DNA from: a virus | DNA length: 48,935 nucleotides | UHGV virus genome: UHGV-1375816 | Strand: one strand, 5' to 3' | Shown: one piece after another, positions 1-48,935 of the stretch | Layout: every line of letters begins with the position of its first letter | Numbering within the stretch: the first letter of the stretch is position 1 | Position numbers and translations under genes: made by a program | Notes under the pieces: model-generated | What the model saw: only the letters and a program-made list of their open reading frames with translations | Told to the model about the DNA's origin: nothing | Database searches by the model: none

Positions 1-147
1 CTACATTTATATTATATATTATATACTTTCTATTACTACTAATTACTATTTTATAGGGGTATAGGGGTAATAAGTAGTATAGTACTGAAAGTTAAAGAGT
101 TTTTGATACCCCGATGAAGTACCCCGAACGAGTTTCATCGGGGTATG
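1..147. repeat. 3' part of a ~300 bp imperfect direct repeat. The 5' part is 48785..48935, and the second copy is 14172..14477
   Basis: The AT-rich block 'ctacatttatattatatattatatactttctattactactaattactattttata', the GGGGTATAGGGGTAATAAG direct repeats and the hairpin all recur at 14328..14477. The window end (...tataaactatacattatgtattata) recurs at 14290..14330, contiguous with that copy. Confidence 0.85.
109..143. other. 10-bp-stem hairpin (ccccgatgaa N15 ttcatcgggg) inside the repeat, with no U-tract after it
   Basis: The inverted repeat was read directly. The copy at 14436..14471 keeps the pairing with substitutions. Confidence 0.6.
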
Positions 148-177
148 TGGCAATGACGGGTCAGTCATGGTAGAATC
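145..177 (+). promoter_or_regulatory. Candidate extended -10 promoter (TGgTAGAAT at 168..176) upstream of terS
   Basis: TG-n-TAGAAT lies 34 nt upstream of ATG 210. The -35 is weak (atGACGgg). Confidence 0.35.
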
Positions 178-209
178 GTGGCATTAGAGACAATAACGTG
201 GGGACTATC

Positions 210-626
210 ATGGCAAGACCACTTAACGAATTCGGCGTTACCGAACAGCAGGAGAAATTCTGCCGCGTCTTCGTTGAGACGGGGAACGCATCTGAGGCTT
301 ATCGTCAGTCTTACAAATCTGACCGTAAGAATGCGAACACTATCGCTGTGGACGCATCACGCCTACTCGATAAGCCCAATGTTAACCGTAGAATTGGTCA
401 ACTGCGTGAAGGACACATCAAACGCCATAACGTGACAGTTGATTCACTCATTGCCGAACTGGAAGAGGCGCGCATTGCCGCTCTGACCGCCGACACTGTG
501 CAAGCGTCTGCAGCAACCAGTGCGACGATGGGCAAGGCGAAACTCCTGGGACTGGATAAGCAACTCATCGAACTGAGTGGCGAAGTGGGCATCCGCAAAA
601 CACTGGACGATTTTTACGGTGACTAA
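210..626 (+). CDS. Terminase small subunit (HTH-type)
   Basis: The N-terminus MARPLNEFGVTEQQEKFCRVFVETGNASEAYRQSY is typical of Terminase_2-like small subunits. The gene lies immediately upstream of the large subunit. Start ATG 210 has a GGGGA RBS, and the ORF track's GTG 198 start is upstream. Confidence 0.7.
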   Translation: MARPLNEFGVTEQQEKFCRVFVETGNASEAYRQSYKSDRKNANTIAVDASRLLDKPNVNRRIGQLREGHIKRHNVTVDSLIAELEEARIAALTADTVQASAATSATMGKAKLLGLDKQLIELSGEVGIRKTLDDFYGD

Positions 627-2004
627 TCCAACGCTTAACCCGGCACTACGGGACTTCTGGAAAACGCGTACAGCGCCTGATGGACAGCGTGTACGCTTTC
701 GCACGTTGTACGGCGGCCGTATGTCGTCGAAGTCTCACGATGCCGCAGGTGTGGCCATAGCGCGTGCCAATTTCATGGAACAGCGTTTCCTGTGCTTGCG
801 TATGTACCAGAACCGTATCGCTGATTCGGTATATACACTGCTGAAAGACAAAATTAGTTATTTCGGACTGGATAAGAATTTCAAAATTTATGCGGATGCT
901 ATTGAGCATAAAACTAATGGTTCATTATTTCGCTTTTACGGTATGGCTCGTAATATCGACGAAATTAAATCATTTGAAAAAGCATCTGTAGCATGGATTG
1001 AAGAGGCACATAATTTAACGGAAGATATGTTTGCCACAATTCGTCCGACAATTATGCGTAACGAAGATGCAGAAATATGGGTTACATTTAACCCGCGTCT
1101 CGCAACTGATTTTGCATATAAACGTCTCGTATTAAATCCGCCAGCTGGGACTATTACTCGTTTAATTAATTATGACGAGAATCCATTTTTGTCTGCTACA
1201 GCTCTGGCCGATATTGAATCAGCTAAGGCCGAAGATTTCGAAGAATACCAGCATATTTATCTTGGCGTACCGCGTGACAACGATGACCGTGTGGTTATCA
1301 AGCGTTCCTGGCTTCAGGCCGCTATTGATGCTCACAAGAAAGTTGGCGGCAACTGGTTCGGTGGTAAAACTGTTGGTTACGACGTCGCTGACTCCGGCGA
1401 CGATAAAAACGCATCGACCACGATGGACGGCAGCGTGTGTATCGGACTGGACGAGTGGAAAGGTGGCGAGGATGAACTGCGCGAATCAGCAATGCGTGTC
1501 AAACTTACCGCAGAACGCGCTGGAGCGTCCCACATTGGCTACGACAGTATCGGGGTAGGCGCTGGTACAGGCTCGCACCTGAACGCTGCAGGATGGCACA
1601 GACACTTCAAATTCAATGCGGGCGGCAAGGTGTCTGACCCGAAAAAGAAATACGGCGATACCCGCATCAACAATGAAGATTTCTTTGCCAACCTGAAAGC
1701 ACAGACATGGTGGCTCACTGCTGACCGGTTCCGTAATACGTACCTGGCTGTCACAAAGGGTCGGGAGTTTCCGGTTGACCAGATGATTAGCCTGTCAAGT
1801 GATATCGATACGAAACTGCTGGACAAACTCATCGATGAGTTATCTACACCAATGCGCGACTTCGACAATAGTGGTAAAGTCAAGGTTGAAAGTAAAAAAG
1901 ATTTGGCAAAACGAGACATCATGTCGCCAAACATCGCGGATAGCTTCATTATTGCTAACTCTCGTGGTCTGCTTGCGCGTCGAACAGCGTCGGAGATTTT
2001 ATAA
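619..2004 (+). CDS. Terminase large subunit (ATPase + nuclease)
   Basis: A Walker-A-like YGGRMSSKS motif, then an acidic nuclease-domain stretch (DVADSGDD..GYDSIGVGAG). GTG 619 overlaps the terS stop (GTGACTAA). GTG 577 is an alternative start. Confidence 0.88.
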   Translation: MTNPTLNPALRDFWKTRTAPDGQRVRFRTLYGGRMSSKSHDAAGVAIARANFMEQRFLCLRMYQNRIADSVYTLLKDKISYFGLDKNFKIYADAIEHKTNGSLFRFYGMARNIDEIKSFEKASVAWIEEAHNLTEDMFATIRPTIMRNEDAEIWVTFNPRLATDFAYKRLVLNPPAGTITRLINYDENPFLSATALADIESAKAEDFEEYQHIYLGVPRDNDDRVVIKRSWLQAAIDAHKKVGGNWFGGKTVGYDVADSGDDKNASTTMDGSVCIGLDEWKGGEDELRESAMRVKLTAERAGASHIGYDSIGVGAGTGSHLNAAGWHRHFKFNAGGKVSDPKKKYGDTRINNEDFFANLKAQTWWLTADRFRNTYLAVTKGREFPVDQMISLSSDIDTKLLDKLIDELSTPMRDFDNSGKVKVESKKDLAKRDIMSPNIADSFIIANSRGLLARRTASEIL

Positions 2005-2006
2005 AC

Positions 2007-3419
2007 ATGGCTAAGGCTGCTAAAACAAACCTTCATCTCATGCCCGCCCGGACTACCGACGGACTGGTAAACGTCGTGTCTGGTCTTGGAACGTGGAAAG
2101 CGAAACGCTCTCATAACATGTTCACATACGCCAATTTAGGCGACTGGAAATCCCTGGACAATGCCTACCAATCAAACTGGCTGGCCCGTCAGATTGTGGA
2201 AATACCCGCAGAAGACATGTGCCGCGAGTGGCGCACCATCAAGTGCAAGGAAGCCGATGACATTCGCATCGAAGAAGACCGTCTGATGATAGCTGCCAAC
2301 GTGCAGGAGGCTGTCACATGGGCGCGTCTGTATGGTGGCGGTGGTATTCTCATGCTGACCGGGCAGGACCTGTCAAAGCCGCTCGACGTGCGCCGTATTC
2401 GCAAAGGTGATTTGAAGCGTTGTATCGTGTTTGACCGTCACGACATGTCACCGCTCACCCTGAACACCTGGGACATTCTGGCACCTAACTACATGATGCC
2501 GGAGTATTACACCATTACCGGCGGCGGTCAGCAAATCCACTGGACCCATTTTGCGCGCTTCAATGGTAAGCGTTTGCCGCGTCGCCAGATGGTCCAGACT
2601 CAGGGATGGGGTGACAGTGAGTTACGCGTGTGCCTCGATGACATCATGGACATGGTTGCATCGAAGGACGGTATTGCGGAACTGATGCAGGAAGCCAACG
2701 TTGATGTGGTCAAACGTGAAGGATTATCCGATGAGTTAGCCAGCGACCAGGATGACGCAATTGTGTCGCGTTACACCCTGTTCAGTCAGATGAAGTCACT
2801 GGTGCAAATGGCTCTGCTTGACGGTGATGAGTCATACGAACGTAAGACGCTCGACCTGGGCGGTGTTGCGCCAGTGCTTGAGACGTTCATGACGTGGATT
2901 AGTGGTGCGGCCGATATTCCTGTTACGCGCCTGTTCGGTACTTCAGCCAAAGGTTTAAACGCCACGGGTGAAGGAGACATGAACAACTACAACAACTCCA
3001 TCCGCTCTAAACAGCTGACACAGGTTGACCCGGGGTTGCGCCAGCTTGATGAGGTGCTGGTACGTAGCGCACTGGGTTACTGGCCTGACGACTTTAACTA
3101 TGAGTGGCGACCACTCGCACAGCCTAATGAATTGCAGATTGCCCAAGCTGCCAAAATCCGCGCCGATAAGGATTTAGCATATCTAGCAGAGGGAATAGTA
3201 AGACCGTCACAAATCATGCGCAATCTCGAATCGTCTGAAGAATATCAGTTTGAAGATGGTGAAATAGATAAACAGGCTTCGGTGGAGTCAGATTACGTTG
3301 CGTCTCCCCCTGACGATGAACCAAAGCTCACCGAACAACAGGATGCGTTCTGGATACGCTATAACCAGTACGTGACAGATGGTCTGTCTCATGATGAGAT
3401 AATGGCAAAACTATCCTAA
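2007..3419 (+). CDS. Portal protein
   Basis: 470 aa immediately after terL. Size, position and acidic C-terminus fit portal proteins. Confidence 0.8.
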   Translation: MAKAAKTNLHLMPARTTDGLVNVVSGLGTWKAKRSHNMFTYANLGDWKSLDNAYQSNWLARQIVEIPAEDMCREWRTIKCKEADDIRIEEDRLMIAANVQEAVTWARLYGGGGILMLTGQDLSKPLDVRRIRKGDLKRCIVFDRHDMSPLTLNTWDILAPNYMMPEYYTITGGGQQIHWTHFARFNGKRLPRRQMVQTQGWGDSELRVCLDDIMDMVASKDGIAELMQEANVDVVKREGLSDELASDQDDAIVSRYTLFSQMKSLVQMALLDGDESYERKTLDLGGVAPVLETFMTWISGAADIPVTRLFGTSAKGLNATGEGDMNNYNNSIRSKQLTQVDPGLRQLDEVLVRSALGYWPDDFNYEWRPLAQPNELQIAQAAKIRADKDLAYLAEGIVRPSQIMRNLESSEEYQFEDGEIDKQASVESDYVASPPDDEPKLTEQQDAFWIRYNQYVTDGLSHDEIMAKLS

Positions 3420-4031
3420 TCTACCCGAGATGTACCTCGCGTACAGTCTCGAAGCGGTACATCTCGGGTATCTTTTGAAGAAGTAGAAGTATGCTTCTTG
3501 ATCGAATTTATTACCTTTCGAACGATTTATTTCTCTCGGCAATAGGCAGAGATTTTCCGAAGTATGTAACCCTCTGACATCCACGCCGCGCAACGGAATG
3601 ATGTGGTCCACTTCGAGGTTACCGCTAAGTAACTTTGCGTATCGGTATAGTTGTGAATAGACTTTTTCTACATCTTCACCGATTGAGGCCTGTATTAAGT
3701 TCGCTCTTCTTTTGACCACTCTGGTCGCAAACTTATCCTTGTTGGCAAGATAATGTCTTTTTGATTTATTGGCATACTTCTCAGGATTTTTTCTTTGCCA
3801 ATCAATCACCCTTTCAGTAATGACGTCTTTGTTTTGTTTGTAATACTCCTCTCTATACTGTGAAACTTTTTCTACGTTCTCAGATTGCCATTTCTTGTTG
3901 TATTGGGAAGTATGTGACCGATTCTGTTCGTTCCACTTTCTCTTGTACTCTTTTCGCATCTCTTTCCATTCTGAAATTCTAAGAGCATACTCGCTGTCTG
4001 TTTCGGTTTCTTTTTGCTTTGGTTTACTCAT
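3411..4031 (-). CDS. HNH endonuclease
   Basis: HNH motif VDHIIPLRGVDVRGLHTSENLCLLPREINRSKGNK. Lys/Glu-rich N-terminus. Inserted between the portal and Mu-F-like genes. Confidence 0.8.
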   Translation of the reverse strand: MSKPKQKETETDSEYALRISEWKEMRKEYKRKWNEQNRSHTSQYNKKWQSENVEKVSQYREEYYKQNKDVITERVIDWQRKNPEKYANKSKRHYLANKDKFATRVVKRRANLIQASIGEDVEKVYSQLYRYAKLLSGNLEVDHIIPLRGVDVRGLHTSENLCLLPREINRSKGNKFDQEAYFYFFKRYPRCTASRLYARYISGRLG

Positions 4032-4099
4032 CTCTCATCTCCTGTGATAATATTTAACTAACACGTACACTCTACACCATACTGACGAGGCCGTCAAGC

Positions 4100-4861
4100 A
4101 TGTCACGACAAACAGAACTAAATTATTATCGTCAGCTGAAACAGGTTGCTCAGCTTGTTCGTGAGGATGTGGACACCAACATTGTACCACTGGTGAAACA
4201 GCTTGCGCCGGAGTACACCGCTGACGGCTGGAGTGACACTATTACCTCGGCAATTAACCAGTTGCTCACACGGTGGCTCGGTGCGTTTGCTCGTCGTCAG
4301 GCCGAAACCATCGCGTCACAGTTTGTACAGACTGCGGCAAAGGATAACGCCCGTTCATTCGCTATCAATCTGTACGGCGGCGATACGCAGTTGCAGGAAT
4401 ATCTGAGCGCAGCATCGTATCAAAATGCTAAACTTATTCAGTCCATTCCGGCTCAGTATCTGGAGCAGGTGCAGAACATTGTCATGACCAACATGCGTAA
4501 CGGTATGCGCCCCAGTTACATCGAGGAGGCACTCGTTAAACAATTTGGTATCACAGAACGTCGCGCCAAATTAATTGCCAGGGACCAGACCAGTAAAATA
4601 CAGGGCGACATGAACCGCATCCGTCAGACAAACAGTGGTATTGAGTATTTCAAATGGATAACGTCACAGGATGAACGGGTACGTCACAGTCATGTTGAAG
4701 TTGCGAAGCGTGATGTGGGATTCGGTGAAGGTGTATTTAAGTGGTCAGATTTACCGGTTGTCGACGGTGTACCAACGTTTCCGGGTCAGCCAATAAATTG
4801 CCGATGCATCAGTAGGCCGGTAACATCGGCAGCGGTAGAGCGGTATAAGGCTAAGAAGTAA
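4100..4861 (+). CDS. Head morphogenesis protein (Mu gpF / SPP1 gp7-like)
   Basis: Position after the portal. The C-terminal ...NCRCIS motif is typical of Phage_Mu_F. Confidence 0.75.
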   Translation: MSRQTELNYYRQLKQVAQLVREDVDTNIVPLVKQLAPEYTADGWSDTITSAINQLLTRWLGAFARRQAETIASQFVQTAAKDNARSFAINLYGGDTQLQEYLSAASYQNAKLIQSIPAQYLEQVQNIVMTNMRNGMRPSYIEEALVKQFGITERRAKLIARDQTSKIQGDMNRIRQTNSGIEYFKWITSQDERVRHSHVEVAKRDVGFGEGVFKWSDLPVVDGVPTFPGQPINCRCISRPVTSAAVERYKAKK

Positions 4862-5051
4862 CCTTATTGACAAGTCGGTCCATCGCTATCCAGCGTTTGG
4901 CTGCGTATCCCGTGGTCAGGTTATGACCGGTGAACTCCACGATATCTTCGAGGAAGTTCAGTTTGATGTTTGTCACGGTGATAATACCGTCCACATCGAT
5001 AAATTTGTCATTGTTGCGGAGCGTTACCGCTTTGACAGGTTTATAGTTCAT
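4851..5051 (-). CDS. Hypothetical small protein
   Basis: Member of a tightly packed minus-strand gene run with start/stop overlaps. Confidence 0.4.
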   Translation of the reverse strand: MNYKPVKAVTLRNNDKFIDVDGIITVTNIKLNFLEDIVEFTGHNLTTGYAAKRWIAMDRLVNKVTS

Positions 5052-5200
5052 TTTCCATACGCCTCACGTAACACAGCGTTAGCGAGCGCCCAACCTTCAT
5101 GCTTACGTGCAAGCTGTTGTGCGACCTTTAACAGTTCTTTATTGACAATGCGCGCCTCTGATACGGGGCGGTTGTAGCCGGGAAGTAACGTGTTATTCAT
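5048..5200 (-). CDS. Hypothetical small protein (MNNTLLPGYNRPVSEARIVNKELLKVAQQLARKHEGWALANAVLREAYGK)
   Basis: GGGAG RBS 7 nt before ATG 5200. The ORF track extends it to 5239. Confidence 0.4.
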   Translation of the reverse strand: MNNTLLPGYNRPVSEARIVNKELLKVAQQLARKHEGWALANAVLREAYGK

Positions 5201-5399
5201 TGACAAACTCCCATGATGCGTCATCGTCGAGGTGCTCACATTTAAACTCTGAGTTCACGGTGCAGATTGTAATCAGGTCGCCCTCATCGTCAACAATATC
5301 ACCCCTTTCCAATCCCGGTGAATATGGTTTGAAATCATAATGCTTACCGTTGGTTAAGTAATCGCAGTCAGCCGGCACGTTGTTGGTAAATACTTTCAT
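5193..5399 (-). CDS. Hypothetical acidic small protein
   Basis: GAGAGGG RBS before ATG 5399. A palindromic promoter lies upstream. Confidence 0.5.
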   Translation of the reverse strand: MKVFTNNVPADCDYLTNGKHYDFKPYSPGLERGDIVDDEGDLITICTVNSEFKCEHLDDDASWEFVNE

Positions 5400-5424
5400 C
5401 TCTCAAACCCTCTCTGTTGTTGAT

Positions 5425-5460
5425 GAACTGAGTATACGTCATCCCTGACGAACTCGTCAA
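5425..5460 (-). promoter_or_regulatory. Promoter with palindromic -35 (TTGACGAGTTCGTCAG), an 18-nt spacer and TATACT -10
   Basis: Reverse complement of 5431..5460. Member of the TTGACG-N4-CGTCAA family. Confidence 0.55.
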
Positions 5461-5466
5461 ATTAAA

Positions 5467-5667
5467 TCACTCCTGCGGCGGGTCGGGTAATGGTTGCCAG
5501 TGGGTTACAAACCCGCCATTTTCGCTTTCAACCCACCACCGGTCGCCATTCCACGAACAGTTCCATTGATAGTGTGATTTCCCCAGGTCATTTTGCTCTT
5601 CCACATAGCACCAGTAACGGCCGGCATCTTCAGGCAATCTATCACTACATTTAATCCAGTCTGCCAT
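5467..5667 (-). CDS. DUF551-like protein
   Basis: MADWIKCSDRLPEDAGRYWCYVEE...WQPLPDPP is the characteristic DUF551 pattern of enterobacterial phages. Confidence 0.6.
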   Translation of the reverse strand: MADWIKCSDRLPEDAGRYWCYVEEQNDLGKSHYQWNCSWNGDRWWVESENGGFVTHWQPLPDPPQE

Positions 5668-5854
5668 ACAATGTCCCCACTCGTTTCAAATCGCGCTGCG
5701 CGTGACAGCTGTAATTACCATCGTCCCATTTGACCCAGTACTGCGGCGGGTCATTTGCAACAACATTTTCAACAGTGCCGGTCACGACACCATCGGGGAA
5801 TAACTTCACAAGTGTCCCGGTTGGGTAGCGTGGTATCATATGTAAAACTCCCAC
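5651..5854 (-). CDS. Hypothetical protein
   Basis: ORF in the minus-strand run, in compact arrangement with its neighbours. Confidence 0.4.
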   Translation of the reverse strand: MGVLHMIPRYPTGTLVKLFPDGVVTGTVENVVANDPPQYWVKWDDGNYSCHAQRDLKRVGTLYGRLD

Positions 5855-5969
5855 GCATCATTTAACGCTTTTAACACGTTACATACCCGTTCCGCTTCGG
5901 CCCGACTGTCATAAAGACCAAATACGAGTGTAGTACCACTACTTCTGAGTTTCATGTAAACAGGCATAA

Positions 5970-6155
5970 TCACTCACCCTCGTATAACGGTTTCAGTTGA
6001 TACCCGAACATAACAGCGTTGTTATGCGCCACACTACCCGCGCGGACCAGATATGTCGTACCACGGTTGGTTGTCACTTCGTATGCGTATGGTTTTAAAA
6101 TGGTGTCGATTTTATCTAATTCAGTTTCACATTGGGCGATGAAATCGTTACTCAT
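5970..6155 (-). CDS. Hypothetical protein
   Basis: ORF whose stop abuts the HNH gene start. Confidence 0.4.
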   Translation of the reverse strand: MSNDFIAQCETELDKIDTILKPYAYEVTTNRGTTYLVRAGSVAHNNAVMFGYQLKPLYEGE

Positions 6156-6838
6156 TACTCGTTCTCCAGTTCATTAATAGGGTACGGAACGTCCGTTCCA
6201 TACTCATCACGATATGCTTTCTCTACGATTTGAAACGCTTCAGACTCGGTTTCAAATTTCCCTAAAACTTTATATTCTCCGTTTGATAATGTTAATCTAG
6301 CTCCCCATTTCCCTGTCTTTTTATCTAAACTTACGTGTTTGAAGTTACTACTACCATTCAATTTCTTTCTTGAGTTTCTACTCTGTGTTTTGCGATTTGC
6401 CCATCTACAGTTTCCCGGCTCGTAATTTCCATTTGTATCAATTCTATCAATTGAAAACCCATACGGTCTGATACCCATATCCGCAATGAATACCAAAGGG
6501 TCATGCCATCTCTCACACACCGTGATGCCCCTCCCTCCGTAATTCTGGAACCCCGTGGCATTTTCGTTGTAGCAGCGATACATCATGTTCATCCACGATG
6601 AGTATTCATAGGTATTGGATACGCCGTGTTTAGTGTAGGGTGGATTCTCATATGCTTCCTTTCGTAAGCACCCACAGGATTTTTTCTTACCACGTATTAC
6701 GTTTGATACATGTGTTGTTATTTCAGTCCCACAATCACAAATGAAAACTCCCTGCTGCGAACCTTTGAGTGATGGTGAACTTTTCAAAAATGTCAAACGT
6801 GTAAATTTATCTCCCGGTTTTATTTTGGACATCTGCAT
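6155..6838 (-). CDS. HNH-family homing endonuclease with N-terminal Cys4 zinc finger (HNH_3/AP2-like). Paralogue of 39641..40306
   Basis: CDCG..CGC zinc finger, YGGRGITVCERW and IDRIDTNGNYEPGNCRWANRKTQSRN. GAGGA RBS. Confidence 0.75.
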   Translation of the reverse strand: MQMSKIKPGDKFTRLTFLKSSPSLKGSQQGVFICDCGTEITTHVSNVIRGKKKSCGCLRKEAYENPPYTKHGVSNTYEYSSWMNMMYRCYNENATGFQNYGGRGITVCERWHDPLVFIADMGIRPYGFSIDRIDTNGNYEPGNCRWANRKTQSRNSRKKLNGSSNFKHVSLDKKTGKWGARLTLSNGEYKVLGKFETESEAFQIVEKAYRDEYGTDVPYPINELENE

Positions 6839-7049
6839 TCAATTCCTCGATAAGACGATTCAGATACCATTGTGCCTTCCTTATACTTTCAAGTCCACCT
6901 TTTTCTTCATAGCGCCACAGATATTTAACGACATTCGCCACACATACCGCCTCGATACCGGTTTTACCAACGGTGGCGGCCTTAATAGCGTCGATACATT
7001 CGATACTACCTTGTGTGTAGTGTGACGGATGGTTGACCATGTCGGTCAT
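6807..7049 (-). CDS. DUF3310-like protein
   Basis: MTDMVNHPSHYTQGSIECIDAI... with the NHPSHY motif. GGAGA RBS before ATG 7049. The ORF track start at 7148 is probably too long. Confidence 0.55.
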   Translation of the reverse strand: MTDMVNHPSHYTQGSIECIDAIKAATVGKTGIEAVCVANVVKYLWRYEEKGGLESIRKAQWYLNRLIEELNADVQNKTGR

Positions 7050-7125
7050 GTTGTATCTCCTCTGAAATATATGTATCATGTGTTTAACGATTATCACTAT
7101 GGCATACTCTGACGGACTCGTCAAC

Positions 7126-8220
7126 ATGCAAATCACCGTAACACACAATGACCGTAAAAGTTTCGCACTGAATTCCCAACGTGTTTACACGGATGAGGGA
7201 TTCCTGCGTGTGCCGGGTAAAGCCGCTCGTACTGGTATTCAGGAATATCTCGCTTCGGAACTGGGACTGAAAGACCGCGCACCGAACGACATTATCCGTG
7301 TATACCGTCCCGCCGAAGAAGTGTTTAACGATGAATCACTTCAAAGCTATCTCGGCGCAGATGTCACGAATAACCATCCTCCTACGCTTGTCAATGCTTC
7401 CACGTACCGTAACACTTCCGTTGGTGTTGTAACGAGTGTTGGTCGTCAGGATGGCGATTTTGTCATTGTGGATATGGTTATCAAGGATAAAGACGCGATT
7501 AAGGCTGTCGAAACCGGTAAGTGTGAGTTGTCAGCGGGTTACACGGCGGTGTATGATGACACACCAGGGACAACGCCGGAAGGTGAACCATACGACTTCC
7601 GACAGACTCAGATTAAAATTAACCACGTTGCAATTGTTGACCGTGCTCGTGCGGGTGCAATGGCGCGTATCTTCGATAATATGGAGAAAAAACCCATGTA
7701 TCAAATCACCACTGACACCGGGCTAAAAGTTGATGTGGCGGATGCTGCGGTGGTAGACGCGTTCAAACGCTTAGAACAGCGTGTCAGTGACGCCGAAGCC
7801 GCCAAAGAAACCGTACAGGCCCAACTCGACGCAGCACTGGAACAGGTTGCCGACCTGACCACCAAATGCAGCGACGAAGCCCTGAAAGCACGCGTGGAAG
7901 CAATTGCACGTGTTACCACCTCAGCGCGTAAAGTTGCTGGCGATGAATTCACCTGTGACAGCATGGACCCGGTTGCAATCAAACGTGCCGCTCTTGCTGT
8001 TAAACGTCCGTCTGTTGACTGGGCTGAAAAATCTACCGCCTATGTTGAAGCCGCTTTCGACATGGCTGTGGAAGAACCGGTGAAACCTGTGGTAGACTCA
8101 CAGCTTGAGCAACTGGCTAAAGATGGCGCTAAAGACATCAAACAGCCGGTAGCCGACGCAAAACCTGTACTGTCCCGCGCACAAGAAGCACTGCTGCGTC
8201 AGACTGGTAAACTTAAATAA
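7126..8220 (+). CDS. Scaffolding protein (DUF2213-like N-terminal domain + Ala/Glu-rich coiled coil)
   Basis: The N-terminus has the DUF2213-like GFLRVPGKAARTGIQEY pattern. The C-terminal half is Ala/Glu-rich and the gene precedes the decoration and capsid genes. The start is uncertain (7078, 7099 or 7126); 7126 directly follows the palindromic site. Confidence 0.5.
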   Translation: MQITVTHNDRKSFALNSQRVYTDEGFLRVPGKAARTGIQEYLASELGLKDRAPNDIIRVYRPAEEVFNDESLQSYLGADVTNNHPPTLVNASTYRNTSVGVVTSVGRQDGDFVIVDMVIKDKDAIKAVETGKCELSAGYTAVYDDTPGTTPEGEPYDFRQTQIKINHVAIVDRARAGAMARIFDNMEKKPMYQITTDTGLKVDVADAAVVDAFKRLEQRVSDAEAAKETVQAQLDAALEQVADLTTKCSDEALKARVEAIARVTTSARKVAGDEFTCDSMDPVAIKRAALAVKRPSVDWAEKSTAYVEAAFDMAVEEPVKPVVDSQLEQLAKDGAKDIKQPVADAKPVLSRAQEALLRQTGKLK

Positions 8221-8231
8221 GGGTGACATAG

Positions 8232-8720
8232 ATGGCTATTACTGCAACCAGCTACGGTCTGAATCACGACGCAGCCTTTACCGGGATGGTCGCCGATGGA
8301 CAAGTAGCGAATATCGTTTCCAAAATTAACGATGACACCGCAACCGTCGCATATGGTAAAGGTGTTGTACGTAGCGGCGAGAAAGGCTTTAAGGCTGCGA
8401 CTGCCAGCTCCACAGCTGGCGACTTCGTGGGCGTACTGGTTCGTGAACTGAACCGCTCTTACGCTGACGGCGCAACTTTCGGTGCTCCGGTTGACCGTCC
8501 GGCATCTGTGCTCACCGCTGGCGTAATCTGGGTAACCGTGGCAGAAGACGTCAAGGCCGGTAACGCTGCATATCTGCGTGTTGGTGCGACTCAGACCGGT
8601 GATTTCGCTAACACAGAAGGTGCCGATGTGACTCTGTCGGTTGCCATTCCTGGCGCTAAATTCCTCACTGCCGCAGCATCCGGTGGTCTGGCTAAACTGT
8701 CTCTGGTTGTTGGGGGTTAA
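8232..8720 (+). CDS. Head decoration protein (candidate)
   Basis: 162 aa, Gly/Ala/Val-rich, directly upstream of the major capsid gene. Confidence 0.45.
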   Translation: MAITATSYGLNHDAAFTGMVADGQVANIVSKINDDTATVAYGKGVVRSGEKGFKAATASSTAGDFVGVLVRELNRSYADGATFGAPVDRPASVLTAGVIWVTVAEDVKAGNAAYLRVGATQTGDFANTEGADVTLSVAIPGAKFLTAAASGGLAKLSLVVGG

Positions 8721-8722
8721 TA

Positions 8723-9757
8723 ATGGATAAGTTAAACAGCGTTGTACTTGACGCACAGACTATCGCGGGCAACCCGTGGGTCAAACAGTATCTGGACGGT
8801 CAGAACGCCATCAACGTTCCGGCTGAATTCCGTGATGCTGACGGCGGTATCGCGTTCTATATCTCTCAGCTGGCACAGATTGAGCAGACTATCTATGAGA
8901 CGCCGTATGCGGATATCACCTATCTGCAGGACATCCCGGTTGTATCCGGCATCCCGGAACATGCGAACCACTGGGTGTATCGGAGCTTCGATGGGCGCAC
9001 TATTGGGAAGTTCATCGGCGCAAACGCATCCGACCTGCCGCGTGTTGCTCAGTCTGCGAAACTCCACACTGTACCTCTGAACTACGGCGGCATCGAGTGC
9101 CACTATAGTATTGACGAGCTGCGCACCACTGCGTCTCAGAACATGCCGATTGACACCATGCAGCAGCAGCTGGCATATCGTGGCTACGAAGAGCACAGTC
9201 AGAAAGTGGCTTACTTCGGTGACTCACAGCTGGGAATGGCCGGTCTGTTCAACAACTCGAATGTGACGACCACTTCGGCGACTGTTGACTACACCACCGC
9301 CACTGGTCAAGAGTTGTTCGACATGCTCAATGACCCACTGTTTGACATCATCAAACTGTCCAAAAATTTCCATGTTCCGAATACCGTCCGTGTGTTCCCG
9401 GACCTGTGGAAACGCATGAACAGCCTGCTGATGACTGGTTACTCCGACACCACCGTGATGGAGTTTTTCAAAACCAACAACGCGTACACTCTGATGACCG
9501 GTCAGGAAATCGACATCGCAATCCGTTTCCAGCTGACCGCTGCGGAACTGGCCGCAGGTGGTGTGTCCAACGGTTCAAAAGACCGTGTGTTCATCTACGA
9601 GAAGAACGACCGCAACCTGGGTGTTGCCAAGCCGATTCCTTTCCGTATGCTGGCACCGCAGAATAAGGGTCTGGCTGTAACTGTACCAGCAGAGTACAAA
9701 ATTTCAGGTGTGGAAATTCGCTATCCTTTGAGTGCGATCTACCTCGATATGCTGTAA
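8723..9757 (+). CDS. Major capsid protein
   Basis: 344 aa after scaffold and decoration, followed by a strong terminator. Composition fits HK97-fold coat proteins. Confidence 0.7.
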   Translation: MDKLNSVVLDAQTIAGNPWVKQYLDGQNAINVPAEFRDADGGIAFYISQLAQIEQTIYETPYADITYLQDIPVVSGIPEHANHWVYRSFDGRTIGKFIGANASDLPRVAQSAKLHTVPLNYGGIECHYSIDELRTTASQNMPIDTMQQQLAYRGYEEHSQKVAYFGDSQLGMAGLFNNSNVTTTSATVDYTTATGQELFDMLNDPLFDIIKLSKNFHVPNTVRVFPDLWKRMNSLLMTGYSDTTVMEFFKTNNAYTLMTGQEIDIAIRFQLTAAELAAGGVSNGSKDRVFIYEKNDRNLGVAKPIPFRMLAPQNKGLAVTVPAEYKISGVEIRYPLSAIYLDML

Positions 9758-9780
9758 TACCTACCCTCAGTAGCATCCCA

Positions 9781-9806
9781 AGCCCTCTTCGGAGGGCTTT
9801 TCTTTG
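9781..9806 (+). terminator. Intrinsic terminator after the capsid gene
   Basis: AGCCCTCttcgGAGGGCT followed by TTTCTTTG. Confidence 0.8.
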
Positions 9807-9861
9807 ATTATCGGAAAGGGTAGAATAATGACGGGTATGTATTACAACTAAGGGTGATTTT

Positions 9862-10179
9862 ATGATTACTGTAAAGAATGTCTCACTGCGTGCGTTCGCG
9901 TTTCCGGGTAAGGGCGACATTCACGAGCGAGTTGTTGCGCCGGGTGATGCGAAGGAGATTGAACTAACGATTCCAGTATATAAGTTCGTATCGACATACG
10001 TGAACGCGGGTGAACTGGAGGTTATTTCCGGTGAACTGGTCAACCCTGACTCAGACGCAGACGATGTGACCATTGACGAACTTCGCGCAGAAGCCGAAGA
10101 ACTGGGTATCAAAGTTGATGCGCGCTGGAAGAAGTCACGACTTCAGCAAGAAATCGAGGCAGCAAAAGCCGCCTCTTAA
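9862..10179 (+). CDS. Hypothetical head-associated protein with a C-terminal HeH/Rho-N-like motif
   Basis: GGGTG RBS. The C-terminus is DELRAEAEELGIKVDARWKKSRLQQEIEAAKA. Confidence 0.5.
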   Translation: MITVKNVSLRAFAFPGKGDIHERVVAPGDAKEIELTIPVYKFVSTYVNAGELEVISGELVNPDSDADDVTIDELRAEAEELGIKVDARWKKSRLQQEIEAAKAAS

Positions 10180-10197
10180 TTAACATAGGGGTGTGAA

Positions 10198-10782
10198 ATG
10201 GCTTTTCCGTCAAATGTAATTCCACCCTCACAACAGCCCCTGTCTGAACTCCTGGATATCTGGGAGAGACAGGGGTATGTTTTTGAGGCTTCCACTGTTA
10301 CCAGCGTTGCCGCAGGTGCATCGAATAAAACCATCTTCGTCGCCGGGTCACGTCCGGTAATCCTCTTCGACCGTCAGTTGTCATACGATGGCGTCGGTGT
10401 GAACGCCGCAATCTTTCGCGCGCCCACGTACACCGGTGGCACACTTGTTACTGAAATTAACAACGCCAACGACATCATTGCACAGGCCAATACGGCCAAC
10501 ATCTACAGCGGTGCAACGGTGACGGCAGACGGTATCCAGACCCGTTCGGTAAAATATATTTTCGGTAATACCAGTAACCAGTCCAGAGGCGCAGCATTAA
10601 GTGCAATATCAAGTCCACAATTGATTTTACCTGGCGCAGTGCTTAATCTGGTACTGACGAATCGTGACACTAACGCGGCGCAGAACATTGCAACACATTT
10701 GCGCTGGGCCGAACCACCAACAATTCCAGGACTGGTCATTCAGAATGGTCAGTTTGTAAGCTACAACGGGGTCAATCTATGA
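10198..10782 (+). CDS. Hypothetical virion protein
   Basis: ORF with a GGGGTG RBS. Confidence 0.5.
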   Translation: MAFPSNVIPPSQQPLSELLDIWERQGYVFEASTVTSVAAGASNKTIFVAGSRPVILFDRQLSYDGVGVNAAIFRAPTYTGGTLVTEINNANDIIAQANTANIYSGATVTADGIQTRSVKYIFGNTSNQSRGAALSAISSPQLILPGAVLNLVLTNRDTNAAQNIATHLRWAEPPTIPGLVIQNGQFVSYNGVNL

Positions 10783-11135
10783 GCGGTTATCAATACACTA
10801 TCACACTGGCTACAACGGCAGACGGCACGTATGAGACTGGACTCATTGACCAGAATCACAACAAATGCGACTTCCGTGTGGCGTTCTATAACTCCAGTGG
10901 TGCTATCGTTACGCCGACAACCGGCACCGTCACACCAACGATGCAGTTACTTCCCGGTCAGTGGATGGCACCCGGCACCGGTGATGTGAGCGTGGATGCA
11001 ACGAAATGCGGTGCCGCTGCGACATACAGTCCCCCGGTGTTCAACACGTCTGCAACGAAAGGTCGTATCGTACTGTCTGGTATCACTGGTACTGACATTG
11101 TCAAAGTCGTCGCTGTATTCACTGTGGGTATGTAA
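10779..11135 (+). CDS. Hypothetical virion protein
   Basis: ORF whose start overlaps the previous stop. Confidence 0.45.
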
Positions 11136-11136
11136 C

Positions 11137-11556
11137 ATGGATATCACCGCCGAAGTTATCGCAGATTTTCGCATCTGGCCAGGTGGGATGGGTATTTTCG
11201 AGGATACCGTTAAATTCCCGGATGCACTACTTCAATACGCCCTTTGTCGTGGGGATGTTGCAACTGGTTCTCGTCGATGGGGAGAATATCAACCGGACTG
11301 CCATTCTAATAAGATGACAGGAATGTTTCTCTATACTGCGGCCTGGCTAGCAATGTATTATCCAGACGGTATGGGGGGAGATGTGAACACGGAAGCAAGA
11401 TTAAACGTTGCTTCGAAATCCGTGGGAGATGAATCAATTGCATATCGAGTTCCCCAAATGATGGAGGTTAACAATGACTTCCTTACCTATACTATATTCG
11501 GGCAGGAGTTCTATTCACTACGTAAAAAAATCGGAATGGGCGCTTTAGCCGTTTAA
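11137..11556 (+). CDS. DUF4054-like head-tail joining protein (candidate)
   Basis: ATG 11137 overlaps the previous stop. The C-terminus ...[11 protein letters not shown] is duplicated at 12584..12613. Confidence 0.45.
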
Positions 11557-12459
11557 AAATCTAAACCATAGTGGAATCTTTGGGTTCCACTTTAACCATT
11601 CGGTACACCCCTGAAACCCTTTCAGATTTGCACTCTCAAATTGTAAATGCATTTGTTTTTCCAATTCTCGAATTAAGTGGCCATCAACATTTTTAAACTT
11701 TTCCAAAACTTCGAAACTGAACGGAGTATAAGTTCTTAACTGTGAAATTCTGGTTTCGATATTGTTGGTGATACCGACTTTCAACAAGTTGTCTTCTGAA
11801 ATTAGGCAGTACAACCATGCGGGTTTGTCGGGATTAAACCCTGTCTTCGCACAACTTGGACAACGCGTACCGTGTTTAAAAGCGGAGAACCCAACCTTCC
11901 ACACACCATGTTTCTTACATCTACAATTGAAAGTACTACGGGCGTTATTGTAACCTTCACACCAACCCTCGAATGTGTACCCGGAGTCTTCGCACATCTT
12001 AATAGTCTGCTTAGTTCGTTTCTCTACGTCATATCTTTGTTTTTCTGATGATGTCTCTTTAGAACATTTTGGACATCGAGAACCTCCGACAAATGACCTG
12101 ACAGACGTCTCCCATTCCCCATGTCTTTGACAGTTGAAAACGACTCTGCTTGTATTCTTGCCGTCGTAATGTGACCACCTGGTGAAACTATAGATAGTGT
12201 TTTGCAGTTCCGTTTCGAATTGATCTTGCCTTTCTTCTCGGCTGAACATTCGTTTACTTACGCCGCACATCAGACATCTGGTACCGTTTATGAAACATCC
12301 AAGCGTACCAATTTGTTCACCGTGCTTTTCACACGTATATGTGAATTTTGACCTGACACCTTTAAACTTGCCCATCCACCCGACAAAAGAGTAAATCGTA
12401 CCCTCGCAAAGTTCAGCGATTTGTTGCTCTCTTACTTCTTGTGGAATGCGTGTGGCCAT
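11545..12459 (-). CDS. T5orf172-domain homing-type endonuclease with N-terminal zinc-ribbon repeats
   Basis: Repeated CxxHGEW...GxxCPxC modules. C-terminal [25 protein letters not shown]...CTEWLKW is the T5orf172 pattern. First ATG is at 12459; the track's TTG 12507 start is less likely. Confidence 0.7.
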
Positions 12460-12622
12460 TTCTGTGAATCCGGTATCTGTGGGGTTAAATGATACCGGGC
12501 GGACCAACCTCTGAAGGCGCTACATCCGTAACTTTAATGTTGCCCGTGTGGAGACTGTAACACTCACTGTGTTAAAATGCAAACGCGTCGGTATGGGCGC
12601 ATTAGCCATATGAGGTAATTAA

Positions 12623-13252
12623 ATGTCGGTAACAACTTACGAAGTTCTTTCTGCTAATACAGTTAGCGAACTCGTTGCACTCGTCAATGCTGCAACAGGT
12701 AAAACGCCACTTGGTGAGATATTCATCCAAGGTGGTGCGCCTCGACAGGTGGTTGTCACAGGTGAGCCGGTAAGCGGGTACATCTCTGAAGATTATCGAG
12801 CTGTTGTCGGTGTAGACCCACGGGGTCTGGCTGACGCTGTAATGGCTGTCATGACTAATGACATTCAACCATTGGGTGCGCCAATCATCCGTAACAACAC
12901 AATGATTCAGATGATGGGAACCGTGACCCCTTCAAGTGGCGGCTCTGTGGCGTGGGGTAATATTACCGGGAAACCTGCTGTTATCGCCGCAGGTGCGAAC
13001 GCCGCCGCAGCACGTACCGCAATTGGCGCGGGTACTTCAAGTCTGGTCATTGGCACAACCGCATCAACAGCAATGGCTGGTGATAAGTTCACGCAAGGCT
13101 CAGCGGTACCCAATGTCGGATCACAGACGGTATCGGGAGATGAAGCAGCTTCCGTGGCTACCTCGGCAACCACGGCTGTTAACGTGGTTGCGACAAAATT
13201 AAATGACCTGCTTACCCAGCTGCGCGCCTCTGGCATTATTGCATCGAACTAA
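12623..13252 (+). CDS. Tail-fibre-repeat protein (short, 209 aa)
   Basis: WGNITGKPAVIAAGANAAAARTAIGAGTSS matches the phage tail-fibre repeat WxxITGKP. GAGGT RBS. Confidence 0.45.
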   Translation: MSVTTYEVLSANTVSELVALVNAATGKTPLGEIFIQGGAPRQVVVTGEPVSGYISEDYRAVVGVDPRGLADAVMAVMTNDIQPLGAPIIRNNTMIQMMGTVTPSSGGSVAWGNITGKPAVIAAGANAAAARTAIGAGTSSLVIGTTASTAMAGDKFTQGSAVPNVGSQTVSGDEAASVATSATTAVNVVATKLNDLLTQLRASGIIASN

Positions 13253-13260
13253 TTAATATG

Positions 13261-13282
13261 AGCCCCTCACGGGGCTTTATTC
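13261..13282. terminator. Intrinsic terminator hairpin (AGCCCCtcacGGGGCT + TTTATT)
   Basis: GC-rich stem followed by a T-run, after the fibre-like gene. Confidence 0.7.
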
Positions 13283-13507
13283 ACCAATCCTCCCGGCGTA
13301 GTGACGACCGTAATACTTCATGATGACCTTGTCAGCACATAAATAACCTTCATCCTCAACCACGATACCTCTGATAATGAAGAATCTACGATAGTGTTTT
13401 GTTAGCATACTGGTGACTCTCCACCCCATTTCTCTACGATTCACCGCTGTAATGCGACTTGTGGTCACAAACAGGGCGGTTCCGGACTTATGCTTTACTG
13501 CCCACAT
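13277..13507 (-). CDS. Hypothetical protein
   Basis: ORF. It overlaps the upstream minus-strand ORF by 20 nt in another frame. Confidence 0.35.
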   Translation of the reverse strand: MWAVKHKSGTALFVTTSRITAVNRREMGWRVTSMLTKHYRRFFIIRGIVVEDEGYLCADKVIMKYYGRHYAGRIGE

Positions 13508-13940
13508 ATTTAATCACCATGTACCCTGGTTTTGCGGAAAGCGAGACCTTGTGTTCGTATATCTCCGCGATTTTATATACGTATGTCAACTGTGCGGTGC
13601 GCAACTTAATGTCTGAATATGTTGCTTCCGTTCTCCAGTCCCATGCGAATTCCTCACCGGGTTTTGCATTTTCAAAGATGTCACGAAGGATGATGTGCTC
13701 ATACGATTTTACTCCACGTGGTGCGCGGTCCCAATTTTTGGGTTTTCCTCGCGCCAGACTTCGACCATCTATTTTTCCACTTTTTGTAATTCGCATTGGT
13801 CCCCGTGATGTCTGTACGACACCTTGAGGAACGTCATCAGACGCAGAGTGTTCACGTTGGCGCGCTCGACTCTTGTCGGACTTCACTTCCTCTTCTGGGG
13901 CATAATTTATTTTTTTTAAAATATAAGATGCAAATGACAC
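13488..13940 (-). CDS. Hypothetical basic protein
   Basis: AGAGAGG RBS before GTG 13940. A palindromic promoter lies upstream. Confidence 0.45.
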   Translation of the reverse strand: MSFASYILKKINYAPEEEVKSDKSRARQREHSASDDVPQGVVQTSRGPMRITKSGKIDGRSLARGKPKNWDRAPRGVKSYEHIILRDIFENAKPGEEFAWDWRTEATYSDIKLRTAQLTYVYKIAEIYEHKVSLSAKPGYMVIKYVGSKA

Positions 13941-13973
13941 GTTGTTATTCCTCTCTTTCTAATTCGTGTACTG

Positions 13974-14002
13974 AGTGTATCAATGGTTGACGAATCCGTC
14001 AA
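13974..14002 (-). promoter_or_regulatory. Promoter (TTGACGGATTCGTCAA, 17-nt spacer, TACACT)
   Basis: Reverse complement of 13974..14002. Palindromic -35 family. Confidence 0.55.
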
Positions 14003-14026
14003 TACCACGCGGTGACGTCGAGGCTA

Positions 14027-14180
14027 ATTTCATTCCGATCAAAAAGTGAACAACTTTGTAGTACAATATAATTACAGTGTACTACCGTATAATTTCATTC
14101 CGATCAAAAAGTGAACAACTTTGTAGTACAATATAATTACAGTGTACTACCGTATAATTTCATTCCGATCAAAAAGTGAA
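14027..14180. repeat. Tandem 65-bp direct repeats (2.4 copies). Each carries the 8-bp inverted repeat GTAGTACA/TGTACTAC and a TATAAT
   Basis: Unit starts at 14027, 14092 and 14157. The third copy degenerates. Confidence 0.85.
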
Positions 14181-14477
14181 CGATTACCCGAAAACACCCC
14201 GAAATGCACGAGGCATAGGGGTGGCGAATTTACTTTCACAATCAGCAGCTTACGAGCATAACCGAAAACCCCGTACATTCTTCCCTTCTTCCTTCTTATA
14301 AACTATATAAACTATACATTATGTATTATACTACATTTATATTATATATTATATACTTTCTATTACTACTAATTACTATTTTATAAGGGTATAAGGGTAA
14401 TAAGTAGTATAGTACTGAAAGTTAAAGAGTTTTTGATACCCCGTTGAAGTACCCCGAACGAGTTTTAACGGGGTGTG
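14172..14477. repeat. Copy B of the ~300 bp repeat
   Basis: Collinear with 48785..48935 + 1..147. Substitutions include ataggggtataggggt -> ataagggtataagggt. Confidence 0.85.
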
Positions 14478-14506
14478 TGGATACTGGCGCAACGTTGTGT
14501 GATAAT
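14478..14506 (+). promoter_or_regulatory. Candidate extended -10 promoter (TGtGATAAT)
   Basis: TG at 14498..14499 and GATAAT at 14501..14506, 24 nt before ATG 14530 (GAGGA RBS). Confidence 0.4.
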
Positions 14507-14529
14507 AGCTTGACAAATGAGGACACACT

Positions 14530-15033
14530 ATGTCAGTCAACATCAAAGCGCTGCAGCAAGCCAAACAGGCAATACGTTCGAAACTGGAGCAATACGCTAA
14601 AGCCAGTCAGAAGACCGTGACTGTCGGCATCCATTCGGACGCAGGTGAACATCCTGACTCGGGAATTACTAACGCACAGCTTGGTGCATTACTGAATTAC
14701 GGTAACCCAAATAACAAGTTGTACGGTAATCCCGCACCTATCCCGCCGCGCCCCTGGCTGATACCCGGTGTACAAAGTGGTAAACAGGATATCGTGGACA
14801 CCATCGCTCACGGTGTAGCTAATGATTTGCCTCTTGACCAGGTACTCGAACAAGTGGGCGCATTTGCAGCTGGCGCGGTGCAGCAATACATGACCGATTT
14901 GCAGCAACCCCCGAACAGCGCATACACTATCGCTCAAAAGGGTTCCAGCAATCCGCTTATCAGCACCGGCGCTTTACGGGCAAGCGTTACGTACAAGGTC
15001 ACCAACGAGAAACCAGACGAGGGCATCTCATGA
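14530..15033 (+). CDS. Neck / head-tail adaptor protein (candidate)
   Basis: First gene of the tail block, ahead of the sheath gene. Confidence 0.4.
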   Translation: MSVNIKALQQAKQAIRSKLEQYAKASQKTVTVGIHSDAGEHPDSGITNAQLGALLNYGNPNNKLYGNPAPIPPRPWLIPGVQSGKQDIVDTIAHGVANDLPLDQVLEQVGAFAAGAVQQYMTDLQQPPNSAYTIAQKGSSNPLISTGALRASVTYKVTNEKPDEGIS

Positions 15034-15383
15034 GTCTGTCAATGCGTGGTCATATTGACAACGTGTTTAAATCTGTACCGGCGACACATGTGGGTAAATC
15101 TGGCTCATACGTGGACGGCATCTGGGTCACCTCGACATCCGGACCGGTTGCATTCACGGTGAACATTCAACCACTGAGCGACAAGGAAATTGATTTTCTG
15201 CGTCAGGGTGGTCAGCGCATCGTTGACCCACGTAAAATATACGTTAACAATGGTGACCTGGACTCAATCGCACTCGATGGGGAATGGGTATTCCTGGGTC
15301 AGCGCTGGAAAGTTATTCGCACCGACAATCGCCCGTGGCGCAAATACTGTAAGGTAATCGTGGACCGCTATGACCAACAATGA
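15030..15383 (+). CDS. Neck / tail-completion protein (candidate)
   Basis: Position in the block. Overlapping stop/start with its neighbour. Confidence 0.35.
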   Translation: MSLSMRGHIDNVFKSVPATHVGKSGSYVDGIWVTSTSGPVAFTVNIQPLSDKEIDFLRQGGQRIVDPRKIYVNNGDLDSIALDGEWVFLGQRWKVIRTDNRPWRKYCKVIVDRYDQQ

Positions 15384-15951
15384 AATCTTTGCGGCTCTCA
15401 GGCCGCATATACTCAACGTGACGGGCGTCAGCGAGTGTATCCTTGCCGACCCCAACGGACCGTCTCCGGACGGCCCATACGCGTCTGTGCGGCCACGTCA
15501 GAGCATCCGTGAACGTGGTCAGGCGAACATCATCATGACCGATGGCGCAAATGACACCATCGTGTATGAAATTCGCGCGCAGATTGTCGCATCCTGTGAA
15601 ATTAATTTCTTCCGTGGTGAAGCAATGCGGTACGCCGAAATGCTGAAGGAATGTCACAAGCGCCCGGACGTGTGCTGGTCCCTGTGGAAAGCCGGTATCG
15701 GATGGGGTGGGACCGAACCTGTTAATAATCTGACAGCGCTGCAGGCGAGTAACTTCGAACAGCGTGCGCAAATCATCGTTAAACTGCTTTACGAAGCGGT
15801 GAATACGGTGACAGTGAATAACATCCTGCACGTTCCTTTCACCATTGGTGAGGGTATGGACCAGGTATATTTCGAAAACGGTACGCTTCAGTTAAGATAT
15901 GTTGATACCGAACCCGGTGTGAACTATCAATCCGGTGAAATTTCGATATAA
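15370..15951 (+). CDS. Tail-completion / terminator protein (candidate)
   Basis: Position before the sheath gene. Confidence 0.35.
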   Translation: MTNNEIFAALRPHILNVTGVSECILADPNGPSPDGPYASVRPRQSIRERGQANIIMTDGANDTIVYEIRAQIVASCEINFFRGEAMRYAEMLKECHKRPDVCWSLWKAGIGWGGTEPVNNLTALQASNFEQRAQIIVKLLYEAVNTVTVNNILHVPFTIGEGMDQVYFENGTLQLRYVDTEPGVNYQSGEISI

Positions 15952-15993
15952 TGGTCAACGTGTGCACACTGTAACTTACGAGGACTCGTAAAC

Positions 15994-17127
15994 ATGTTTC
16001 CAATTGAACAAATCATCCCAATCACAACCCGGATTTCTCCGGCGGGATTGAGTACGGCAAACTTCGCTTCTGCGATGTTGTTTGCTAATAAGACCGAACT
16101 CCCGAGCGGCTTCACCAAAGACACGGTGCGTACCTACTATTCCACCTCATCTCTCGCCGCTGACTTCGCTCCTACAACCGAGACGTACAAGGCTGGTGCC
16201 AAATTCCTTGGCTCCACTCCGGCGGTACCGAAACTCACCGTGTGGGGTACCGCGGACGATGATACCGACATCAAAACAACGCTGGCTAAGGCGTTCAACA
16301 AACATTACTGGTATTGGACTCTTGTCACCAAAGATGTGCTGGCGACGGAGGCCGACGTACTGGCGATTGCATCGTGGTGTGAAGAGAACAGCGTCATGTT
16401 CCCTAACAGTCAGACCGGTGAAGCCGTGGTTGAAATTCGTAACCCGGACGCCGATGACGACATCTGTTCGAAGCTGAATAAACTGGGCTATCGTCACGCG
16501 TTTACCGTCGCTCACGCGACCGACCCGTATGCAGCCTACGCTCTCATCAAGCATTCTGCCTCGGTGAATTACAGTGCCGATAACAGCACTATTGACACCG
16601 AATTTAAGAAATCTCCGGGTGTTGCTGCCGAAGACCTGTCCGACACAGAACAGAACGCGATGGTCACCAAACGTTGCGCATTCTACAGCGTGCTTGACCT
16701 ACAGGGGAGCACCGACAGCGGTCGCTGGCTGCAGACGTGGTCGCACAGTACCTATGGTGAGTCTATTTCCGACATCGTCGATTTGGACGCGTTTGTGAAC
16801 TCTCTACGCGTGGAACTGTACAATACCATTGTCAACCAGACCACCAAACTCCCGCAGACTCCGGTTGGTCAGGAAGCGCTCATCGGTGCGGCCAAACGTG
16901 TGGGTAGACAATATATTCGCAACCGTTATCTCGGCCCACGCAATTACACCAGTCCTGACACCGGTCTGGAAGCGTACACCGAGGGGTTCGAAGTGCTGAC
17001 TAAAGCGACGGATATTCTCGACCTGTCCGATTCTGACCGCGCGGCACGCAAGTCTGCACCGATTAACATGCGTGTGTTCAAAGCTGGTAGCGTCAGAATC
17101 TGTGACGTCACAGTTGACGTTTATTGA
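15994..17127 (+). CDS. Tail sheath protein (DUF3383-like)
   Basis: 377 aa, immediately upstream of a ~140 aa tube-like gene. The sheath-tube-chaperone-TMP order is typical of myoviruses. Confidence 0.5.
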   Translation: MFPIEQIIPITTRISPAGLSTANFASAMLFANKTELPSGFTKDTVRTYYSTSSLAADFAPTTETYKAGAKFLGSTPAVPKLTVWGTADDDTDIKTTLAKAFNKHYWYWTLVTKDVLATEADVLAIASWCEENSVMFPNSQTGEAVVEIRNPDADDDICSKLNKLGYRHAFTVAHATDPYAAYALIKHSASVNYSADNSTIDTEFKKSPGVAAEDLSDTEQNAMVTKRCAFYSVLDLQGSTDSGRWLQTWSHSTYGESISDIVDLDAFVNSLRVELYNTIVNQTTKLPQTPVGQEALIGAAKRVGRQYIRNRYLGPRNYTSPDTGLEAYTEGFEVLTKATDILDLSDSDRAARKSAPINMRVFKAGSVRICDVTVDVY

Positions 17128-17140
17128 TGGAGGATGACAG

Positions 17141-17557
17141 ATGTCATTAGAAAATTTCAGCACAAGTAATATGGTGGTTACAATCGGGGGGAGAATTATA
17201 ACGGACTGGGGTGAGTCTGACCCACCGTATACCGATGAACCAATTGACGCGTCCACCGTATTACGTCGTGGTCTGGGTGGTAATGCTATTCGTCTGGACC
17301 GTATCAACCCGGGTCGTCGTGTCACACTGAACCTAAACCCCGGTTCGGCTGACTCCGCGTATATTAACGGACTGTTTCAGAGTAAGGCTAACATCGAGTT
17401 GACCTATACTCAGATTGGCACACTCGATGCTGCTGTCGGCACAGAAGGTGTAATTGTGAACGATGGTCCGCGCGGGCGTGGTGGTCAGACAATTACCGAT
17501 GACCAGTGGATTTTTGAGTTCAGTTCATGGGCTGCTACTAAGGGTCCGGCAAGCTAA
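17141..17557 (+). CDS. Tail tube protein
   Basis: 138 aa after the sheath gene. GGAGGA RBS. Confidence 0.5.
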   Translation: MSLENFSTSNMVVTIGGRIITDWGESDPPYTDEPIDASTVLRRGLGGNAIRLDRINPGRRVTLNLNPGSADSAYINGLFQSKANIELTYTQIGTLDAAVGTEGVIVNDGPRGRGGQTITDDQWIFEFSSWAATKGPAS

Positions 17558-17560
17558 ATG

Positions 17561-17590
17561 AAAGGGGCCCGAGGGCCCCTTAGTTATTTT
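17561..17590. terminator. Bidirectional intrinsic terminator (GGGGCCCgagGGCCCC flanked by A-run and T-run)
   Basis: Serves the tube gene on the plus strand and the convergent Rha/ANT gene on the minus strand. Confidence 0.8.
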
Positions 17591-17595
17591 GTCGA

Positions 17596-18261
17596 TTAAA
17601 TCAAACCTTCTTCGGATAATTTTCTGACAATCCACATTTCACCTTCGGCATAAAACATAGGTTGTGAGAACCCGTTCTCTGTCTCACGCATTATTCCGTA
17701 CCCCTTATCGATGAACCATTGCTGAAATACACGTCCACGCTTCACGGAGCGATTGTAGACGCCCATCGAGGCTAGTTGTTTGTTTAACCATATCGCTGAT
17801 TGTCCAAACTTCTGTGCGATTTGAGTGGCGTTATAGAGACCATTGCGTTCTACAATCCGGTCGTAGACGTCTGCTTTTGGTGTCATCTCCTTGTTCTCTA
17901 GTGCGAGACGTTCTTTCTCTTTCTCGCTTTCCAGCAGCGCTTCAAGTGCTTGAATATAGTTTTGTGGTAGTGCGGGTGTATTCACCCGTGATTCCAGCTC
18001 TTGCCAGCGACGAATAATGGCGGCACGCATTTTGATACTGTAGCCCGACACCAGAATCAACGTGTTTTCTTTGTTTAGAAGAAAGACCTTACTCGGTCTG
18101 CCTCCGTTCGACGGCATGACCTTTTCCTCAAAAGTGAGGGAAAGGTCTTGTGCCATTTTTGATATGTCGCGTCGTACATTATCGTGTTCCTTCCCAGTCA
18201 ATTCTGCAATCTCACGGCTGGACATCGTTTGTACTCCGCCGACGTTCATTAAGCTGTCCAT
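17596..18261 (-). CDS. Rha-family regulator with C-terminal ANT/KilAC anti-repressor domain
   Basis: MSSREIAELTGKEHDNVRRDI is the Phage_pRha N-terminal motif. The C-terminal ~100 aa is near-identical to that of 19033..19782. Confidence 0.75.
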   Translation of the reverse strand: MDSLMNVGGVQTMSSREIAELTGKEHDNVRRDISKMAQDLSLTFEEKVMPSNGGRPSKVFLLNKENTLILVSGYSIKMRAAIIRRWQELESRVNTPALPQNYIQALEALLESEKEKERLALENKEMTPKADVYDRIVERNGLYNATQIAQKFGQSAIWLNKQLASMGVYNRSVKRGRVFQQWFIDKGYGIMRETENGFSQPMFYAEGEMWIVRKLSEEGLI

Positions 18262-18340
18262 ATTTCGTATCTCCTCTGTTGTTTGTGTGATTGTGGTTTG
18301 TTTATGGTCACGATGGTGACTGACTAGATTTTGAACTTGC
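18262..18340 (-). promoter_or_regulatory. Conserved control region of Rha paralogue 1 (shares GTTTGTTTATGGTCACGAT with the regions at 18641..18735 and 19783..19849)
   Basis: Direct sequence comparison of the three upstream regions. Confidence 0.5.
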
Positions 18341-18343
18341 GAA

Positions 18344-18640
18344 TCATTTTGTCAGCATTCTTTTGAGTCTCATTGCGCACAGGTAGATGGTGTTATCTTT
18401 ATCCAGCCGGTACTCCCATGCGTTTGGGTTGGTGGTATCATACTGAATGCACATAACCCCTTGATTCGTAACGTAACTCAAATTTGAGTTACGAACATAA
18501 TCTTCATCGTGACCACCATGTAGAGCGCAGAGCATTGAGCGAATGTCTCTGCAAACATTGTCGTGACGCTTCTCAACTAGCGTCGCAATCTCGCGGCTAG
18601 ACATGGTTAGTTCCGATTTTGTGTTTACTAAATCGTTCAT
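18344..18640 (-). CDS. Rha-family regulator (N-terminal domain only)
   Basis: MSSREIATLVEKRHDNVCRDI. Confidence 0.65.
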   Translation of the reverse strand: MNDLVNTKSELTMSSREIATLVEKRHDNVCRDIRSMLCALHGGHDEDYVRNSNLSYVTNQGVMCIQYDTTNPNAWEYRLDKDNTIYLCAMRLKRMLTK

Positions 18641-18735
18641 CTCTGTTCTCCCCTCTTGTTCGCGTGAGTATAGTTTCGATAAAAATCACGACCCGTTCAA
18701 ATCGATTTGTTTATGGTCACGATTAACGATGTGAT
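18641..18735 (-). promoter_or_regulatory. Conserved control region of Rha paralogue 2, with TCGTGAC direct repeats and a TATACT -10
   Basis: Shared with the other two upstream regions. Confidence 0.5.
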
Positions 18736-18756
18736 TGACCACAATTGGCCTCTTAA

Positions 18757-19011
18757 TTACTTTCTTTTACTCCGAATGTGAAAGTTTGCTTTGTCCATCA
18801 TTTCTTTACGCCAGCAAATCCCGGTACCCATGCACGCCGGGTCGTCACTTTCCGCGTAACCGTATTCATTTTCATGATACGTGCAAATCGTATCGGTTTG
18901 CTCATCGTAAATCTGGAATTGCTCGCTCTGAGCACTGTGGGCACCACTGCAGTAAATTGCCGCAGCCACGATGACAACCAACTGAATTTTAAATTTGTTT
19001 AACATTTTCAT
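18757..19011 (-). CDS. Small secreted Cys-containing protein with a signal peptide
   Basis: MKMLNKFKIQLVVIVAAAIYCSGAHSA is a signal peptide with an AHS-A cleavage motif. GGGGAG RBS. Four Cys in the mature part. Confidence 0.6.
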   Translation of the reverse strand: MKMLNKFKIQLVVIVAAAIYCSGAHSAQSEQFQIYDEQTDTICTYHENEYGYAESDDPACMGTGICWRKEMMDKANFHIRSKRK

Positions 19012-19032
19012 ATCTCCCCTGTTATTTTTAAC

Positions 19033-19782
19033 TCAAATCAAACCTTCTTCAGATAATTTTCTGACAATCCACATTTCACCTTCAGCATAAAACATGGGTT
19101 GTGAGAACCCATTCTCTGTCTCCCGCATTATCCCGTACCCCTTATCGATGAACCACTGTTGAAATACACGTCCGCGCTTCACTGAGCGATTGTAGACGTC
19201 CATCGAGGCTAGTTGTTTGTTTAGCCATATCGCTGATTGTCCGAACTTCTGGGCGATCTGAGTGGCGTTATATAGGCCATTGCGTTCTACAATCCGATCG
19301 TAGACGTCTACTTTTGGTGCCGCTATCGACAGTTTCTCCTGCGCAATTAGTTTCTGCTCGTACTCGGTAGCCCATGCCCTCGCGGCTTCTGCTGGATTTG
19401 TGAAGTCTGGTAGTTGTTGTTTGCTGGCATTCTCCAGTTCTTGCCAACGGTCTACTAGTCTGGCAGTAAATTCCGGTGACAATTGGGCGACCACAATGAT
19501 ACTGTCTCGCTTACCCCGTTCGCCTTCGAACATGAATACTTTTTCCGAGCGAAGGCGACCTAACGAGTCGGTTTTTTGTTCATCCTCAATTTGAGGACGG
19601 ACGATCACACCGTTGTCCGCCAGAGTTTCGATGGTACGCTTCACGTTGTCATGACGCTTCTCAACCAGCGTCGCAATCTCGAGGCTAGACATAGTTAGTT
19701 CTAATTTCATGTTTATTAGATCGTTCATCTCTGTTCTCCATTTGTTTGTGTGAGTGTAGTTTCGATGAAAATCACGACCCAT
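19033..19782 (-). CDS. Rha-family regulator with C-terminal ANT/KilAC domain (longest paralogue)
   Basis: MSSLEIATLVEKRHDNVKRTI. 19033..19340 is ~93% identical at the DNA level to 17596..17900. Confidence 0.75.
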   Translation of the reverse strand: MGRDFHRNYTHTNKWRTEMNDLINMKLELTMSSLEIATLVEKRHDNVKRTIETLADNGVIVRPQIEDEQKTDSLGRLRSEKVFMFEGERGKRDSIIVVAQLSPEFTARLVDRWQELENASKQQLPDFTNPAEAARAWATEYEQKLIAQEKLSIAAPKVDVYDRIVERNGLYNATQIAQKFGQSAIWLNKQLASMDVYNRSVKRGRVFQQWFIDKGYGIMRETENGFSQPMFYAEGEMWIVRKLSEEGLI

Positions 19783-19849
19783 TCAAATCGATTTGTTTAT
19801 GGTCACGATTAACGATAGAATTAATGGTATCTAACTGAGGGGGAATAAA
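19783..19849 (-). promoter_or_regulatory. Conserved control region of Rha paralogue 3
   Basis: Shared GTTTGTTTATGGTCACGATTAACGAT block. Confidence 0.5.
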
Positions 19850-20224
19850 ATGTCACTTGTTAAATCTTTCACAGTGGGCGACACAACATACAACGCCGCA
19901 ATGCCGTCCGCAATTGAGCAGGACGAAATCTTGTCATTGGTTGGCGCACAATTCATCGTGCACGCCGGGAACGTCTATAAGAACGGTGGCACATTGTCGG
20001 TCAAGGATGTTGTCCTAATGCTCACCACGCTACCGCACGTTGTCAAAAAGCGCATTTCAGAAGTATTACTGAGTAAAACTTTCGTCGCCGGTCAGGAACG
20101 TAAGGTCGATGTTGCTGATTTTGCCGGACGCATGATGAGTTTCAACACCCTGCTGGCAGAATTGTTCCTGTGGGTTTATGCTGATTTTTTCGATTACGTG
20201 CAAAACGCAAACAAAGACGAGTAA
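19850..20224 (+). CDS. Tail assembly chaperone (gpG/E-like)
   Basis: Position between tube and tape measure. Slippery TTTTTTC near the 3' end. Confidence 0.55.
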   Translation: MSLVKSFTVGDTTYNAAMPSAIEQDEILSLVGAQFIVHAGNVYKNGGTLSVKDVVLMLTTLPHVVKKRISEVLLSKTFVAGQERKVDVADFAGRMMSFNTLLAELFLWVYADFFDYVQNANKDE

Positions 20225-20438
20225 AGAGCACCGGGCGACCCAGTCCGGTCAACTGGTACTTTATGCGGGTTTGCACGGGTATCGAGGGGGTGTGCCCACC
20301 TCTTTGTACATGGGCGCAGTTAAAAGATGGTACAATATCGCTTGCTGAAGTCGAACAATTTCACTTTGCGATGGATGAATTGCAGGGTAAGTATATCGAG
20401 GCGATAAACAATGCAAGAAATTCCCCTAAATAACGGTG
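20185..20438 (+). CDS. -1 frame extension producing a G-T-like frameshifted chaperone (fusion of 19850..20191 and 20191..20438)
   Basis: Heptamer T TTT TTC at 20185..20191 in the G frame. The -1 frame is open from 20185 to 20438 (FFRLRAKRKQRRVKETG...). Confidence 0.5.
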
Positions 20439-20707
20439 CGGCTAACGCCCATCAGACCTTCACGGTCAAGCTGGGCGACAACGTTCTCGACTTTGCACTG
20501 GATTACATTAGCTACACCGACAAGCCCGCGTGGACAATGAGTGTCTCACAGGATGGTATTAACTACATCACCGGTGCAATGCTTGTCCCAAATGCTGAGG
20601 TCAGTAAAGCATACCGCGCCGGGTTGGGTCGCTTCTTCTTTGTGGGCGATGAGGTAACCATTGACAACCTCGGCGTTGATAATCATCTTCTGTGGGTGCC
20701 CGAATAA
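20411..20707 (+). CDS. Hypothetical protein
   Basis: ORF with a weak RBS. It ends in a TAATG overlap with the tape measure gene. Confidence 0.4.
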   Translation: MQEIPLNNGAANAHQTFTVKLGDNVLDFALDYISYTDKPAWTMSVSQDGINYITGAMLVPNAEVSKAYRAGLGRFFFVGDEVTIDNLGVDNHLLWVPE

Positions 20708-22158
20708 TGGCTAACATCATCACGCAGTTCCTCGTCGGCCTCGGCATCTCTTACGATGGTAAAGGTGCTGAACAGGCCGAAAAAGATATCGACAATCTCG
20801 GCAAATCGGCGGAGCAAGCCGGTAGTCAGATGGACGATATCGGTAAGTCGCTCGACAAGGGTGTTAAAACCGGTGTAGAAAATTCAAAATCACGCATTAT
20901 GAGTCTGGTTGCCACGTTCAAAGGTGCCGGACTTGCGATGTCCGGTGTTGCCGCGAGTGTCGGTGCAGCGTGGGCGTTTGAGTCGAAGAAAGCGCAACAG
21001 GCTTACGACTTGAACAACCAGCTTGTAACCAGTCAGTTCGGACCAACTGAGGTTTATGGACTCGGTGCGCTGGCCGAACAGCGTGGCGGCGACCGGCAAG
21101 CAACGACAAACAGTCTTTTAAATATTGAACGTGGGATTAACCGTATTCAGACCGGTGACGCCGGGATGATTCAGCAACTGGCAGTTGCGGGAATTCGTGT
21201 CGATAACCCCACGGGGCGCACACGCGAGGATATTTACAGCGACATCGCCGGACAATTCCAGCGCCTCGATACGACGCGTCAGAGCAACGTAGCGGAGGTT
21301 TTAGGTCTCGACCCGGCTACCGTCAGAGTATGGCAGGAGTTCGGCGCTACAACGCTGGAAGTATCAAAAGCCCGTGCCGCTGAAATGGGGTACACCGAGA
21401 AACATAATGCCGCGCTGAACGCAATCAACCAGACCATAATTGACACTCAACAAAAGTTCGAGAGTCTGGGTAACACGATTGCGGACATGCTCGTACCAGA
21501 TATTACCAGTCTGAGTAATACCATATCCAGTGTAGTAGGTAGATTCGATAACTGGTTGAAAACCAGCTCCTTTGGCAAAGATGTATCCGAACATGGGTTG
21601 TATAAGGCGTATGAAAATGCAATGCAGTCTATCCCGTGGATTAAGAAAATGGATGACTGGATTAACAACTTGGGTACAAATGCCAATGATGCGACAATTA
21701 ATAACAAATCATCCACCGTCGAAACCCCTGCATGGGGTGGTACACCGTTCTGGGCAAAAAGGGAGAATTGGGTCAACGATTCTGATAACAGAACGGTAGA
21801 TGATGACACACTCTCCGCATTACGTCGAAATAATTCACTGTATAACCCGGCCAATGACAACATCCTCAATAACACGACGAATACCGAACAGCTTCCACAG
21901 CGGGAGAATTCATCTCCGGTTAACGACGGTTCATACGGTGCCGAAGTGAGTCCGGTGACTGATAACTATGCGCAGCAAAGTCGGCAGATGAGTCAGATTA
22001 TGGAGTCCATAAACCGTCCGATTCAGCTTAACGGTAATTTCACCACACAGGGCGACGTAATACTGGACGGTAACGCAATTGGCCGTTATACCGTAAATCA
22101 TCTTGAGACACAGGTGTATCCACAGGCAATTGACCAGACCCGGCAAAGGAGTTACTGA
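20707..22158 (+). CDS. Tape measure protein
   Basis: 483 aa, predicted helical, Gln/Asn/Ala-rich, downstream of the chaperones. The ORF track start at 20692 is upstream. Confidence 0.6.
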   Translation: MANIITQFLVGLGISYDGKGAEQAEKDIDNLGKSAEQAGSQMDDIGKSLDKGVKTGVENSKSRIMSLVATFKGAGLAMSGVAASVGAAWAFESKKAQQAYDLNNQLVTSQFGPTEVYGLGALAEQRGGDRQATTNSLLNIERGINRIQTGDAGMIQQLAVAGIRVDNPTGRTREDIYSDIAGQFQRLDTTRQSNVAEVLGLDPATVRVWQEFGATTLEVSKARAAEMGYTEKHNAALNAINQTIIDTQQKFESLGNTIADMLVPDITSLSNTISSVVGRFDNWLKTSSFGKDVSEHGLYKAYENAMQSIPWIKKMDDWINNLGTNANDATINNKSSTVETPAWGGTPFWAKRENWVNDSDNRTVDDDTLSALRRNNSLYNPANDNILNNTTNTEQLPQRENSSPVNDGSYGAEVSPVTDNYAQQSRQMSQIMESINRPIQLNGNFTTQGDVILDGNAIGRYTVNHLETQVYPQAIDQTRQRSY

Positions 22159-22160
22159 CA

Positions 22161-23585
22161 ATGGATTTGCGCCAGTATGAAATACTCATTGACACAAAGA
22201 ATTTTATTACACAGTCGTACCCAATGCTCCGGTGTTCGTTCGATGTGACAACGTATACTGGCGACAGCCTGAGTACCTGTGAATTCCGCTTGTGGAACCT
22301 CGCACCGACAACGAAGATTGAACCGAATCAGACCGTTGTTTTTCGCGCCGGGTATCAGTCGCGCATTGGTCAGATTTTTACTGGATTTGTTACCAACGTT
22401 TTCACCATTCGTGACGGTACCGACATCATCACACGTGTGACGTGTCGCAGCGGTAGCAATGTGCTCGACGGTGGGACAACGAGTGCAAGTTTCGGTAAGG
22501 GCGTGACATTGTTTGACGTCTTAACCAGTCTCGCACAGGACTGGTCGAAGCCGTTATATCTTGTCAATAGTGAGGACAAATTTACCTCTATTGTCATGGC
22601 TGGCGGTTACAACGTCAGCTCCGATATCAGTAAGGAACTTGACACCCTGGCTAAAGCGTATGGCTTCGAATGGCATTTATACGCTGGTCAAGTGTTTGTC
22701 GGATTTCCATCTGATGACCGTAAAGCCACCCCCATCAAAATCAGTTCTGCGACCGGGATGATTGATGCGCCAACGCTTCACGGCGGCATTGATGGCGTAT
22801 TCTGTGACGTTAAAATGCGTCTTGATCCCCGTATGACACCTGCATCGGTGCTCAATATTGAATCGAAATGGCCTAAATTCGATTTCGGCGCGGTGGAGTT
22901 CCAGACAACCGTTGACGCTAAACTGGAAGGTGACTGGAACGTTCAGACCATTCAGCATACTGGCGATACACACGGTCCCGACTGGTACACGTTTGTCAAA
23001 GCTGTGCGCGCCGGGTCAATGGATATCACCACGACAAACAGTGATGTCGGCAATCGTCTTATTTACGGGCGTGTTGGTGTGCAGGGTGAGGATGCCAGTC
23101 AGCAGCAGGATTTCCGCACCGAGGTACGTAAACTAGGACAAAGTCTGGGTATCAGTCCTAACTGGATTATGGCTGTAATCTCTGCGGAGTCTAACTTCAA
23201 TCCGCAATCAAAGAACAGCAAATCTGGTGCGGTGGGCCTGCTTCAGTTTACTAATACCGGATGGACAAGTGCGTTTCAGAGTAAGTACGGACGCAATAAA
23301 AATGTCATCCTGTCAATGACCGCAGCCGAACAGGTGAGAGGTCCAATTACTGATTATCTCAACCAGTATAAAGGGCGTTACAAAACAATGGGCGATGTGT
23401 ACATGGCTGTATTCAGTCCGGCATTCATCGGTAAACCTTCCACAACCGTGATGTATTCATCACCTTCTACAGCGTACAATCAGAACGCAGGGCTTGACAC
23501 GGACCATAAAGGTTACATTACTGTTGGTGACGTGTGGCGGCGTGTTGAGGAACGATTCAGACAAGGTAAGGCGTACATGTTATGA
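22161..23585 (+). CDS. Baseplate hub / tail-associated lysin with C-terminal lytic transglycosylase (SLT) domain
   Basis: SLT motif AVISAESNFNPQSKNSKSGAVGLLQF with a catalytic Glu in the ES context. The gene follows the tape measure. Confidence 0.7.
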   Translation: MDLRQYEILIDTKNFITQSYPMLRCSFDVTTYTGDSLSTCEFRLWNLAPTTKIEPNQTVVFRAGYQSRIGQIFTGFVTNVFTIRDGTDIITRVTCRSGSNVLDGGTTSASFGKGVTLFDVLTSLAQDWSKPLYLVNSEDKFTSIVMAGGYNVSSDISKELDTLAKAYGFEWHLYAGQVFVGFPSDDRKATPIKISSATGMIDAPTLHGGIDGVFCDVKMRLDPRMTPASVLNIESKWPKFDFGAVEFQTTVDAKLEGDWNVQTIQHTGDTHGPDWYTFVKAVRAGSMDITTTNSDVGNRLIYGRVGVQGEDASQQQDFRTEVRKLGQSLGISPNWIMAVISAESNFNPQSKNSKSGAVGLLQFTNTGWTSAFQSKYGRNKNVILSMTAAEQVRGPITDYLNQYKGRYKTMGDVYMAVFSPAFIGKPSTTVMYSSPSTAYNQNAGLDTDHKGYITVGDVWRRVEERFRQGKAYML

Positions 23586-24232
23586 GTTTAATTAACCTTC
23601 TGGTAAAGCGCGGTCCACAGCTTGGGTCGCTTCAGTTCGATGCTGTCCTGTCTGATGACCTTGACGCCAGCGTGGATATCGTACAGTACCCCATTGAGAC
23701 AGGTACGCCAATTGCGGACCACATCATTTATCAGCCTATTCGTTACACGATGACGGGTGCGGTATCGAATAACCCATTGAAAGTTAGTATCACTGATTTC
23801 ACCGGGGCGTTGACAAATCTCGTCGATGACAATCCGTTTATTGCCGCGGGCGCGGGTCTGTTCGCGGGGTGGTTGAGCGGCTCGAATGAAACTCGCTCCA
23901 GTACGACACTGAACACTTTGCTCGATTTCATGTACTCCGGACAGGTGTTCACAGTAGATACGGGTGAAATTACGCTGAACAATATGGTCATTCAGCGTAT
24001 CGGGCGCTCCAAAGACCCGGAGAATGAGAACGGACTGATATTTGTTGCTGAACTGCAGCAGATTGTCACGCTTGACCGCGTGGCGAACAGTTCACAACCG
24101 GCACAGTATCAGCTAAACAGTAACGACGTTTCCAGCACATCCATATCCGGACTGATTGAGCGTGGCTACATTAATGTGAAGACAGCCGCAACGAATGTTG
24201 CCAACCAGGTTACGACACTTTTGGATTTGTAA
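23582..24232 (+). CDS. Baseplate protein (candidate)
   Basis: Position. The start overlaps the previous stop. Confidence 0.4.
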   Translation: MSLINLLVKRGPQLGSLQFDAVLSDDLDASVDIVQYPIETGTPIADHIIYQPIRYTMTGAVSNNPLKVSITDFTGALTNLVDDNPFIAAGAGLFAGWLSGSNETRSSTTLNTLLDFMYSGQVFTVDTGEITLNNMVIQRIGRSKDPENENGLIFVAELQQIVTLDRVANSSQPAQYQLNSNDVSSTSISGLIERGYINVKTAATNVANQVTTLLDL

Positions 24233-24233
24233 A

Positions 24234-24260
24234 AAAAAAGCCCCGGAGTACGGGGCAAAC
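24234..24260. terminator. Hairpin GCCCCGgagtaCGGGGC preceded by A9. A terminator in the minus orientation, possibly weakly bidirectional
   Basis: The T-run is present only on the minus strand. Confidence 0.45.
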
Positions 24261-24471
24261 ATGCAGGAGCACAACAGAGAGAGAGAGCACGGTTTACAGG
24301 TTAAACGTCATCTAAACTCTAAACCGTTATATTGGTCGAACCGCCGCGGTGACCAACCGCTCAGTGTACACTTGGCTACACATTCCGGCTACCCGCTGAT
24401 GCAAGGAAAGGAACACCCCGGACCGCTAAAGACACATGTGCTATATGCCTGTGAATAAATAATTACATTGT

Positions 24472-24496
24472 TTGACGTGAGTGTCAATAGTATACT
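24472..24496 (+). promoter_or_regulatory. Palindromic site TTGACGTGAGTGTCAA followed by TATACT, upstream of the baseplate operon
   Basis: The spacer is 13 nt here (non-canonical). The alternative -35 TTGTTT gives 17 nt. Confidence 0.4.
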
Positions 24497-24522
24497 TGAC
24501 ATTATTTTCACAGGAGGGCGAC

Positions 24523-25197
24523 ATGACCGACATTAACCAGCGCCGCTCGTTTTTACAGAACGTCACCAATGACACGTTTTTCGAGAACATGAAAGACGTG
24601 TACACGTGCATCCCGGGTTACGTGCTGACATTCGACCCGGATACACAGCGCGCACAGATTCAACTGGGGATAACCCGGACCGATGATGTCGCTAAAACTA
24701 CGTTTGACCCGCCACCCATTGTGGACGTTCCCGTAAGTTTTCCGGGCGATGACTTCGTACTGGAATTTGCCGTCAATCCGGGTTGTGAGGGTATGGTACA
24801 TTTCAGTCAACGTTGCATTGATGGATGGAAGCAGACTGGCGGCATTGCTGCTAACCCCGTCAAACGCTTTCACCACAAACAGGACGCAATGTTTGTGCCA
24901 GGAATTCGTTCACTTGATAACCTGATTGCAAGTTTTTCCAACGATGGGATACGCTTGCGCAATGCTGACGCATCACAGCACGTCTGGTTAAAGGGTGATG
25001 GTTCATGCATAATGGCTAATGGGAACGGCAACGTCCAACTTCTTGCAAACGGTACAGTGAGTATCAATGGCGTGACCATCGATAAAGACGGGAACATTAC
25101 TGCTCTGAATTCTCTGGTGCTGGATGGTAAAGAACTCAATGGTCACACCCATGGCGGCGTTGCTTCCGGTGGTTCTAATACGGGGCCGAATAACTGA
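24523..25197 (+). CDS. Baseplate central spike (gpV-like) with apex HxH motif
   Basis: GGAGGG RBS. C-terminal ...LNGHTHGGVASGG resembles the iron-binding HxH apex of P2 gpV-type spikes. Confidence 0.5.
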   Translation: MTDINQRRSFLQNVTNDTFFENMKDVYTCIPGYVLTFDPDTQRAQIQLGITRTDDVAKTTFDPPPIVDVPVSFPGDDFVLEFAVNPGCEGMVHFSQRCIDGWKQTGGIAANPVKRFHHKQDAMFVPGIRSLDNLIASFSNDGIRLRNADASQHVWLKGDGSCIMANGNGNVQLLANGTVSINGVTIDKDGNITALNSLVLDGKELNGHTHGGVASGGSNTGPNN

Positions 25198-25544
25198 TGA
25201 CAGTACGTAAATTAGATGAAGATGGTGACATCGTTACTCAGGGTTCGATGTTCATCACTGAACAACTGGAAATAGAGCAGACGATACGTACCCGTCTGCG
25301 CCTGTTTCTGGGTGAGTATTTCCGGGATGTGACCGACGGTACACCGTGGTTTCAGGAGATACTCGACAAACAAACTTCTATGGATGTCCGCGAAGCGCGC
25401 CTCCGTGAACGCATCTCCGGTACCCCGGGTGTTCTGCAGTTAACCAGTTTTAGTACCGATTTTGACATCGACAACAAAACTTACACGGTCACCGCCAGCG
25501 TGTTGACCTCCTACGGATTATTAACGGTGACCGAGAATGGCTGA
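25197..25544 (+). CDS. Baseplate wedge protein (gpW/gp25-like)
   Basis: 115 aa between the spike and the J-like gene. Confidence 0.45.
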   Translation: MTVRKLDEDGDIVTQGSMFITEQLEIEQTIRTRLRLFLGEYFRDVTDGTPWFQEILDKQTSMDVREARLRERISGTPGVLQLTSFSTDFDIDNKTYTVTASVLTSYGLLTVTENG

Positions 25545-26745
25545 ATTAACCAGTACCGGCTATAGCGTAAAATCACAGAATGACTGGTTCGACGAAGAAA
25601 AACAGTTGTATCTGGATATCGACAGTAACTGGAATCTTGACCCGTCCACCCCCGATGGGTTGAAGATGGCGCATGATGCTGAAATCTTCTCCGCGCTCGA
25701 TGAAGTGTTACAACAGGCGTACAACTCCAAAGACCCGAACAAAGCCAGCGGCTACGACCTCGATGTGATTTGTGCGCTGACAGGTACCGTCCGGAGTGAA
25801 GGTACCGCGTCCACTGTTACAGGGTTTGTGTTAACGGGTGTTGCCGGTACTCAGGTTCCTGCGGGTACACGCTTTGAGTCGTCTGTGACGGGTTATCGAT
25901 TTACTCTTGACCAGACGTGGACACTGGATAGTTCAGGTACCGCAACGGTCGATATCACCTGTACCACGGTTGGTGAAATCGAAGCGGACGCCAACACCAT
26001 CACAACCATTGTGGACACGGTTGCTGGTCTGGTATCAGTTAATAACCCCACTCCAGCAACACCCGGTACATCTGCTGAATCGGATGGGTCGCTACGCCTT
26101 AAACGAGCAACAGCTGTAGGTCTGCCGGGTAGTAACCAGGTTGATTCAATGCTGGGACAACTGTTCAATGTGGATGGTGTACGCCGTGTGCGTGTCTATG
26201 AGAACGACGAAGCCACAACTGACAGTAATGGTCAACCCGGCCACAGCATTGCGCCCATCGTTGATGGTGGTACGGACGATGATGTGGCGATGGCTATTTA
26301 CCTTAAAAAGAACCCGGGTGTCGCATTTTATCAGGCTGGAACCGGTGTGACAGTCACGGTCACGTCGCCTACTTACCCCACGATGACCAAAGATATCAAA
26401 TTCAGTCGCCCCGTGTATGTGGATATGGTGGTGGTCATCGAAATCAAAGATGACGGTACGCTACCGTCTCAGGCGACCCTTGAGCCACTCATTCGGGACG
26501 CCATCATGGAATACGCTGCGGGTGGTCTAATTCCGACAGAGTACGGTTTTAAGCCGGATGGGTTTGATATCGGTGAAACAGTCCCGTACAGTTCACTTTA
26601 CACACCTATTAACAAAGTCATTGGCTCATACGGTAACAGCTACGTTAACAGTATGACGTTGAATGGCGGCACAGCGAATGTTACCATTAAGTTTAACGAA
26701 TTATCCCGCTGGACAACCTCAAACATCACGGTGACTATCGTATGA
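25537..26745 (+). CDS. Baseplate J-like protein
   Basis: 402 aa. Position in the P2-like V-W-J order. Confidence 0.5.
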   Translation: MAELTSTGYSVKSQNDWFDEEKQLYLDIDSNWNLDPSTPDGLKMAHDAEIFSALDEVLQQAYNSKDPNKASGYDLDVICALTGTVRSEGTASTVTGFVLTGVAGTQVPAGTRFESSVTGYRFTLDQTWTLDSSGTATVDITCTTVGEIEADANTITTIVDTVAGLVSVNNPTPATPGTSAESDGSLRLKRATAVGLPGSNQVDSMLGQLFNVDGVRRVRVYENDEATTDSNGQPGHSIAPIVDGGTDDDVAMAIYLKKNPGVAFYQAGTGVTVTVTSPTYPTMTKDIKFSRPVYVDMVVVIEIKDDGTLPSQATLEPLIRDAIMEYAAGGLIPTEYGFKPDGFDIGETVPYSSLYTPINKVIGSYGNSYVNSMTLNGGTANVTIKFNELSRWTTSNITVTIV

Positions 26746-28748
26746 CCATTATCAAACGTGCAGACCTAGGTCGACCCTTAACGTGGGACGAACTGGATGA
26801 TAACTTCCGGCAAGTTGATGATTTGAGAGCCGCCGCATCGGCGGCTGTATTGAGTGCAACGGCTTCAGCTACAGCCGCTGCAGGCAGTGCTACGAATTCA
26901 CTTAATAGTGCAAATAGTGCTTCTAGTTCGGCTGCTGACGCCGCAGCATCGGCAGCATCAGCAATCGATGCGCTAATGAATTCGACATTCGAACCGAGTA
27001 GTTTCGACTTCAGCACCGGTGGCACACTTGATACTACAGATCGCAATAAAGCAGTGTACAACCCGGCGGACAATAACTGGTATTCATGGGTGGGTACGTT
27101 ACCACACGTTGTGCCCCCAGACACAGATCCACTATCCGATGTCAACTGGAGGCCACGTACGGATCAGTTACTGCGACAAAACCTGGCATCGTCCGCGATT
27201 CCCGGTACTTCGCTGGTAACCCATTCCGATGGTACTCGGCTTGACAATTATATAGAGATTTTTAACAGAAGAACTAAGTTTATAATGCCGGAGGATTTAC
27301 CAGGCACTGACACAGAACAGCTCCAGTCGGCGCTATCTTATGCGAAGTCCAACAAAGTCAATGTGGTGTTACAGGCGGGGAAAACCTATTATGTAACTGG
27401 GTCGCAAGGTTTGGAAGTAGATTTAGGGTACTATTCTTTCGAGAGCCCCAATGGCATCGCCTATATTGACTTTACAGGTTGTACTGCCCCTTACTGTTTA
27501 TGGGTTCATTCCAGTCGCCCATATCCTGCTGGGTCAGAGAACCACTGTACATCCATGCGTGGTATAAAAGTCAAAGGTGCGATTCAAAACATTGGTCAGC
27601 GGTTGCTGCTAACTGGAAACAATAACGATTCCAGCAACGGCACCTATAATGGCGACTGTAAGATCGAAAACTGCATGTTTTCCACTGCTGATATCGTTTT
27701 AGGGGGCTCCAATAGTACCTGGCGTTATAAATTCATCAATTGTGGATTCATGATGGAGTCAACCGGAGGCACATATGCGATGCACTTTCCGGCTGGCATT
27801 TCGGACTCTGGAGAGTCAATTACTTTCCAAAATTGCAAAATATTCGACATGAAAGGATGTCCGATACTTGTGGAATGTGCGAGTTTTGCCATTGGGATGC
27901 CTGGTACATCAGTGTTAAATACCCCGATTAAGATAACGGGGAATGGTGCTATGGTCATCTTGGATTCGGCGGCTAATATTGAAAATCCAGGGGCGTCAGC
28001 GTGGTATCGCTACGGAGAAGTAACAGGAATTGCGGCGCGACTCATCCTTAATGGGTGTACACTTGTGTGTAATAACCCGTCGCTACAAACGAAACCGTTA
28101 TTCTACGTAGGGGAAAATGCCTTCATCGACATCACTCTCGTCAAAACGCCGGGGAATGACTATCCCTTCCAGAACGGGGAAGAAGGGTTGAGAACTTTTG
28201 TTGAGGGTGACGGGTATGTTACGGCGAGTCATTGTATCGGCGATATCCGTTCTGGTGCCGGGAATATCCCACTTCATAAATCGCTAAACCCAACATTGAA
28301 TCCCGGCTTTGAGTCCGGTGATTTATCATCGTGGACATTTAACAACACGGGAGTCAGCACTCAAACGTGCGTAGTAGGTACGGAATACAAGAAAACAGGT
28401 GTCTATGGAGCGAGAATGACATCGTCCGAGTCGTCAAGTTGTTTCCTGAGTCAAAAAGTAAAAGTAACGCAACATGGTTATTACAGGACCACGTGTCAAG
28501 TCAATACCATAACCGCCGGTACAGGGAAGACGGCGGGAGCACTAACCGTTACGTTCTACGACAGGGCTGGCAAATCGATCCAATCGGGTGCAAGTAGTTC
28601 TTTCACTAATACTCCGAGCGGGTGGCAATCTGTGGGACAATTCATACAGGGTCGAGTACCACAGGGGGCCGAATATTGTGAAGTATCTATCCGCTGCCGT
28701 GAAGGCGCGGTGATTGATATCGATAATTTCATCATCAATTTCACATAG
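26742..28748 (+). CDS. Tail fibre / tailspike with Ala/Ser-rich N-terminal coiled region and beta-helix-like body
   Basis: AAASAAVLSATASATAAAGSA... then repetitive NG/GS-rich segments typical of right-handed beta-helix spikes. 668 aa. Confidence 0.55.
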   Translation: MTIIKRADLGRPLTWDELDDNFRQVDDLRAAASAAVLSATASATAAAGSATNSLNSANSASSSAADAAASAASAIDALMNSTFEPSSFDFSTGGTLDTTDRNKAVYNPADNNWYSWVGTLPHVVPPDTDPLSDVNWRPRTDQLLRQNLASSAIPGTSLVTHSDGTRLDNYIEIFNRRTKFIMPEDLPGTDTEQLQSALSYAKSNKVNVVLQAGKTYYVTGSQGLEVDLGYYSFESPNGIAYIDFTGCTAPYCLWVHSSRPYPAGSENHCTSMRGIKVKGAIQNIGQRLLLTGNNNDSSNGTYNGDCKIENCMFSTADIVLGGSNSTWRYKFINCGFMMESTGGTYAMHFPAGISDSGESITFQNCKIFDMKGCPILVECASFAIGMPGTSVLNTPIKITGNGAMVILDSAANIENPGASAWYRYGEVTGIAARLILNGCTLVCNNPSLQTKPLFYVGENAFIDITLVKTPGNDYPFQNGEEGLRTFVEGDGYVTASHCIGDIRSGAGNIPLHKSLNPTLNPGFESGDLSSWTFNNTGVSTQTCVVGTEYKKTGVYGARMTSSESSSCFLSQKVKVTQHGYYRTTCQVNTITAGTGKTAGALTVTFYDRAGKSIQSGASSSFTNTPSGWQSVGQFIQGRVPQGAEYCEVSIRCREGAVIDIDNFIINFT

Positions 28749-28760
28749 GGAGGGTATTAA

Positions 28761-28934
28761 ATGTTGAAAGTAAACGTGTGGTTTATGACAACCGGCGACC
28801 TTCCGGTTACAGTGGAAATAGATGATGGCGACTCATCGTTTTCCGACGAAATTGAAAAACAAGATTACGTGTTGGATTACTTAATGAATAACGGGTTTTC
28901 TGACAAAGAAGGATTGACATTTAAAATAGTTTAG
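28761..28934 (+). CDS. Small acidic protein (57 aa), possibly a fibre assembly factor
   Basis: Strong GGGAGGG RBS. MLKVNVWFMTTGDLPVTVEIDDGDSSFSDEIEKQDYVLDYLMNNGFSDKEGLTFKIV. A terminator follows. Not in the ORF track (<60 aa). Confidence 0.45.
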   Translation: MLKVNVWFMTTGDLPVTVEIDDGDSSFSDEIEKQDYVLDYLMNNGFSDKEGLTFKIV

Positions 28935-28952
28935 GGGCGTAAGCCCCTTTCA
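28933..28952 (+). terminator. Intrinsic terminator AGGGGCgtaaGCCCCTTT
   Basis: Stem-loop followed by T's. Confidence 0.7.
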
Positions 28953-28973
28953 CCCGTCCACAACGCATCTGAA

Positions 28974-29001
28974 TTGACTAATGAGAGATTCGCGGTATCA
29001 T
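28974..29001 (+). promoter_or_regulatory. Sigma70-like promoter TTGACT, 16-nt spacer, TATCAT
   Basis: Hexamers at 28974..28979 and 28996..29001. Confidence 0.5.
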
Positions 29002-29034
29002 TAGTACATCTTCCATCAATTCCCGTGGGTACTG

Positions 29035-29748
29035 ATGAACTTCTTCTCGGCTCCCTACTTCGTACCGCTGACGATTGTCAGCGGCTACGTCGCAAATGAG
29101 TCAGATGCTCCAAATCGCATCTACGCTCAGTATCGTAACAAGCCAAAGGCTGCCGCTTGGTATAACATCACGCGTAGTCTGGGTACGCAGATTGCAGATG
29201 TGGCTGCAGCTGTCCGTATTATGTATTCGATCGACGGTGCGCAAGGTGAGCAACTCGACGTTATTGGGCGCATTGTGGTGATACCCAGGGATTTTATGGG
29301 TGAAGTCACTATGGAAACGGCAATGTGCGCCAGCGATGTCAATGGCCCGGCTGAATTCGGTGACACCTCCGCAATGTGTAGTCTACCATCTGTTGACCAG
29401 TCGATGACAATGTCGGACAACTTATATCGCCTGGCAATTAAATCTAAAATTCTTAAAAATAACTCATACGCGACCATTGAAGACATTATTAATGGGATGA
29501 ATTTCCTGTTACCTAACGCACAGGTTACTCGTCTGGTTGACGGTGAGGACATGAGTTTCTCCGTGGAATTCTACGGGCAAATCACAGACCTCGAACGGTG
29601 GGCGCTCCTCAATGCCTCTTTCGTTCCGAAGCCGCAGGGTGTAAAATTCAATGGTTTCCTTGAGGCTTATGATTACGTACAGGCAGGTGACTCGTCAACT
29701 CAGTTTGGTGATTCATTGGCACAAGCGACCGGATTTATAGGAGTTTAA
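29035..29748 (+). CDS. DUF2612-like tail protein (candidate)
   Basis: Position between fibre genes. 237 aa. Confidence 0.35.
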   Translation: MNFFSAPYFVPLTIVSGYVANESDAPNRIYAQYRNKPKAAAWYNITRSLGTQIADVAAAVRIMYSIDGAQGEQLDVIGRIVVIPRDFMGEVTMETAMCASDVNGPAEFGDTSAMCSLPSVDQSMTMSDNLYRLAIKSKILKNNSYATIEDIINGMNFLLPNAQVTRLVDGEDMSFSVEFYGQITDLERWALLNASFVPKPQGVKFNGFLEAYDYVQAGDSSTQFGDSLAQATGFIGV

Positions 29749-29751
29749 ATA

Positions 29752-30645
29752 ATGGCTTTAGATCGTAGCAACCGTTACCCTGGGCGGTTCGAGAATCCCA
29801 CGACGGAGCAACCTCAGGGCGCATTTAAAAACCGTACATCACCGACAGCAGAAGATGGTTCATATTTCGAGGCCGATTGGGCCAATGACATGAGTGGTTT
29901 TTTCGCTCGTGTGCTTAACGTAGCAGGTGTTACGCCGAACGGGACTGTCGATAATGGGGTGAACAGTCAACTTTATGATGCGTTGATGACTGCGACACCG
30001 GGAAGATTACTTAATGTCCGCGCGTTCACAACTGATACGGTGGTATCGAAGACCCCGGGTGCCAAAAAGTGGAGAATTAGAGCGGTTGGTGGTGGCGGTG
30101 GTAGCTCCGCAGCGGCAGCCACTGGGGTCGGTCAAACATCGATGAGTAACGGTGGTGGGGCCGGTGCTTATGCTGAGGGCATTTACGATGTTGCCACGAT
30201 TAATTCTCTGCAAGTGACGATTGGTGCGGGTGGTGCCGGTGGTACAGCTTCGTCCACATACGGCGGCGATGGCGGAACAACGTCCGTGGGCACCTTGATT
30301 AGCTGTCCGGGTGGTAAAGCCGGTCAACCGGCTGGTCCGGCGAACCCACCGTTCCAACCTGTCGCCAACGCTAACAGTAATTCCCCTACCGGCTGGAACA
30401 TCTTCGGTGTTTCTGGACCGGGTTCCGCCGCTGGCTTCGCCATTTCAACCGATGTCACTATCGGTTCCAGGGGTTCAGATGGGCTCATGGGCGTGGGTGG
30501 TGCGGTGCAGACAATCAACCACCCGGCAGTAACCGGTGGTGGTTGGGGTTCCGGAGCATCCGGATGTTCCAACGGTCCATCCCAACCACTGAGGAACGGT
30601 GCCGCCGGACGCCCTGGGCTGGTAATCATTGAAGAGTACTCATAA
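29752..30645 (+). CDS. Gly-rich tail fibre protein
   Basis: Long GGGGS/GAGG-rich segments (GGGGGSSAAAATGVG..GAGGAGGTASS). Confidence 0.5.
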   Translation: MALDRSNRYPGRFENPTTEQPQGAFKNRTSPTAEDGSYFEADWANDMSGFFARVLNVAGVTPNGTVDNGVNSQLYDALMTATPGRLLNVRAFTTDTVVSKTPGAKKWRIRAVGGGGGSSAAAATGVGQTSMSNGGGAGAYAEGIYDVATINSLQVTIGAGGAGGTASSTYGGDGGTTSVGTLISCPGGKAGQPAGPANPPFQPVANANSNSPTGWNIFGVSGPGSAAGFAISTDVTIGSRGSDGLMGVGGAVQTINHPAVTGGGWGSGASGCSNGPSQPLRNGAAGRPGLVIIEEYS

Positions 30646-30876
30646 AGTTTTACAACCTTCCCACCACTTTTGCCACCGGGACACTCTGTCCCGGTCGGCC
30701 ATCAGAACTTCCCCGTTATGTGGAATTACTGTGGCGGCTCGTTCGGGATCGCCATCGGTTGTCCACAATTCACCGCTCGGTGTGAGCAGGTCATTAGATG
30801 GTGGTGGACATTTACGTACTTCCTGAGCACAGGCGGTTAAAGTAAGTACTGCTACCAGCAGGATAAGTTTTTTCAT
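30640..30876 (-). CDS. o-spanin (Rz1-like outer-membrane lipoprotein)
   Basis: Signal peptide plus lipobox LTAC, then a Pro-rich mature part CAQEVRKCPPPSNDLLTP. It is immediately downstream of an Rz-like gene. Confidence 0.65.
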   Translation of the reverse strand: MKKLILLVAVLTLTACAQEVRKCPPPSNDLLTPSGELWTTDGDPERAATVIPHNGEVLMADRDRVSRWQKWWEGCKTL

Positions 30877-31214
30877 TTTACGGTCGCATCATACAAGTCG
30901 AGGATACCACTCTCTTTGACACACTGAGCGGTGGCGGAGTCTTTAATTCGGTCACGGTAAATAGTGACTTTTTCAACGACTTTTTTGGTTCGGGCTTCTT
31001 TCAGTTCCTGTTGCTTTTTCTGCAATTCCACATCAGAAGCATTGAGTTTTTCCTGCAGCGCGTCACGGGCTTCGACGGCTGCTTTGTATTCTTTGAAATC
31101 GTCCAGCTTGACCGACCGCTTCCCTTGTGAATATCCCCACCAGAACGCCAGTGCGAGTAACACGATCGTGGCTATGATTGTGCGCATCATTTCTCCCCCA
31201 GTGTATACAGACAT
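30873..31214 (-). CDS. i-spanin (Rz-like): N-terminal TMD followed by a coiled coil
   Basis: IIATIVLLALAFWWGY TMD then KLDDFKEYKAAVEARDALQEKL.... GGAGGAG RBS before ATG 31214. Confidence 0.6.
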   Translation of the reverse strand: MSVYTGGEMMRTIIATIVLLALAFWWGYSQGKRSVKLDDFKEYKAAVEARDALQEKLNASDVELQKKQQELKEARTKKVVEKVTIYRDRIKDSATAQCVKESGILDLYDATVK

Positions 31215-31744
31215 AGATACTCCTCCTGCTCCCGGCGAATCGGCTGTCCGGAACAGTTGTTACTTTTAATACGGCAGTCACGACCACCATCGAACACCCA
31301 ACGAGGGATCTGTTTACACGCGTTCTTCCAGTCGCCTTTTTGCAGCAATTTGAAGAATGTTGACCCCTTACATTTAGTGGGTCCAATGTTGTACGGACAG
31401 AACGATGCAATACCGACCTGTTGCACCGGGTTCAGTTTTACCGGGATATTGTCGCGTACCCATTTGAGCGACTTTTGCGCTTCTTTATCGTTCAGAAGGT
31501 CACACTGCTTTTCGGTAAGTCGCATACCCTTTGTCACTGGCTTACCGTCGATGCGCGTCACACCCCGGCAGATGGTCCAGATGGGAGGATTTGCACTGTC
31601 CAGATATGCTGTCAGCCTGTTCCCTTCCTTCTCGTTCAGGAACTGATTGAGCAGATCTGTCTGTGTGACTACCGCGGTACCTGTGCCACCCATCGCAAAT
31701 GCGGTGAGAAGAGCAGTCATTTGTTTGCTTAGAGGATTTCTCAT
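31187..31744 (-). CDS. SAR endolysin (lambda R / T4 lysozyme fold, GH24)
   Basis: Catalytic E-8aa-D-5aa-T pattern NEKEGNRLTAYLDSANPPIWTICRG. Weakly hydrophobic Gly/Ala-rich N-terminal segment MTALLTAFAMGGTGTAVV. Start ATG 31744; the track's 31765 is TTG. Confidence 0.8.
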   Translation of the reverse strand: MRNPLSKQMTALLTAFAMGGTGTAVVTQTDLLNQFLNEKEGNRLTAYLDSANPPIWTICRGVTRIDGKPVTKGMRLTEKQCDLLNDKEAQKSLKWVRDNIPVKLNPVQQVGIASFCPYNIGPTKCKGSTFFKLLQKGDWKNACKQIPRWVFDGGRDCRIKSNNCSGQPIRREQEEYLCLYTLGEK

Positions 31745-31798
31745 TCGGTAACACCTGCTGTACAATTAAGCTTAATATTAACATATGAGGATGATAAA

Positions 31799-31915
31799 AT
31801 GTACAAGACCAAGTCAGCTGTAGTTAAACCACGTAAGGCAGGAGACGCCGGTGGGGCGTGTGTTAAACCTCGTGGTAAAACCGGTGACGCGAAAGTAAAA
31901 CGGCGGACCAAGTAA
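31799..31915 (+). CDS. 38-aa highly basic peptide (MYKTKSAVVKPRKAGDAGGACVKPRGKTGDAKVKRRTK)
   Basis: GAGGA RBS 8 nt upstream. Its stop lies 3 nt before the next gene. Confidence 0.35.
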   Translation: MYKTKSAVVKPRKAGDAGGACVKPRGKTGDAKVKRRTK

Positions 31916-31918
31916 ACA

Positions 31919-32341
31919 ATGTACGCCCTCCTGATTGCCTCGGTAATCGCCAGACCTCGAGGAGCCTCGTTTCTCTTCGTGATGGTGGCGACTCTTTTCC
32001 AGAAGTTGTGCAGCAATCTGGATGGTTCGATTTACTTTTTCCTCGCCGCATTTTGCGATTTCGCAGTGGTCGGCATTCTGTATCGGTTTGGAACATCCCG
32101 GAAGTCTCTCGACATGATGCTCATCAGCATTGTCTCCATGTTGATTAACCTAATGGGGTGGTTTCTGTGGTTTTTCTATCGACCACTCGACATCTATGCG
32201 GCAACGTTCACGATGCTGTACTGCGTGGCAATCTTCACGATACTGAAAAAGGACAGTGACGATGCTGGAGGTATTGCGGTTCATATCGACAACTCTGGCC
32301 ATCGTTCTCATGTTGGTGCGGGTTGTCGAGTGGTACATTGA
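31919..32341 (+). CDS. Four-TMD membrane protein (holin or antiholin candidate)
   Basis: Four hydrophobic segments. Adjacent to the pinholin-like gene. Confidence 0.4.
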   Translation: MYALLIASVIARPRGASFLFVMVATLFQKLCSNLDGSIYFFLAAFCDFAVVGILYRFGTSRKSLDMMLISIVSMLINLMGWFLWFFYRPLDIYAATFTMLYCVAIFTILKKDSDDAGGIAVHIDNSGHRSHVGAGCRVVH

Positions 32342-32355
32342 AGCGAGAAAACGCT

Positions 32356-32637
32356 ATGAGCTTTACTGGAAACACACAAGTCGGAACAGTAGTGGCGAGC
32401 GGGACGACGATAACGGGACTGATGACTAAATACGGCATTACCCCGGAAACCGTCGGTATCTTCGCCACCTTGTGTGGTATTATACTGACGGTTGTCATGA
32501 TTTGTGGTCACATACAACGAATTCGTAATGAGTCCGCCGAGCGTAAGGAGAAGGAAATTATTGCGCGAATTGAGCGCGAAAAGGCAGAAATTGAACTTGC
32601 TGAAATGCGTCAAAAGACGAACAAACCGGCGCAGTAA
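32356..32637 (+). CDS. Pinholin-like holin (class II: SAR-like TMD1, TMD2, charged C-terminus)
   Basis: TQVGTVVASGTTITGLM (weak TMD), VGIFATLCGIILTVVMICG (TMD), then RIRNESAERKEKEIIARIEREKAE. It pairs with the SAR endolysin. The track start at 32323 is upstream. Confidence 0.55.
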   Translation: MSFTGNTQVGTVVASGTTITGLMTKYGITPETVGIFATLCGIILTVVMICGHIQRIRNESAERKEKEIIARIEREKAEIELAEMRQKTNKPAQ

Positions 32638-32653
32638 TGCGCCGGTAGTTTCA

Positions 32654-32995
32654 CTAACCGTAAGGCTTCCACACGACCACGGATGCTTTTTCACATTGCC
32701 TCACCATATCCGCAGTCCCATTACCGCCGGGAAACGCAACACAGTAATCGGGTTTTCCAAAGTTTAACATTGCCCAATTTCGCTTCGGTCCGGCCCCTTT
32801 ACCATGTGCATTCCACAGGGCATCCATTCTCATAACGAACACGCCGTGTTTCTTCGCCCACATGTCAGCGATGCTATCCGTGCCTCTCGCACCACCGTGG
32901 ATAATTAGTTCAATTTTGAACGGCAACATCTCCATAGCTTTTTCAAACGCATCAAAATCCGAATAATCCCGCCCACCTGTTATGAGAACTTTCAT
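32654..32995 (-). CDS. DUF2493 / SLOG-family (DprA-like Rossmann) protein
   Basis: MKVLITGGRDY...IIHGGARGTDSIADMWAKKHGV...HGKGAGPKRNWAML matches the DUF2493 pattern. Confidence 0.6.
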   Translation of the reverse strand: MKVLITGGRDYSDFDAFEKAMEMLPFKIELIIHGGARGTDSIADMWAKKHGVFVMRMDALWNAHGKGAGPKRNWAMLNFGKPDYCVAFPGGNGTADMVRQCEKASVVVWKPYG

Positions 32996-33585
32996 TTTGT
33001 GACCCCCAACAACGGTAAAACTAACTTTTCCGCTTCTTTCACATAATATTCGTAGTCCAGACTACCCCAGTCGAAATCCTTAGCGTCGGCACACTCTGTC
33101 ACCTTCCACCCCGCGCACATACTTGTTTCACGTACTGCATCATGCTTGCTGCGGCTCTTCGTGTGGATACGTTCATCCCACGGTATACCGATGCTGTCGA
33201 GTTCTCCCGGTTGCCCTGTAATCTCACGCATTACCGCATTGTACACGTCGTCTTTGACACCATTCTTGCGCTTCCATGTGCCGGGTGTGCCGGTTGGTGG
33301 TAACAGCTTAACCAGTGACCCACCATTGCGCGAGATAAACACACGTGTGGTGTTCTGCATCTCCTGTTCAGCACCCCATTCAGGCCAACGCATTACCAGA
33401 CGTGCAGAGCGCGGTACTTTAGCGCGCAGCATGAAGTCGAACGGGTCACGATGCCGAGTGATGAATGTGCGGATGTCCTCACCGTGTACGAGGGCGGCTT
33501 CGGCAGCGCGGGCAACAATCATCGCCGATGGGTCTTGATGCCACTGGTATTTGTACTCGTAACACCCTTTTCTTTTAATCTTCAC
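32992..33585 (-). CDS. Candidate C-terminal (thumb, KxY) fragment of the split family-B DNA polymerase
   Basis: Begins VKIKRKGCYEYKY (KxY-like) with a GGAGG RBS before GTG 33585. It lies immediately downstream of the homing endonuclease gene that follows the PolB N-fragment. Confidence 0.4.
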   Translation of the reverse strand: MKIKRKGCYEYKYQWHQDPSAMIVARAAEAALVHGEDIRTFITRHRDPFDFMLRAKVPRSARLVMRWPEWGAEQEMQNTTRVFISRNGGSLVKLLPPTGTPGTWKRKNGVKDDVYNAVMREITGQPGELDSIGIPWDERIHTKSRSKHDAVRETSMCAGWKVTECADAKDFDWGSLDYEYYVKEAEKLVLPLLGVTK

Positions 33586-34411
33586 GGGTTGCCTCCAGCA
33601 TTTCTAAAATTCGATTGTCCCATTTCAACCATTCGGTACAACCATCAAAACCGGATAATCCAGCATTAACGAAAGAAGAATGATATTTTCTCTCCAAGTT
33701 CCTAGCGTCGTCGACCATCATCATTCTCATGAGTTTGAATCCGAACGGGGTTGCCCTTTTCAACTGTGAGAAGCGCCTGGTTGGTCTATTGGTTATTCCT
33801 ACCTTTACAAATTTCGAGTCATCACTGCGGAGAAAATAGATATATCCGGGCAAGGATGGATTGAAACCACCGTATTCGCAACAATATGGACACCCCGTAC
33901 CCTTGTTGCATACATTATCGGAGGTGGCATCCCATTCATGACCATTACCACATCGGAATCGAGATAACTTTCGACTACTACCACGATAAATCAGACAACT
34001 TAGCCCTCTCGCCGCTATCCGCTCATTTATATCTTCCACCGACAATCTCACTCTCTTCGAGCAGTGAGGGCAACCTGATGAACGCATCACACTATCGGCG
34101 GTCGTTTCCCATTCATGACCATTGACACAGCGGAATCGCGATTTACCCATGACACTACCCGAATACCTAATGCACAATATACTCCTGGTCGACAACCTTT
34201 TATTTATTTCTTCCAACTTAAGCTTCGCCCTACCGGCACAATGGGGGCATCCGTTACCAGACAGTACCGCATCTGCGCGGACAGACCACAAATGCCCGTG
34301 GGAGCATTTGAAATTGGATTTCCTCATTGTCGAACCAGCATAGGATATACAAATCAACCCACGTTCATGGATTCTCTCGTTGATCGAATCGATGGTGTGT
34401 CTCATTTTCAT
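33575..34411 (-). CDS. T5orf172-domain homing-type endonuclease with zinc-ribbon repeats, inserted in the PolB gene
   Basis: Three CxxGHEW...GxGCPxC modules plus C-terminal KVGITNRPTRRFSQLKRATPFGF...CTEWLKW. ATG 34411 overlaps the PolB fragment stop (ATGA). Confidence 0.7.
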   Translation of the reverse strand: MKMRHTIDSINERIHERGLICISYAGSTMRKSNFKCSHGHLWSVRADAVLSGNGCPHCAGRAKLKLEEINKRLSTRSILCIRYSGSVMGKSRFRCVNGHEWETTADSVMRSSGCPHCSKRVRLSVEDINERIAARGLSCLIYRGSSRKLSRFRCGNGHEWDATSDNVCNKGTGCPYCCEYGGFNPSLPGYIYFLRSDDSKFVKVGITNRPTRRFSQLKRATPFGFKLMRMMMVDDARNLERKYHSSFVNAGLSGFDGCTEWLKWDNRILEMLEATRED

Positions 34412-35931
34412 TCTATTACCATTATATAACTGTTCACATCGCGCTGATAAAGAGATTTCACAATGTCGGTCTCCAGATTCAGCATTGTCGTTTTTTCCCA
34501 TTCGGCACAAATCGATTCAACTAAAGTTTCGTATTTGTTTTCGTAAAAGATGACGATTCCGTCAGTATTAGTTTGGGGCACTACTAACCCTGGTACGCGA
34601 GTCGTAAGTTGATCCACTAACATCGCCAAACAAAGCTGCCCCGTGATGGTAATACTCAGGAGACACTTGTGGTCGCAGAACGGGCTAAACTTGCTCCCCA
34701 TGTTCCCAAAGGTAGAATTTAACGCAAGTTTCAATGTCGCGTCGACAGTTTTATCTCCCGCTCGTTTGGCATCGCGACGACGAATGAATAGTTGTTCGTA
34801 TACGTCACAAAAAATTTCACTAAGGTGTTCTGGGTAATAACGATTCTTAATTGAGATGGATGGGTACATACTCGTACAGTCTTTGTTTTGCAAATTGTGT
34901 GTTCGGGTAGAATGTACAACGTAGTTCGGAATTCCACTGTGGATACCACCCAAACCGAAAGTATATTCAACGCCGTCGACAACGGCGACCATGTCATTGA
35001 AAACGCCCTTCGTGGTTAGTAACTCATCCTGCTGTTTCTTCGTGAGTACAACCCCACGAATGCGTTCCAGAATTTGATTGAACTCCGGTCGTTCGAATTT
35101 GATATAAGGGGGTATGCAATCAGCGAGCGCGATACGTTCACGAATAGTTACCCCTGAGCAATCCACCCCCGCCTTTTCCAGTTCATGAACAAATATATCT
35201 TTACCGATTTTGGTGTCGGCATGATTCATAAAGTTACGTCCGTATTGCTTTGTCAGTTCCTCGCGGAAATGAATTTTGTCGAGTGAACGTACAAAGAATT
35301 TAAGTGTTTCACGAACGTCGTGCTTGTTGTATGCGATGAGGAAATCTTTCTGCTGGTCGTTCAACACCATTTCGACCGGGAATGGCAGGTCTTTTACGTT
35401 GGGGGACCGCATGCCTACTTCTAACGCCTTCAGGCTGGTACGTCGGGCTTTATTGTCGAAGTGGTTTATTTTGTACAGGTCAATCTGCTCGAAAATCTGG
35501 TCGCGGTCCCATATAATTTCTGGCCACTGACCTTCGGGCTTAATCTGTGATTGCGCCTTCGCATAAATCTGTTCCAGTGTACAACCCGGCGTATTGACCA
35601 CGTAGTGTAGCACCGGATAGTCGAATGCCAGGTTATTAAATCCAATCCCACGGGCCTTACTACGTCCCAGGTTGAATACAAATTCGATTAATTGCGGCTG
35701 CTCGTTTTTACGATCACTGATTTCGAAGACTAACTCCATACCTGTCGCAGCGTGAATAAATGAGGCGGTGAAGATGTTCTTGTATGTCTCTAAATCGTAT
35801 CCCCAGTCTCGTGGGTCCAGTGGTGCAACGCTGGAGAACGCCGAATCAGCCCCACAGTGGGGGCAATTGTGGAGGTCAGCAGGATAATTTTTACCACACG
35901 TTGCATCCTCGCATTTTGATAAATAGTGCAT
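34408..35931 (-). CDS. Family-B DNA polymerase, N-terminal fragment (zinc finger, 3'-5' exonuclease, palm motifs A, B and C)
   Basis: Exo I WGYDLETY, Exo II FNNLAFDYPVL, Exo III YNKHDV. Motif A DCTSMYPSI (DxxSLYPS), motif B KLALNSTFG (Kx3NSxYG), motif C TNTDGI. The ORF ends ~45 aa after motif C. Confidence 0.75.
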   Translation of the reverse strand: MHYLSKCEDATCGKNYPADLHNCPHCGADSAFSSVAPLDPRDWGYDLETYKNIFTASFIHAATGMELVFEISDRKNEQPQLIEFVFNLGRSKARGIGFNNLAFDYPVLHYVVNTPGCTLEQIYAKAQSQIKPEGQWPEIIWDRDQIFEQIDLYKINHFDNKARRTSLKALEVGMRSPNVKDLPFPVEMVLNDQQKDFLIAYNKHDVRETLKFFVRSLDKIHFREELTKQYGRNFMNHADTKIGKDIFVHELEKAGVDCSGVTIRERIALADCIPPYIKFERPEFNQILERIRGVVLTKKQQDELLTTKGVFNDMVAVVDGVEYTFGLGGIHSGIPNYVVHSTRTHNLQNKDCTSMYPSISIKNRYYPEHLSEIFCDVYEQLFIRRRDAKRAGDKTVDATLKLALNSTFGNMGSKFSPFCDHKCLLSITITGQLCLAMLVDQLTTRVPGLVVPQTNTDGIVIFYENKYETLVESICAEWEKTTMLNLETDIVKSLYQRDVNSYIMVIE

Positions 35932-35979
35932 CTCTGTTCCTCTCTGTAAGAAAAGCCCCAGTTAAGGGGCTAAAGGCAT

Positions 35980-36099
35980 TACGATTTATTTAACCCATTC
36001 TGGTTAATATATTCCCGGCGTTGCTCCTGCACCTTTTTGATAGCGCGTTCCAGTTCGGCTAACTTTTCATCAAACTGTTTCAGTCGTTGGTCGGTCATG
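35980..36099 (-). CDS. 39-aa coiled-coil peptide
   Basis: AGAGAGGTG RBS. MTDQRLKQFDEKLAELERAIKKVQEQRREYINQNGLNKS. A hairpin with a T-run follows on the minus strand. Not in the ORF track. Confidence 0.4.
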
Positions 36100-36146
36100 A
36101 TACACCTCTCTGTTGAGTTACCCCGGCTCGCACCGGGGCGTTGTGG

Positions 36147-36959
36147 TTATGCTACTTTCTGACAGTGTTGTGCGATTAACTCTTCGCTCCAGCCGGGCAT
36201 ACCAAGCAACTGTGCTTTGGTATACACCGCGCCGTTGTAGCTGTACTTCTCTTCAACAACCGGCGGCGGTGTTACTAACAGGTCAGTTGCTGGCGGTGGT
36301 GTTGCAGGTGCCGGAGCAGCTGGAGTCGGGGTTGGAGCTACCTGAGCAGGTGCACCACCGCCGAATACGCTTGCTGCATCCGGACCACTACCTTCACGAA
36401 CAATCGCTTCGCCAGAGCGTGAAAGTTCGAGCAGGTTCGGGTTCAAATACACGCCCGGAGTTTTGGACGGCTTATTACCTTTTGCCACAATATTCACACG
36501 AACGTAATCACCGAGTTTAATAGCATTTGCGTCCTGAATCGCATCGAGCGGGTTATATTTACCAACATGATAACAGTTGTACGGAATACGGGTGTTCAGG
36601 TGCAAGACCCAGTGACCGCGTTTATATTCGTCCTCATTCGGTGCGTGACCGGCTTTGTTAGGGATATCACTGTCACCGTCGATCACTTTCCAGGAAAAGT
36701 CGGGGCGGCGAGTGGTGGCGGCATCGTAACCGTTTTCAGCGTCCATCGCCGCCATTACGATTTGTTTACCCCATTCGGTATCTTTCCAGTCCGCTTCACC
36801 GGTTTTAGGAATTGCAATACCGATGTAAATCTCTTTAATGGGCTGACCATCTTTACCAAGAACCGGTTGTTTTGTAACTCCATCAGTGCGTACATTCTGT
36901 TTCAGCGGGTGGCCGTGAATCAGGCGAGCAACAGGGGTAACGAAAGTAAATTGAGCCAT
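36147..36959 (-). CDS. Candidate ssDNA-binding protein (DUF2815-like) with Pro/Ala-rich linker
   Basis: Position between the polymerase and the DUF2800-like nuclease, the usual arrangement of that replication module. AGAGAGGA RBS. The linker is PTPTPAAPAPATPPPA. Confidence 0.35.
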   Translation of the reverse strand: MAQFTFVTPVARLIHGHPLKQNVRTDGVTKQPVLGKDGQPIKEIYIGIAIPKTGEADWKDTEWGKQIVMAAMDAENGYDAATTRRPDFSWKVIDGDSDIPNKAGHAPNEDEYKRGHWVLHLNTRIPYNCYHVGKYNPLDAIQDANAIKLGDYVRVNIVAKGNKPSKTPGVYLNPNLLELSRSGEAIVREGSGPDAASVFGGGAPAQVAPTPTPAAPAPATPPPATDLLVTPPPVVEEKYSYNGAVYTKAQLLGMPGWSEELIAQHCQKVA

Positions 36960-37045
36960 CTTGTAAATCCTCTCTGCTAAGTGTGGGAGACCCTCTGTCT
37001 CCCGGTGATTTGAATACTACGTTAGTTTGACGGGTGCGTCAACAA

Positions 37046-38173
37046 CTATGTTCGGGAAAATACATTTTTAATTGCACGTTCATCGACCTGTTCCAGCTTG
37101 ACACCTGTGACAGGTGTTTCGGCGTACTGCTCCACTACGGACGGGTCGATACCTTTTTTGATACACTGTGCAGGCGTGTCCAGTTCCTGTGGCTTACGTA
37201 AATTCTGACCGAGTAAATCCCCCATCATAATCACCTGGTCCACCGGTACATCTTTCTTCCAGCGCTTACGACCGTATGTGGTTTTAGCGCTGTAGAATGT
37301 CACGTGTTGCCCCTGCTTAATCTCATGCAGTGCCTGTTCCTCCAGACCACTGAGACGCATTTTAATCATCTCCTGTGCACGCTGCAGGAGTCGCAACTCA
37401 ACGCCTAGTGCATGACCGGACAAATTATGCGTCTGCAACGACTGTACGTAGTCCACACCTGCATAACTCTGTTGCTTCAGCGTGTCACAGTGTGCACGTG
37501 CGCTACAGTCGAGACAGTGTGGTCCGGACGTGCACATCGGCGTGGCATCCAGCACGCGGGGCATCGTCTCGTTCACCTGCTGCCGGTATGCACACAGTTC
37601 GTCGTATGTGAGCACCCATTTACGTACTGTACCTTCACTGCTGAATCCGCGTGGCTGTACGATGACCAGTTCAATAATGCCCGGTGGCGACTGGAATTGT
37701 TCGCAAATACTGAACGCTTCAATCAACAACTGCCAGTTTTCAAACGGGTCAACAATACGGTGACCGAATTTCGCGTCCCAGACACGTAACACCTTCACTT
37801 CCGGTACGTACACCCATGCATCAGGGATACAGTACCAGTCACCATAACCGGGGACGGGACATATCTCCTCCACGTGGAGGTCGTACAACCGTCCGTGAGT
37901 ATTACAATACCCCCACACCTCGTTAAAATACTCGCGGGCAGCATCAAACAGTTCATCTGTGATAACAATTCCGTCCTTTGACAGACTTCCCACCAGGTCA
38001 CTGAATGGCTCATTTTTGAATAACTTCTGAGCCACTTCGTGACATGCCCGACCAAATAATCTCGATTCGGATGGTTCATCTGACAATGATGGATGCAATT
38101 GCTGTGCACGAAATGAACCGTTACAGGCCATCCATGTTCCGGCATCAGATACTTTCGGTAGTTGTGTGGTCAT
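37046..38173 (-). CDS. DUF2800-like PD-(D/E)XK nuclease with C-terminal Cys cluster (Cas4-like)
   Basis: C-terminal CTSGPHCLDCSARAHC. Nuclease-like core. Position in the module. Confidence 0.5.
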   Translation of the reverse strand: MTTQLPKVSDAGTWMACNGSFRAQQLHPSLSDEPSESRLFGRACHEVAQKLFKNEPFSDLVGSLSKDGIVITDELFDAAREYFNEVWGYCNTHGRLYDLHVEEICPVPGYGDWYCIPDAWVYVPEVKVLRVWDAKFGHRIVDPFENWQLLIEAFSICEQFQSPPGIIELVIVQPRGFSSEGTVRKWVLTYDELCAYRQQVNETMPRVLDATPMCTSGPHCLDCSARAHCDTLKQQSYAGVDYVQSLQTHNLSGHALGVELRLLQRAQEMIKMRLSGLEEQALHEIKQGQHVTFYSAKTTYGRKRWKKDVPVDQVIMMGDLLGQNLRKPQELDTPAQCIKKGIDPSVVEQYAETPVTGVKLEQVDERAIKNVFSRT

Positions 38174-39043
38174 TTACTCCCCCAAATGCGCTTTAACACG
38201 TGCCACGAACGGACCGATTTTATCCGGGTGGGCGTTCAGTTCCTGTACCGACAACATACCGTCCTGCGCCAGCAGCGTGTTCACCGTTGCCACATCAATC
38301 TTACCGTGACGCTCGGTCAGGAAGGTCATGAGGCGCGGGAAGTCCCATGTGGTTACTTCCGGTACAGGCGGTGCAACAACTACCGGCGGTGGTACAGGGA
38401 TTGGCGGAATACCCACAACGGTTTGCTCGGTTACCACGCCTGCGTCAGTGTGGAAGTCATCGCCCGGCGGTGTTACGGGTGGTTCGACGTTATCAACTTC
38501 TTCCCGTGTCGGTTCGCCAATTTCCACGGGGTTCGGGGTTTTGACTTCTTCATTGGTCATTACTGGCGTTTGAGTATGTAACTCACCCTTAACAGACTCG
38601 ACAAATGCCGTCCACTCTGCCTCATCCATATCCTTCGGCTTACGACGCAGACGCCACGTGCCGTCCGCATTGAGCGCTTTACTGGCGGAGTGGATACGCT
38701 CGTCCCACGGTGTACCGGTTGAGTCGGCTACAGGAGCAGGTTGAGGGTTGTCCGAGCCTAAATCGGTTTCATACGTTGCACCATTCGCTTCGACCGATAC
38801 AGCCAGCGACTCAACCTGTTGTGCGGTTGTATCAATCTCCGGCTGGAATTCTTCCGCAGTGGTGCGTAGACGCTCCAGCGCAGCAGTCGCTTCGCTCGTG
38901 TCAATGTTCAATTTATACGACAGTTTACCTACAGTCTTACGTGGCTCAGCACCGTGCGCCAGTGCCATTTCTTCCAGCGCTTTACCAAACGCACGCAGCG
39001 CAATGTGGTCGTCGTTCGGGATGGTTAATGTGATATTACCCAT
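38174..39043 (-). CDS. Hypothetical replication-module protein with Pro-rich segment and PWDERIH motif
   Basis: GGAGGA RBS before ATG 39043 (the track's 39163 is upstream). The motif TGTPWDERIHSAS is shared with 32992..33585. Confidence 0.45.
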   Translation of the reverse strand: MGNITLTIPNDDHIALRAFGKALEEMALAHGAEPRKTVGKLSYKLNIDTSEATAALERLRTTAEEFQPEIDTTAQQVESLAVSVEANGATYETDLGSDNPQPAPVADSTGTPWDERIHSASKALNADGTWRLRRKPKDMDEAEWTAFVESVKGELHTQTPVMTNEEVKTPNPVEIGEPTREEVDNVEPPVTPPGDDFHTDAGVVTEQTVVGIPPIPVPPPVVVAPPVPEVTTWDFPRLMTFLTERHGKIDVATVNTLLAQDGMLSVQELNAHPDKIGPFVARVKAHLGE

Positions 39044-39121
39044 GTCTCTCTGTCCTCCGTTGTTGTCGATGTGTTGAACTCTATACCACCATGACGCACT
39101 CGTCAACACTAATTTTAAATT

Positions 39122-39164
39122 TGACACGGGGTGGGTGGTGCGACATAATGACGCCATCGTCAAT
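39122..39164 (+). promoter_or_regulatory. Consensus sigma70 promoter TTGACA, 17-nt spacer, CATAAT, with the palindromic site ATGACGCCATCGTCAA at +1. A second palindromic site lies at 39092..39107
   Basis: Read directly. The palindrome sits in operator position over -10/+1. Confidence 0.6.
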
Positions 39165-39183
39165 AACAGAGAGGTAATGAGAG

Positions 39184-39411
39184 ATGACGCTGTTGGGACA
39201 ATTGATTACCGATATGGTGGAAAAGCAGAACTTTGAAAACAAAGTAAAAATTCTTTCGGAAATGCCAGAATGGGAGTTCATTACAGTGATGGGTTACGGT
39301 TTCTTTGATGAAATCTGTGCGGGTACAACACATAAGGGTGTCTATTACACTGAACAGGAAATTTATGCGGCGTACTGGAAACGCAACCCCGACGCGGAGC
39401 CACTATTATGA
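39184..39411 (+). CDS. Hypothetical protein
   Basis: GAGG RBS. Lies downstream of the consensus promoter. Confidence 0.5.
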   Translation: MTLLGQLITDMVEKQNFENKVKILSEMPEWEFITVMGYGFFDEICAGTTHKGVYYTEQEIYAAYWKRNPDAEPLL

Positions 39412-39689
39412 AAATTAAACAACTGCTCCGACCTTCTTACGGCTGGTACAATTCGGTCAGTAAGAAGGATAAATGGTTCCTCGACGATGTGCAGATACCG
39501 ATGTATGTGGCACGTAAATTAATCAGAAAAGCACGCATGGTCGAGTCGAACAGCGTGCGTAAAGTGTGGGAGATGTGGTTGACATGTGGTGAATCACCTC
39601 TCATAATGGAGCAACGTTTTGACATTGGGAGAGGTGAAACATGGCTAACCATAGAAAAGATATCACTGGTGAAAAATTCGGGATGTTAA
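39408..39689 (+). CDS. Hypothetical protein
   Basis: ORF with ATGA overlap to the previous gene. Confidence 0.45.
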   Translation: MKIKQLLRPSYGWYNSVSKKDKWFLDDVQIPMYVARKLIRKARMVESNSVRKVWEMWLTCGESPLIMEQRFDIGRGETWLTIEKISLVKNSGC

Positions 39690-40306
39690 CAGCAATAAAA
39701 CCAGTTCGCACAAATGAAAGGGGTGGTTGGATTTGGTTATTTAAGTGTGAATGTGGGGGTACAACCGAACGACTCGTCAGTACAATGTTAATTGCTAAAA
39801 AATCTGGAAAAAAATCACATTGTGGTTGTTCACCAGCATTGAAAACGCACGGTCTGTCCAAACGTTTTCGAAAATTAAATTGGGTCTGGACGGCAATGAA
39901 ACAACGCTGTTACAACCCGGAGTGTAAAGACTTTCCTCATTATGGTGGTCGCGGTATTACTGTCTGTCCAGAGTGGCATGATTTCGAGTTATTTCACGCC
40001 TGGGCAATATCCTCAGGGTATAAAGAAAAAGTGACAATAGAAAGAAAAGATGTAGATGGTGATTATTGTCCCGAAAATTGCACTTGGATTGAAAACGAGA
40101 AGCAACCATTAAATAGAACCAATACTCTGAAATACGAGTACAACGGGAAAATGTATGATATCCGTGAACTATCAGAGGTATCGGGTATTAATTATTACAC
40201 TTTGAAGGGTAGGTTAACTCACTACGGGTGGTCGGTAGAACGCGCAATTTCAGAACCATCGTTTAAGGGTAAGAATCAGACATATAAGGGGCCGACAAAA
40301 TGCTAA
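39641..40306 (+). CDS. HNH-family homing endonuclease with N-terminal Cys4 finger. Paralogue of 6155..6838
   Basis: CECGG..CGC, YGGRGITVCPEW, VDGDYCPENCTWIENEKQ. Confidence 0.75.
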   Translation: MANHRKDITGEKFGMLTAIKPVRTNERGGWIWLFKCECGGTTERLVSTMLIAKKSGKKSHCGCSPALKTHGLSKRFRKLNWVWTAMKQRCYNPECKDFPHYGGRGITVCPEWHDFELFHAWAISSGYKEKVTIERKDVDGDYCPENCTWIENEKQPLNRTNTLKYEYNGKMYDIRELSEVSGINYYTLKGRLTHYGWSVERAISEPSFKGKNQTYKGPTKC

Positions 40307-41973
40307 TAATGCGCCCATATCAACAAGACGCTATCGACAATGTGTACGCAAATTGGGCTGTCGGTAAGCGTTTTGTAGTTCTGGTGATGCCGACAGGCAG
40401 TGGTAAAGCAAGCGTACTATGTGAAATTGCGCGAATCGAAGCGGCACGCGGGCAGCGAGTGCTGATAACCGCCCACCGTTCAGAGCTAATATCACAGTTA
40501 AGCAATACATTAGCCAGAAACGAACTCCGTCACAATATAATTGCGGCACACTCGACAATAAAGTATTCAATCAGGCTCCACATGGAGGACCACGGCCGAA
40601 CTTATTACGACCCATCAGCAAAAATAACCGTCGCTTCAGTTCAGTCCGTTAAACAACAACACATCGATGAACTGAAGGCGTACCGCGATAAATTAACAAT
40701 CATAGGTGACGAATTTCACCATTATACGCGCGACTCAAAAACGTGGGGCGGTGTTTTTACACCGCTTGATAACGCGGGTGCACGCGGTTTAGGGTTGACA
40801 GCTACACCATGTCGGGCCGATGGAAAAGGGTTGTCACGTGAAACAGACGGATATGGTGACGCACTCGTTATCGGGCCGGGAATGCGTGACCTTATCGAGA
40901 TGGGTTTTCTGGTGGATTACAAAATTTATTGTCCACCTTCCGATTTACATCTTGATAGAGTTAAAGTCAGCACCACGACTGGCGATTATGCCGAAAAAGA
41001 ACTCAAGGAGGAAATTGGTAAATCCCACATTGTGGGGGACATAGTTCAACACTGGCTAAAATTTACACCCGGTAAACGTGGTGTGACTTTCACTGTCGGC
41101 GTGGATATGGCGGAAGAAGTTGCTGACGCGTACCGCGCAAAAGGTGTGCCTGCTGTAGCTGTATCGGGGAGGATGAAAGACAGTGAACGTATTCAGGCAC
41201 TGCGTGATATTGCCAGCGGAAAAGTTTTACAGATTGTAAACGATAGTGTTCTCACAGAAGGGACAGACGTTAGTTCCCTGGAAGTCGTATCATTTGCGCG
41301 ACCTACGCAAAGCTACGCGCTTTTTTGCCAGATGTTTGGGCGAGGCACGCGGACCAGTCCCGACACGGGGAAGACATATCTCACGGTCATCGATGCTGTA
41401 TCAAACGTCATGCGCCACGGTTTACCGGATGCACCGCGTGAGTGGAGTCTTGACCGCCGGGAGCGTCGCACGGGTAAAAGTGAACCATCGACGGTGCGCG
41501 TGTGTACAGCTTGTGCGGCAGTGTATGAGCGGTTCCTCGACGCATGTCCGGACTGCGGCGAGCCTGTACCTAAACCGGCAGACCGCTCCGGCCCGATGCA
41601 GGTGGACGGCGACCTGTACGAGCTTGACCCGGATGTACTGGCACAGATGCGCAATGAGGTTGTGGGAGCACGTGAGACACCCGAGGCAATGCGCAACAGG
41701 CTGACGGCGATGAATGTACCACCCGCTGGAGTGATGGCTAATGTCAAGCGTCAAAGTGAGCGCCTGGAAGTGCTGGGACGACTGGATGGTCTGATGGCGA
41801 CTATTGCCGGTTACTGGCGACACGACGGCATGAGCGACAAAGAAATATTTCGTAAATTTTTCCTGACTTATCACGTCGACTGGTTAAGTGCACAAGGCCT
41901 GAAAAAAGATGATGCACTAACACTTATGGAAAAAATACAAAATGACGTTGACGGACTCGTCAAAACGCACTAA
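40300..41973 (+). CDS. SF2 DNA helicase (DEAD/DEAH-like) with C-terminal zinc ribbon
   Basis: Walker A VLVMPTGSGKAS, motif II IIGDEFHHY, C-terminal CTACAAVYERFLDACPDCG. Confidence 0.75.
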   Translation: MLIMRPYQQDAIDNVYANWAVGKRFVVLVMPTGSGKASVLCEIARIEAARGQRVLITAHRSELISQLSNTLARNELRHNIIAAHSTIKYSIRLHMEDHGRTYYDPSAKITVASVQSVKQQHIDELKAYRDKLTIIGDEFHHYTRDSKTWGGVFTPLDNAGARGLGLTATPCRADGKGLSRETDGYGDALVIGPGMRDLIEMGFLVDYKIYCPPSDLHLDRVKVSTTTGDYAEKELKEEIGKSHIVGDIVQHWLKFTPGKRGVTFTVGVDMAEEVADAYRAKGVPAVAVSGRMKDSERIQALRDIASGKVLQIVNDSVLTEGTDVSSLEVVSFARPTQSYALFCQMFGRGTRTSPDTGKTYLTVIDAVSNVMRHGLPDAPREWSLDRRERRTGKSEPSTVRVCTACAAVYERFLDACPDCGEPVPKPADRSGPMQVDGDLYELDPDVLAQMRNEVVGARETPEAMRNRLTAMNVPPAGVMANVKRQSERLEVLGRLDGLMATIAGYWRHDGMSDKEIFRKFFLTYHVDWLSAQGLKKDDALTLMEKIQNDVDGLVKTH

Positions 41974-41976
41974 CAT
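41948..41976 (+). promoter_or_regulatory. Promoter TTGACGGACTCGTCAA, 17-nt spacer, TAACAT, overlapping the helicase 3' end
   Basis: Perfect 6-4-6 palindrome. It codes for the helicase C-terminus ...VDGLVKTH. Confidence 0.55.
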
Positions 41977-42007
41977 GTTCCCGATGTGAATGAATTAGGA
42001 GTGTATC

Positions 42008-42478
42008 ATGAACAACCTTCTCGAATGGCAACGTAAACACAGTATCACAGGGGAGGCATTGGCTGACCTTGTGACGATGGTGGGATTGGATGCCCCACGC
42101 TCAACCAAAGATACACCCGAAGCGCGCGTACAGGATGAGGCGCGGCTGCTGGCAAGTAAGATGGGCTGGCGACTTTTTCGCAATAATTGCGGTGCGTTAA
42201 AAGATGAAAATGGTCGAGTTGTACGTTACGGTCTGTGCAACGACTCTTCAACGATGAACAAGCGTATCAAGTCGAGCGACCTCATCGGTATCCGCCCCGT
42301 GGTTATCACACCTGATATGGTAGGGTTAACCATTGGACAGTTTGTGGCACGTGAGGTGAAAAAGGCCGGATGGAAGTATAAAGGCACGGAACATGAACGG
42401 GCACAGCTTGCGTTTGGGACACTCATTATCGGGCTGGGCGGGGACTTTAAATTCTGGAATGGTGAGGGGGAGTTGTGA
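42008..42478 (+). CDS. VRR-NUC domain nuclease
   Basis: SDLIGIRPVV...GQFVAREVKK matches the D...ExK PD-(D/E)XK signature of VRR-NUC. Confidence 0.6.
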   Translation: MNNLLEWQRKHSITGEALADLVTMVGLDAPRSTKDTPEARVQDEARLLASKMGWRLFRNNCGALKDENGRVVRYGLCNDSSTMNKRIKSSDLIGIRPVVITPDMVGLTIGQFVAREVKKAGWKYKGTEHERAQLAFGTLIIGLGGDFKFWNGEGEL

Positions 42479-42759
42479 TGGGTATGTGCAGATGTAATCT
42501 ATGTGGTGTAGAAAGTAGTTCCGCTGAAAAACACAACGGGCAGTATGAAACACTCGTCGAGTTAATTTTACAATCCGGCGGAGAGAAACAACTGGTCGAA
42601 TTGATACGTATTTTCAGTAAGCGATTCTGCACGGGTGTCTCAACCAGTCAAGGAGCTAACCTTTTGGCTTACGAAAGACAAGAATTGTACAATGCGGACG
42701 TAATTGCGCTGGCATCCAAAAAACTCCAACAGATGCTGAACGACAGGGTAAGGGATTGA
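42475..42759 (+). CDS. Hypothetical Cys-containing protein
   Basis: ORF with ATGA overlap to the previous gene. Confidence 0.4.
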   Translation: MMGMCRCNLCGVESSSAEKHNGQYETLVELILQSGGEKQLVELIRIFSKRFCTGVSTSQGANLLAYERQELYNADVIALASKKLQQMLNDRVRD

Positions 42760-42784
42760 CCACTCCGTCAACCTGTGCCATACT
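42756..42784 (+). promoter_or_regulatory. Promoter TTGACCACTCCGTCAA, 17-nt spacer, CATACT
   Basis: Palindromic family member, 30 nt upstream of ATG 42814. Confidence 0.5.
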
Positions 42785-42813
42785 GCAACAAATTACCTAA
42801 TGGAACCGAATTT

Positions 42814-43095
42814 ATGAGCAAAGATAATATTTTAGAAGTCGCATATGTAATGGCACAGCGTGATGGCTTCGGTAGTCTAACGCGTGATGGTGTCGCAGCC
42901 GAAGCCGGTGTGGCAATGGGTACCATCAATCACCATTGGAAAGTCATGTCAGCTTTGCGCGATGCCGTTATGCAACGGGCGGTGGAGGAAGAGAATCTGG
43001 AAATTATTGCACAAGGTATTGCATTGGGGGATAAAATTGCCAATTCAGCATCCAGAGATGTCAGAGTCAAAGCAGTCAATGAATATCTTCTGTAA
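42814..43095 (+). CDS. TetR-like helix-turn-helix protein (94 aa)
   Basis: ILEVAYVMAQRDGFGSLTRDGVAAEAGVAMGTINHHW matches the TetR_N HTH pattern. The track start at 42775 is upstream. Confidence 0.5.
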   Translation: MSKDNILEVAYVMAQRDGFGSLTRDGVAAEAGVAMGTINHHWKVMSALRDAVMQRAVEEENLEIIAQGIALGDKIANSASRDVRVKAVNEYLL

Positions 43096-43106
43096 AGGAA
43101 ACGAAA

Positions 43107-43787
43107 ATGGGAGGCAAACGTCTAACGACGGTTGATTTCATTGAAAAGTCCACGGGGGTGCATAATGGCAAGTATGACTATAGGAAATCGTTGTACATCA
43201 ACAGTTTGACCAAATTGACAATAACTTGTCCTGAGCATGGGGATTTTAAACGAATCCCCAGTAGTCACCTCCGAGGATATGGGTGTCCAAAATGCGGAGG
43301 GAAACTGAAAAGCAATACCCTCGATTTCATTCGGAAGGCACTTTTAGTTTACGATAACAAATACTCGTATGAAAAAGTAAAATACGTTTCCAATAAAACC
43401 AAAGTCACCATTACTTGCTCCGAACATGGTGACTTCAAGCAAACACCCAATCATCATTTACGTGGGGTCGGGTGCCCGAAATGCGCCAAACATGGATTTA
43501 ACCCAGCAAAAAGTGCCACTATTTACGCAATTCGCTCCGATTGTGGGCAATACGTGAAGATCGGGATAACCAACAACTTCGAACAGAGATTTTCTCAATT
43601 GAGAAGGGCAACACCGTTTGACGTATCCGTCATAGAGCGTATAGAATGTGACGGACAAACAGCACGACAGTTTGAAAAGATGTTTCATGACAAATTCGAA
43701 TCCGCCGGGTTTACGGGGTTCGATGGTGCAACAGAATGGTTGCGATGGTCAACAGAATTACAATACTGGTTAAGGTTACTGAAATGA
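43107..43787 (+). CDS. T5orf172-domain homing-type endonuclease with two zinc-ribbon repeats
   Basis: CPEHGDF...GYGCPKCGG occurs twice. C-terminal YVKIGITNNFEQRFSQLRRATPFDV...ATEWLRW. Confidence 0.7.
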   Translation: MGGKRLTTVDFIEKSTGVHNGKYDYRKSLYINSLTKLTITCPEHGDFKRIPSSHLRGYGCPKCGGKLKSNTLDFIRKALLVYDNKYSYEKVKYVSNKTKVTITCSEHGDFKQTPNHHLRGVGCPKCAKHGFNPAKSATIYAIRSDCGQYVKIGITNNFEQRFSQLRRATPFDVSVIERIECDGQTARQFEKMFHDKFESAGFTGFDGATEWLRWSTELQYWLRLLK

Positions 43788-46054
43788 TGATTACAGAGAG
43801 AAAACAGTACATTCCTTACTCACTCATTAAAGTGGGTGACAAAACAACCAAGCGGCCCCACGGTTCCACAACCAACCCGAATGACTGGTTGACGTATGGT
43901 GACGCACTCGCACGGGGTGCCGACGGAGTTGGATTCGTGTTCACCGATACAGACCCATATTTCTTCATTGACATCGACCATTGTCTAATTGACGGGGCAT
44001 GGTCTCCGTTGGCTGTGGAACTGTGTCAGACTTTCGCCGGGTGCTATGTTGAAATTTCACAGAGTGGAACAGCATTGCACATCATTGGGCGATATTCTTC
44101 CATCCCTGAACACGCTTGTAAAAACATACCGCTCGGTATCGAACTCTACCACACCGAAAGATTTGTCGCTTTGACTGGTTCAAGTGCGCAAGGGTCGTGG
44201 GAACACGATGCCACCGGGGCACTAAATACAGTAATTGCACGCTATTTTCCGAAAGAAGAATCCACGGTATTGGTAAAATGGACAGACTCGCCACAGGTGG
44301 GTAGTAACCCGATTGAGGATGATGCGAAACTCATCGAAAAAGCGTGTGCGGCTAAAGAAGGGGTTTCGGTTGTTTTTGGTGGTAAGGCCACTTTTAAAGA
44401 CCTGTGGAATGGTGTGGTATCAGAAGACGACGACCGTTCATCGCTCGACTCATCTCTCGCCACCCGGCTTTTATGGTGGACAGGCGGAAACTGCGAAAGA
44501 ACTAAGTCACTGATGCTGCAGAGTGGCCTCAAAAGAGATAAATGGTTCACCAATAAGTCATATCTGGAGCGAACCATCCTCAACGCCGCCGGACTTCTTA
44601 CAACCTACTACAGTGTCGGCGCACCGATTGAACTGGTGACTCCTGCTCAGGTTGTTGAGACGGGTGCACCGGTTATCCGCAGTGGGTATCAATTCATTGG
44701 TGGCTCACAACTTGTTGACCACTTCAAAGGCTGCGTGTATGTGGCAGACAGTCACCGTATTCTCACGCCAAACGGTCAGATGCTGAAGTCCGAGCAGTTT
44801 AATGCAATGTACGGTGGCTACGTGTTTGCGCTGGATGACGGTAACGAGAAGACCACCAAAAAGGCTTTTGAAGCGTTCACCGAGAACCAGTGCATTATGT
44901 TCCCGAAGGTTGACCGCTCAACGTTCCGTCCGGACCTGCCGCAGGGTGCCATTATCGAAGAAGACGGTCTGCGTCATGTCAACGCATACGTACCGGTGAC
45001 AGTGGCGAGCGTCCCGGGCGATGTGACACCTTTCCTCACTCATCTGGCCAAACTGTTACCCGTTGAGCGCGACCGCGACATCCTGCTGTCCTACATGGCG
45101 GCGTGCGTACAGTACAAAGGGACCAAGTTCAAGTGGGCGCCATTACTGCAGGGTGTTGAAGGTAACGGTAAAACACTGTTCACACTGTGCGTAATGGAAG
45201 CGGTCGGTTCACGTTACAGTCACATGCCGCCAGCGCAGGAAATTGGCGAGAAGTTCAACGCATGGTTATTCGATAAAATATTCATCGGCGTGGAGGATAT
45301 ATACGTTCCGGAGCAGAAACTCGAACTGATTGAAACACTCAAACCGATGATTACCGGTGAGTACCTCGCTAAACGTGCGATGCAGCAGGACCAGGTAATG
45401 CACCGCCTGTGTGCCAACTTCATGTTCAACAGTAACCACAAGAACGCTGTGCGCAAGACCGCTAATGACCGCCGGTTCGCCATTTTCTACACCGCGCAGC
45501 AGGAGCATATCGACATCGTGCGCGACGGTATGGGTGGAGACTACTTCCCCAACCTGTATGACTGGCTCAAACGTGGCGGTGGATTTGCAGCCGTGACGCA
45601 TTATCTGGAGAACTACGCCATTCCCGCACAGTTTAACCCGGCGACACATTGTCAGCGTGCGCCAGAGACCAGCAGTACTCACGAGGCTGTGACAGCATCA
45701 CTTGGCAGCGTCGAACAGGAAATCATGGAAGCAATTGACGAGGGTCGCCAGGGCTTTGCGGGTGGTTGGGTGAGCAGTAAGGCACTGGACAACCTGTTAC
45801 ACCAGATGCGTGCCGACCGCGCTGTACCGGTGGGTAAACGTCGTGACATGATGCGTCAACTAGGTTACGACTGGCACCCGGCGCTCAAGGATGGACGCGT
45901 GAATAACGTGATAATGATTGACGGTGGTAAGCCACGGTTGTACATCAAGATTGGACACATTCACGCTAACCTCACAAATGCAGCAGACGTGGCGCGCCAT
46001 TACGCGGCGGCACAGGGTGATACAAGCGCTATTGCCTTTGCGGAAACTAAATAA
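43784..46054 (+). CDS. Primase / SF3 helicase (primase-polymerase N-terminal domain + D5-like P-loop NTPase)
   Basis: Walker A VEGNGKT. Large N-terminal domain with an acidic catalytic patch FFIDIDH. ATG 43784 overlaps the endonuclease stop (ATGA). The track start at 43736 is upstream. Confidence 0.7.
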   Translation: MMITERKQYIPYSLIKVGDKTTKRPHGSTTNPNDWLTYGDALARGADGVGFVFTDTDPYFFIDIDHCLIDGAWSPLAVELCQTFAGCYVEISQSGTALHIIGRYSSIPEHACKNIPLGIELYHTERFVALTGSSAQGSWEHDATGALNTVIARYFPKEESTVLVKWTDSPQVGSNPIEDDAKLIEKACAAKEGVSVVFGGKATFKDLWNGVVSEDDDRSSLDSSLATRLLWWTGGNCERTKSLMLQSGLKRDKWFTNKSYLERTILNAAGLLTTYYSVGAPIELVTPAQVVETGAPVIRSGYQFIGGSQLVDHFKGCVYVADSHRILTPNGQMLKSEQFNAMYGGYVFALDDGNEKTTKKAFEAFTENQCIMFPKVDRSTFRPDLPQGAIIEEDGLRHVNAYVPVTVASVPGDVTPFLTHLAKLLPVERDRDILLSYMAACVQYKGTKFKWAPLLQGVEGNGKTLFTLCVMEAVGSRYSHMPPAQEIGEKFNAWLFDKIFIGVEDIYVPEQKLELIETLKPMITGEYLAKRAMQQDQVMHRLCANFMFNSNHKNAVRKTANDRRFAIFYTAQQEHIDIVRDGMGGDYFPNLYDWLKRGGGFAAVTHYLENYAIPAQFNPATHCQRAPETSSTHEAVTASLGSVEQEIMEAIDEGRQGFAGGWVSSKALDNLLHQMRADRAVPVGKRRDMMRQLGYDWHPALKDGRVNNVIMIDGGKPRLYIKIGHIHANLTNAADVARHYAAAQGDTSAIAFAETK

Positions 46055-46075
46055 GCCCTTCGGGGCTTATTTTTG
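46053..46075 (+). terminator. Intrinsic terminator AAGCCCttcgGGGCTT + ATTTTTG
   Basis: Hairpin plus T-run. Confidence 0.8.
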
Positions 46076-46084
46076 CAATTAGTA

Positions 46085-46113
46085 TTGACGGACTCGTCAA
46101 GGTGGGTTATCTT
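46085..46113 (+). promoter_or_regulatory. Promoter TTGACGGACTCGTCAA, 17-nt spacer, TATCTT
   Basis: Perfect palindrome identical to the one at 41948. Confidence 0.55.
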
Positions 46114-46152
46114 CAACTCATCGGAACAACAACAATTAAGGAGACTAAACAA

Positions 46153-46326
46153 ATGAAAAATATCATCAGCCATCACAAACTGTCCGACATGATGGACAAT
46201 ATGACAGAGGTTCAGGCGCTGACCACACTGTCACGTATGCGTGCGCAGGCTGACCGGGACGGACTGTGTGTCACTCGTCTCATTGTTGAAGGTAAAGTTG
46301 TGGAACAGTGGGTATGGAAACATTAA
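46153..46326 (+). CDS. Hypothetical small protein (57 aa)
   Basis: AAGGAG RBS before ATG 46153. The track start at 46102 lies inside the promoter. Confidence 0.5.
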   Translation: MKNIISHHKLSDMMDNMTEVQALTTLSRMRAQADRDGLCVTRLIVEGKVVEQWVWKH

Positions 46327-46499
46327 GTTATTGTCAGCTGATGGGGCGCTGTTTAGCGGCTGAGGCGCGTGTTGCTGAGTTAGAGGAAACATTCAAATAT
46401 CCGGTAGCTTACATCACCTATAAAGGTTATCTAATTCACGCTGGCGACCCAAAACTGAAAGAGTATAGCGACCCCACACCATTATATGAGGCACCTTAA
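46314..46499 (+). CDS. Hypothetical small protein
   Basis: Overlaps the previous stop. Confidence 0.4.
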   Translation: METLSYCQLMGRCLAAEARVAELEETFKYPVAYITYKGYLIHAGDPKLKEYSDPTPLYEAP

Positions 46500-46501
46500 C
46501 C

Positions 46502-46798
46502 ATGATTAAATATTTACCACTTGTAGCGCTCCTGGCGGGCGCTCAGGTTAACGCAGCTGTTACTGCTGAGACAAATGAATCACGGGTTGCTAACCTACTC
46601 TTTAACGGTTGCAGCGCTCAACGTGCACAGATGGGCGTGCAGGAAATGATTAAACGGGCTAACCCGGGCGGTAATCCTGCAGCGACCGACCTTATCATCA
46701 AAGGTTACAAGTTCGGCATTGATTACCCGAATGTTGGTTGTAACCAGTTCTTTACGGTTGTTATCGACCAGTTAGTTAAAAGCCGGAGCAAAGTGTAA
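46502..46798 (+). CDS. Small secreted protein (signal peptide MIKYLPLVALLAGAQVNA)
   Basis: Signal peptide with an AQVNA-A cleavage-type motif. GAGG RBS. Confidence 0.55.
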   Translation: MIKYLPLVALLAGAQVNAAVTAETNESRVANLLFNGCSAQRAQMGVQEMIKRANPGGNPAATDLIIKGYKFGIDYPNVGCNQFFTVVIDQLVKSRSKV

Positions 46799-47946
46799 TG
46801 AGTATACTGACTGACGAGCAATTACTGACAGACGTGACTGCGGGAATGAGTGGTCATGCCATTGCGAAAAAGTACGGCATGAGCCCCGGCAATATTAACC
46901 GCCGCATCAAACGTCTCGGTGCGCGCGGGCTGGGTCATGGTGATAATGTGTCTCGCTTTGTGCCGGACGGTTACAAGGTGAAAGGTACATCGTCACTGGT
47001 GAAGGAGGACGGGACTGTAGCGCTGCAATGGGTCAAGACTGATGTGGACGCCGAGCGCCAGTTGAAAATGATGCAGGAAGCGATTGTGGCGCTTACAGAG
47101 TGCTTATCCCCACTAGAGGAAATTAATTTAATATCCCGTGATGAGGATAGCACTCTCCTGAACATGTACACAGTAACAGATGCACACATTGGTATGTTGG
47201 CATGTGAAGAAGAGGGTGGAGACGATTACGATACCAACATTGCAGAACATCTCATATCGTCGTGGTTCAAATCAGCGACAGCATTGGCACCCAACGCAAC
47301 AGAGTGTCTTATCAACCTTCAGGGGGATTTCCTGCACTTCGACGGCCTGAAGGCGGTTACACCAACATCCGGGCACATTCTCGACTCTGATACGCGTTTC
47401 TTCAAAGTGGTCCAGACTGCTATCCGTGTGATTAAGCGAGCCGTGAATATGTGTCTGGAGAAGCATCGGAAAGTGACGCTGCTAATCGCCACTGGTAACC
47501 ACGACCTTGCGTCCTCTGTGTGGTTGCGAGAGATGTTTAAAGAGGTGTATTCCGGTAATCCCCGCGTGACCATTGTAGACGAACAAAGTCCCTACTACGC
47601 AATCGAATTCGGCAAAGTAATGATCGGTGTGCATCACGGGCACTGTTCCAGGATGGAAAAGCTGGACGCAGTATTTGCCAGTAAGTTCCGGGAGATTTAT
47701 GGCCGTACTAAGTTTGGCTACCTACACATGGGACACTATCATCATCGGAAAGTAGCAGAGAGCAACATGTTCATCACTGAGATGCACCAAACTCTGGCGG
47801 CCAAAGACGAGTATTCAAGTAACGGAGGTTACGACTCCGGAAGAAGTGCCACTGTCATAACATATCATCGAGACTACGGTGAGATTGGTAGAATATCAAT
47901 TCCTGTGGAGATGATTAAGGACCGGTATGGACAGTTAATCAAGTAA
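46798..47946 (+). CDS. Metallophosphoesterase (calcineurin-like / Mre11-type motifs) with N-terminal HTH
   Basis: Motifs GDFLHFD, ATGNHD, GVHHGH and GHYHH. N-terminal MSGHAIAKKYGMSPGNINRRIKRLGARG is HTH-like. Confidence 0.65.
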   Translation: MSILTDEQLLTDVTAGMSGHAIAKKYGMSPGNINRRIKRLGARGLGHGDNVSRFVPDGYKVKGTSSLVKEDGTVALQWVKTDVDAERQLKMMQEAIVALTECLSPLEEINLISRDEDSTLLNMYTVTDAHIGMLACEEEGGDDYDTNIAEHLISSWFKSATALAPNATECLINLQGDFLHFDGLKAVTPTSGHILDSDTRFFKVVQTAIRVIKRAVNMCLEKHRKVTLLIATGNHDLASSVWLREMFKEVYSGNPRVTIVDEQSPYYAIEFGKVMIGVHHGHCSRMEKLDAVFASKFREIYGRTKFGYLHMGHYHHRKVAESNMFITEMHQTLAAKDEYSSNGGYDSGRSATVITYHRDYGEIGRISIPVEMIKDRYGQLIK

Positions 47947-48151
47947 ATAAAAGGCCCGCATTTAGCGGGCTTTGTTTTATCCAAGTGGAAATTTTTTTAT
48001 CAATCCATTCGTTCATCCTAATTCTCAATCTCTTCACGGAGTAACTCCAGTCATCGGCCTTATTTAGTATCGACTCAACAACTAAAATAATAATGAATAC
48101 AGGTAGTACGATTATCCTCCCAGTGAGACTTTTCTTACTCATCTTGTACAT
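47939..48151 (-). CDS. Small single-TMD membrane protein
   Basis: GGGAGA RBS before ATG 48151. IIVLPVFIIILVVESIL TMD. Confidence 0.4.
   Translation of the reverse strand: MYKMSKKSLTGRIIVLPVFIIILVVESILNKADDWSYSVKRLRIRMNEWIDKKISTWIKQSPLNAGLLFT
47952..47978 (+). terminator. Intrinsic terminator AGGCCCGCatttaGCGGGCTT + TGTTTT
   Basis: Hairpin plus T-run. It lies within the 3' codons of the convergent minus-strand ORF. Confidence 0.75.
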
Positions 48152-48155
48152 TTTA

Positions 48156-48734
48156 TTATCTCCCACAATTACGGCATTTACCATTTGCCACATAACGTTC
48201 CGCAATAATATTACAATGCTTGCAAGGCTCATACGGAATATACCAGCGTTTGCCGTCAGCGATGGCCTGCTGGCGCGGTGATTTCATTTTAATGACCCCA
48301 ACGTGAATTCCTGATTCGCTCAGTAACAGGGCGTTTTTCATCGTCTGTAACTGCTCATTCAAAACGGAAATATTATGTTCAATCATGGCGATGGTTTCAC
48401 GCAGTGCGTCAACCTCACCAGCGGTGTTAACAATGGTCGGTTTTGGTTTTTTCCATTCTCCCGTCATGCGTTGCTCGGTTAAGCAGAAGACACATTTACC
48501 AGCGGTGTTACGGACGCCCGGATGTCCACATTCGCTGTTTGGTTTCTTCTGTAGCCTCCATGAGCGACCATCGTTAAGACCGTCGAGAACTTTCTGATAG
48601 AGTTCATTGCGTGCGGGAAGACCCATGTTTTTCGCTTTCACAAAATTATGGTGGTCATGAAGTGCACAAATACTACACAATTCTGTTTCTTTAAATTTTG
48701 TAGTCCCGTGACAATTATCTATAAGATGAATCAT
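48156..48734 (-). CDS. Cys-rich zinc-finger protein (192 aa) with central coiled coil
   Basis: AAGGAGAG RBS. N-terminal C-x11-C-x2-C-x2-H-x2-HH, central ECGHPG..CVFC, C-terminal CKHC...CRNCG. Confidence 0.55.
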   Translation of the reverse strand: MIHLIDNCHGTTKFKETELCSICALHDHHNFVKAKNMGLPARNELYQKVLDGLNDGRSWRLQKKPNSECGHPGVRNTAGKCVFCLTEQRMTGEWKKPKPTIVNTAGEVDALRETIAMIEHNISVLNEQLQTMKNALLLSESGIHVGVIKMKSPRQQAIADGKRWYIPYEPCKHCNIIAERYVANGKCRNCGR

Positions 48735-48784
48735 GTTTCTCTCCTTTTGTAGAGTATATACTATAAAATAATAGAGAATTACGG

Positions 48785-48935
48785 GTCAATACCTCATTTT
48801 ACCCCGAAATACCCGAGGCATCGGGGTGGCGAATTTACTTTCACAATCAGCAGCTTACGCGCATAACCGAACACCCCGTACATTTTTCCCTTCTTCCCTC
48901 TTATAAACTATATAAACTATACATTATGTATTATA
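48785..48935. repeat. 5' part of repeat copy A (continues at 1..147)
   Basis: Collinear with 14172..14330. Confidence 0.85.

Follow-up and report, generated by a model that had tools for sequence, protein, structure and literature searches.

Known control, packaging and recombination elements

In phages P2 and P4, several late promoters carry the same Ogr/Delta activator site beside a weak −35. In SPP1 (pacL/pacR) and P1 (pac hexamer arrays), motifs iterated around a bent or AT-rich centre are bound by the small terminase. The late promoters of Mu share activator sites just upstream of the −35 (PMC4461284). The late promoter of phi29 has no −35, lies divergent from early promoters and depends on regulator sites in between (PMC2731898); a single protein complex there represses one side while activating the other (PMC2731898; PMC10899789). 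T4-type phages possess PeSLs, repeated non-coding units of a promoter and a stem-loop that border hyperplastic accessory regions and serve as recombination points (PMC2839356).

The locus considered here is a repeated non-coding element in a window of 48,935 nucleotides (UHGV-1375816), which is the whole genome, circularly permuted, of a Jedunavirus (JD001-like), a Klebsiella phage. Apart from a report of 'no fixed termini' in IME346, a literature search found no account of the element, of transcription (start sites and timing included), of protein binding or of packaging sites in this clade.

Anatomy of the two copies

The element is present in exactly two copies that align over 285 nt without gaps and with 13 mismatches (95.4% identity, local alignment; Table 1). 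Copy A wraps around the ends of the window because the genome is circularly permuted. A profile search with nhmmer recovered copy B (E 8e-39 for its right part, 8e-29 for its left) and no third, diverged copy in the window. Both copies are non-coding and occupy divergent intergenic regions. As an earlier sequence-only reading had proposed, copy A heads terS and the head and packaging genes, and copy B the neck and tail genes. Its borders required revision. Placing the start of the element at 14172 included 24 nt of non-homologous sequence, the tail of a 65-bp tandem repeat; homology begins at 14196, and it is cut there in this phage because the tandem repeat was inserted. At the other end, homology does not run to the extended −10 boxes TGgTAGAAT and TGtGATAAT, as had been stated, but stops 17 nt upstream of them, after the TGG of the −35 hexamers TGGCAA and TGGATA.

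Each copy takes up the gap that separates two predicted promoters, a leftward one of the sigma-70 type and a rightward one with an extended −10 and a poor −35. The repeat ends within the −35 at both loci, and the −10 and spacer are locus-specific; in most relatives homology extends over the −35 of the leftward promoter too. At locus B the leftward −35 lies within the palindrome TTGACGAATCCGTCAA (13987-14002). Among the intergenic sites of the window, these two alone show the arrangement GGGT[AG], 21-26 nt, extended −10. A bidirectional terminator at 13261-13276 closes the upstream head block, so that a restart promoter is needed at locus B. Within the element itself, scans found neither promoters nor terminators that are conserved; in its AT-rich part, rightward promoters are predicted in the annotation of the KpV79 and KpV52 records. 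Both rightward promoters have a decent extended −10 and might fire unaided, a counterpoint to their being controlled from the element. A sigma-54 reading of TGGCAA/CTGGCGC, made by eye, was rejected on spacing and on the GC dinucleotide.

Several internal features had been described correctly. The AT-rich tract is real, is identical between the two copies of the window, and is preceded by a polypyrimidine tract (14280-14297); its plus strand contains a G-free run (14324-14386) and then a C-free run (14377-14414). The direct repeats are present in both copies (GGGGTATA-GGGGTAAT at 56-71 in copy A, AGGGTATA-AGGGTAAT at 14386-14401 in copy B), as are the left-edge CCCCG/CGGGG mini-hairpins, with DNA fold z-scores of −1.24 in copy A and −2.45 in copy B. 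An IHF site acting as a universal bend was considered and rejected: its core lies near −273 in the window group, near −105 in some members of the AAM22 group and nowhere else, and the five genome matches to the core consensus are at chance level, making it a hint only.

Table 1. Features of the two loci, in window coordinates
Feature	Position	Strand	Details
Copy A, left 135 nt	48801..48935	+	continues at window position 1
Copy A, right 150 nt	1..150	+	upstream of terS
Copy B of the 285-nt element	14196..14480	+	upstream of neck/tail-completion gene; ungapped 95.4% match to copy A
Left motif cluster, copy B	14196..14273	.	ACCCCG 14196-14201, GGGGTG 14218-14223, AACCCCG 14267-14273
IHF-core-like sequence	14240-14252		AATCAGCAGCTTA; in left motif cluster of copy B
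AT-rich centre	14289..14430	.	80% A+T, against 52% genome-wide
Tandem motif pair, copy B	14382..14401	+	TATAAGGGTATAAGGGTAAT; about −118/−126 from promoter
Tandem motif pair, copy A counterpart	52-71		TATAGGGGTATAGGGGTAAT
Promoter-proximal inverted motif pair (hairpin), copy B	14436..14476	.	ATACCCCGTTGAA ... TTTTAACGGGGTGT
Hairpin, copy A	106..146	.	ATACCCCGATGAA ... TTTCATCGGGGTAT; perfect 13-bp stem
Predicted terS/head-operon promoter	148..176	+	−35 TGGCAA (3/6), 17-nt spacer, TGgTAGAAT; kept in relatives
Predicted neck-operon promoter	14478..14506	+	−35 TGGATA, 17-nt spacer, TGtGATAAT; kept in relatives
Predicted leftward promoter, locus A	48760..48789	−	TTGACC, 18-nt spacer, TATAGT; read from sequence; serves 192-aa zinc-finger gene
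Predicted leftward promoter, locus B	13974..14002	−	TTGACG, 17-nt spacer, TACACT with TG
65-bp tandem repeat, about 2.4 copies	14025..14180	.	between leftward −35 and left edge of copy B
terS (Terminase_2)	210..626	+	first gene 3' of copy A
Tail-completion/Neck1 gene	14530..15033	+	first gene 3' of copy B
192-aa multi-zinc-finger/coiled-coil protein, conserved	48156..48734	−	divergent from copy A; candidate motif binder

An iterated motif is the conserved unit

The conserved unit is not the hairpin that had drawn attention but a short iterated motif, TACCCC(G)/(C)GGGGTA, which the sequence-only reading overlooked and which occurs 8-9 times per element. Its positions are fixed relative to the −10, with one copy (<) at −42 to −44, a direct pair (>) at −63/−76 and a tandem inverted pair (<<) at −118/−126, and this register is held in relatives whose terS is only 50-78% identical. 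Between sub-clades the array moves by 9-11 bp (14 bp for the distal pair) with its internal spacing unchanged, evidence for helical phasing that comes from three sub-clades only. Of the 37 matches to ACCCCG/CGGGGT in the genome, 11 fall within the two copies (P ~1e-6 for one copy alone). The motif-bearing right core diverges more slowly than synonymous sites: its identity to the window is mostly 80-99%, and that of third codon positions in the adjacent neck gene 62-79%. The motif cluster is absent at the other rightward virion-gene blocks that follow leftward islands (starts near 4100, 7078 and 19850); the element is therefore not a general late-promoter signature.

The expectation that the element would recur in related phages was confirmed, with two places in every relative examined and at least two in all 71 related phage records. 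Among the 60 records listed there are two to three places each, a third place arising where the start of the record cuts copy A in two. The pair is also found in Peatvirus PEAT2, Acinetobacter phage LAPP1 and the more distant Pantoea phage AAM22. Searches farther afield yielded less. In distant contigs the DNA patterns TACCCCGATGGTNTACCCC and GATTTTATCAGGGTAT gave one match per contig, the second copy being seen only through the cultured relative AAM22; the sheath protein, used as bait for distant tail loci, returned close relatives only; and an IMG/VR scan with the 14-mer TACTAATTACTATT, which is AT-rich and unspecific, gave about 120 chance matches.

A minus-strand mini-ORF in the left half (MYGVFGYARKLLIVKVNSPP...) was rejected as a gene. 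Its start is conserved, and of about 20 variant codon changes within the first 20 codons about 9 are synonymous; the position of its stop drifts (20-43 codons), Leu is replaced by Pro in places, and AAM22-type elements lack the ORF. Two motif copies overlap it, and it is probably non-coding.

Concerted evolution of the copies

The AT-rich centre is only 41-45% identical between genomes, against about 93% between the copies within one genome, a within-genome likeness that indicates gene conversion. The segment shared by the two loci ranges from about 115 to more than 285 nt across genomes; PEAT2, LAPP1 and one metagenome phage share no more than the right ~115-155 nt between their two loci. The sequence-only reading missed that the 285-nt extent of the repeat is lineage-specific and arose through gene conversion. 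A B-type left half has taken the place of the A-type one in the window, KpV52, JD001, RCIP0015 and other lineages, and the two loci therefore appear functionally interchangeable. The element does not behave like a MITE or other mobile element: it occupies the same two loci in all relatives, and no further copies were found.

The hairpin

A hairpin without a U-tract had been reported and is present in both copies, with a stem of 11-13 bp rather than 10. Its predicted DNA fold is −12.5 kcal/mol (z −4.3) in copy A and −7.8 kcal/mol (z −2.2) in copy B, where the loop holds a second direct TACCCCG (14450-14456). It is followed by TGTGTGGATAC on the plus strand and by TCAAAAACTC on the minus strand, neither with a T-run, and a terminator scan of 13200-15100 found no intrinsic terminator inside the element. 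The claim that substitutions between copies preserve pairing holds for the window, with T-A in copy B and A-T in copy A, and fails across 21 variants, in which this pair is UA in 7, AU in 3 and mismatched in 11. The covariation check that had been suggested was run on 21 distinct related variants and gave no signal above shuffled controls. In the long hairpin, pairing is kept in 90% of cells and 6 of 13 pairs are invariant; covariation is 0.059 against a shuffle mean of 0.079, with 483 of 500 shuffles at least as high. A short-hairpin alternative shows one CG to UA double change (21 of 500 shuffles). The stem arms are invariant because they are the motif itself, and the hairpin is mainly an inverted motif pair. 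This pair is retained in every relative, and several lineages have extended the stem to 10-13 bp in their own ways, for example TACCCCGTAT/ATACGGGGTA and TACCCCGGTC/GACCGGGGTA.

Contrary to what had been supposed, the element as a whole is not unusually structured, with an RNA fold z of −0.41; the hairpin covariation and the stability of the whole-element fold both fall short of what marks a structured cis-regulatory RNA. Rfam 15 gave no match at gathering score in the whole window, and a permissive search of 13900-14600 returned only eukaryotic miRNA and snoRNA noise at 10-22 bits, against thresholds of 43-101.

A zinc-finger gene accompanies the element

The 192-aa zinc-finger gene lies divergently beside the element at every motif-bearing terS locus with a full upstream flank, down to 25% protein identity, and is absent from loci without the motif cluster. 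This co-occurrence could be simple shared ancestry. The protein belongs to no Pfam family and to a PHROG of unknown function; searches of the PDB found no sequence match, no fold match (best E 1.1) and no recognisable DNA-binding fold. The relatives found are uncharacterised phage proteins only, together with a 40-aa zinc-ribbon resemblance: the C-terminal zinc ribbon is similar to modules attached to HNH/EndoVII nucleases. Its alleles are very divergent (39-96% identity) beside nearly identical motifs, which, like the missing DNA-binding fold, counts against the control model set out below.

A model for the two virion operons

Among the roles that had been listed for the element, a late-operon control element fits best: the copies abut promoters at a fixed register, the motif positions are kept in distant relatives, and both copies occur in every relative examined. 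We put at about even the chance that the element is a DNA-level control region common to the two virion-operon promoters, terS-head and neck-tail, and it most likely holds docking sites for a regulator of both. The region would comprise the whole gap from the leftward near-consensus sigma-70 promoter to the rightward extended −10 promoter without a good −35. Its working parts would be the 8-9 motif copies, one abutting the rightward −35 at about −42, followed by the direct pair at about −63/−76, the tandem inverted pair at about −118/−126 and a further cluster by the leftward promoter, with the AT-rich centre as an easily bent or melted spacer. A sequence-specific protein may occupy the motifs and, by looping or wrapping the DNA into a complex, either recruit host RNA polymerase to the rightward promoter or block it there, possibly with the opposite effect at the leftward promoter. 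The 192-aa zinc-finger protein, which would be expressed from the leftward promoter at copy A, is the foremost candidate for this role. Both virion operons would then switch together, and frequent gene conversion between the two direct repeats would uphold the near-identity of the copies. As to size, ~285 bp with 8-9 sites far exceeds the need of a simple activator, a counterpoint to such a control region.

A bolder version is that the two elements are partner sites of a new regulatory system, in which the 192-aa protein binds the TACCCCG arrays and either bridges or pairs the head and tail loci or constitutes a new class of late-gene switch. We regard this as rather unlikely. If true, the matching of the copies within a genome would be selected and not a by-product of recombination.

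Alternative readings

Concerted evolution is strong, which would suit an element without a dedicated function. It could be promoter-upstream DNA kept alike by gene conversion, a linker at which head, tail and accessory modules cross over in the manner of the PeSL cassettes of T4-type phages (PMC2839356). The element alignment is mosaic, terS alleles are 63-100% identical beside almost unchanged motifs, the leftward gene islands beside copy B differ greatly among phages, and in metagenome assemblies the repeat is a breakpoint that leaves arcs of ~14 kb and ~34 kb, all of which agree with such a role. Neutral DNA would nevertheless not be expected to keep motif order, orientation and promoter register as far as AAM22 or L179/L198, nor to be conserved above synonymous sites. 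Furthermore, 285-bp direct repeats carry a deletion cost, and their presence in every genome points to selection, making a function-free linker quite improbable. A role for the hairpin in a transcript (antitermination, processing, stability or a small RNA), part of which had been among the suggested functions, or as an extruded single-stranded DNA hairpin, is more doubtful still. The hairpin is stabler than shuffles in both copies, the inverted pair is universal among relatives and its stem lengthened in several, the short alternative has its double change, and the KpV79 and KpV52 annotations predict rightward promoters in the AT-rich part. Against this, it lies 5' of the predicted start sites, and the AT-rich part, the sole possible site of an internal promoter, is not conserved between genomes. 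The missing U-tract, the lack of scan-level internal promoters or terminators, the covariation below the shuffle mean, the mismatch in 11 of 21 variants, arms whose invariance is that of the motif, the unremarkable whole-element fold and the Rfam noise all count against it as well, and an RNA or single-stranded role is very unlikely.

Packaging and replication offer two further explanations. Oligomers of TerS, possibly with the zinc-finger protein, could bind the motifs flanking a bendable AT-rich centre, with headful packaging starting nearby and copy B serving as a second pac site or as a partner pairing with copy A. Copy A lies directly 5' of terS, a common position for pac or cos, short motifs stand on both sides of the AT-rich centre, and terS shares the Terminase_2 family with SPP1 G1P. 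HNH proteins encoded beside terminases can help to package DNA, as in HK97, and the zinc ribbon of the neighbouring protein resembles HNH/EndoVII-attached modules. For the related phage IME346 an absence of fixed termini was reported, which fits headful packaging (PMC9007800). Packaging calls for a single pac site, yet the copy before the neck gene is just as conserved and is kept clade-wide; the fixed register to the −10 of both promoters is not required for packaging, almost unchanged motifs accompany terS alleles as low as 63% identical, the A-specific left half was dispensable, having been replaced by the B-type, and no terminus is known to lie at the element. A pac region is therefore unlikely. 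As replication origins, the motifs would be iterons and the AT-rich centre an unwinding element aided by negative supercoiling between the divergent promoters, and the copies might cooperate like P4 ori/crr. The motif is iterated in both orientations beside a ~140-nt tract of 80% A+T between divergent promoters, and the rapid change of this tract under constant composition is what a purely physical element would show. A near-DnaA box, TGTGGATAC, can be read at 14476-14484, but at locus B only. The element is separated from the replication genes (~31.7-47.9 kb) by 25-33 kb, gene strand and GC skew switch near 39 kb and not at the element (GC skew was discarded as an origin indicator, since it tracks nothing but gene orientation), a pair of origins in the same orientation at a distance of 14 kb would be unusual, and the fixed register to the −10 boxes is again unexpected, leaving an origin as improbable as the linker.

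Implications

Jedunaviruses are widely isolated therapeutic Klebsiella phages, and the element together with the zinc-finger gene provides a concrete cis/trans model for how the timing of their virion genes might be set. For phage engineering there is a warning in the two 285-bp direct repeats, which will recombine; the predicted products are a 34.6-kb deletion genome without head genes and a 14.3-kb circle. The same repeats explain a recurring assembly artefact, as metagenome contigs of the clade often end inside the element, some truncated contigs measure ~13.6-14 kb or 33.7-35.6 kb, and database records open partway through copy A. Concerted evolution is seen cleanly in the non-coding AT-rich centre.

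Comparison with known systems

Like a PeSL, the element is a repeated non-coding unit with a promoter and stem-loop context that borders accessory-gene regions. PeSLs, however, are small and numerous, with a strong early promoter and a stem-loop that is an effective terminator. Here two copies sit at fixed loci, a stem-loop free of any T-run precedes the promoter, and the promoters are outside the repeat; promoter and terminator within the repeat and many scattered copies, the marks of a PeSL, were not found. The pac sites of SPP1 and P1 resemble copy A in its place on the 5' side of terS, in motifs flanking an AT-rich centre and in a headful-packaging phage, and differ from it in that a second, equally conserved copy stands 14 kb away before the tail genes and that both keep a fixed register to promoters.

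A parallel in promoter layout is Mu C, whose late promoters (Plys, PI, PP and Pmom) carry the same activator site at a weak −35 (PMC4461284), just as the motif lies at about −42 in both promoters here. The sites of Mu C and of P2/P4 are single dyads of ~20-30 bp, in contrast to the 8-9 motif copies over ~285 bp with an AT-rich spacer, and only two promoters carry the element. No homologue of C or Ogr was found here.

The phi29 switch (A2c/A2b, A3; p4, p6) likewise occupies a few hundred bp between divergent promoters. The two share no sequence similarity, the motif is another one, the host here is Gram-negative and the function is drawn from sequence; no homologue of p4 or p6 was identified. 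The element also occurs twice per genome and is homogenised by gene conversion, which sets it apart from phi29. What the systems have in common is their layout: in phi29 a late promoter without a typical −35 needs regulator sites between the promoters (PMC2731898), and here divergent promoters, the late one without a good −35, are predicted on either side of motif arrays that stand at conserved positions as candidate regulator sites.

Two copies of one inter-promoter element

The genome, complete at ~48.9 kb, is that of a JD001-like Klebsiella myovirus of the genus Jedunavirus; its closest database matches reach 96-98% identity, with no identical record among them. Repeat search and local alignment of the circularised sequence delimit two ungapped, non-coding copies of a 285-nt element with 13 mismatches (95.4% identity), and a profile search of the window found no third, diverged copy. 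Copy A, which heads terS and the head genes, wraps around the window ends because the genome is circularly permuted, while copy B heads the neck and tail genes. Both sit in divergent intergenic regions, locus A and locus B, between a predicted leftward promoter and a predicted extended -10 rightward promoter.

The sequence-only reading had placed both edges differently. Its left boundary, 14172, lies 24 nt too far and belongs to a neighbouring 65-bp tandem repeat, and the homology said to stop at the extended -10 actually stops inside the -35 hexamers, 17 nt before the -10 boxes. In most relatives the homology between copies extends over GTCAA(T/C)ACCTCATTTT, leftward -35 included, so that the duplicated unit is the entire inter-promoter region, -35 to -35. 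In the window it is cut at 14196 because the tandem repeat was inserted there. This array comprises ~2.4 copies of the unit TAATTTCATTCCGATCAAAAAGTGAACAACTTTGTAGTACAATATAATTACAGTGTACTACCGTA, the full copies identical, and each unit carries an 8-bp-stem palindrome, GTAGTACA...TGTACTAC. It is also present in RCIP0015 and some other relatives, and not in KpV52, PEAT2 or LAPP1.

Features of the two loci and of the motif array
Feature	Position	Strand	Description
terS	210-626		compared over terS loci L148-L172
Bidirectional terminator	13261-13276		ends head block preceding locus B
Palindrome TTGACGAATCCGTCAA	13987-14002		overlaps -35 of predicted leftward promoter, locus B
65-bp tandem repeat	14025-14180		at left edge of copy B, after leftward -35
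Copy B	14196-14480
Copy A	48801-48935 plus 1-150
Mini-ORF MYGVFGYARKLLIVKVNSPP...	14278 down to 14147; 48883 down to 48794	minus	left half of both copies
IHF core consensus AATCAGCAGCTTA	14240-14252; 48845-48857		left half of each copy
DnaA-box-like TGTGGATAC	14476-14484		overlaps neck-operon -35
Rha/KilAC island	17596-19816	minus	within tail block
Duplicated Rha/KilAC (Ant-like) genes	17596-18261; 19033-19782		in island
Truncated Rha-domain gene	18344-18640		in island
192-aa protein gene	48156-48734	minus	beside copy A, divergent from terS
Predicted leftward promoter, locus A		minus	TTGACC-18-TATAGT; drives 192-aa gene
Predicted rightward promoter, locus A			TGGCAA-17-TGgTAGAAT; then terS
Predicted leftward promoter, locus B			TTGACG-17-TACACT; two small minus-strand genes
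Predicted rightward promoter, locus B			TGGATA-17-TGtGATAAT; then tail-completion/Neck1 gene
Motifs, window group	about -42, -63/-76, -118/-126, about -250, about -300 to -320		from -10
Motifs, AAM22-like group	-44, -74/-87, -132/-140		from -10
Motifs, IMG/VR loci L164/L165	-53, -83/-97, -141/-149		from -10

Distribution and assembly breaks

Absence from related phages was among the points that the sequence-only reading said would count against it; the element is found in all 71 related records of the phage collection. Among the matches listed (60 records), each has 2 or 3 places, 157 in total; three are counted where copy A is split by the start of the record, as in KpV52 and the window. Pectobacterium phage PEAT2, which belongs to another genus, and Acinetobacter phage LAPP1 likewise have both loci occupied. 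So does Pantoea phage AAM22, a more distant relative, with 75% identity between its copies across 247 nt. Uncultivated ~48 kb contigs with terS only 50-78% identical have a recognisable copy A; terS relatives of other phage types lack it.

Many metagenome contigs of the clade (IMG/VR, L126-L167) terminate inside the element: the contig end is 105-169 nt away from the neck gene, or 113-230 nt away from terS. Some of these contigs are as long as one of the two arcs that separate the copies, ~13.6-14 kb or 33.7-35.6 kb. The repeat thus breaks assemblies, which is likely why the records and the window start within copy A, and databases may hold partial "genomes" devoid of the head or tail arc. Fixed termini were not found in IME346 (PMC9007800).

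A conserved motif array

The unit that is conserved is a short motif that reads TACCCC(G) in one orientation and (C)GGGGTA in the other. Copies A and B together account for 1.2% of the genome and hold 11 of the window's 37 ACCCCG/CGGGGT occurrences (P about 1e-6 for one copy alone). Motif order and orientation are common to elements of very different sequence. A direct/inverted pair adjoins the leftward promoter, and 1-2 direct copies follow at about -250 relative to the rightward -10. A polypyrimidine tract and the AT-rich centre come next. Beyond these lie a tandem inverted pair and then, past a purine-rich stretch, a direct pair; the array closes with 1-2 inverted copies abutting the -35. 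The array shifts between groups by 9-11 bp (14 bp for the distal pair) with its internal spacing unchanged. In the window, a motif followed by an extended -10 at this distance occurs only at the two rightward promoters. For the right core with its motifs, identity to the window is mostly 80-99%; third codon positions in the adjacent neck gene reach 62-79%. All the components described earlier from the sequence are present. Besides the hairpin these are an AT-rich tract (centre 80% A+T), tandem direct repeats (A/G)GGGTATA-(A/G)GGGTAAT, and CCCCG/CGGGG mini-hairpins at the left edge.

The hairpin

The earlier description of a hairpin without a U-tract also holds: an inverted motif copy pairs with either of two direct copies to give an 11-13 bp stem with no T-run. 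Folded as DNA, it exceeds shuffles in stability in copy A (z -4.3) and in copy B (z -2.2). Taken whole, the element, which had been called structured, is not unusually so (RNA fold z -0.41), and at scan level it contains no promoter or terminator. Across 21 distinct variants, 90% of cells in the long stem are paired, and 6 of its 13 pairs are invariant because they are the motif itself. Its covariation, a check that the sequence-only reading had proposed, falls below the shuffle mean in these variants, with 483 of 500 shuffles at or above the observed value; a shorter alternative stem shows one double change, from CG to UA (21 of 500). The pair that is compensated between the window's two copies is UA in 7, AU in 3 and mismatched in 11 of the 21 variants. 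In some lineages the complementarity is stretched to 10-13 bp, each with its own sequence, leaving room for selection for symmetry or cruciform potential. An Rfam search returned noise only.

Concerted evolution of the copies

Alignment of both copies from nine genomes reveals a mosaic. Sharing between the loci is confined to the right ~115-155 nt in PEAT2, LAPP1 and one metagenome phage, where the left halves are distinct, "A-type" and "B-type". The window, KpV52, JD001, RCIP0015 and others carry a B-type left half at locus A, where it can therefore serve. Orthologous AT-rich centres of different genomes have a median identity of only 41-45%, whereas the two copies within one genome are 93% identical there (100% in the window), the signature of repeated gene conversion.

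A linked zinc-finger gene

Three Cys/His clusters and a long helix or coiled coil at the centre characterise the 192-aa protein encoded next to copy A (AF2 pLDDT 85.6). Residues C69, H71, C81 and C84 are invariant, as is a C-terminal block of W164, Y165, C171, C174, N184, C187 and C190. It belongs to no Pfam family and to a PHROG of unknown function, has no sequence relative or fold match in the PDB, and matches only uncharacterised phage proteins in a viral structure library; its last ~40 residues resemble the zinc ribbon on HNH/EndoVII-type proteins. Within Jedunavirus its alleles are very divergent (39-96% identity).

Where a terS locus has its full upstream flank, motif cluster and 192-aa gene go together: loci with the cluster all carry the gene upstream in divergent orientation, with protein identity as low as 25%, and loci without the cluster lack the gene. 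It is a classical layout for a regulator gene to diverge from its target and to have its binding sites in the DNA between them, which makes this protein the best candidate for a motif binder. The linkage could also reflect shared ancestry.

Other features of the loci

The palindrome at the locus B leftward -35 is perfect; it is conserved in KpV52, PEAT2 and LAPP1 (TTGACGGATTCGTCAA / TTGACGAATCCGTCAA) and could be an operator. The DnaA-box-like sequence matches 8 of 9 positions of the box complement (TGTGGATAA) and is kept at locus B in relatives, not at locus A. Two of the genome's five IHF core matches lie within the copies; part of the AAM22-like group has a perfect AATCAATAACTTA at about -105 instead. 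The mini-ORF is preceded by a polypurine stretch and overlaps two motif copies. Its first 20 codons are conserved, several changes being synonymous, its stop wanders (20-43 codons), and it is not in AAM22-type elements. terS is strongly mosaic in the genus (63-100% amino-acid identity), and an extra small ORF separates it from its promoter in some phages; the promoter and 5' leader immediately upstream are nearly invariant. Repeats of 285, 97 and 89 nt in the Rha/KilAC island are 88-93% identical, upstream regions included.

Function of the element

There is about an even chance that the element is a DNA-level control region coupling the two virion operons to one regulator. The key evidence is that the motifs keep a fixed register to two core promoters which are otherwise unrelated. 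Equally central are the preservation of this register over large sequence divergence, the presence of both copies in every genome although direct repeats risk deletion, and the interchangeable left halves. Against it, the element is far larger than a simple activator site, and other rightward blocks restart after leftward islands without the motif.

A pac region bound by TerS is unlikely. Slightly more doubtful are an iteron-type origin or ori/crr-like pair and, to the same degree, a recombination linker without its own function. An RNA or single-strand element is the least probable.

No description of the element was found in the searchable literature; where database records annotate this stretch at all, they show only promoters predicted by software or spurious small ORFs. 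Phage promoters with repeated regulatory sequences are already familiar, and the element is an undescribed variant, notable for its size, strict two-copy arrangement, concerted evolution and linked orphan zinc-finger gene. Functionally it comes closest to the phi29 A2b/A2c-A3 switch region (PMC2731898) and to the activator sites that the Mu late promoters share (PMC4461284), though it is a member of neither system.

Follow-up and report, generated by a model that had tools for sequence, protein, structure and literature searches.

What does a short tandem array of palindrome-bearing DNA do in front of the neck and tail genes of a strictly virulent Klebsiella phage? The array was noticed in the viral genome UHGV-1375816, the whole of which (48,935 nt, hereafter the window) was analyzed here. 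A sequence-only reading had taken its 65-bp repeats for the iterons of a replication origin or of a partition-like site, and had named tandem promoters as an alternative. Our best reading of the data presented below is a different one. The array appears to be an accessory, recombination-amplified copy or mimic of the promoter-operator of the host dgo operon, which would act as a rightward promoter gated by the host repressor DgoR, as a sink for DgoR, or as both.

Genomic setting of the array

By the size and gene order of the whole genome, the window is a Jedunavirus, that is, a JD001-like Klebsiella myophage. A region of 1.6 kb round the array matches 71 phage records, nearly all of them Jedunavirus, the best being RCIP0091 (95% identity over the full length). 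Head and packaging genes run rightward from about position 200, and neck, tail and baseplate genes rightward from 14,530. The lysis genes and a pair of divergent replication modules are found at about 31–46 kb, and several small leftward cassettes interrupt the late genes.

The array is located between positions 13,941 and 14,529, where there is no convincing gene (only ORFs of 41–62 aa) and no Rfam family. On its left, a leftward accessory cassette (13,277–13,940, − strand) encodes a protein of 150 aa (13,488–13,940) and a 43/76-aa protein (phrog_27419), for neither of which an informative Pfam or PHROG function was found; relatives carry other genes in its place. The cassette ends in a hairpin (13,261–13,276). 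Its predicted promoter, an early-type sigma-70 promoter with the array upstream (TTGACG-17-TACACT with a TG; 13,974–14,002, − strand), has the -35 element inside the palindrome TTGACGAATCCGTCAA. This -35-in-palindrome motif, TTGACG-N4-CGTCAA, heads about 12 early-type promoters across the window, and the leftward promoter motif is annotated as a promoter in phages KpV79 and KpV52.

On the right, a repeat search identified copy B of a 285-nt direct repeat (14,196–14,480, + strand), which forms a leader or regulatory region before the rightward late operon of neck and tail genes. The first gene of this operon is a Neck1 or tail-completion gene (14,530–15,033, + strand; phrog_222, E = 1e-44). The other copy of the repeat, 95–96% identical, spans the ends of the record (48,801–48,935 plus 1–150) and precedes the terminase genes. 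The scan found no terminator-like site between 14,181 and 14,530, and any rightward transcript from the array would cross copy B.

The earlier description of the array as lying between divergent transcription units and beside a large repeat is therefore correct: a leftward early unit (13,940–13,277) faces the rightward Neck1 gene at 14,530, and copy B starts at 14,196. It had also called 13,941–14,529 the only sizeable non-coding region of the genome, which does not hold, as the 285-nt copy across the record ends is another.

Structure of the repeat unit

Tandem Repeats Finder placed the array at 14,025–14,181 (+ strand; period 65, 2.4 copies, 100% matches, score 314), in agreement with the 2.4 copies of a 65-bp unit previously reported at 14,027–14,180. 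A repeat search and unit-by-unit comparison with relatives resolve it into the architecture A(27)-B(38)-A-B-A: two full 65-bp units on the + strand (14,025–14,089 and 14,090–14,154) are followed by a 27-nt partial third unit.

Each full unit contains, as had been read before, the pattern GTAGTACA-N12-TGTACTAC (14,058–14,085 and 14,123–14,150). When up to three mismatches are allowed, the window holds no other such site (0.11 expected), and GTAGTACA is confined in the window to the four arms of the array. This apparent 8-bp inverted repeat with a 12-bp spacer is in fact a pair of self-palindromic 11-bp boxes with their centres 21 bp apart. The idea of a site for a dimeric protein was hence sound as to its type, but the site consists of two separate palindromes for two dimers, which match the operators of DgoR. 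Box 1, TTGTAGTACAA, is found at 14,056–14,066 in unit 1, where it is identical in 11 of 11 positions to the DgoR operator IR1 of E. coli and K. pneumoniae, and at 14,121–14,131 in unit 2, again as a perfect IR1 match; 14,056 and 14,121 are the only positions in the window with a match to IR1 free of mismatches. Box 2, GTGTACTACCG, follows after a gap of 10 bp, as in the host (14,077–14,087 in unit 1; 14,142–14,152 in unit 2, read from the sequence), and matches IR2, TTGTACTACAT, in 8 of 11 positions. A scan of the window for further box-like sites gave none above chance outside the array.

Four perfect TATAAT hexamers (14,067–14,072, 14,088–14,093, 14,132–14,137 and 14,153–14,158), all on the + strand, each abut the end of a box. 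A perfect TATAAT had been reported for each unit; its presence is confirmed, but there are two per unit and not one. By shuffling, two or more in a unit would arise with a probability of about 0.005; the array supplies four of the nine + strand TATAAT hexamers of the window. Since a TATAAT comes directly after each box, the unit holds an internal 21-bp sub-repeat of box plus -10. In the sigma-70 consensus scan the best -35 match reached 2–3 of 6 positions, and because -35 matches are so poor no promoter was called within the units. The KpV79 and KpV52 records likewise have no promoter annotated within the array by their authors.

Two further motifs recur. AGTGA-N6-TTGTA (+ strand; 14,045–14,060 and 14,110–14,125) bears a weak likeness to the host dgo class II CRP site position (TGTGA-N6-TTGTA). 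A motif count also showed one GATC in each A segment (14,037–14,040, 14,102–14,105 and 14,167–14,170). GATC is avoided in this genome, with 29 occurrences in 48,935 nt (a purge of about six-fold), and three of these 29 are within the array.

The units can form hairpins, and a small structured RNA or a terminator has to be considered on this account. The 8-bp arms can pair, and the single-stranded unit folds at −7.3 kcal/mol (z = −2.5). The stem is weak, however, with a 12-nt loop and no T run after it, no terminator was called, and the two self-palindromic protein boxes explain the arms. When known RNA families were searched (Rfam 15, E ≤ 10), the only hits were spurious miRNA models with 17–23 bits where 50–101 are needed (22.5 against 101 for the best of them), all below threshold. 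We consider an RNA function hardly credible.

Likeness to the dgo promoter-operator of the host

The 16 specified bases of the pattern were scanned in one genome per bacterial and archaeal species, and at least 120 loci were obtained. Most of the matches listed are from Enterobacteriaceae (E. coli, K. pneumoniae ATCC 13883, K. michiganensis, Enterobacter, Citrobacter, Salmonella), and a DgoR homologue is encoded at most 400 nt away in 70 of the 120 listed. All the enterobacterial matches listed represent one orthologous site, present once per genome, which in E. coli is the yidX-dgoR intergenic region; their common context is ...ATTGTTCTTTTTGTGATCtaaaTTGTAGTACAAc-N8-rTTGTACTACAtt.... About 0.001 chance matches to the 16 bases are expected per 5-Mb genome, and chance would not favour a known operator. 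The operator is also found in K. pneumoniae ATCC 13883, where it lies about 110 nt from DgoR, whose sequence is 94% identical to that of the E. coli protein. Box 1 of the phage is thus present in K. pneumoniae, too. Motifs of TrpR, TyrR, LexA, Fur, IHF and CRISPR repeats, which had been compared before the genome scan, did not fit the unit.

The published IR1 of DgoR is CTAAATTGTAGTACAACAATAT; a pair of inverted repeats, spaced closely and overlapping the dgo promoter, is occupied by two DgoR dimers, which D-galactonate releases, and the affinity of DgoR in vitro is modest, about 0.5 μM (PMC11705089). The dgo region includes a class II CRP site (TGTGA...), a -10 element TACATT and several overlapping RNA polymerase sites under the DgoR boxes, and the promoter is CRP-dependent (PMC6003448). 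The regulatory region of Salmonella dgoR has a single GATC, located in the CRP site, which is undermethylated and contributes to ON/OFF expression (PMC7708049). The GATC retained in every A segment of the phage may be compared with this one.

Several features of the phage unit follow the host promoter: box 1 equals IR1, a second box comes after a 10-bp gap, GTGA-N6-TTGTA occupies the CRP position, -10-like hexamers are found in and after the boxes, and a GATC is close by. When the 16 anchored bases are excluded, the + strand of the unit fits the dgo consensus of 69 species better than random phage windows do (z = 2.7, p about 0.005), and the matching part includes the GTGA-N6-TTGTA motif; in this ungapped comparison the − strand of the unit fits no better than random windows. 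In gapped alignments the boxes dominate, and the − strand can be aligned as well (TTGTTCACTTTTTGATC against host TTGTTCTTTTTGTGATC), which leaves the orientation ambiguous.

Other features depart from the host. Box 2 keeps its core TGTACTAC and the host spacing, but its first T, invariant in hosts, is a G, and it has CG for AT. This departure from IR2 at a host-invariant position is a counterpoint to the view of the unit as a dgo copy. The phage equivalent of the host -10 reads TACCGT instead of TACATT, and both this position and the CRP-like half-site are weaker than in the host. The perfect TATAAT hexamers have a shifted register, the GATC precedes the CRP-like AGTGA half-site by 5 nt and is not inside it, and the phage element is tandem, is carried by a virulent phage and is not followed by a dgo gene.

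Outside the anchored bases, the best sampled host matches the phage unit at 28 of 57 positions; agreement at non-box positions is only some 40–49%. As no sampled host exceeds 28 of 57, a recent capture from the host was rejected. By its sequence, the phage unit would be either an old, diverged capture in which the boxes have been kept or a product of convergence. With its left box and its spacing, which are features of a DgoR operator pair, the element partly qualifies as such a pair. The tandem promoters suggested earlier are likewise plausible as far as the TATAAT after each box and the collinearity of the unit with the host dgo promoter go, although no full promoter is called in the units.

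Distribution and variation among related phages

The array is present in 26 of the 71 GenBank records that match the region and in 6 of the 13 IMG/VR contigs with the full upstream region; it is missing from about half of the close relatives. Phages JustaPhage, KpV52, cmc20193, 1611E-K2-1, BUCT_49532, RCIP0047 and Pectobacterium phage PEAT2, among others, lack it. At the insertion point these phages read ...GTCAATACC|TCATTTT|ACCCCGAAAT..., from which it follows that positions 14,007–14,195 (+ strand), delimited by comparison with JustaPhage, RCIP0047, KpV52, PEAT2 and others, are an insertion/deletion polymorphism. Presence of the array is patchy on the trees of both flanks.

The sequence-only reading had proposed to check copy number among related phages, and the number of units indeed ranges from 1 to at least 6, with the array absent from many viable relatives. 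JD001 and Kpn112 have one B segment, the window and many other phages have two, and some contigs have three or four; HHU1 has four plus an irregular 32-nt partial copy, and one metagenome contig has at least six, with the caveat that some of these copy-number differences could be errors of short-read assembly. The units within a phage are identical, and differences between phages (for example, C to T in the spacer) are common to all units of a given phage, which points to recent homogenization.

Among 17 phages the mean pairwise identity of the unit is 98.6%, against 83% for 150-nt flanks. No variable site of the unit falls in box 1 or TATAAT in these 17 phages, and no unit of any phage departs from a perfect box 1. 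When substitutions were compared with functional positions, one of six variable sites fell in the 34 of 65 positions counted as functional (P about 0.09), a marginal result. The conservation of the unit could reflect recent recombinational spread rather than constraint. A metagenome scan for divergent arrays returned near-identical units only, and it therefore adds no power on the conservation of the boxes.

These data bear on the possibility that the array has no selected function. A captured or chance dgo-like piece would then sit in a tolerant intergenic spot, expand and contract by slippage or unequal recombination, and spread by homologous recombination between conserved flanks, and DgoR may bind it without consequence. 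Absence from about half of the relatives, patchy presence on both trees, free variation in unit number together with the irregular duplication of HHU1, recent homogenization and the marginal substitution test are all in line with this. Against it stand a box 1 that stays perfect in all units of all phages even though no sampled host is closely similar to the remainder of the unit, two perfect TATAAT hexamers in register with the boxes, a GATC kept in every A segment despite the genome-wide purge, and a unit much more conserved than its flanks. We regard a neutral array as a doubtful explanation, though one to be taken seriously.

The same distribution speaks against the origin or partition iterons that had been proposed, and the sequence-only reading had itself listed freely varying array copy number among the observations that would count against them. 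In form, the array does resemble sopC of the F plasmid, which consists of tandem 43-bp units, each with an inverted repeat: iteron origins and sopC are, like the array, non-coding head-to-tail repeats with inverted repeats near an AT-rich stretch, and there is AT-rich DNA 110 nt to the right of the array. That tract, however, is part of the 285-nt repeat, which has its other copy ahead of the terminase operon and is shared by phages that lack the array. The array is dispensable: many viable relatives with the same replication genes do without it, and the number of units varies from 1 to at least 6. The replication genes (about 31–46 kb) are 17–30 kb away; the sharpest sign change of the GC skew is at about 38–39 kb, between the divergent replication modules, and there is no signal at 14 kb. 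No DnaA-box-like site lies in the array (the nearest, at 14,476, is in the 285-nt repeat), and the boxes correspond to those of a metabolic repressor of the host. The related records examined have no gene annotated as an initiator or as ParA/ParB-type, and a test for an initiator gave no window ORF of at least 40 aa that is present in all 6 genomes with the array and absent from all 5 without it, except for a 43-aa ORF that overlaps the array itself. As conservation, a partner gene and DnaA boxes, the defining features of these classes, were tested for and not found, the element belongs neither to the iteron origins nor to the partition sites, and an origin or centromere-like role is highly improbable. 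A plasmid origin of the element was rejected as well, since blastn gave no match in PLSDB.

Candidate binding proteins

The boxes could be bound by a phage protein or by a host protein. When the window ORFs were searched with DgoR by phmmer and the candidate DNA-binding proteins were scanned by Pfam, no GntR-type protein was detected; the candidates scanned by Pfam were of the TetR_N and Rha/ANT types only. In a tblastn comparison of the 362 window ORFs of at least 40 aa with 6 genomes that have the array and 5 that lack it, none co-occurs with the array other than the overlapping 43-aa ORF, and on this basis a dedicated phage binder was rejected. The lack of both a co-occurring phage ORF and a GntR-like phage protein fits a host protein as the binder.

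Palindromes of the GT-N-AC type are a general theme of the GntR family (PMC11705089), and a different host GntR regulator might recognize the boxes. Alternatively, a core Jedunavirus DNA-binding protein might do so, as the phage encodes a TetR_N protein and Rha/ANT proteins. We judge either to be quite unlikely. Among the matches listed, each enterobacterial genome has the exact pattern a single time, at dgoR. The conserved TetR-like protein of the phage has a better candidate operator in the TTGACG-N4-CGTCAA palindrome of the early promoters; the Rha/ANT genes do not track the array, JD001 having the array without those genes; and the window offers no further box-like site above chance. Given that no phage protein is GntR-like, that the TetR-like protein has a better operator elsewhere and that the Rha/ANT genes do not follow the array, host DgoR is the obvious candidate to bind the predicted boxes.

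Discussion

From the identity and spacing of the operators, the strand-biased TATAAT hexamers, the variation in copy number and the patchy presence, we infer binding by DgoR, promoter activity, titration and a benefit to the phage in the following way. The units would be rightward promoter modules built after the host dgo promoter and gated by DgoR, a reading to which we assign a probability of about 0.4. When D-galactonate is absent, dimers of DgoR, a GntR/FadR repressor of the host, would occupy the boxes and block the adjoining -10 elements. When D-galactonate is present, DgoR would leave the boxes, and the freed units would probably be weak rightward promoters, with transcripts running through the 285-nt leader into the neck/tail operon. 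Replicating phage DNA would unavoidably also soak up DgoR. The number of units would shift by unequal recombination between the 27-bp A segments. As about half of the genus lacks the array, any benefit would be conditional.

A counterpoint to gating is that there is no obvious reason for a virulent phage to gate its tail genes on D-galactonate.

The unavoidable uptake of DgoR could itself be what is selected, instead of transcription in cis. The array would then be a tunable, variable-number operator decoy: hundreds of replicating genomes with 2 to 12 boxes each would draw the scarce, autoregulated DgoR off its single chromosomal operator, derepress dgoRKADT and turn D-galactonate catabolism on. 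This proposal relies on operator identity, as the gated-promoter reading does. With tandem amplification, from 1 up to at least 6 units, the capacity of the sink would grow. The palindrome of box 1 is perfect, in contrast to the promoter-like parts, namely the CRP half-site and the host -10 position, which have decayed with respect to the host.

Phage P22 suggests that a phage may gain from targeting exactly DgoR. It specifically derepresses the Salmonella dgo operon by means of Pid, a protein of 86 aa that a late-region moron encodes; with extra DgoR the effect is lost (PMC3573128). Like pid, the array is a phage accessory element among late genes that would be aimed at DgoR and the dgo operon. 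Pid, however, is a protein that acts in trans, from a temperate Salmonella phage; the array is DNA on a virulent phage, and its effect on dgo is predicted from sequence. A Pid-like protein was rejected in our case: the 11 Jedunavirus genomes contain no Pid homologue, which would make the phage route an independent one, and the P22 pid locus has no DgoR-like box. Moreover, Pid acts in the carrier state and not in lytic growth (PMC3573128). Derepression of dgo would be useful only with D-galactonate present, when DgoR is already released; the affinity of DgoR is modest; and a sink has no need of a strand-biased pair of perfect TATAAT hexamers in each unit. Selection for titration as such is, in our view, a rather unlikely account, though a serious competitor of the gated promoter.

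Our searches of the literature found nothing that links DgoR or D-galactonate to Klebsiella phages, and the repeat is not mentioned in the Jedunavirus literature searched. When other viral contigs were searched for canonical DgoR box pairs, only an E. coli host fragment and unrelated contigs were recovered. To our knowledge, no natural decoy for a metabolic repressor is known on a phage. Titration loci exist elsewhere, such as datA of E. coli for DnaA and, in the laboratory, lacO and tetO arrays. The array is like these in having clustered sites whose number would set how much regulator is sequestered, titration by the phage being a proposal.

Conceptually, the array comes nearest to host-regulator boxes on phage genomes. 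Such boxes are mainly known for temperate phages and for global regulators, examples being the LexA boxes of temperate phages, the Fur box of stx1 and the PhoB boxes of cyanophages. What is shared is the operator of a host regulator on phage DNA, through which phage transcription follows (and in the array would follow) host physiology. LexA, Fur and PhoB, however, are global stress or nutrient regulators with single sites at defined phage promoters. The array would instead answer to a pathway-specific sugar-acid repressor through a tandem operator pair that varies in number and is polymorphic within the genus, on a strictly virulent phage of a genus used therapeutically against Klebsiella. The pathway-specific metabolic repressor, the tandem variable-number array and the virulent carrier would be the new elements.

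D-galactonate is a sugar acid of the gut, and its use is tied to gut colonization and to the virulence of enteric bacteria. P22, the only other phage known to touch the dgo operon, uses an unrelated protein for this. If phages had reached one and the same switch of the host along two separate paths, the dgo system would seem to be of importance to them. If the decoy were true, DNA mimicry would reach the same end as the Pid protein of P22. If the proposed link to DgoR is true, isogenic phages differing only in having 0, 1, 2 or 6 units would make the array a simple system in which to test how the metabolism of the host is read or rewired by a lytic phage. The array would call for caution in phage therapy, too, where close therapeutic relatives may differ in a host-interaction module invisible to gene annotation. 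The data suggest a virulent phage that is wired into one specific sugar-acid regulator of its host.

DgoR-like boxes outside the array

The E. coli dgo leader (L099) carries a third DgoR-like box, GGTACTACAAAGTTG, located about 45 nt downstream of IR2, one of the two DgoR operators at the dgo promoter. The exact 14-mer GTACTACAAAGTTG is common to this box and to the - strand of the phage unit (window 14051..14064), and the K. pneumoniae counterpart of the box is TAGTAGTACAAAC. Two perfect TTGTA(G/C)TACAA boxes, 10 bp apart, are present in a few unrelated viral contigs from IMG/VR (L179-L185, host unknown), one sequence, TTGTAGTACAAGCATTTCAACTTGTAGTACA, being seen in four contigs. No DgoR gene was found near the paired boxes of these contigs.

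Variation of the array and of its surroundings

The array varies among related phages and contigs. At least six units are present in a 49-kb metagenome contig (L190, 12737..13158), and one of the units of phage HHU1 (L022, 2570..2890) contains an irregular additional 32-nt copy of the box pair. In one phage group (L010, L013, L014, L021, L187), the last partial unit at the right end is replaced by TAATTACTGTAATTTTATTTTGTACAAAAAAAATGAAC, which matches segment A of the unit at its ends only, lacks GATC and includes the 12-bp palindrome TTTTGTACAAAA. The 11.5-kb IMG/VR contig L011 has a copy of the array at each end; the repeat has probably led to an assembly artefact here. With respect to GATC, the 48,935-nt window contains 29 sites versus about 190 expected from its length (about six-fold too few); each A segment of the 157-nt array has one, which accounts for three of these 29.

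The leftward cassette adjacent to the array (13277..13940; 150 aa plus 43/76 aa) differs between relatives at the same position (L020-L024, L057): JD001 and KpV79 encode proteins of 98 plus 44 aa, HHU1 and JustaPhage of 212 aa ('DNA/RNA binding') plus 43 aa, and BUCT_49532 a methyltransferase. The only recurring member is the 43-aa protein (phrog_27419), and among the relatives compared the type of cassette does not track with the presence of the array. Leftward cassettes are also duplicated at window 17598..19816, with repeats of 285, 97 and 89 nt (88-93% identity). Rha plus KilAC/ANT-type proteins (17596..18261 and 19033..19782) and a short Rha protein (18344..18640) are encoded leftward; the Rha/KilAC/ANT cassette genes are found in some relatives and missing from others.

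A possible late promoter or leader, and the early-type promoters

A 285-nt direct repeat (14196..14480 and 48801..48935 + 1..150; 95-96% identity) lies directly upstream of both late operons, that of the terminase small subunit and that of Neck1. AT content is very high in the core of the repeat, where TATAAACTA occurs in 2.2 copies. Many metagenomic contigs of Jedunavirus end inside this repeat, 105-169 nt before Neck1. The repeat may represent a late promoter or leader.

About 12 early-type sigma-70 promoters in the window share TTGACG-N4-CGTCA(A) (4083, 5446, 7110, 13988, 24473, 37028, 39092, 39149, 41949, 42757, 43619 and 46086). At these promoters the -35 hexamer is embedded in a 14-16-bp palindrome, the -10 following about 17 bp further on. 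This palindrome resembles an operator acting on early promoters throughout the genome, and a candidate for its binder is the conserved TetR_N protein (42775..43095).

Follow-up and report, generated by a model that had tools for sequence, protein, structure and literature searches.

The gene for the family-B DNA polymerase (PolB) of this phage is in two pieces with an endonuclease gene between them, and sequence comparison confirms the split. The gene is interrupted at the palm/thumb border, in the loop of a beta-hairpin that follows the strand equivalent to the KxY motif. The explanation that we regard as very probable is that a free-standing homing-endonuclease cassette has interrupted the gene and that the polymerase fragments reassemble. 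A polymerase split of this sort is a known kind of event and has been annotated before in close relatives. The whole stretch of DNA analysed (the window, 48,935 nt, UHGV-1375816) is a Klebsiella Jedunavirus, JD001-like and 97% identical to phage pKp383.

Organization of the polymerase locus

The features of the locus are as follows.

32654..32995, minus strand: DUF2493/YspA-type SLOG gene (ORF listing and Pfam)
32992..33585, minus strand: PolB C-fragment, 197 aa with a GTG start, comprising the second hairpin strand (KIKRKG) and the thumb (homology, selection, fold)
33575..34411, minus strand: free-standing endonuclease gene, 278 aa (Pfam, dN/dS, AlphaFold model)
34408..35931, minus strand: PolB N-fragment, 507 aa, comprising zinc ribbon, 3'-5' exonuclease, palm and fingers, with the KxY-equivalent strand last (ORF, homology, fold)
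35954..35971, minus strand: terminator-like hairpin shortly before the polymerase start codon (hairpin search)

The coordinates that a sequence-only reading had given for the two polymerase ORFs agree with the ORF listing, and its central proposal, that a T5orf172 gene divides a PolB gene into two ORFs, is upheld by the tiling of the fragments, by intact homologues and by Pfam matches. The start of the SLOG gene overlaps the C-fragment stop by 4 nt; this gene shares the transcription unit of the polymerase without being part of the polymerase, and is followed by a terminator-like hairpin at 32646..32625. At the position equivalent to the hairpin upstream of the polymerase, the KpV79 annotation has a rho-independent terminator. 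Elsewhere in its genome the phage has a gene for a primase-polymerase-like protein (43736..46054, DUF5906 plus an NrS-1 polymerase HBD domain).

The fragments tile an uninterrupted polymerase

Together the fragments tile the polymerase of Escherichia phage ZCEC13, which is uninterrupted and 704 aa long (507 + 197 = 704), the N-fragment being 82% identical to its residues 1-505 and the C-fragment 91% identical to residues 509-704. Only three to four loop residues are changed or lost at the tiling junction, where intact YIQVGTDGKIKRKG has become YIMVIE* plus (M)KIKRKG in the split form. Contiguous tiling, which had been proposed as a check, is found against ZCEC13. The 197-aa ORF does have PolB homology: it matches the last 197 residues of polymerases that are uninterrupted, both within the genus and outside it. 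Uninterrupted homologues were found in related phages (n = 8, across several genera); among the relatives, no complete polymerase ending where the N-fragment ends was found. Intact polymerases are 704 aa long in ZCEC13, 724 in 1611E-K2-1, 735 in BUCT_47333, 758 in Geezett, 705 in PEi21, 778 in Vibrio phage 24 and 633 in 9NA. The fragment lengths of 507 and 197 aa that were given earlier are correct, but the suggestion that the enzyme is very compact is not, since it is not unusually so for a PolB.

The overall fold, taken from an AlphaFold model of the intact homologue P0109 (pLDDT 91), contains N-terminal, exonuclease, palm, fingers and thumb domains. In a Foldseek search with this model the top 50 matches were all family-B polymerases (E 8e-16 to 8e-13, ~600-780 aligned columns, TM 0.36-0.50). 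Archaeal PolBs match along the full length of the model (~770 aligned columns, E about 1e-16 to 1e-13), and these full-length matches cover the C-fragment region.

Conserved motifs and the position of the break

The motifs of the N-fragment are listed by position.

35854..35913, minus strand: four-cysteine N-terminal zinc ribbon, aa 7-26, with C7, C12, C23 and C26 (motif positions and alignment)
35305..35799, minus strand: Exo I YDLETY (aa 45-50), Exo II FNNLAFDYPVL (98-108) and Exo III YNKHDVRET (201-209) (motif positions)
34858..34881, minus strand: motif A, DCTSMYPS, aa 351-358 (motif positions)
34705..34731, minus strand: motif B, KLALNSTFG, aa 401-409 (motif positions)
34555..34575, minus strand: motif C, QTNTDGI, aa 453-459 (motif positions)
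34417..34443, minus strand: RDVNSYIMV, the KxY-equivalent strand and last strand before the break (alignment to Sso PolB1 and KOD)

The zinc finger, the three Exo motifs and motifs A, B and C that had been picked out by eye are all present, and the catalytic residues are invariant among 67 intact homologues. In the homologue alignment C23 and C26 of the zinc ribbon are invariant and C7 and C12 nearly so; the ribbon is absent in the 9NA and VpaJT_1 homologues. The exonuclease motifs conform to the patterns DxE (Exo I), Nx2-3FD (Exo II) and Yx3D (Exo III), with D46, E48, N99, D104, Y201 and D205 invariant in the 67. Counterparts of polymerase motifs A (DxxSLYPS), B (Kx3NSxYG) and C (DTD[SG]) follow in that order. 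Invariant over the same set are D351, S354, Y356 and P357 in motif A, which aligns with DFRSLYPS of KOD polymerase, K401, N405 and G409 in motif B, which aligns with K-x3-N-S-x-Y-G of archaeal PolBs, and NTDG (454-457) in motif C, which aligns with DTDS/DTDG of Sso PolB1 and KOD.

The alignment with Sso PolB1 and KOD extends from motif B past motif C and the KxY equivalent into the hairpin, and this places the break. KKNY of Sulfolobus PolB1 and KKKY of KOD lie opposite VNNY of the intact ZCEC13 query, which in the window is VNSY (aa 499-502) at the end of the N-fragment. The motif is degenerate, the lysines of KKNY/KKKY being replaced by V-N-[NS]; N499 and Y501 of the strand are invariant in the 67 homologues. 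KIKRKG of the C-fragment aligns with the second hairpin strand (K-I-T-T-R-G in KOD). The start of the C-fragment had been taken as KxY-like and this assignment has to be given up: the equivalent (NSY) ends the N-fragment, ahead of the hairpin loop that contains the break. That the N-fragment ends after motif C was correct, although its end is 50 aa from the motif C aspartate and not ~45. In the model of the intact homologue, RDVNSYIMV has its counterpart in strand 500-505, and the break falls in the loop (506-509) that joins this strand to the next one (510-513).

Junctions and translation signals

Two short signals mark the junctions, as the sequence-only reading had recognized.

34408..34411, minus strand: ATGA, N-fragment stop overlapping the endonuclease start (sequence)
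33592..33596, minus strand: GGAGG Shine-Dalgarno sequence for the C-fragment, inside the endonuclease 3' end (sequence)

The 5' junction ATAATGGTAATAGAATGA is identical in 12 of the 13 Jedunavirus loci irrespective of endonuclease type, the exception being KpVB3, which is also the only one of these loci where the endonuclease ATG at 34411 is not conserved. This ATG is the start annotated in KpV79 and gives a protein of 278 aa, whereas the longest ORF call takes the gene to a TTG at 34510. The ATGA overlap suggests translational coupling. At the other end GGAGG sits 6 nt upstream of the C-fragment GTG and is conserved in every locus that has this endonuclease 3' end, and the last 11 nt of the endonuclease gene, stop codon included, lie within the C-fragment. 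The cassette would bring a stop codon for the upstream part of the polymerase, overlapped by its own ATG, and at its 3' end GGAGG and a GTG start for the downstream part, so that one transcript would give three separately translated proteins, a 507-aa exonuclease-palm-fingers protein, the 278-aa endonuclease and a 197-aa thumb.

Removal or bypass of the insert to give one full-length polymerase, by a group I or II intron, an intein, split inteins or translational bypass, appears most improbable. Introns and inteins do occur in polymerase genes of other phages and archaea, and the N- and C-fragments are in the same frame (35931 minus 33585 = 2346 = 3 x 782), but the frame is shared because the 4-nt and 11-nt overlaps are fixed, and it is lost in HNH-type alleles. 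No Rfam model matched in 32500..36500 even at E = 1, save for a chance sRNA match outside the insert, and the 825-nt insert is, apart from a few bases, all endonuclease ORF, so that a ribozyme would not fit. An intein was rejected on the grounds that the endonuclease is in a different frame and that there are 20 stops in the polymerase frame across the insert; and since 507 + 197 = 704, there are no extra residues to be split-intein halves.

Selection on the fragments

At dS 0.3-0.9, dN/dS was estimated at 0.05-0.16 (N-fragment) and 0.06-0.15 (C-fragment), and each of the 13 split Jedunavirus loci has both ORFs intact. Judged from these comparisons, both polymerase halves are under strong purifying selection. 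Because isolated phages are viable and selection is purifying, we infer that the fragments would come together non-covalently, completing the hairpin, to form an active enzyme. The contrary reading, that the polymerase has been inactivated, that the fragments are decaying remnants and that another polymerase replicates the genome, could appeal to the primase-polymerase-like protein of the same phage. It is contradicted by the low dN/dS at high dS and by both fragments being full length in every one of the 13 genomes; the catalytic motifs are all intact, the start signals of the C-fragment are conserved and lytic isolates from many lineages have the split form too, so that we give it almost no credence.

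The endonuclease

The protein encoded by the insert has two parts.

33881..34393, minus strand: three tandem ~59-aa modules, each composed of a helix and a treble-clef zinc finger (C-x-H...CPxC) and presumed to bind DNA (Pfam, alignment, model)
33578..33859, minus strand: T5orf172/GIY-YIG-fold nuclease domain (GYIY...KVGIT...RR...E...FDGCTEW)

Pfam scores were 34.4 bits for T5orf172 (cut-off 20), 37.9 for MUG113 (22.3) and 56.9 for DUF4379 x3 (24.5), while the canonical GIY-YIG model reached 16.5 bits, under its cut-off of 22.6. In the AlphaFold model (pLDDT 92) the T5orf172 domain has the GIY-YIG alpha/beta fold, and with Pfam matches above curated cut-offs this substantiates the T5orf172 identity first proposed for the insert. 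Y192, G205, R213 and E240 are invariant in 35 homologues and all present in the window protein; Y192, R213 and E240 were equated with the tyrosine, R27 and E75 of I-TevI by motif order rather than by residue-level superposition.

The T5orf172 proteins of vibriophage ICP1 and CapR belong to the same domain family (GIY-YIG superfamily) and likewise carry variable N-terminal zinc or CapR-type DNA-binding modules (PMC8096241), although the N-terminal modules in the window are DUF4379 treble clefs, unlike theirs. Multiple copies per genome are common to ICP1 and the window, which has three T5orf172-family genes, two of them at other sites; the ICP1 genes sit between genes, with no split of an essential gene reported (PMC8096241). 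The ICP1 relatives are only 'predicted' homing endonucleases (PMC8096241), and in the literature searched we found no T5orf172 protein with demonstrated homing activity.

CapR, a T5orf172 relative, is a domesticated DNA-binding repressor (PMC8096241), and this precedent raises the question of whether the window protein too is domesticated, for example as a regulator of the replication operon, and is kept since its removal needs exact repair of the polymerase. Its dN/dS of 0.04 against KpV79 would suit a useful gene no less than an active selfish one, and three zinc modules dominate the protein. However, the nuclease fold is kept with the GIY-YIG-type Tyr, Arg and Glu, the phage has two more genes of the same family elsewhere, and the presence/absence polymorphism, turnover and decay at this site are typical of selfish endonuclease genes. 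We consider domestication unlikely.

Occupancy of the site and mobility

The site is empty in ZCEC13, 1611E-K2-1, BUCT_47333, Geezett and PEi21, and occupied in 13 Jedunavirus loci, in phage PVN06 and in four metagenomic contigs. Occupants of the same loop in related phages are three T5orf172 variants, two HNH_3 types and canonical GIY-YIG genes, and of the classifiable lineages about a quarter to a third are split at the hairpin loop. The endonuclease would cut endonuclease-free polymerase alleles in mixed infections; recombinational repair would then copy its gene into them, along with several hundred bp of the polymerase sequence upstream. The clear case of such co-conversion, which concerns an HNH_3 gene in another genus and not the T5orf172 gene of the window, is Edwardsiella phage PVN06, which is 95-100% identical to intact PEi21 except for the HNH_3 gene and ~640 bp upstream of it, the foreign tract being one-sided and adjoining the endonuclease gene. 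The window has a comparable feature.

34412..35100, minus strand: mosaic stretch of polymerase coding sequence, ~700 bp, adjoining the insert on its upstream side, a putative co-conversion tract (identity profile)

Here identity to ZCEC13, JD001, FZ14, BUCT791, BUCT_49532 and KpVB3 falls from ~90-100% to 50-85% between ~35100 and the junction, with the same drop in protein bins, the relatives compared being more distant from the window than PVN06 is from PEi21. Ordinary recombination could also be the source of this tract.

Several interchangeable endonuclease genes probably take turns in an already split gene, and the present T5orf172 gene would be one of them and not necessarily the splitter. 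A refinement of the main explanation, which does not contradict it, dates the split to before the arrival of this T5orf172 gene: some earlier element would have made the two-gene layout, endonuclease ORFs would have succeeded one another in its fixed slot, and the T5orf172 gene would not itself have divided the polymerase. The junction ATAATGGTAATAGAATGA is identical with three T5orf172 variants and with an HNH_3+AP2 gene, and therefore the non-ancestral tail MVIE* is identical across these loci. The upstream flank allele LGLETDEV... is found with three different inserts and LNLETDIV... with three T5orf172 variants; endonuclease decay and duplication are seen (a remnant in JD001, a tandem in RCIP0033); and a similar idea has been raised for gene 43 of phages 25 and 44RR (PMC2988022). 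Against this, no split allele without an endonuclease or remnant occurred among the loci examined, flank recombination could likewise shuffle inserts and flanks, and the order of events is not readable from 13 loci. For us the evidence for an older split is evenly balanced.

Comparison with known split genes

By analogy, the split resembles those of T4-type mobE/nrdA and seg/gene 43. In Aeromonas phage 25, seg43(25) lies between 43A and 43B of gene 43 and the halves co-purify and are active (Petrov, Ratnayaka & Karam 2010, cited in PMC2988022), while phage 44RR has a split gene 43 with an untranslated spacer (PMC2988022). Phage 25 shares with the window a PolB gene in two cistrons, a free-standing GIY-YIG-type endonuclease between them and relatives with an uninterrupted gene; it differs in having a T4 gp43-type PolB, very distant from the 9NA/Jedunavirus type with N-terminal zinc ribbon found here, and a Seg-type rather than a T5orf172-type nuclease. 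Set against phage 25 gene 43, the loop that is broken in the window carries, across many lineages, three nuclease families.

The same source has further free-standing homing endonuclease genes in a critical conserved part of an essential phage gene: mobE, within nrdA of Aeromonas phage Aeh1 ('genes in pieces'; Friedrich et al. 2007), and T4 mobA, which lies between genes 39 and 60. Two polypeptides reassemble there, as we suppose they do here. The T4 mobE start overlaps the upstream stop (UAAUGA, against ATGA here), again suggesting translational coupling. In these cases, however, the nucleases are of the HNH type, the hosts are ribonucleotide reductase and topoisomerase rather than polymerase, and activity of the reassembled enzyme was shown, whereas for the window it is presumed.

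Methanothermobacter has a split PolB (Kelman et al. 1999) and Nanoarchaeum equitans a split-intein one (both cited in PMC4104785), each likewise with a large N-terminal and a small C-terminal part that must associate. These archaeal splits are attributed to inteins (faulty excision or trans-splicing), the two Nanoarchaeum genes are not adjacent and the halves have no endonuclease gene between them; the window has one, and no intein remnants. 'Fractured genes' (Dassa et al. 2009, PMC2677866), in which split inteins flank a homing endonuclease gene, have the same order of host half, free-standing endonuclease and host half, and come from phage-like environmental DNA including replication genes, but their broken ends carry split-intein halves and are religated by trans-splicing, whereas the ends in the window tile an intact protein without extra residues.

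Tentatively, and with somewhat more doubt than belief, we suggest that the hairpin loop of this phage PolB family may be a long-lived 'landing pad' at which the polymerase gene is stably in two pieces, unrelated nucleases (T5orf172, canonical GIY-YIG, HNH_3 with or without AP2) swapping at a fixed ATGA junction and each dragging along several hundred bp of donor palm/fingers sequence. If this is true, endonuclease traffic and not vertical descent would shape the active-site region of the polymerase across phage genera, and these phages would offer a natural system for endonuclease turnover in a permanently split essential gene and for the assembly of a two-piece PolB.

The split polymerase gene

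With Klebsiella phage pKp383 the region shares 97% identity, and with vB_KpnM_KpV79 93%; about 70 JD001-like myoviruses (genus Jedunavirus) also match it. An ORF listing of the window returned three ORFs where the sequence-only reading had put them:

34408..35931(-), N-fragment of a family-B DNA polymerase (PolB), 507 aa
33575..34411(-), free-standing T5orf172 endonuclease gene, 278 aa
32992..33585(-), C-fragment of the polymerase, 197 aa

The ATGA overlap that had been described is present, the endonuclease ATG at 34411 sharing bases with the N-fragment TGA, as is the ribosome binding site of the C-fragment (GGAGG, 33592..33596, 6 nt 5' of the GTG start); at its 3' end the endonuclease gene runs 11 nt into the C-fragment. 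The zinc ribbon, Exo I–III and motifs A, B and C were all located in the N-fragment, with catalytic residues that are invariant across 67 intact homologues. That the two fragments are parts of one split polymerase was borne out by Escherichia phage ZCEC13, a member of the same genus whose polymerase is encoded at this position by one 704-aa gene, to which the N- and C-fragments align end to end with 82% and 91% identity (507 + 197 = 704). At the junction the intact ...RDVNNYIQVGTDGKIKRKGAYEY... is replaced in the window by ...RDVNSYIMVIE* plus (M)KIKRKGCYEY.... The gene is likewise uninterrupted in 1611E-K2-1, BUCT_47333, Geezett, Edwardsiella phage PEi21, Vibrio phage 24, VpaJT_1 and Salmonella phage 9NA.

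Pfam gave only a sub-threshold DNA_pol_B_exo2 match for the N-fragment and none for the C-fragment; as it covers this polymerase family poorly, structure and PDB alignments were used instead. In an AlphaFold model of the intact homologue P0109 (pLDDT 91, pTM 0.85) the break maps to a loop (506–509) between strands 500–505 and 510–513, and a Foldseek search with this model returned family-B polymerases only (9°N, KOD, Tgo, Pfu and Pol alpha, over 600–780 aligned columns). Alignments to Sulfolobus PolB1 and KOD polymerase (phmmer and profile) span motif B, motif C and the hairpin, and in them KKNY/KKKY pairs with VNNY in the intact ZCEC13 query; the window has VNSY here. The KxY motif, previously assigned to the start of the C-fragment, was therefore misplaced: its equivalent forms the strand that closes the N-fragment, and the hairpin's second strand opens the C-fragment. 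We take this hairpin to be the first of the thumb (the KOD thumb running from about residue 588). Against seven split relatives and ZCEC13, both halves gave dN/dS values of 0.05–0.16 at dS 0.3–0.9, which indicates strong purifying selection on both, with neither half decaying. The original finding is correct and was well read, with this one motif misplaced.

Three arrangements that would yield a single polypeptide were considered and rejected. For an intron, a scan of 32500..36500 against Rfam (E <= 1) gave nothing relevant, and the endonuclease ORF takes up the 825-nt insert. An intein, the cause to which split archaeal PolBs have been attributed (PMC4104785), is excluded by the reading frames, since the endonuclease ORF is out of frame with the polymerase and 20 stops interrupt the polymerase frame within the insert. 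The exact tiling, which leaves no extra residues at the broken ends, rules out split inteins as in ‘fractured genes’ (PMC2677866).

The endonuclease and the occupants of the break site

Pfam bore out the identification of the middle protein: T5orf172, MUG113 and three treble-clef modules (DUF4379) all score higher than the curated cut-offs. Its AlphaFold model (pLDDT 92) has three repeats of ~59 aa, each a helix and a zinc finger, followed by a C-terminal alpha/beta domain; residues Y192, G205, R213 and E240 are invariant in 35 homologues and the gene is constrained (dN/dS 0.04 vs KpV79). Sequence comparison of the endonuclease with the PDB gave chance zinc-finger matches only (E >= 0.2). The T5orf172 proteins of vibriophage ICP1 are viewed as putative homing endonucleases belonging to the GIY-YIG superfamily, and one relative has been domesticated as a repressor (PMC8096241); for the 278-aa protein of the window we infer nuclease activity.

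Across 13 split Jedunavirus loci the N-fragment is exactly 507 aa in every case, and the junction ATAATGGTAATAGAATGA is identical in 12 of them (the exception being KpVB3), though the inserts differ.

Table. Inserts at the break site in split Jedunavirus loci
Insert; phage and position
T5orf172 genes with three different N-terminal modules, 164–296 aa
Tandem, partial duplicate T5orf172, 160 + 231 aa; RCIP0033 (locus L007, 872-2024)
Decayed T5orf172, annotated part a 63-aa C-terminal remnant, ~635 nt unannotated; JD001 (locus L003, 3084-3910)
HNH_3+AP2 genes; BUCT_49532, RCIP0045
Different HNH_3 gene with its own junction; KpVB3

The RCIP0033 tandem and the JD001 remnant show the endonuclease at different stages of its life cycle, both at this site. 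The MVIE* tail of the N-fragment is non-ancestral sequence and, taken with the identical junction around unrelated inserts, argues that the gene was already split when endonuclease ORFs replaced each other in it. Among more distant lineages (47–66% identity) the same loop is split by other endonuclease genes: HNH_3 in Edwardsiella phage PVN06 and contig L022, canonical GIY-YIG in contigs L023 and L024, and T5orf172 in contig L025.

The best 117 homologues of the N-fragment include 21 that are split, and all 21 carry the flank ‘[YFHA]Q[RK]D[VC]N[NS]Y’ (residues ~490–500 of the N-fragment), while none of the many alleles of the ‘M.IRDVNNY’ flank type in this set is split. Either the endonucleases may recognise the QRD-type sequence or the QRD flank may travel with them. 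A first homologue search with the C-fragment gave short proteins only, as if the split were near-universal. This was rejected as an artefact of word-index search bias, since intact genes are the majority both in the N-fragment search and in an exhaustive C-fragment search of cluster representatives (522, of which the best 150 comprise, by manual count, ~26 stand-alone proteins starting at the break point and ~62 intact polymerases).

Signs of homing

The clearest sign of homing comes from the split PVN06 (L021) and the intact PEi21 (L016), Edwardsiella phages that form a natural ‘before and after’ pair. Their nucleotide identity is 95–100% except in the HNH_3 gene and the ~640 bp directly upstream of it (48–70%), the locus lying at about 4390–5590 of L021, and it is back to 96–100% from the first C-fragment codon. 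The PVN06 protein is 97% identical to that of its genus-mate MSW-3 over residues 1–300 and 46–64% identical beyond, and the pattern is reversed against the other HNH-split lineage. This one-sided foreign tract suggests that the cut site or resection reaches upstream of the insertion point. The window has a similar asymmetry, identity to relatives falling from ~35100 to the junction and recovering in the C-fragment.

Expression and the 3' flank

The C-fragment is followed by a further gene:

32654..32995(-), DUF2493/YspA-type SLOG gene, with a 4-nt overlap with the C-fragment stop

This gene is at the same place in ZCEC13, FZ14, JustaPhage and BUCT791 and is absent or replaced in pKp383, KpV79, KpVB3 and RCIP0033, so the 3' flank of the polymerase is also variable. 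One terminator-like hairpin immediately precedes the polymerase ATG and another follows the DUF2493 gene; the terminator-like matches between them are only weak (3 G-C pairs), and the N-fragment, endonuclease, C-fragment and DUF2493 genes therefore probably form one transcription unit. The ATGA overlap resembles the UAAUGA of T4 nrdA/mobE, which has been read as translational coupling holding endonuclease levels low (PMC2988022). Inside the 3' end of the N-fragment, 10 nt upstream of the endonuclease ATG, there is also a sigma-70-like sequence (34421..34450(-), TTATCA-18 nt-TATAAT, 10/12 consensus matches), which could allow separate transcription of the endonuclease and C-fragment or could be due to chance.

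Other loci in the window

Two further T5orf172/MUG113 genes were noted:

43107..43787(+), 226 aa, with a DUF4379 zinc module
11545..12507(-), 320 aa, carrying three CapR-homology domains and lying amid virion genes on the opposite strand

The 3' end of the first overlaps the start of a primase/helicase-like gene (43736..46054; DUF5906, NrS-1 polymerase HBD domain), and it is probably another free-standing homing endonuclease beside a replication gene. In pKp383, gp57 (39229..40143), annotated ‘homing endonuclease’, likewise lies on the opposite strand amid virion genes.

The helicase region at 39641..41973(+) was considered as a second split gene and rejected as a divergent allele with a different N-terminal ORF. 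The window helicase (ResIII/Helicase_C, 557 aa) matches the last 535 aa of pKp383 gp27 (891 aa) at only 55% identity, and an unrelated 221-aa ORF precedes it in place of the gp27 N-terminus; the region is a module swap within an otherwise 97%-identical genome.

Known systems and significance

That free-standing endonucleases split essential phage genes is already established: mobE does so in Aeh1 nrdA, mobA in the gene for the T4 topoisomerase, and seg43(25) in the PolB gene of Aeromonas phage 25, whose halves co-purify and polymerise DNA (PMC2988022). A search of a limited literature library turned up no description of the split polymerase of Jedunavirus. The order DNA polymerase/endonuclease/DNA polymerase is already given for the locus in several GenBank records, the middle gene being variously named endonuclease, T5orf172 protein, HNH endonuclease or hypothetical. 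In pKp383, the closest RefSeq genome (NC_071136.1; L026, 12922-15852), each half is annotated as ‘hypothetical protein’ and the T5orf172 gene as ‘HNH endonuclease’; in JustaPhage the name given to the T5orf172 gene is ‘type 2 secretion system protein’. Jedunaviruses are in use as Klebsiella therapy phages. Unless the halves are joined, comparisons of Jedunavirus gene content and polymerase phylogenies will misjudge these loci.

Current understanding of homing endonucleases or polymerases is unchanged by these results, and such wider interest as they have is confined to the reuse of one loop by three nuclease families and to the one-sided co-conversion tract. Through them phage PolB is represented by a second, independent lineage among the few essential genes left ‘in pieces’ after endonuclease insertion; the polymerase would presumably work as two pieces. 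They point to the palm/thumb hairpin as a permissive break point that could help in engineering split PolBs, and the many natural alleles (empty, occupied by three nuclease families, decayed and duplicated) allow direct tests of endonuclease turnover and of one-sided co-conversion.

Follow-up and report, generated by a model that had tools for sequence, protein, structure and literature searches.

A repeated 16 bp palindrome in a Klebsiella Jedunavirus with the features of an early promoter–operator module, and a 93-residue TetR-type protein as its candidate binder

The window analysed here, a stretch of 48,935 nucleotides, is a Klebsiella phage of the Jedunavirus group and carries about 12 copies of one 16 bp palindrome, TTGACG-N4-CGTCAA. 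Sequence and comparative evidence supports the assignment of these copies as −35 elements of σ70-type promoters, and also indicates that the palindrome behaves like an operator to which a symmetric protein would bind. The best explanation, to which a probability of roughly 0.55 is assigned, is that the palindrome is a combined promoter–operator module of early (nonstructural) transcription units that is bound by the 93-residue TetR-type protein of the phage. The module is conserved across several phage genera and is apparently undescribed so far. No earlier description of the palindrome or of such a promoter module was found in the literature searched; a 2012 paper on the phiPLPE group mentions tetR-like genes and no promoters or palindromes, and the genome papers searched for Jedunavirus and its relatives do not describe early promoters or early-gene shut-off.

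Exact copies of TTGACG-N4-CGTCAA number four over the whole window, with 0.00 expected, and 14 copies are present when up to two mismatches are allowed (3.2 expected; 14 was reached in none of 100 shuffles). A genome-wide pattern search for the core TGACG-N4-CGTCA gave 11 copies against 0.11 expected, confirming the repeated 6-4-6 family that a first-pass annotation of the sequence had proposed. The same arms are essentially absent at other spacers between N0 and N11, the N4 spacing being exclusive, and the core heads the rankings of a palindrome scan of the genome and of an unrestricted dyad scan (p ∼ 5 × 10−36 in the latter). Two variants with one mismatch extend the family to 13 sites. Most of the positions in the annotation stand, but two (39092 and 39149) were displaced by one nucleotide, the true 16-mers being 39091..39106 and 39148..39163, and four sites had been missed (4082..4097, the exact copy 37027..37042, 43618..43633 and 34550..34565). 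Its minus-strand assignments at 5445 and 13987 are correct, whereas 7109, 39091 and, judged by its −10, 24472 also lie on the minus strand and had been left unmarked. The supposed weak member at 15976..15992 turned out to be another palindrome, TTACGAGgaCTCGTAA (15976..15991), which mismatches the family at eight positions, and was discarded. The sites, together with the early promoter P_R and the candidate binder, are as follows.

4069..4097, minus strand: putative promoter/operator TTGACG gcct CGTCAG-N7-TAGAGT, toward an HNH gene (start 4031)
5431..5460, minus strand: putative promoter/operator TTGACG agtt CGTCAG-N8-TATACT (18 nt spacer), toward a 68-residue ORF (start 5399)
7096..7124, minus strand: putative promoter/operator TTGACG agtc CGTCAG-N7-CATAGT, toward a leftward island (start near 7049)
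13974..14002, minus strand: putative promoter/operator TTGACG gatt CGTCAA-N7-TACACT, toward a 150-residue ORF (start 13940)
24459..24487, minus strand: putative variant promoter/operator TTGACA ctca CGTCAA-N7-AATTAT, leftward into an ORF-free unit of ∼210 nt
34550..34565, no strand assigned: core palindrome ATGACG attc CGTCAG, lacking TTG and a −10, inside the split DNA-polymerase gene
37014..37042, minus strand: putative promoter/operator TTGACG cacc CGTCAA-N7-TAGTAT, toward the gp2.5-like SSB gene (start 36959)
39078..39106, minus strand: P_L, putative promoter/operator (O1) TTGACG agtg CGTCAT-N7-TAGAGT, for the leftward replication operon (first gene start 39043)
39121..39149, plus strand: P_R, predicted rightward early promoter TTGACA-17-CATAAT, with no second arm in its spacer
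39148..39163, no strand assigned: O2, putative operator-only palindrome ATGACG ccat CGTCAA, covering the predicted +1 together with the two final nucleotides of the P_R −10
41948..41976, plus strand: putative promoter/operator TTGACG gact CGTCAA-N7-TAACAT, within the final helicase codons and directed at the nuclease gene at 42008
42756..42784, plus strand: putative weakened promoter/operator TTGACC actc CGTCAA-N7-CATACT, directly 5′ of the TetR-like gene
42814..43095, plus strand: candidate binder, 93-residue TetR-type HTH protein ('mini-TetR'), from profile, structure and synteny
43618..43647, plus strand: putative promoter/operator TTGACG tatc CGTCAT-N8-TAGAAT, within an HNH ORF, 88 nt 5′ of the primase start at 43736
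46085..46113, plus strand: putative promoter/operator TTGACG gact CGTCAA-N7-TATCTT, toward small ORFs (first start 46153)

Eleven of the 13 copies have, in one orientation, the form TTGAC(G/C/A)-N4-CGTCAx-N7/8-TAnnnT and are aimed at an adjacent nonstructural gene. A −10-like hexamer is present at these 11 sites in exactly one orientation, that beginning with TTG (P = 1.3 × 10−5 for a background probability of such a hexamer of 0.25). The spacer is 17 nt at nine sites and 18 nt at two, and the −35 hexamers (TTGACG nine times, TTGACC and TTGACA once each) are close to the σ70 consensus; the five −10 hexamers quoted in the annotation were all recovered at 17–18 nt. The −10 lies 29–54 nt from the start codon in eight of ten promoters, one of these distances, 49 nt, being approximate since the start near 7049 is uncertain; for the primase gene the distance is 88 nt. 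Two sites, 41948 and 42756, fall within the terminal codons of upstream ORFs, as had been noted, and the 7096..7124 site adjoins the ATG (7126) of the plus-strand head protease gene. A separate promoter scan picks the same sites and also finds promoters at 39579 and 48789 that lack the second arm; therefore, the arm is not a generic promoter requirement. The specialized sigma factor or −35 recognition that had been offered as one explanation of the pattern finds no support, the hexamers being near-consensus for σ70, and no sigma or RNA polymerase gene was found among the phage proteins scanned, which comprised part of the ORFs.

Comparison with related phages, using orthology set independently of the motif, gives one substitution in 336 arm positions, 24 in 112 positions of the central N4 and approximately 6–8% in the flanks (Fisher p = 9 × 10−15 for arms versus N4 and p = 3 × 10−9 for arms versus flanks), N4 thus changing at a rate equal to or above that of the flanks. 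Across 195 promoter contexts there are 47 distinct N4 sequences, whereas the distal arm keeps its inner C in 190. The arms are near-invariant while N4 drifts, so that selection on the arm in the spacer matches that on the −35 and −10 hexamers. Individual sites display the same behaviour: in orthologs of 5431..5460 N4 changes from agtt to aatg with both arms kept, N4 of the 37014..37042 site is cacc in the window and tact in the relatives L002 and L003, and O2 has fixed arms around ccat, ggag or ctat. The 4069..4097 sequence is the same in L001 and L002.

Putative operators are present at both divergent early promoters, with half-site centres 9 bp apart. The previously noted overlap of a palindrome with the +1 of the TTGACA-17-CATAAT promoter holds: 39148..39163 covers the −10/+1 region of 39121..39149. 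This operator-only arrangement is found in three clades, represented by the window, Pantoea phage AAM22 and Vibrio phage CP-T1, in which the −10 of one divergent promoter abuts or overlaps the palindrome (CATAAT–GACG, TAATCT–GACG and TTAAAT–TGACG, respectively). The proposal of a regulon under one dimeric protein is upheld as regards operator-like behaviour, since N4 varies between two arms that are kept and one copy is operator-only; for the binder itself there is a candidate.

The palindrome family is kept across four or five phage clades. It comprises ten core sites in AAM22 and is also present in CP-T1 and, more weakly, in Shewanella phage SppYZU01; Edwardsiella phage PEi21 contains 13 copies of TGAC-N6-GTCA against 1.4 expected. 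A position equivalent to 24459..24487 is kept in AAM22, PEi21 and CP-T1; in the window, the ORF-free unit downstream of it has a terminator at its end (∼24235..24262). The family was not found in phiPLPE and ZF40, which are structurally related phages that both lack the TetR-like protein, and no obvious family was seen in Alteromonas R9Y2, Pseudomonas Psp6, Vibrio CKB-S1 and Vibrio 97.13, which bear distant TetR-like homologs (31–37% identity). IMG/VR scans with single proteins of PEi21 and CP-T1 returned only those same phages.

The most likely binder of the palindrome, as a candidate named from sequence, is the 93-residue TetR-type protein encoded at 42814..43095. It matches the Pfam profile TetR_N (PF00440) over all 47 positions (E = 4.6 × 10−7), with NCBIfam and PDB sequence matches in addition, and its AF2 model (pLDDT 95.2) gives TetR-family proteins for all of the best 50 Foldseek matches. 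TetR-family proteins typically have a total length of approximately 180–220 residues. With 93 residues against ∼190 for the canonical family, the phage protein lacks the C-terminal ligand-binding and dimerization core, only ∼35 residues following helix 4 in the model, and its close homologs are all 92–93 residues long. It is the sole recognisable sequence-specific regulator among the proteins that co-occur with the motif, and its gene is syntenic in all motif-bearing clades, between the nuclease and primase genes. In 35 of 35 Jedunavirus-like and AAM22-like metagenomic loci from IMG/VR, the promoter of this gene carries the weakened palindrome TTGACC…CGTCAA in its own −35/spacer region, although the upstream flanks are unrelated. 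Homologs of the SppYZU01 type contain a second, divergent HTH copy in the same chain (hhalign 92%, E = 5 × 10−7), which hints at two HTH units per site. The recognition helix varies by clade (INHHW, VSFAF, VSYYY) while the TGAC…GTCA core is constant, a pattern that counts against the assignment. Phylogeny also confounds the co-occurrence of the protein and the motif, since the replication module moves as one unit. A pattern-limited search of 185,579 representative bacterial genomes found no relatives of the protein.

The operator could be real and be bound by another conserved phage protein, either the gp62-like protein (38174..39043), encoded by the first gene of the leftward operon, or the Cys-rich gp79-like protein (48156..48734); this is unlikely. 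The former accompanies the motif in AAM22, CP-T1 and PEi21 and the latter in AAM22, PEi21 and SppYZU01, neither has an informative match in Pfam, PHROGs, NCBIfam or the PDB that would assign it another role, and several CxxC pairs in the gp79-like protein suggest zinc fingers. The TetR-like protein, for its part, does not match the phyletic distribution of the motif perfectly, given its distant homologs in phages without an obvious palindrome family. However, neither rival has a recognisable DNA-binding domain, the gp62-like protein was not detected in SppYZU01 nor the gp79-like protein in CP-T1, and their genes lack the autoregulatory arrangement of the TetR-like gene. A conserved Cro-like binder encoded at the head of the rightward operon was rejected, as the first gene there has no homology between clades.

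It is also unlikely that there is no dedicated binder and that the second arm either tunes σ70 RNA polymerase from the spacer or is a relic whose uniformity stems from repeated copying and recombination of a single promoter cassette among early gene cassettes. Recombination around the promoters is indicated by their appearance as islands of similarity amid unrelated flanking genes, by homology breakpoints within 100 bp of promoters (24 of 179 versus nine expected, P = 1.3 × 10−5, a comparison that does not include a control against general intergenic regions) and by recurrent terminator–promoter cassettes with a common upstream 'gcaattagtR'. One such cassette is that at 46085..46113, which is immediately preceded by a terminator-like hairpin and T-run (∼46050..46075) and recurs in L002, AAM22 and PEi21. 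Cassette copying should nevertheless preserve N4 and N7, yet N4 is the fastest-evolving segment and the arms are frozen. Copies of the palindrome are also found in places that rule out a −35 role, namely at 34550 and, over −10/+1, at 39148, the latter in the three-clade arrangement, and strong-looking promoters in the same genome do without the second arm.

A host regulator could occupy the sites, so that early phage transcription would sense host physiology, the obvious candidate being the TetR-family protein RutR. The RutR box TTGACCAnnTGGTCAA is likewise a 16 bp palindrome, of identical geometry, for a single TetR-family dimer (PMC2475637; PMC2952853). In Escherichia coli RutR the outer half-sites TTGAC…GTCAA are identical to those of the phage, as are the most important positions, A4 and T13 (PMC2475637; PMC2952853), which are always present in the phage sites. 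Ten of 14 consensus positions are common to the phage motif, rising to 12 of 14 in the TetR-gene promoter TTGACCACTCCGTCAA. The inner bases, however, are those that RutR disfavours: it prefers C/G at ±3 where the phage consensus has G/C, a change that carries a 12.7-fold penalty in binding (PMC2952853), and the phage sites have no conserved A/T preference at ±2. One host factor would also be needed in all of the hosts, Klebsiella, Pantoea, Edwardsiella, Vibrio and Shewanella, in whose phages the motif is maintained. Moreover, RutR is a ligand sensor of ∼210 residues with sites mostly far from or inside genes, whereas the phage sites lie within core promoters and the phage candidate has no ligand domain. 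RutR was rejected as the binder and a host regulator in general is improbable. An FNR/CRP-type site was discarded on spacing, the FNR consensus TTGAT-N4-ATCAA corresponding to TTGA-N6-TCAA and the phage motif to TTGA-N8-TCAA.

It is highly improbable that the palindrome acts as an RNA or extruded-DNA hairpin (a processing site, terminator or translation modulator): perfect copies do fold into hairpins of 6 bp and 4 nt at −4.4 to −4.8 kcal mol−1, and the copies at 4082 and 7109 abut late-gene start codons, but the stems are short and weak, their sequence is conserved beyond pairing, compensatory double changes being seen neither among the listed sites nor in the 195 promoter contexts, and the natural variant TTGACC…CGTCAA breaks pairing (−1.5 kcal mol−1 only). 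The hairpin lies upstream of the start of its own promoter and so would be absent from its own transcript. An intrinsic terminator was rejected, since one copy in 13 is flagged as terminator-like, on the minus strand alone, and the others lack a T-run. Rfam and tRNA scans of the window gave no matches.

With the phage TetR-type protein as the preferred binder, we infer protein binding, dimerization, repression, timing and transcription starts as follows. The arm TTGAC(G/C/A) would serve as the −35 of a host σ70 promoter with a TAnnnT −10 and a 17–18 nt spacer that contains the second arm, CGTCA, at roughly −25 to −21, and both arms (TGACG-N4-CGTCA) would form the site of a twofold-symmetric DNA-binding protein. 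Once bound, this protein would mask the −35 hexamer and spacer and keep RNA polymerase out; at P_R the separate copy would cover −10/+1 instead. With expression driven both by the rightward early operon and by the promoter of its own gene (TTGACC…CGTCAA), the rising TetR-type protein would turn off P_L, P_R and the internal promoters of the replication operon and would also silence minus-strand 'moron' islands antisense to the late structural operons. The last promoter to be repressed would be its own, with the weakened operator. The predicted outcome is early shut-off with negative autoregulation, occupied internal sites doubling as roadblocks.

A more tentative extension, possible rather than probable, is that a 'mini-TetR' without a ligand domain evolved an operator whose half-site is the −35 hexamer, and would therefore compete directly with σ region 4 at all the early promoters of a lytic phage, with the promoter–operator becoming a portable plug that enrols inserted genes. 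Morons and homing-endonuclease genes, such as the ORF splitting the DNA-polymerase gene, may bring or acquire the 16 bp promoter–operator and would then join the early shut-off programme automatically. The 34550..34565 palindrome lies ∼40–55 nt upstream of the ORF (33575..34510) inserted in the polymerase gene; an equivalent is found in L001, the polymerase gene of which has the same split, and is not in the site lists of MEW1 and LPKP33, both of which have an unsplit gene.

These results provide a first explicit map of predicted early promoters and a testable model of early-gene shut-off, both for Jedunaviruses, many of which have been isolated for phage therapy against Klebsiella, and for their Pantoea, Edwardsiella and Vibrio relatives. 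Should the 93-residue protein prove to be the binder, it would rank as an unusually small repressor of the TetR type, lacking an effector domain, and the manner of its dimerization would call for explanation. An operator inside a consensus promoter (−35 to −20) combined with a tiny repressor would, if true, be a compact part for synthetic circuits or phage engineering. The arrangement also suggests timed silencing of small accessory genes antisense to late operons and a route for wiring mobile genes into the temporal programme of a phage.

Besides RutR and its box, three known systems resemble the proposed module in part. In the TetR/tetO system a TetR-type HTH repressor acts at two palindromic operators on the back-to-back tetR–tetA promoters and controls itself. 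The phage shares putative operators over divergent promoters and, as proposed, a TetR-type repressor governing its own synthesis, but tet is a single locus as opposed to about a dozen promoters genome-wide, TetR is inducible through a C-terminal domain that the phage protein lacks, and only in the phage does an operator half-site double as the −35 hexamer. The PeSL (promoter-early stem-loop) elements of T4-like phages are repeated early σ70 cassettes with a hairpin beside small variable early ORFs at mosaic junctions. The phage similarly has repeated early σ70 promoter cassettes at mosaic junctions; in PeSL, however, the stem-loop is a separate element beside the promoter with no repressor implied, whereas the phage palindrome lies within the promoter (−35 to −20), is conserved in sequence rather than in pairing and has an operator-only copy. 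The sites of mycobacteriophage L5 are 13 bp, asymmetric and bound by a temperate-phage immunity repressor that mainly blocks elongation. The phage sites are symmetric, nearly all lie in promoters of bona fide appearance and belong to a phage group regarded as lytic. Like them, the L5/D29 'stoperators' for the repressor gp71 are many short −35-like intergenic sites scattered over the genome, some at promoters (PMC12266134). In the record of CP-T1, the Vibrio phage with the operator-only arrangement, the source is entered as an induced lysogen.

The palindrome TTGACG-N4-CGTCAA, proposed in the first-pass annotation to recur across this phage, is strongly enriched: the window holds four exact copies of the 16-bp 6-4-6 form against 0 expected, 14 with at most two mismatches against 3.2 expected and 11 copies of the core TGACG-N4-CGTCA against 0.11 expected. 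The core arms at other spacings (N0–N11 tested) gave one stray match at N2, one at N10 and otherwise none. The family ranks first both in a palindrome scan of the window and in an unrestricted dyad scan of all 5-mer pairs at all gaps (p ~ 5 × 10−36), and counting two one-mismatch variants (24472 and 42756) it has 13 members. Most of the sites listed earlier stand, although those at 39092 and 39149 are shifted by one base and four members had been overlooked; the weak site at 15976 is a separate 7-2-7 palindrome (TTACGAGgaCTCGTAA, 15976..15991), unrelated to the family, and precedes the start codon of the tail-sheath gene by 2 nt. The symmetric core spans 14 bp, since the outermost position of the distal arm is unconstrained, and the additional 5' T is part of the -35 hexamer.

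The window matches Jedunavirus myophages of Klebsiella (JustaPhage, MEW1, LPKP33, JD001 and others), and its gene layout was obtained by carrying the JustaPhage gene annotation over to it. Since a 285-bp element spanning the end and start of the window (48801..48935 plus 1..150) is repeated directly at 14196..14480 with 95–96% identity, the window appears to be an entire, circularly permuted genome. The repeat precedes the small-terminase gene in one place and neck/tail genes in the other; besides AT-rich 'tatattatat' runs it has a hairpin-like, G-rich stretch, and it is probably a late control region common to both loci. A 65-bp unit (14025..14154), in two perfect tandem copies and a partial third, lies in the long gap separating the neck gene from a minus-strand ORF of 150 aa. 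The late structural genes are on the plus strand, where short islands of small or mobile minus-strand genes break them up, and the replication region comprises two operons, one running leftward from 39043 and one rightward from 39184. The minus-strand island 17596..19782 holds three Rha/KilAC (anti-repressor-type) proteins, internally duplicated, with upstream regions also duplicated (repeat families D1, D4 and D5); the palindrome promoter is absent from this island and present in the corresponding islands of JustaPhage, LPKP33 and MEW1. The inserted ORF and the other homing-endonuclease-like genes are as follows.

33575..34510, minus strand, inserted ORF splitting the DNA polymerase gene (32992..35931) into 34408..35931 and 32992..33585
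3411..4031, homing-endonuclease-like gene
6155..6838, homing-endonuclease-like gene
11545..12507, homing-endonuclease-like gene (CapR/T5orf172)
39641..40306, homing-endonuclease-like gene
43107..43787, homing-endonuclease-like gene

Read in the direction of the neighbouring gene, 11 of the 13 palindromes have the form TTGAC(G/C/A)-N4-CGTCA(A/G/T)-N7-TAnnnT, with N8 in two. The -10-like hexamer is present in one orientation only per site, always that in which the first arm begins with TTG; the same criterion would find such a hexamer, in either orientation, at 25% of random positions (P = 1.3 × 10−5). In most of these promoters 29–54 nt separate the -10 from the start codon, and a generic promoter scan recovered the same sites. 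All of them face non-structural genes, namely the HNH and small-ORF islands, the gp2.5-like SSB, the first leftward-operon gene, the nuclease, TetR-like and primase genes and the small ORFs beyond the primase. The spacing, hexamer and orientation bear out the earlier suggestion that the palindromes act as -35 elements, and the sites are very probably real promoters.

A non-promoter copy, 39148..39163, covers the last two -10 bases and the predicted start of the rightward early promoter P_R (TTGACA-17-CATAAT, 39121..39149), as had been noted for the overlap with its +1; the P_R spacer is without a second arm. Another, 34550..34565, has neither TTG nor -10 and lies just upstream of the ORF inserted in the polymerase gene. 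Promoters lacking the second arm are found in the same genome at 39579..39607 and 48789..48760. The former is a second, palindrome-free TTGACA-17-CATAAT promoter with the hexamers of P_R and precedes the HNH gene 39641..40306, which is absent at that position from the three Jedunavirus relatives compared. The latter (TTGACC-18-TATAGT, second arm absent) serves the minus-strand gene 48156..48734, which adjoins the 285-bp repeat and encodes a 192-aa protein rich in Cys, with several CxxC pairs; this protein gave no family or structure match and may be a zinc-finger regulator, perhaps an activator of late genes.

The same architecture is found in other genera: it is the top palindrome of Pantoea phage AAM22 (10 core sites), is clear in Edwardsiella phage PEi21 (13 TGAC-N6-GTCA against 1.4 expected) and Vibrio phage CP-T1, both with a relaxed inner arm base, and is present at lower copy number in Shewanella SppYZU01-like genomes. 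The leftward promoter in the gap ahead of the baseplate-spike gene is kept in all four clades. In the divergent early control region a -10 abuts the palindrome in the window (CATAAT/GACG), AAM22 (TAATCT/GACG) and CP-T1 (TTAAAT/TGACG), and in AAM22 and CP-T1 one and the same palindrome is the -35/spacer site of one promoter and the -10/+1 site of the other. Of the sequence arguments that the palindrome is read by something besides RNA polymerase, the recurrence of this operator-type position is the strongest, and the palindrome is probably a protein operator.

Orthologous sites in three other Jedunaviruses were identified by BLAST HSPs spanning the site and hence independently of the motif. Substitutions number 1/336 in the arms, 24/112 in N4, 2/168 in the -10 hexamer and 9/196 in N7, with 6–8% in the flanks (Fisher p = 9 × 10−15 for arms versus N4 and 3 × 10−9 for arms versus flanks). 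In 195 promoter contexts from 40 genomes or loci N4 takes 47 distinct sequences, and the distal arm has its inner C, a position left free by the search pattern, in 190. Judged from these substitutions and the inner C, the spacer arm is constrained at least as strongly as the hexamers contacted by RNA polymerase. Simple copy-and-paste of a promoter cassette would keep N4, yet N4 varies. A hairpin function is opposed by the lack of compensatory double changes in the site listings and by natural variants that disrupt the stem; the constraint acts on arm sequence rather than pairing.

The candidate binder is a 93-aa TetR-like protein, mini-TetR (42814..43095, plus strand), with a full TetR_N helix-turn-helix (HTH; Pfam E = 4.6 × 10−7), an NCBIfam match and PDB sequence matches to TetR-family N-domains. 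Its AlphaFold model from a more diverse alignment has a pLDDT of 95.2, and the best 50 PDB matches of this model in Foldseek are all TetR-family. The protein is about half the usual TetR length, without the ligand-binding/dimerisation core, and its close homologs are all 92–93 aa and located on ~48-kb phage contigs. The gene order nuclease–TetR-like–primase is kept in every motif-bearing clade. In a presence/absence matrix, the motif-bearing genomes share, and the motif-less phiPLPE and ZF40 lack, replication enzymes, the gp62-like product of the first leftward-operon gene (38174..39043) and mini-TetR, the sole recognisable sequence-specific regulator of the set; this co-occurrence is confounded by common descent of the entire replication module. 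The recognition helix varies between clades while the core motif is constant, and no recognisable palindrome family was found in Alteromonas, Pseudomonas and two GC-rich Vibrio phages with distant mini-TetR homologs.

The promoter of the mini-TetR gene reads TTGACC-N4-CGTCAA-N7-CATACT in the window, JustaPhage, LPKP33, MEW1 and AAM22 and in 35 of 35 Jedunavirus-like and AAM22-like IMG/VR loci (L014–L048), with TTGACC throughout and never TTGACG; the sequence directly upstream is unrelated between loci. The palindrome at this promoter is also imperfect in PEi21 (TTGACA...) and the SppYZU01 group (...CGGCAC or ...CGCCAT). Negative autoregulation with delayed self-repression would predict such a weakened operator. 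SppYZU01-type homologs (P0121, P0122, P0128, P0129 and P0131; 4066..4566 in the related genome L007) are 166 aa long, and their N-terminal extension, although undetected by Pfam, aligns to the HTH of the mini-TetR family (hhalign 92%, E = 5 × 10−7). These homologs may combine two HTHs in a single chain, which hints at a pair of HTH units acting on each site.

The geometry of the phage palindrome is that used by a single TetR-family dimer in RutR, which touches two successive major grooves (PMC2952853); in the RutR box of Escherichia coli, TTGACCAnnTGGTCAA, positions 4 and 13 matter most (PMC2475637). RutR itself is an unlikely binder because the phage palindrome has the disfavoured G/C at ±3, and changing C/G to G/C there lowers RutR affinity 12.7-fold (PMC2952853). 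The site at the TetR-like gene promoter (42756..42771, TTGACCACTCCGTCAA) matches 12 of 14 positions of the host RutR consensus, both key positions included, which may reflect either no more than a weakened operator for self-control or cross-talk with a TetR-family protein of the host.

We assign a probability of roughly 0.55 to the whole chain with mini-TetR as repressor. On infection, host sigma-70 polymerase would fire every palindrome promoter, and mini-TetR would build up from the rightward operon and its own promoter, fill the -35/spacer sites and the P_R -10/+1 site and so turn early transcription off. The minus-strand islands, the transcription of which would collide with late plus-strand transcription, would be shut off too, bound internal sites (37027, 41948, 42756, 43618 and 34550) would serve as roadblocks as well, and the weaker operator of mini-TetR itself would be occupied last.

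TetR-type repression of divergent promoters is textbook, and dispersed phage-repressor operators include those of P1 C1 and the phiC31 CIRs. Such operators are already known from the L5/D29 stoperators, which resemble -35 elements (PMC12266134). An earlier description of the present promoter–operator system was not found in the searchable literature. The apparently new features are the combination of a symmetric operator with the -35 hexamer as half-site, the palindrome in nearly all early promoters of phages considered lytic, with conservation across several genera, and the very small, effector-less TetR-type candidate.

On the minus strand at 24232..24487, the family promoter TTGACActcaCGTCAA-N7-AATTAT points leftward, antisense to the tail operon, within a ~290-bp gap, and its position is kept in AAM22, PEi21 and CP-T1. 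A clean terminator (GCCCCGtactCCGGGGC plus T9, ~24235..24262) follows ~210 nt beyond, with no convincing ORF between. The unit is a candidate early non-coding RNA, with no match in Rfam and a fold z-score of only -1.65. Two late plus-strand genes start 1–2 nt past a palindrome, those for a head protein (palindrome 4082, ATG 4100), where a Shine–Dalgarno-like GAGG spans N4, and the head protease (7109, ATG 7126); these palindromes could affect translation start in late read-through mRNA.

The promoter modules form similarity islands amid unrelated neighbouring genes, and 24 of 179 homology breakpoints lie within 100 bp of them against 9 expected, a figure for which intergenic regions in general were not the control. 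The 34550 palindrome accompanies the polymerase-splitting ORF and is absent where the polymerase gene is unsplit. The palindrome module fits a portable regulatory cassette and recalls the PeSL cassettes of T4-like phages. A unit of a terminator-like hairpin with a T-run, then 'gcaattagtR' and then the palindrome promoter recurs in several genera.

~46050..46100 in the window, terminator–promoter unit
19035 and 19562 in related genome L002, terminator–promoter units
43836 and 45474 in related genome L004, terminator–promoter units
40325 in PEi21, terminator–promoter unit

It is duplicated in LPKP33 and looks like a terminator–promoter cassette separating small early ORFs.
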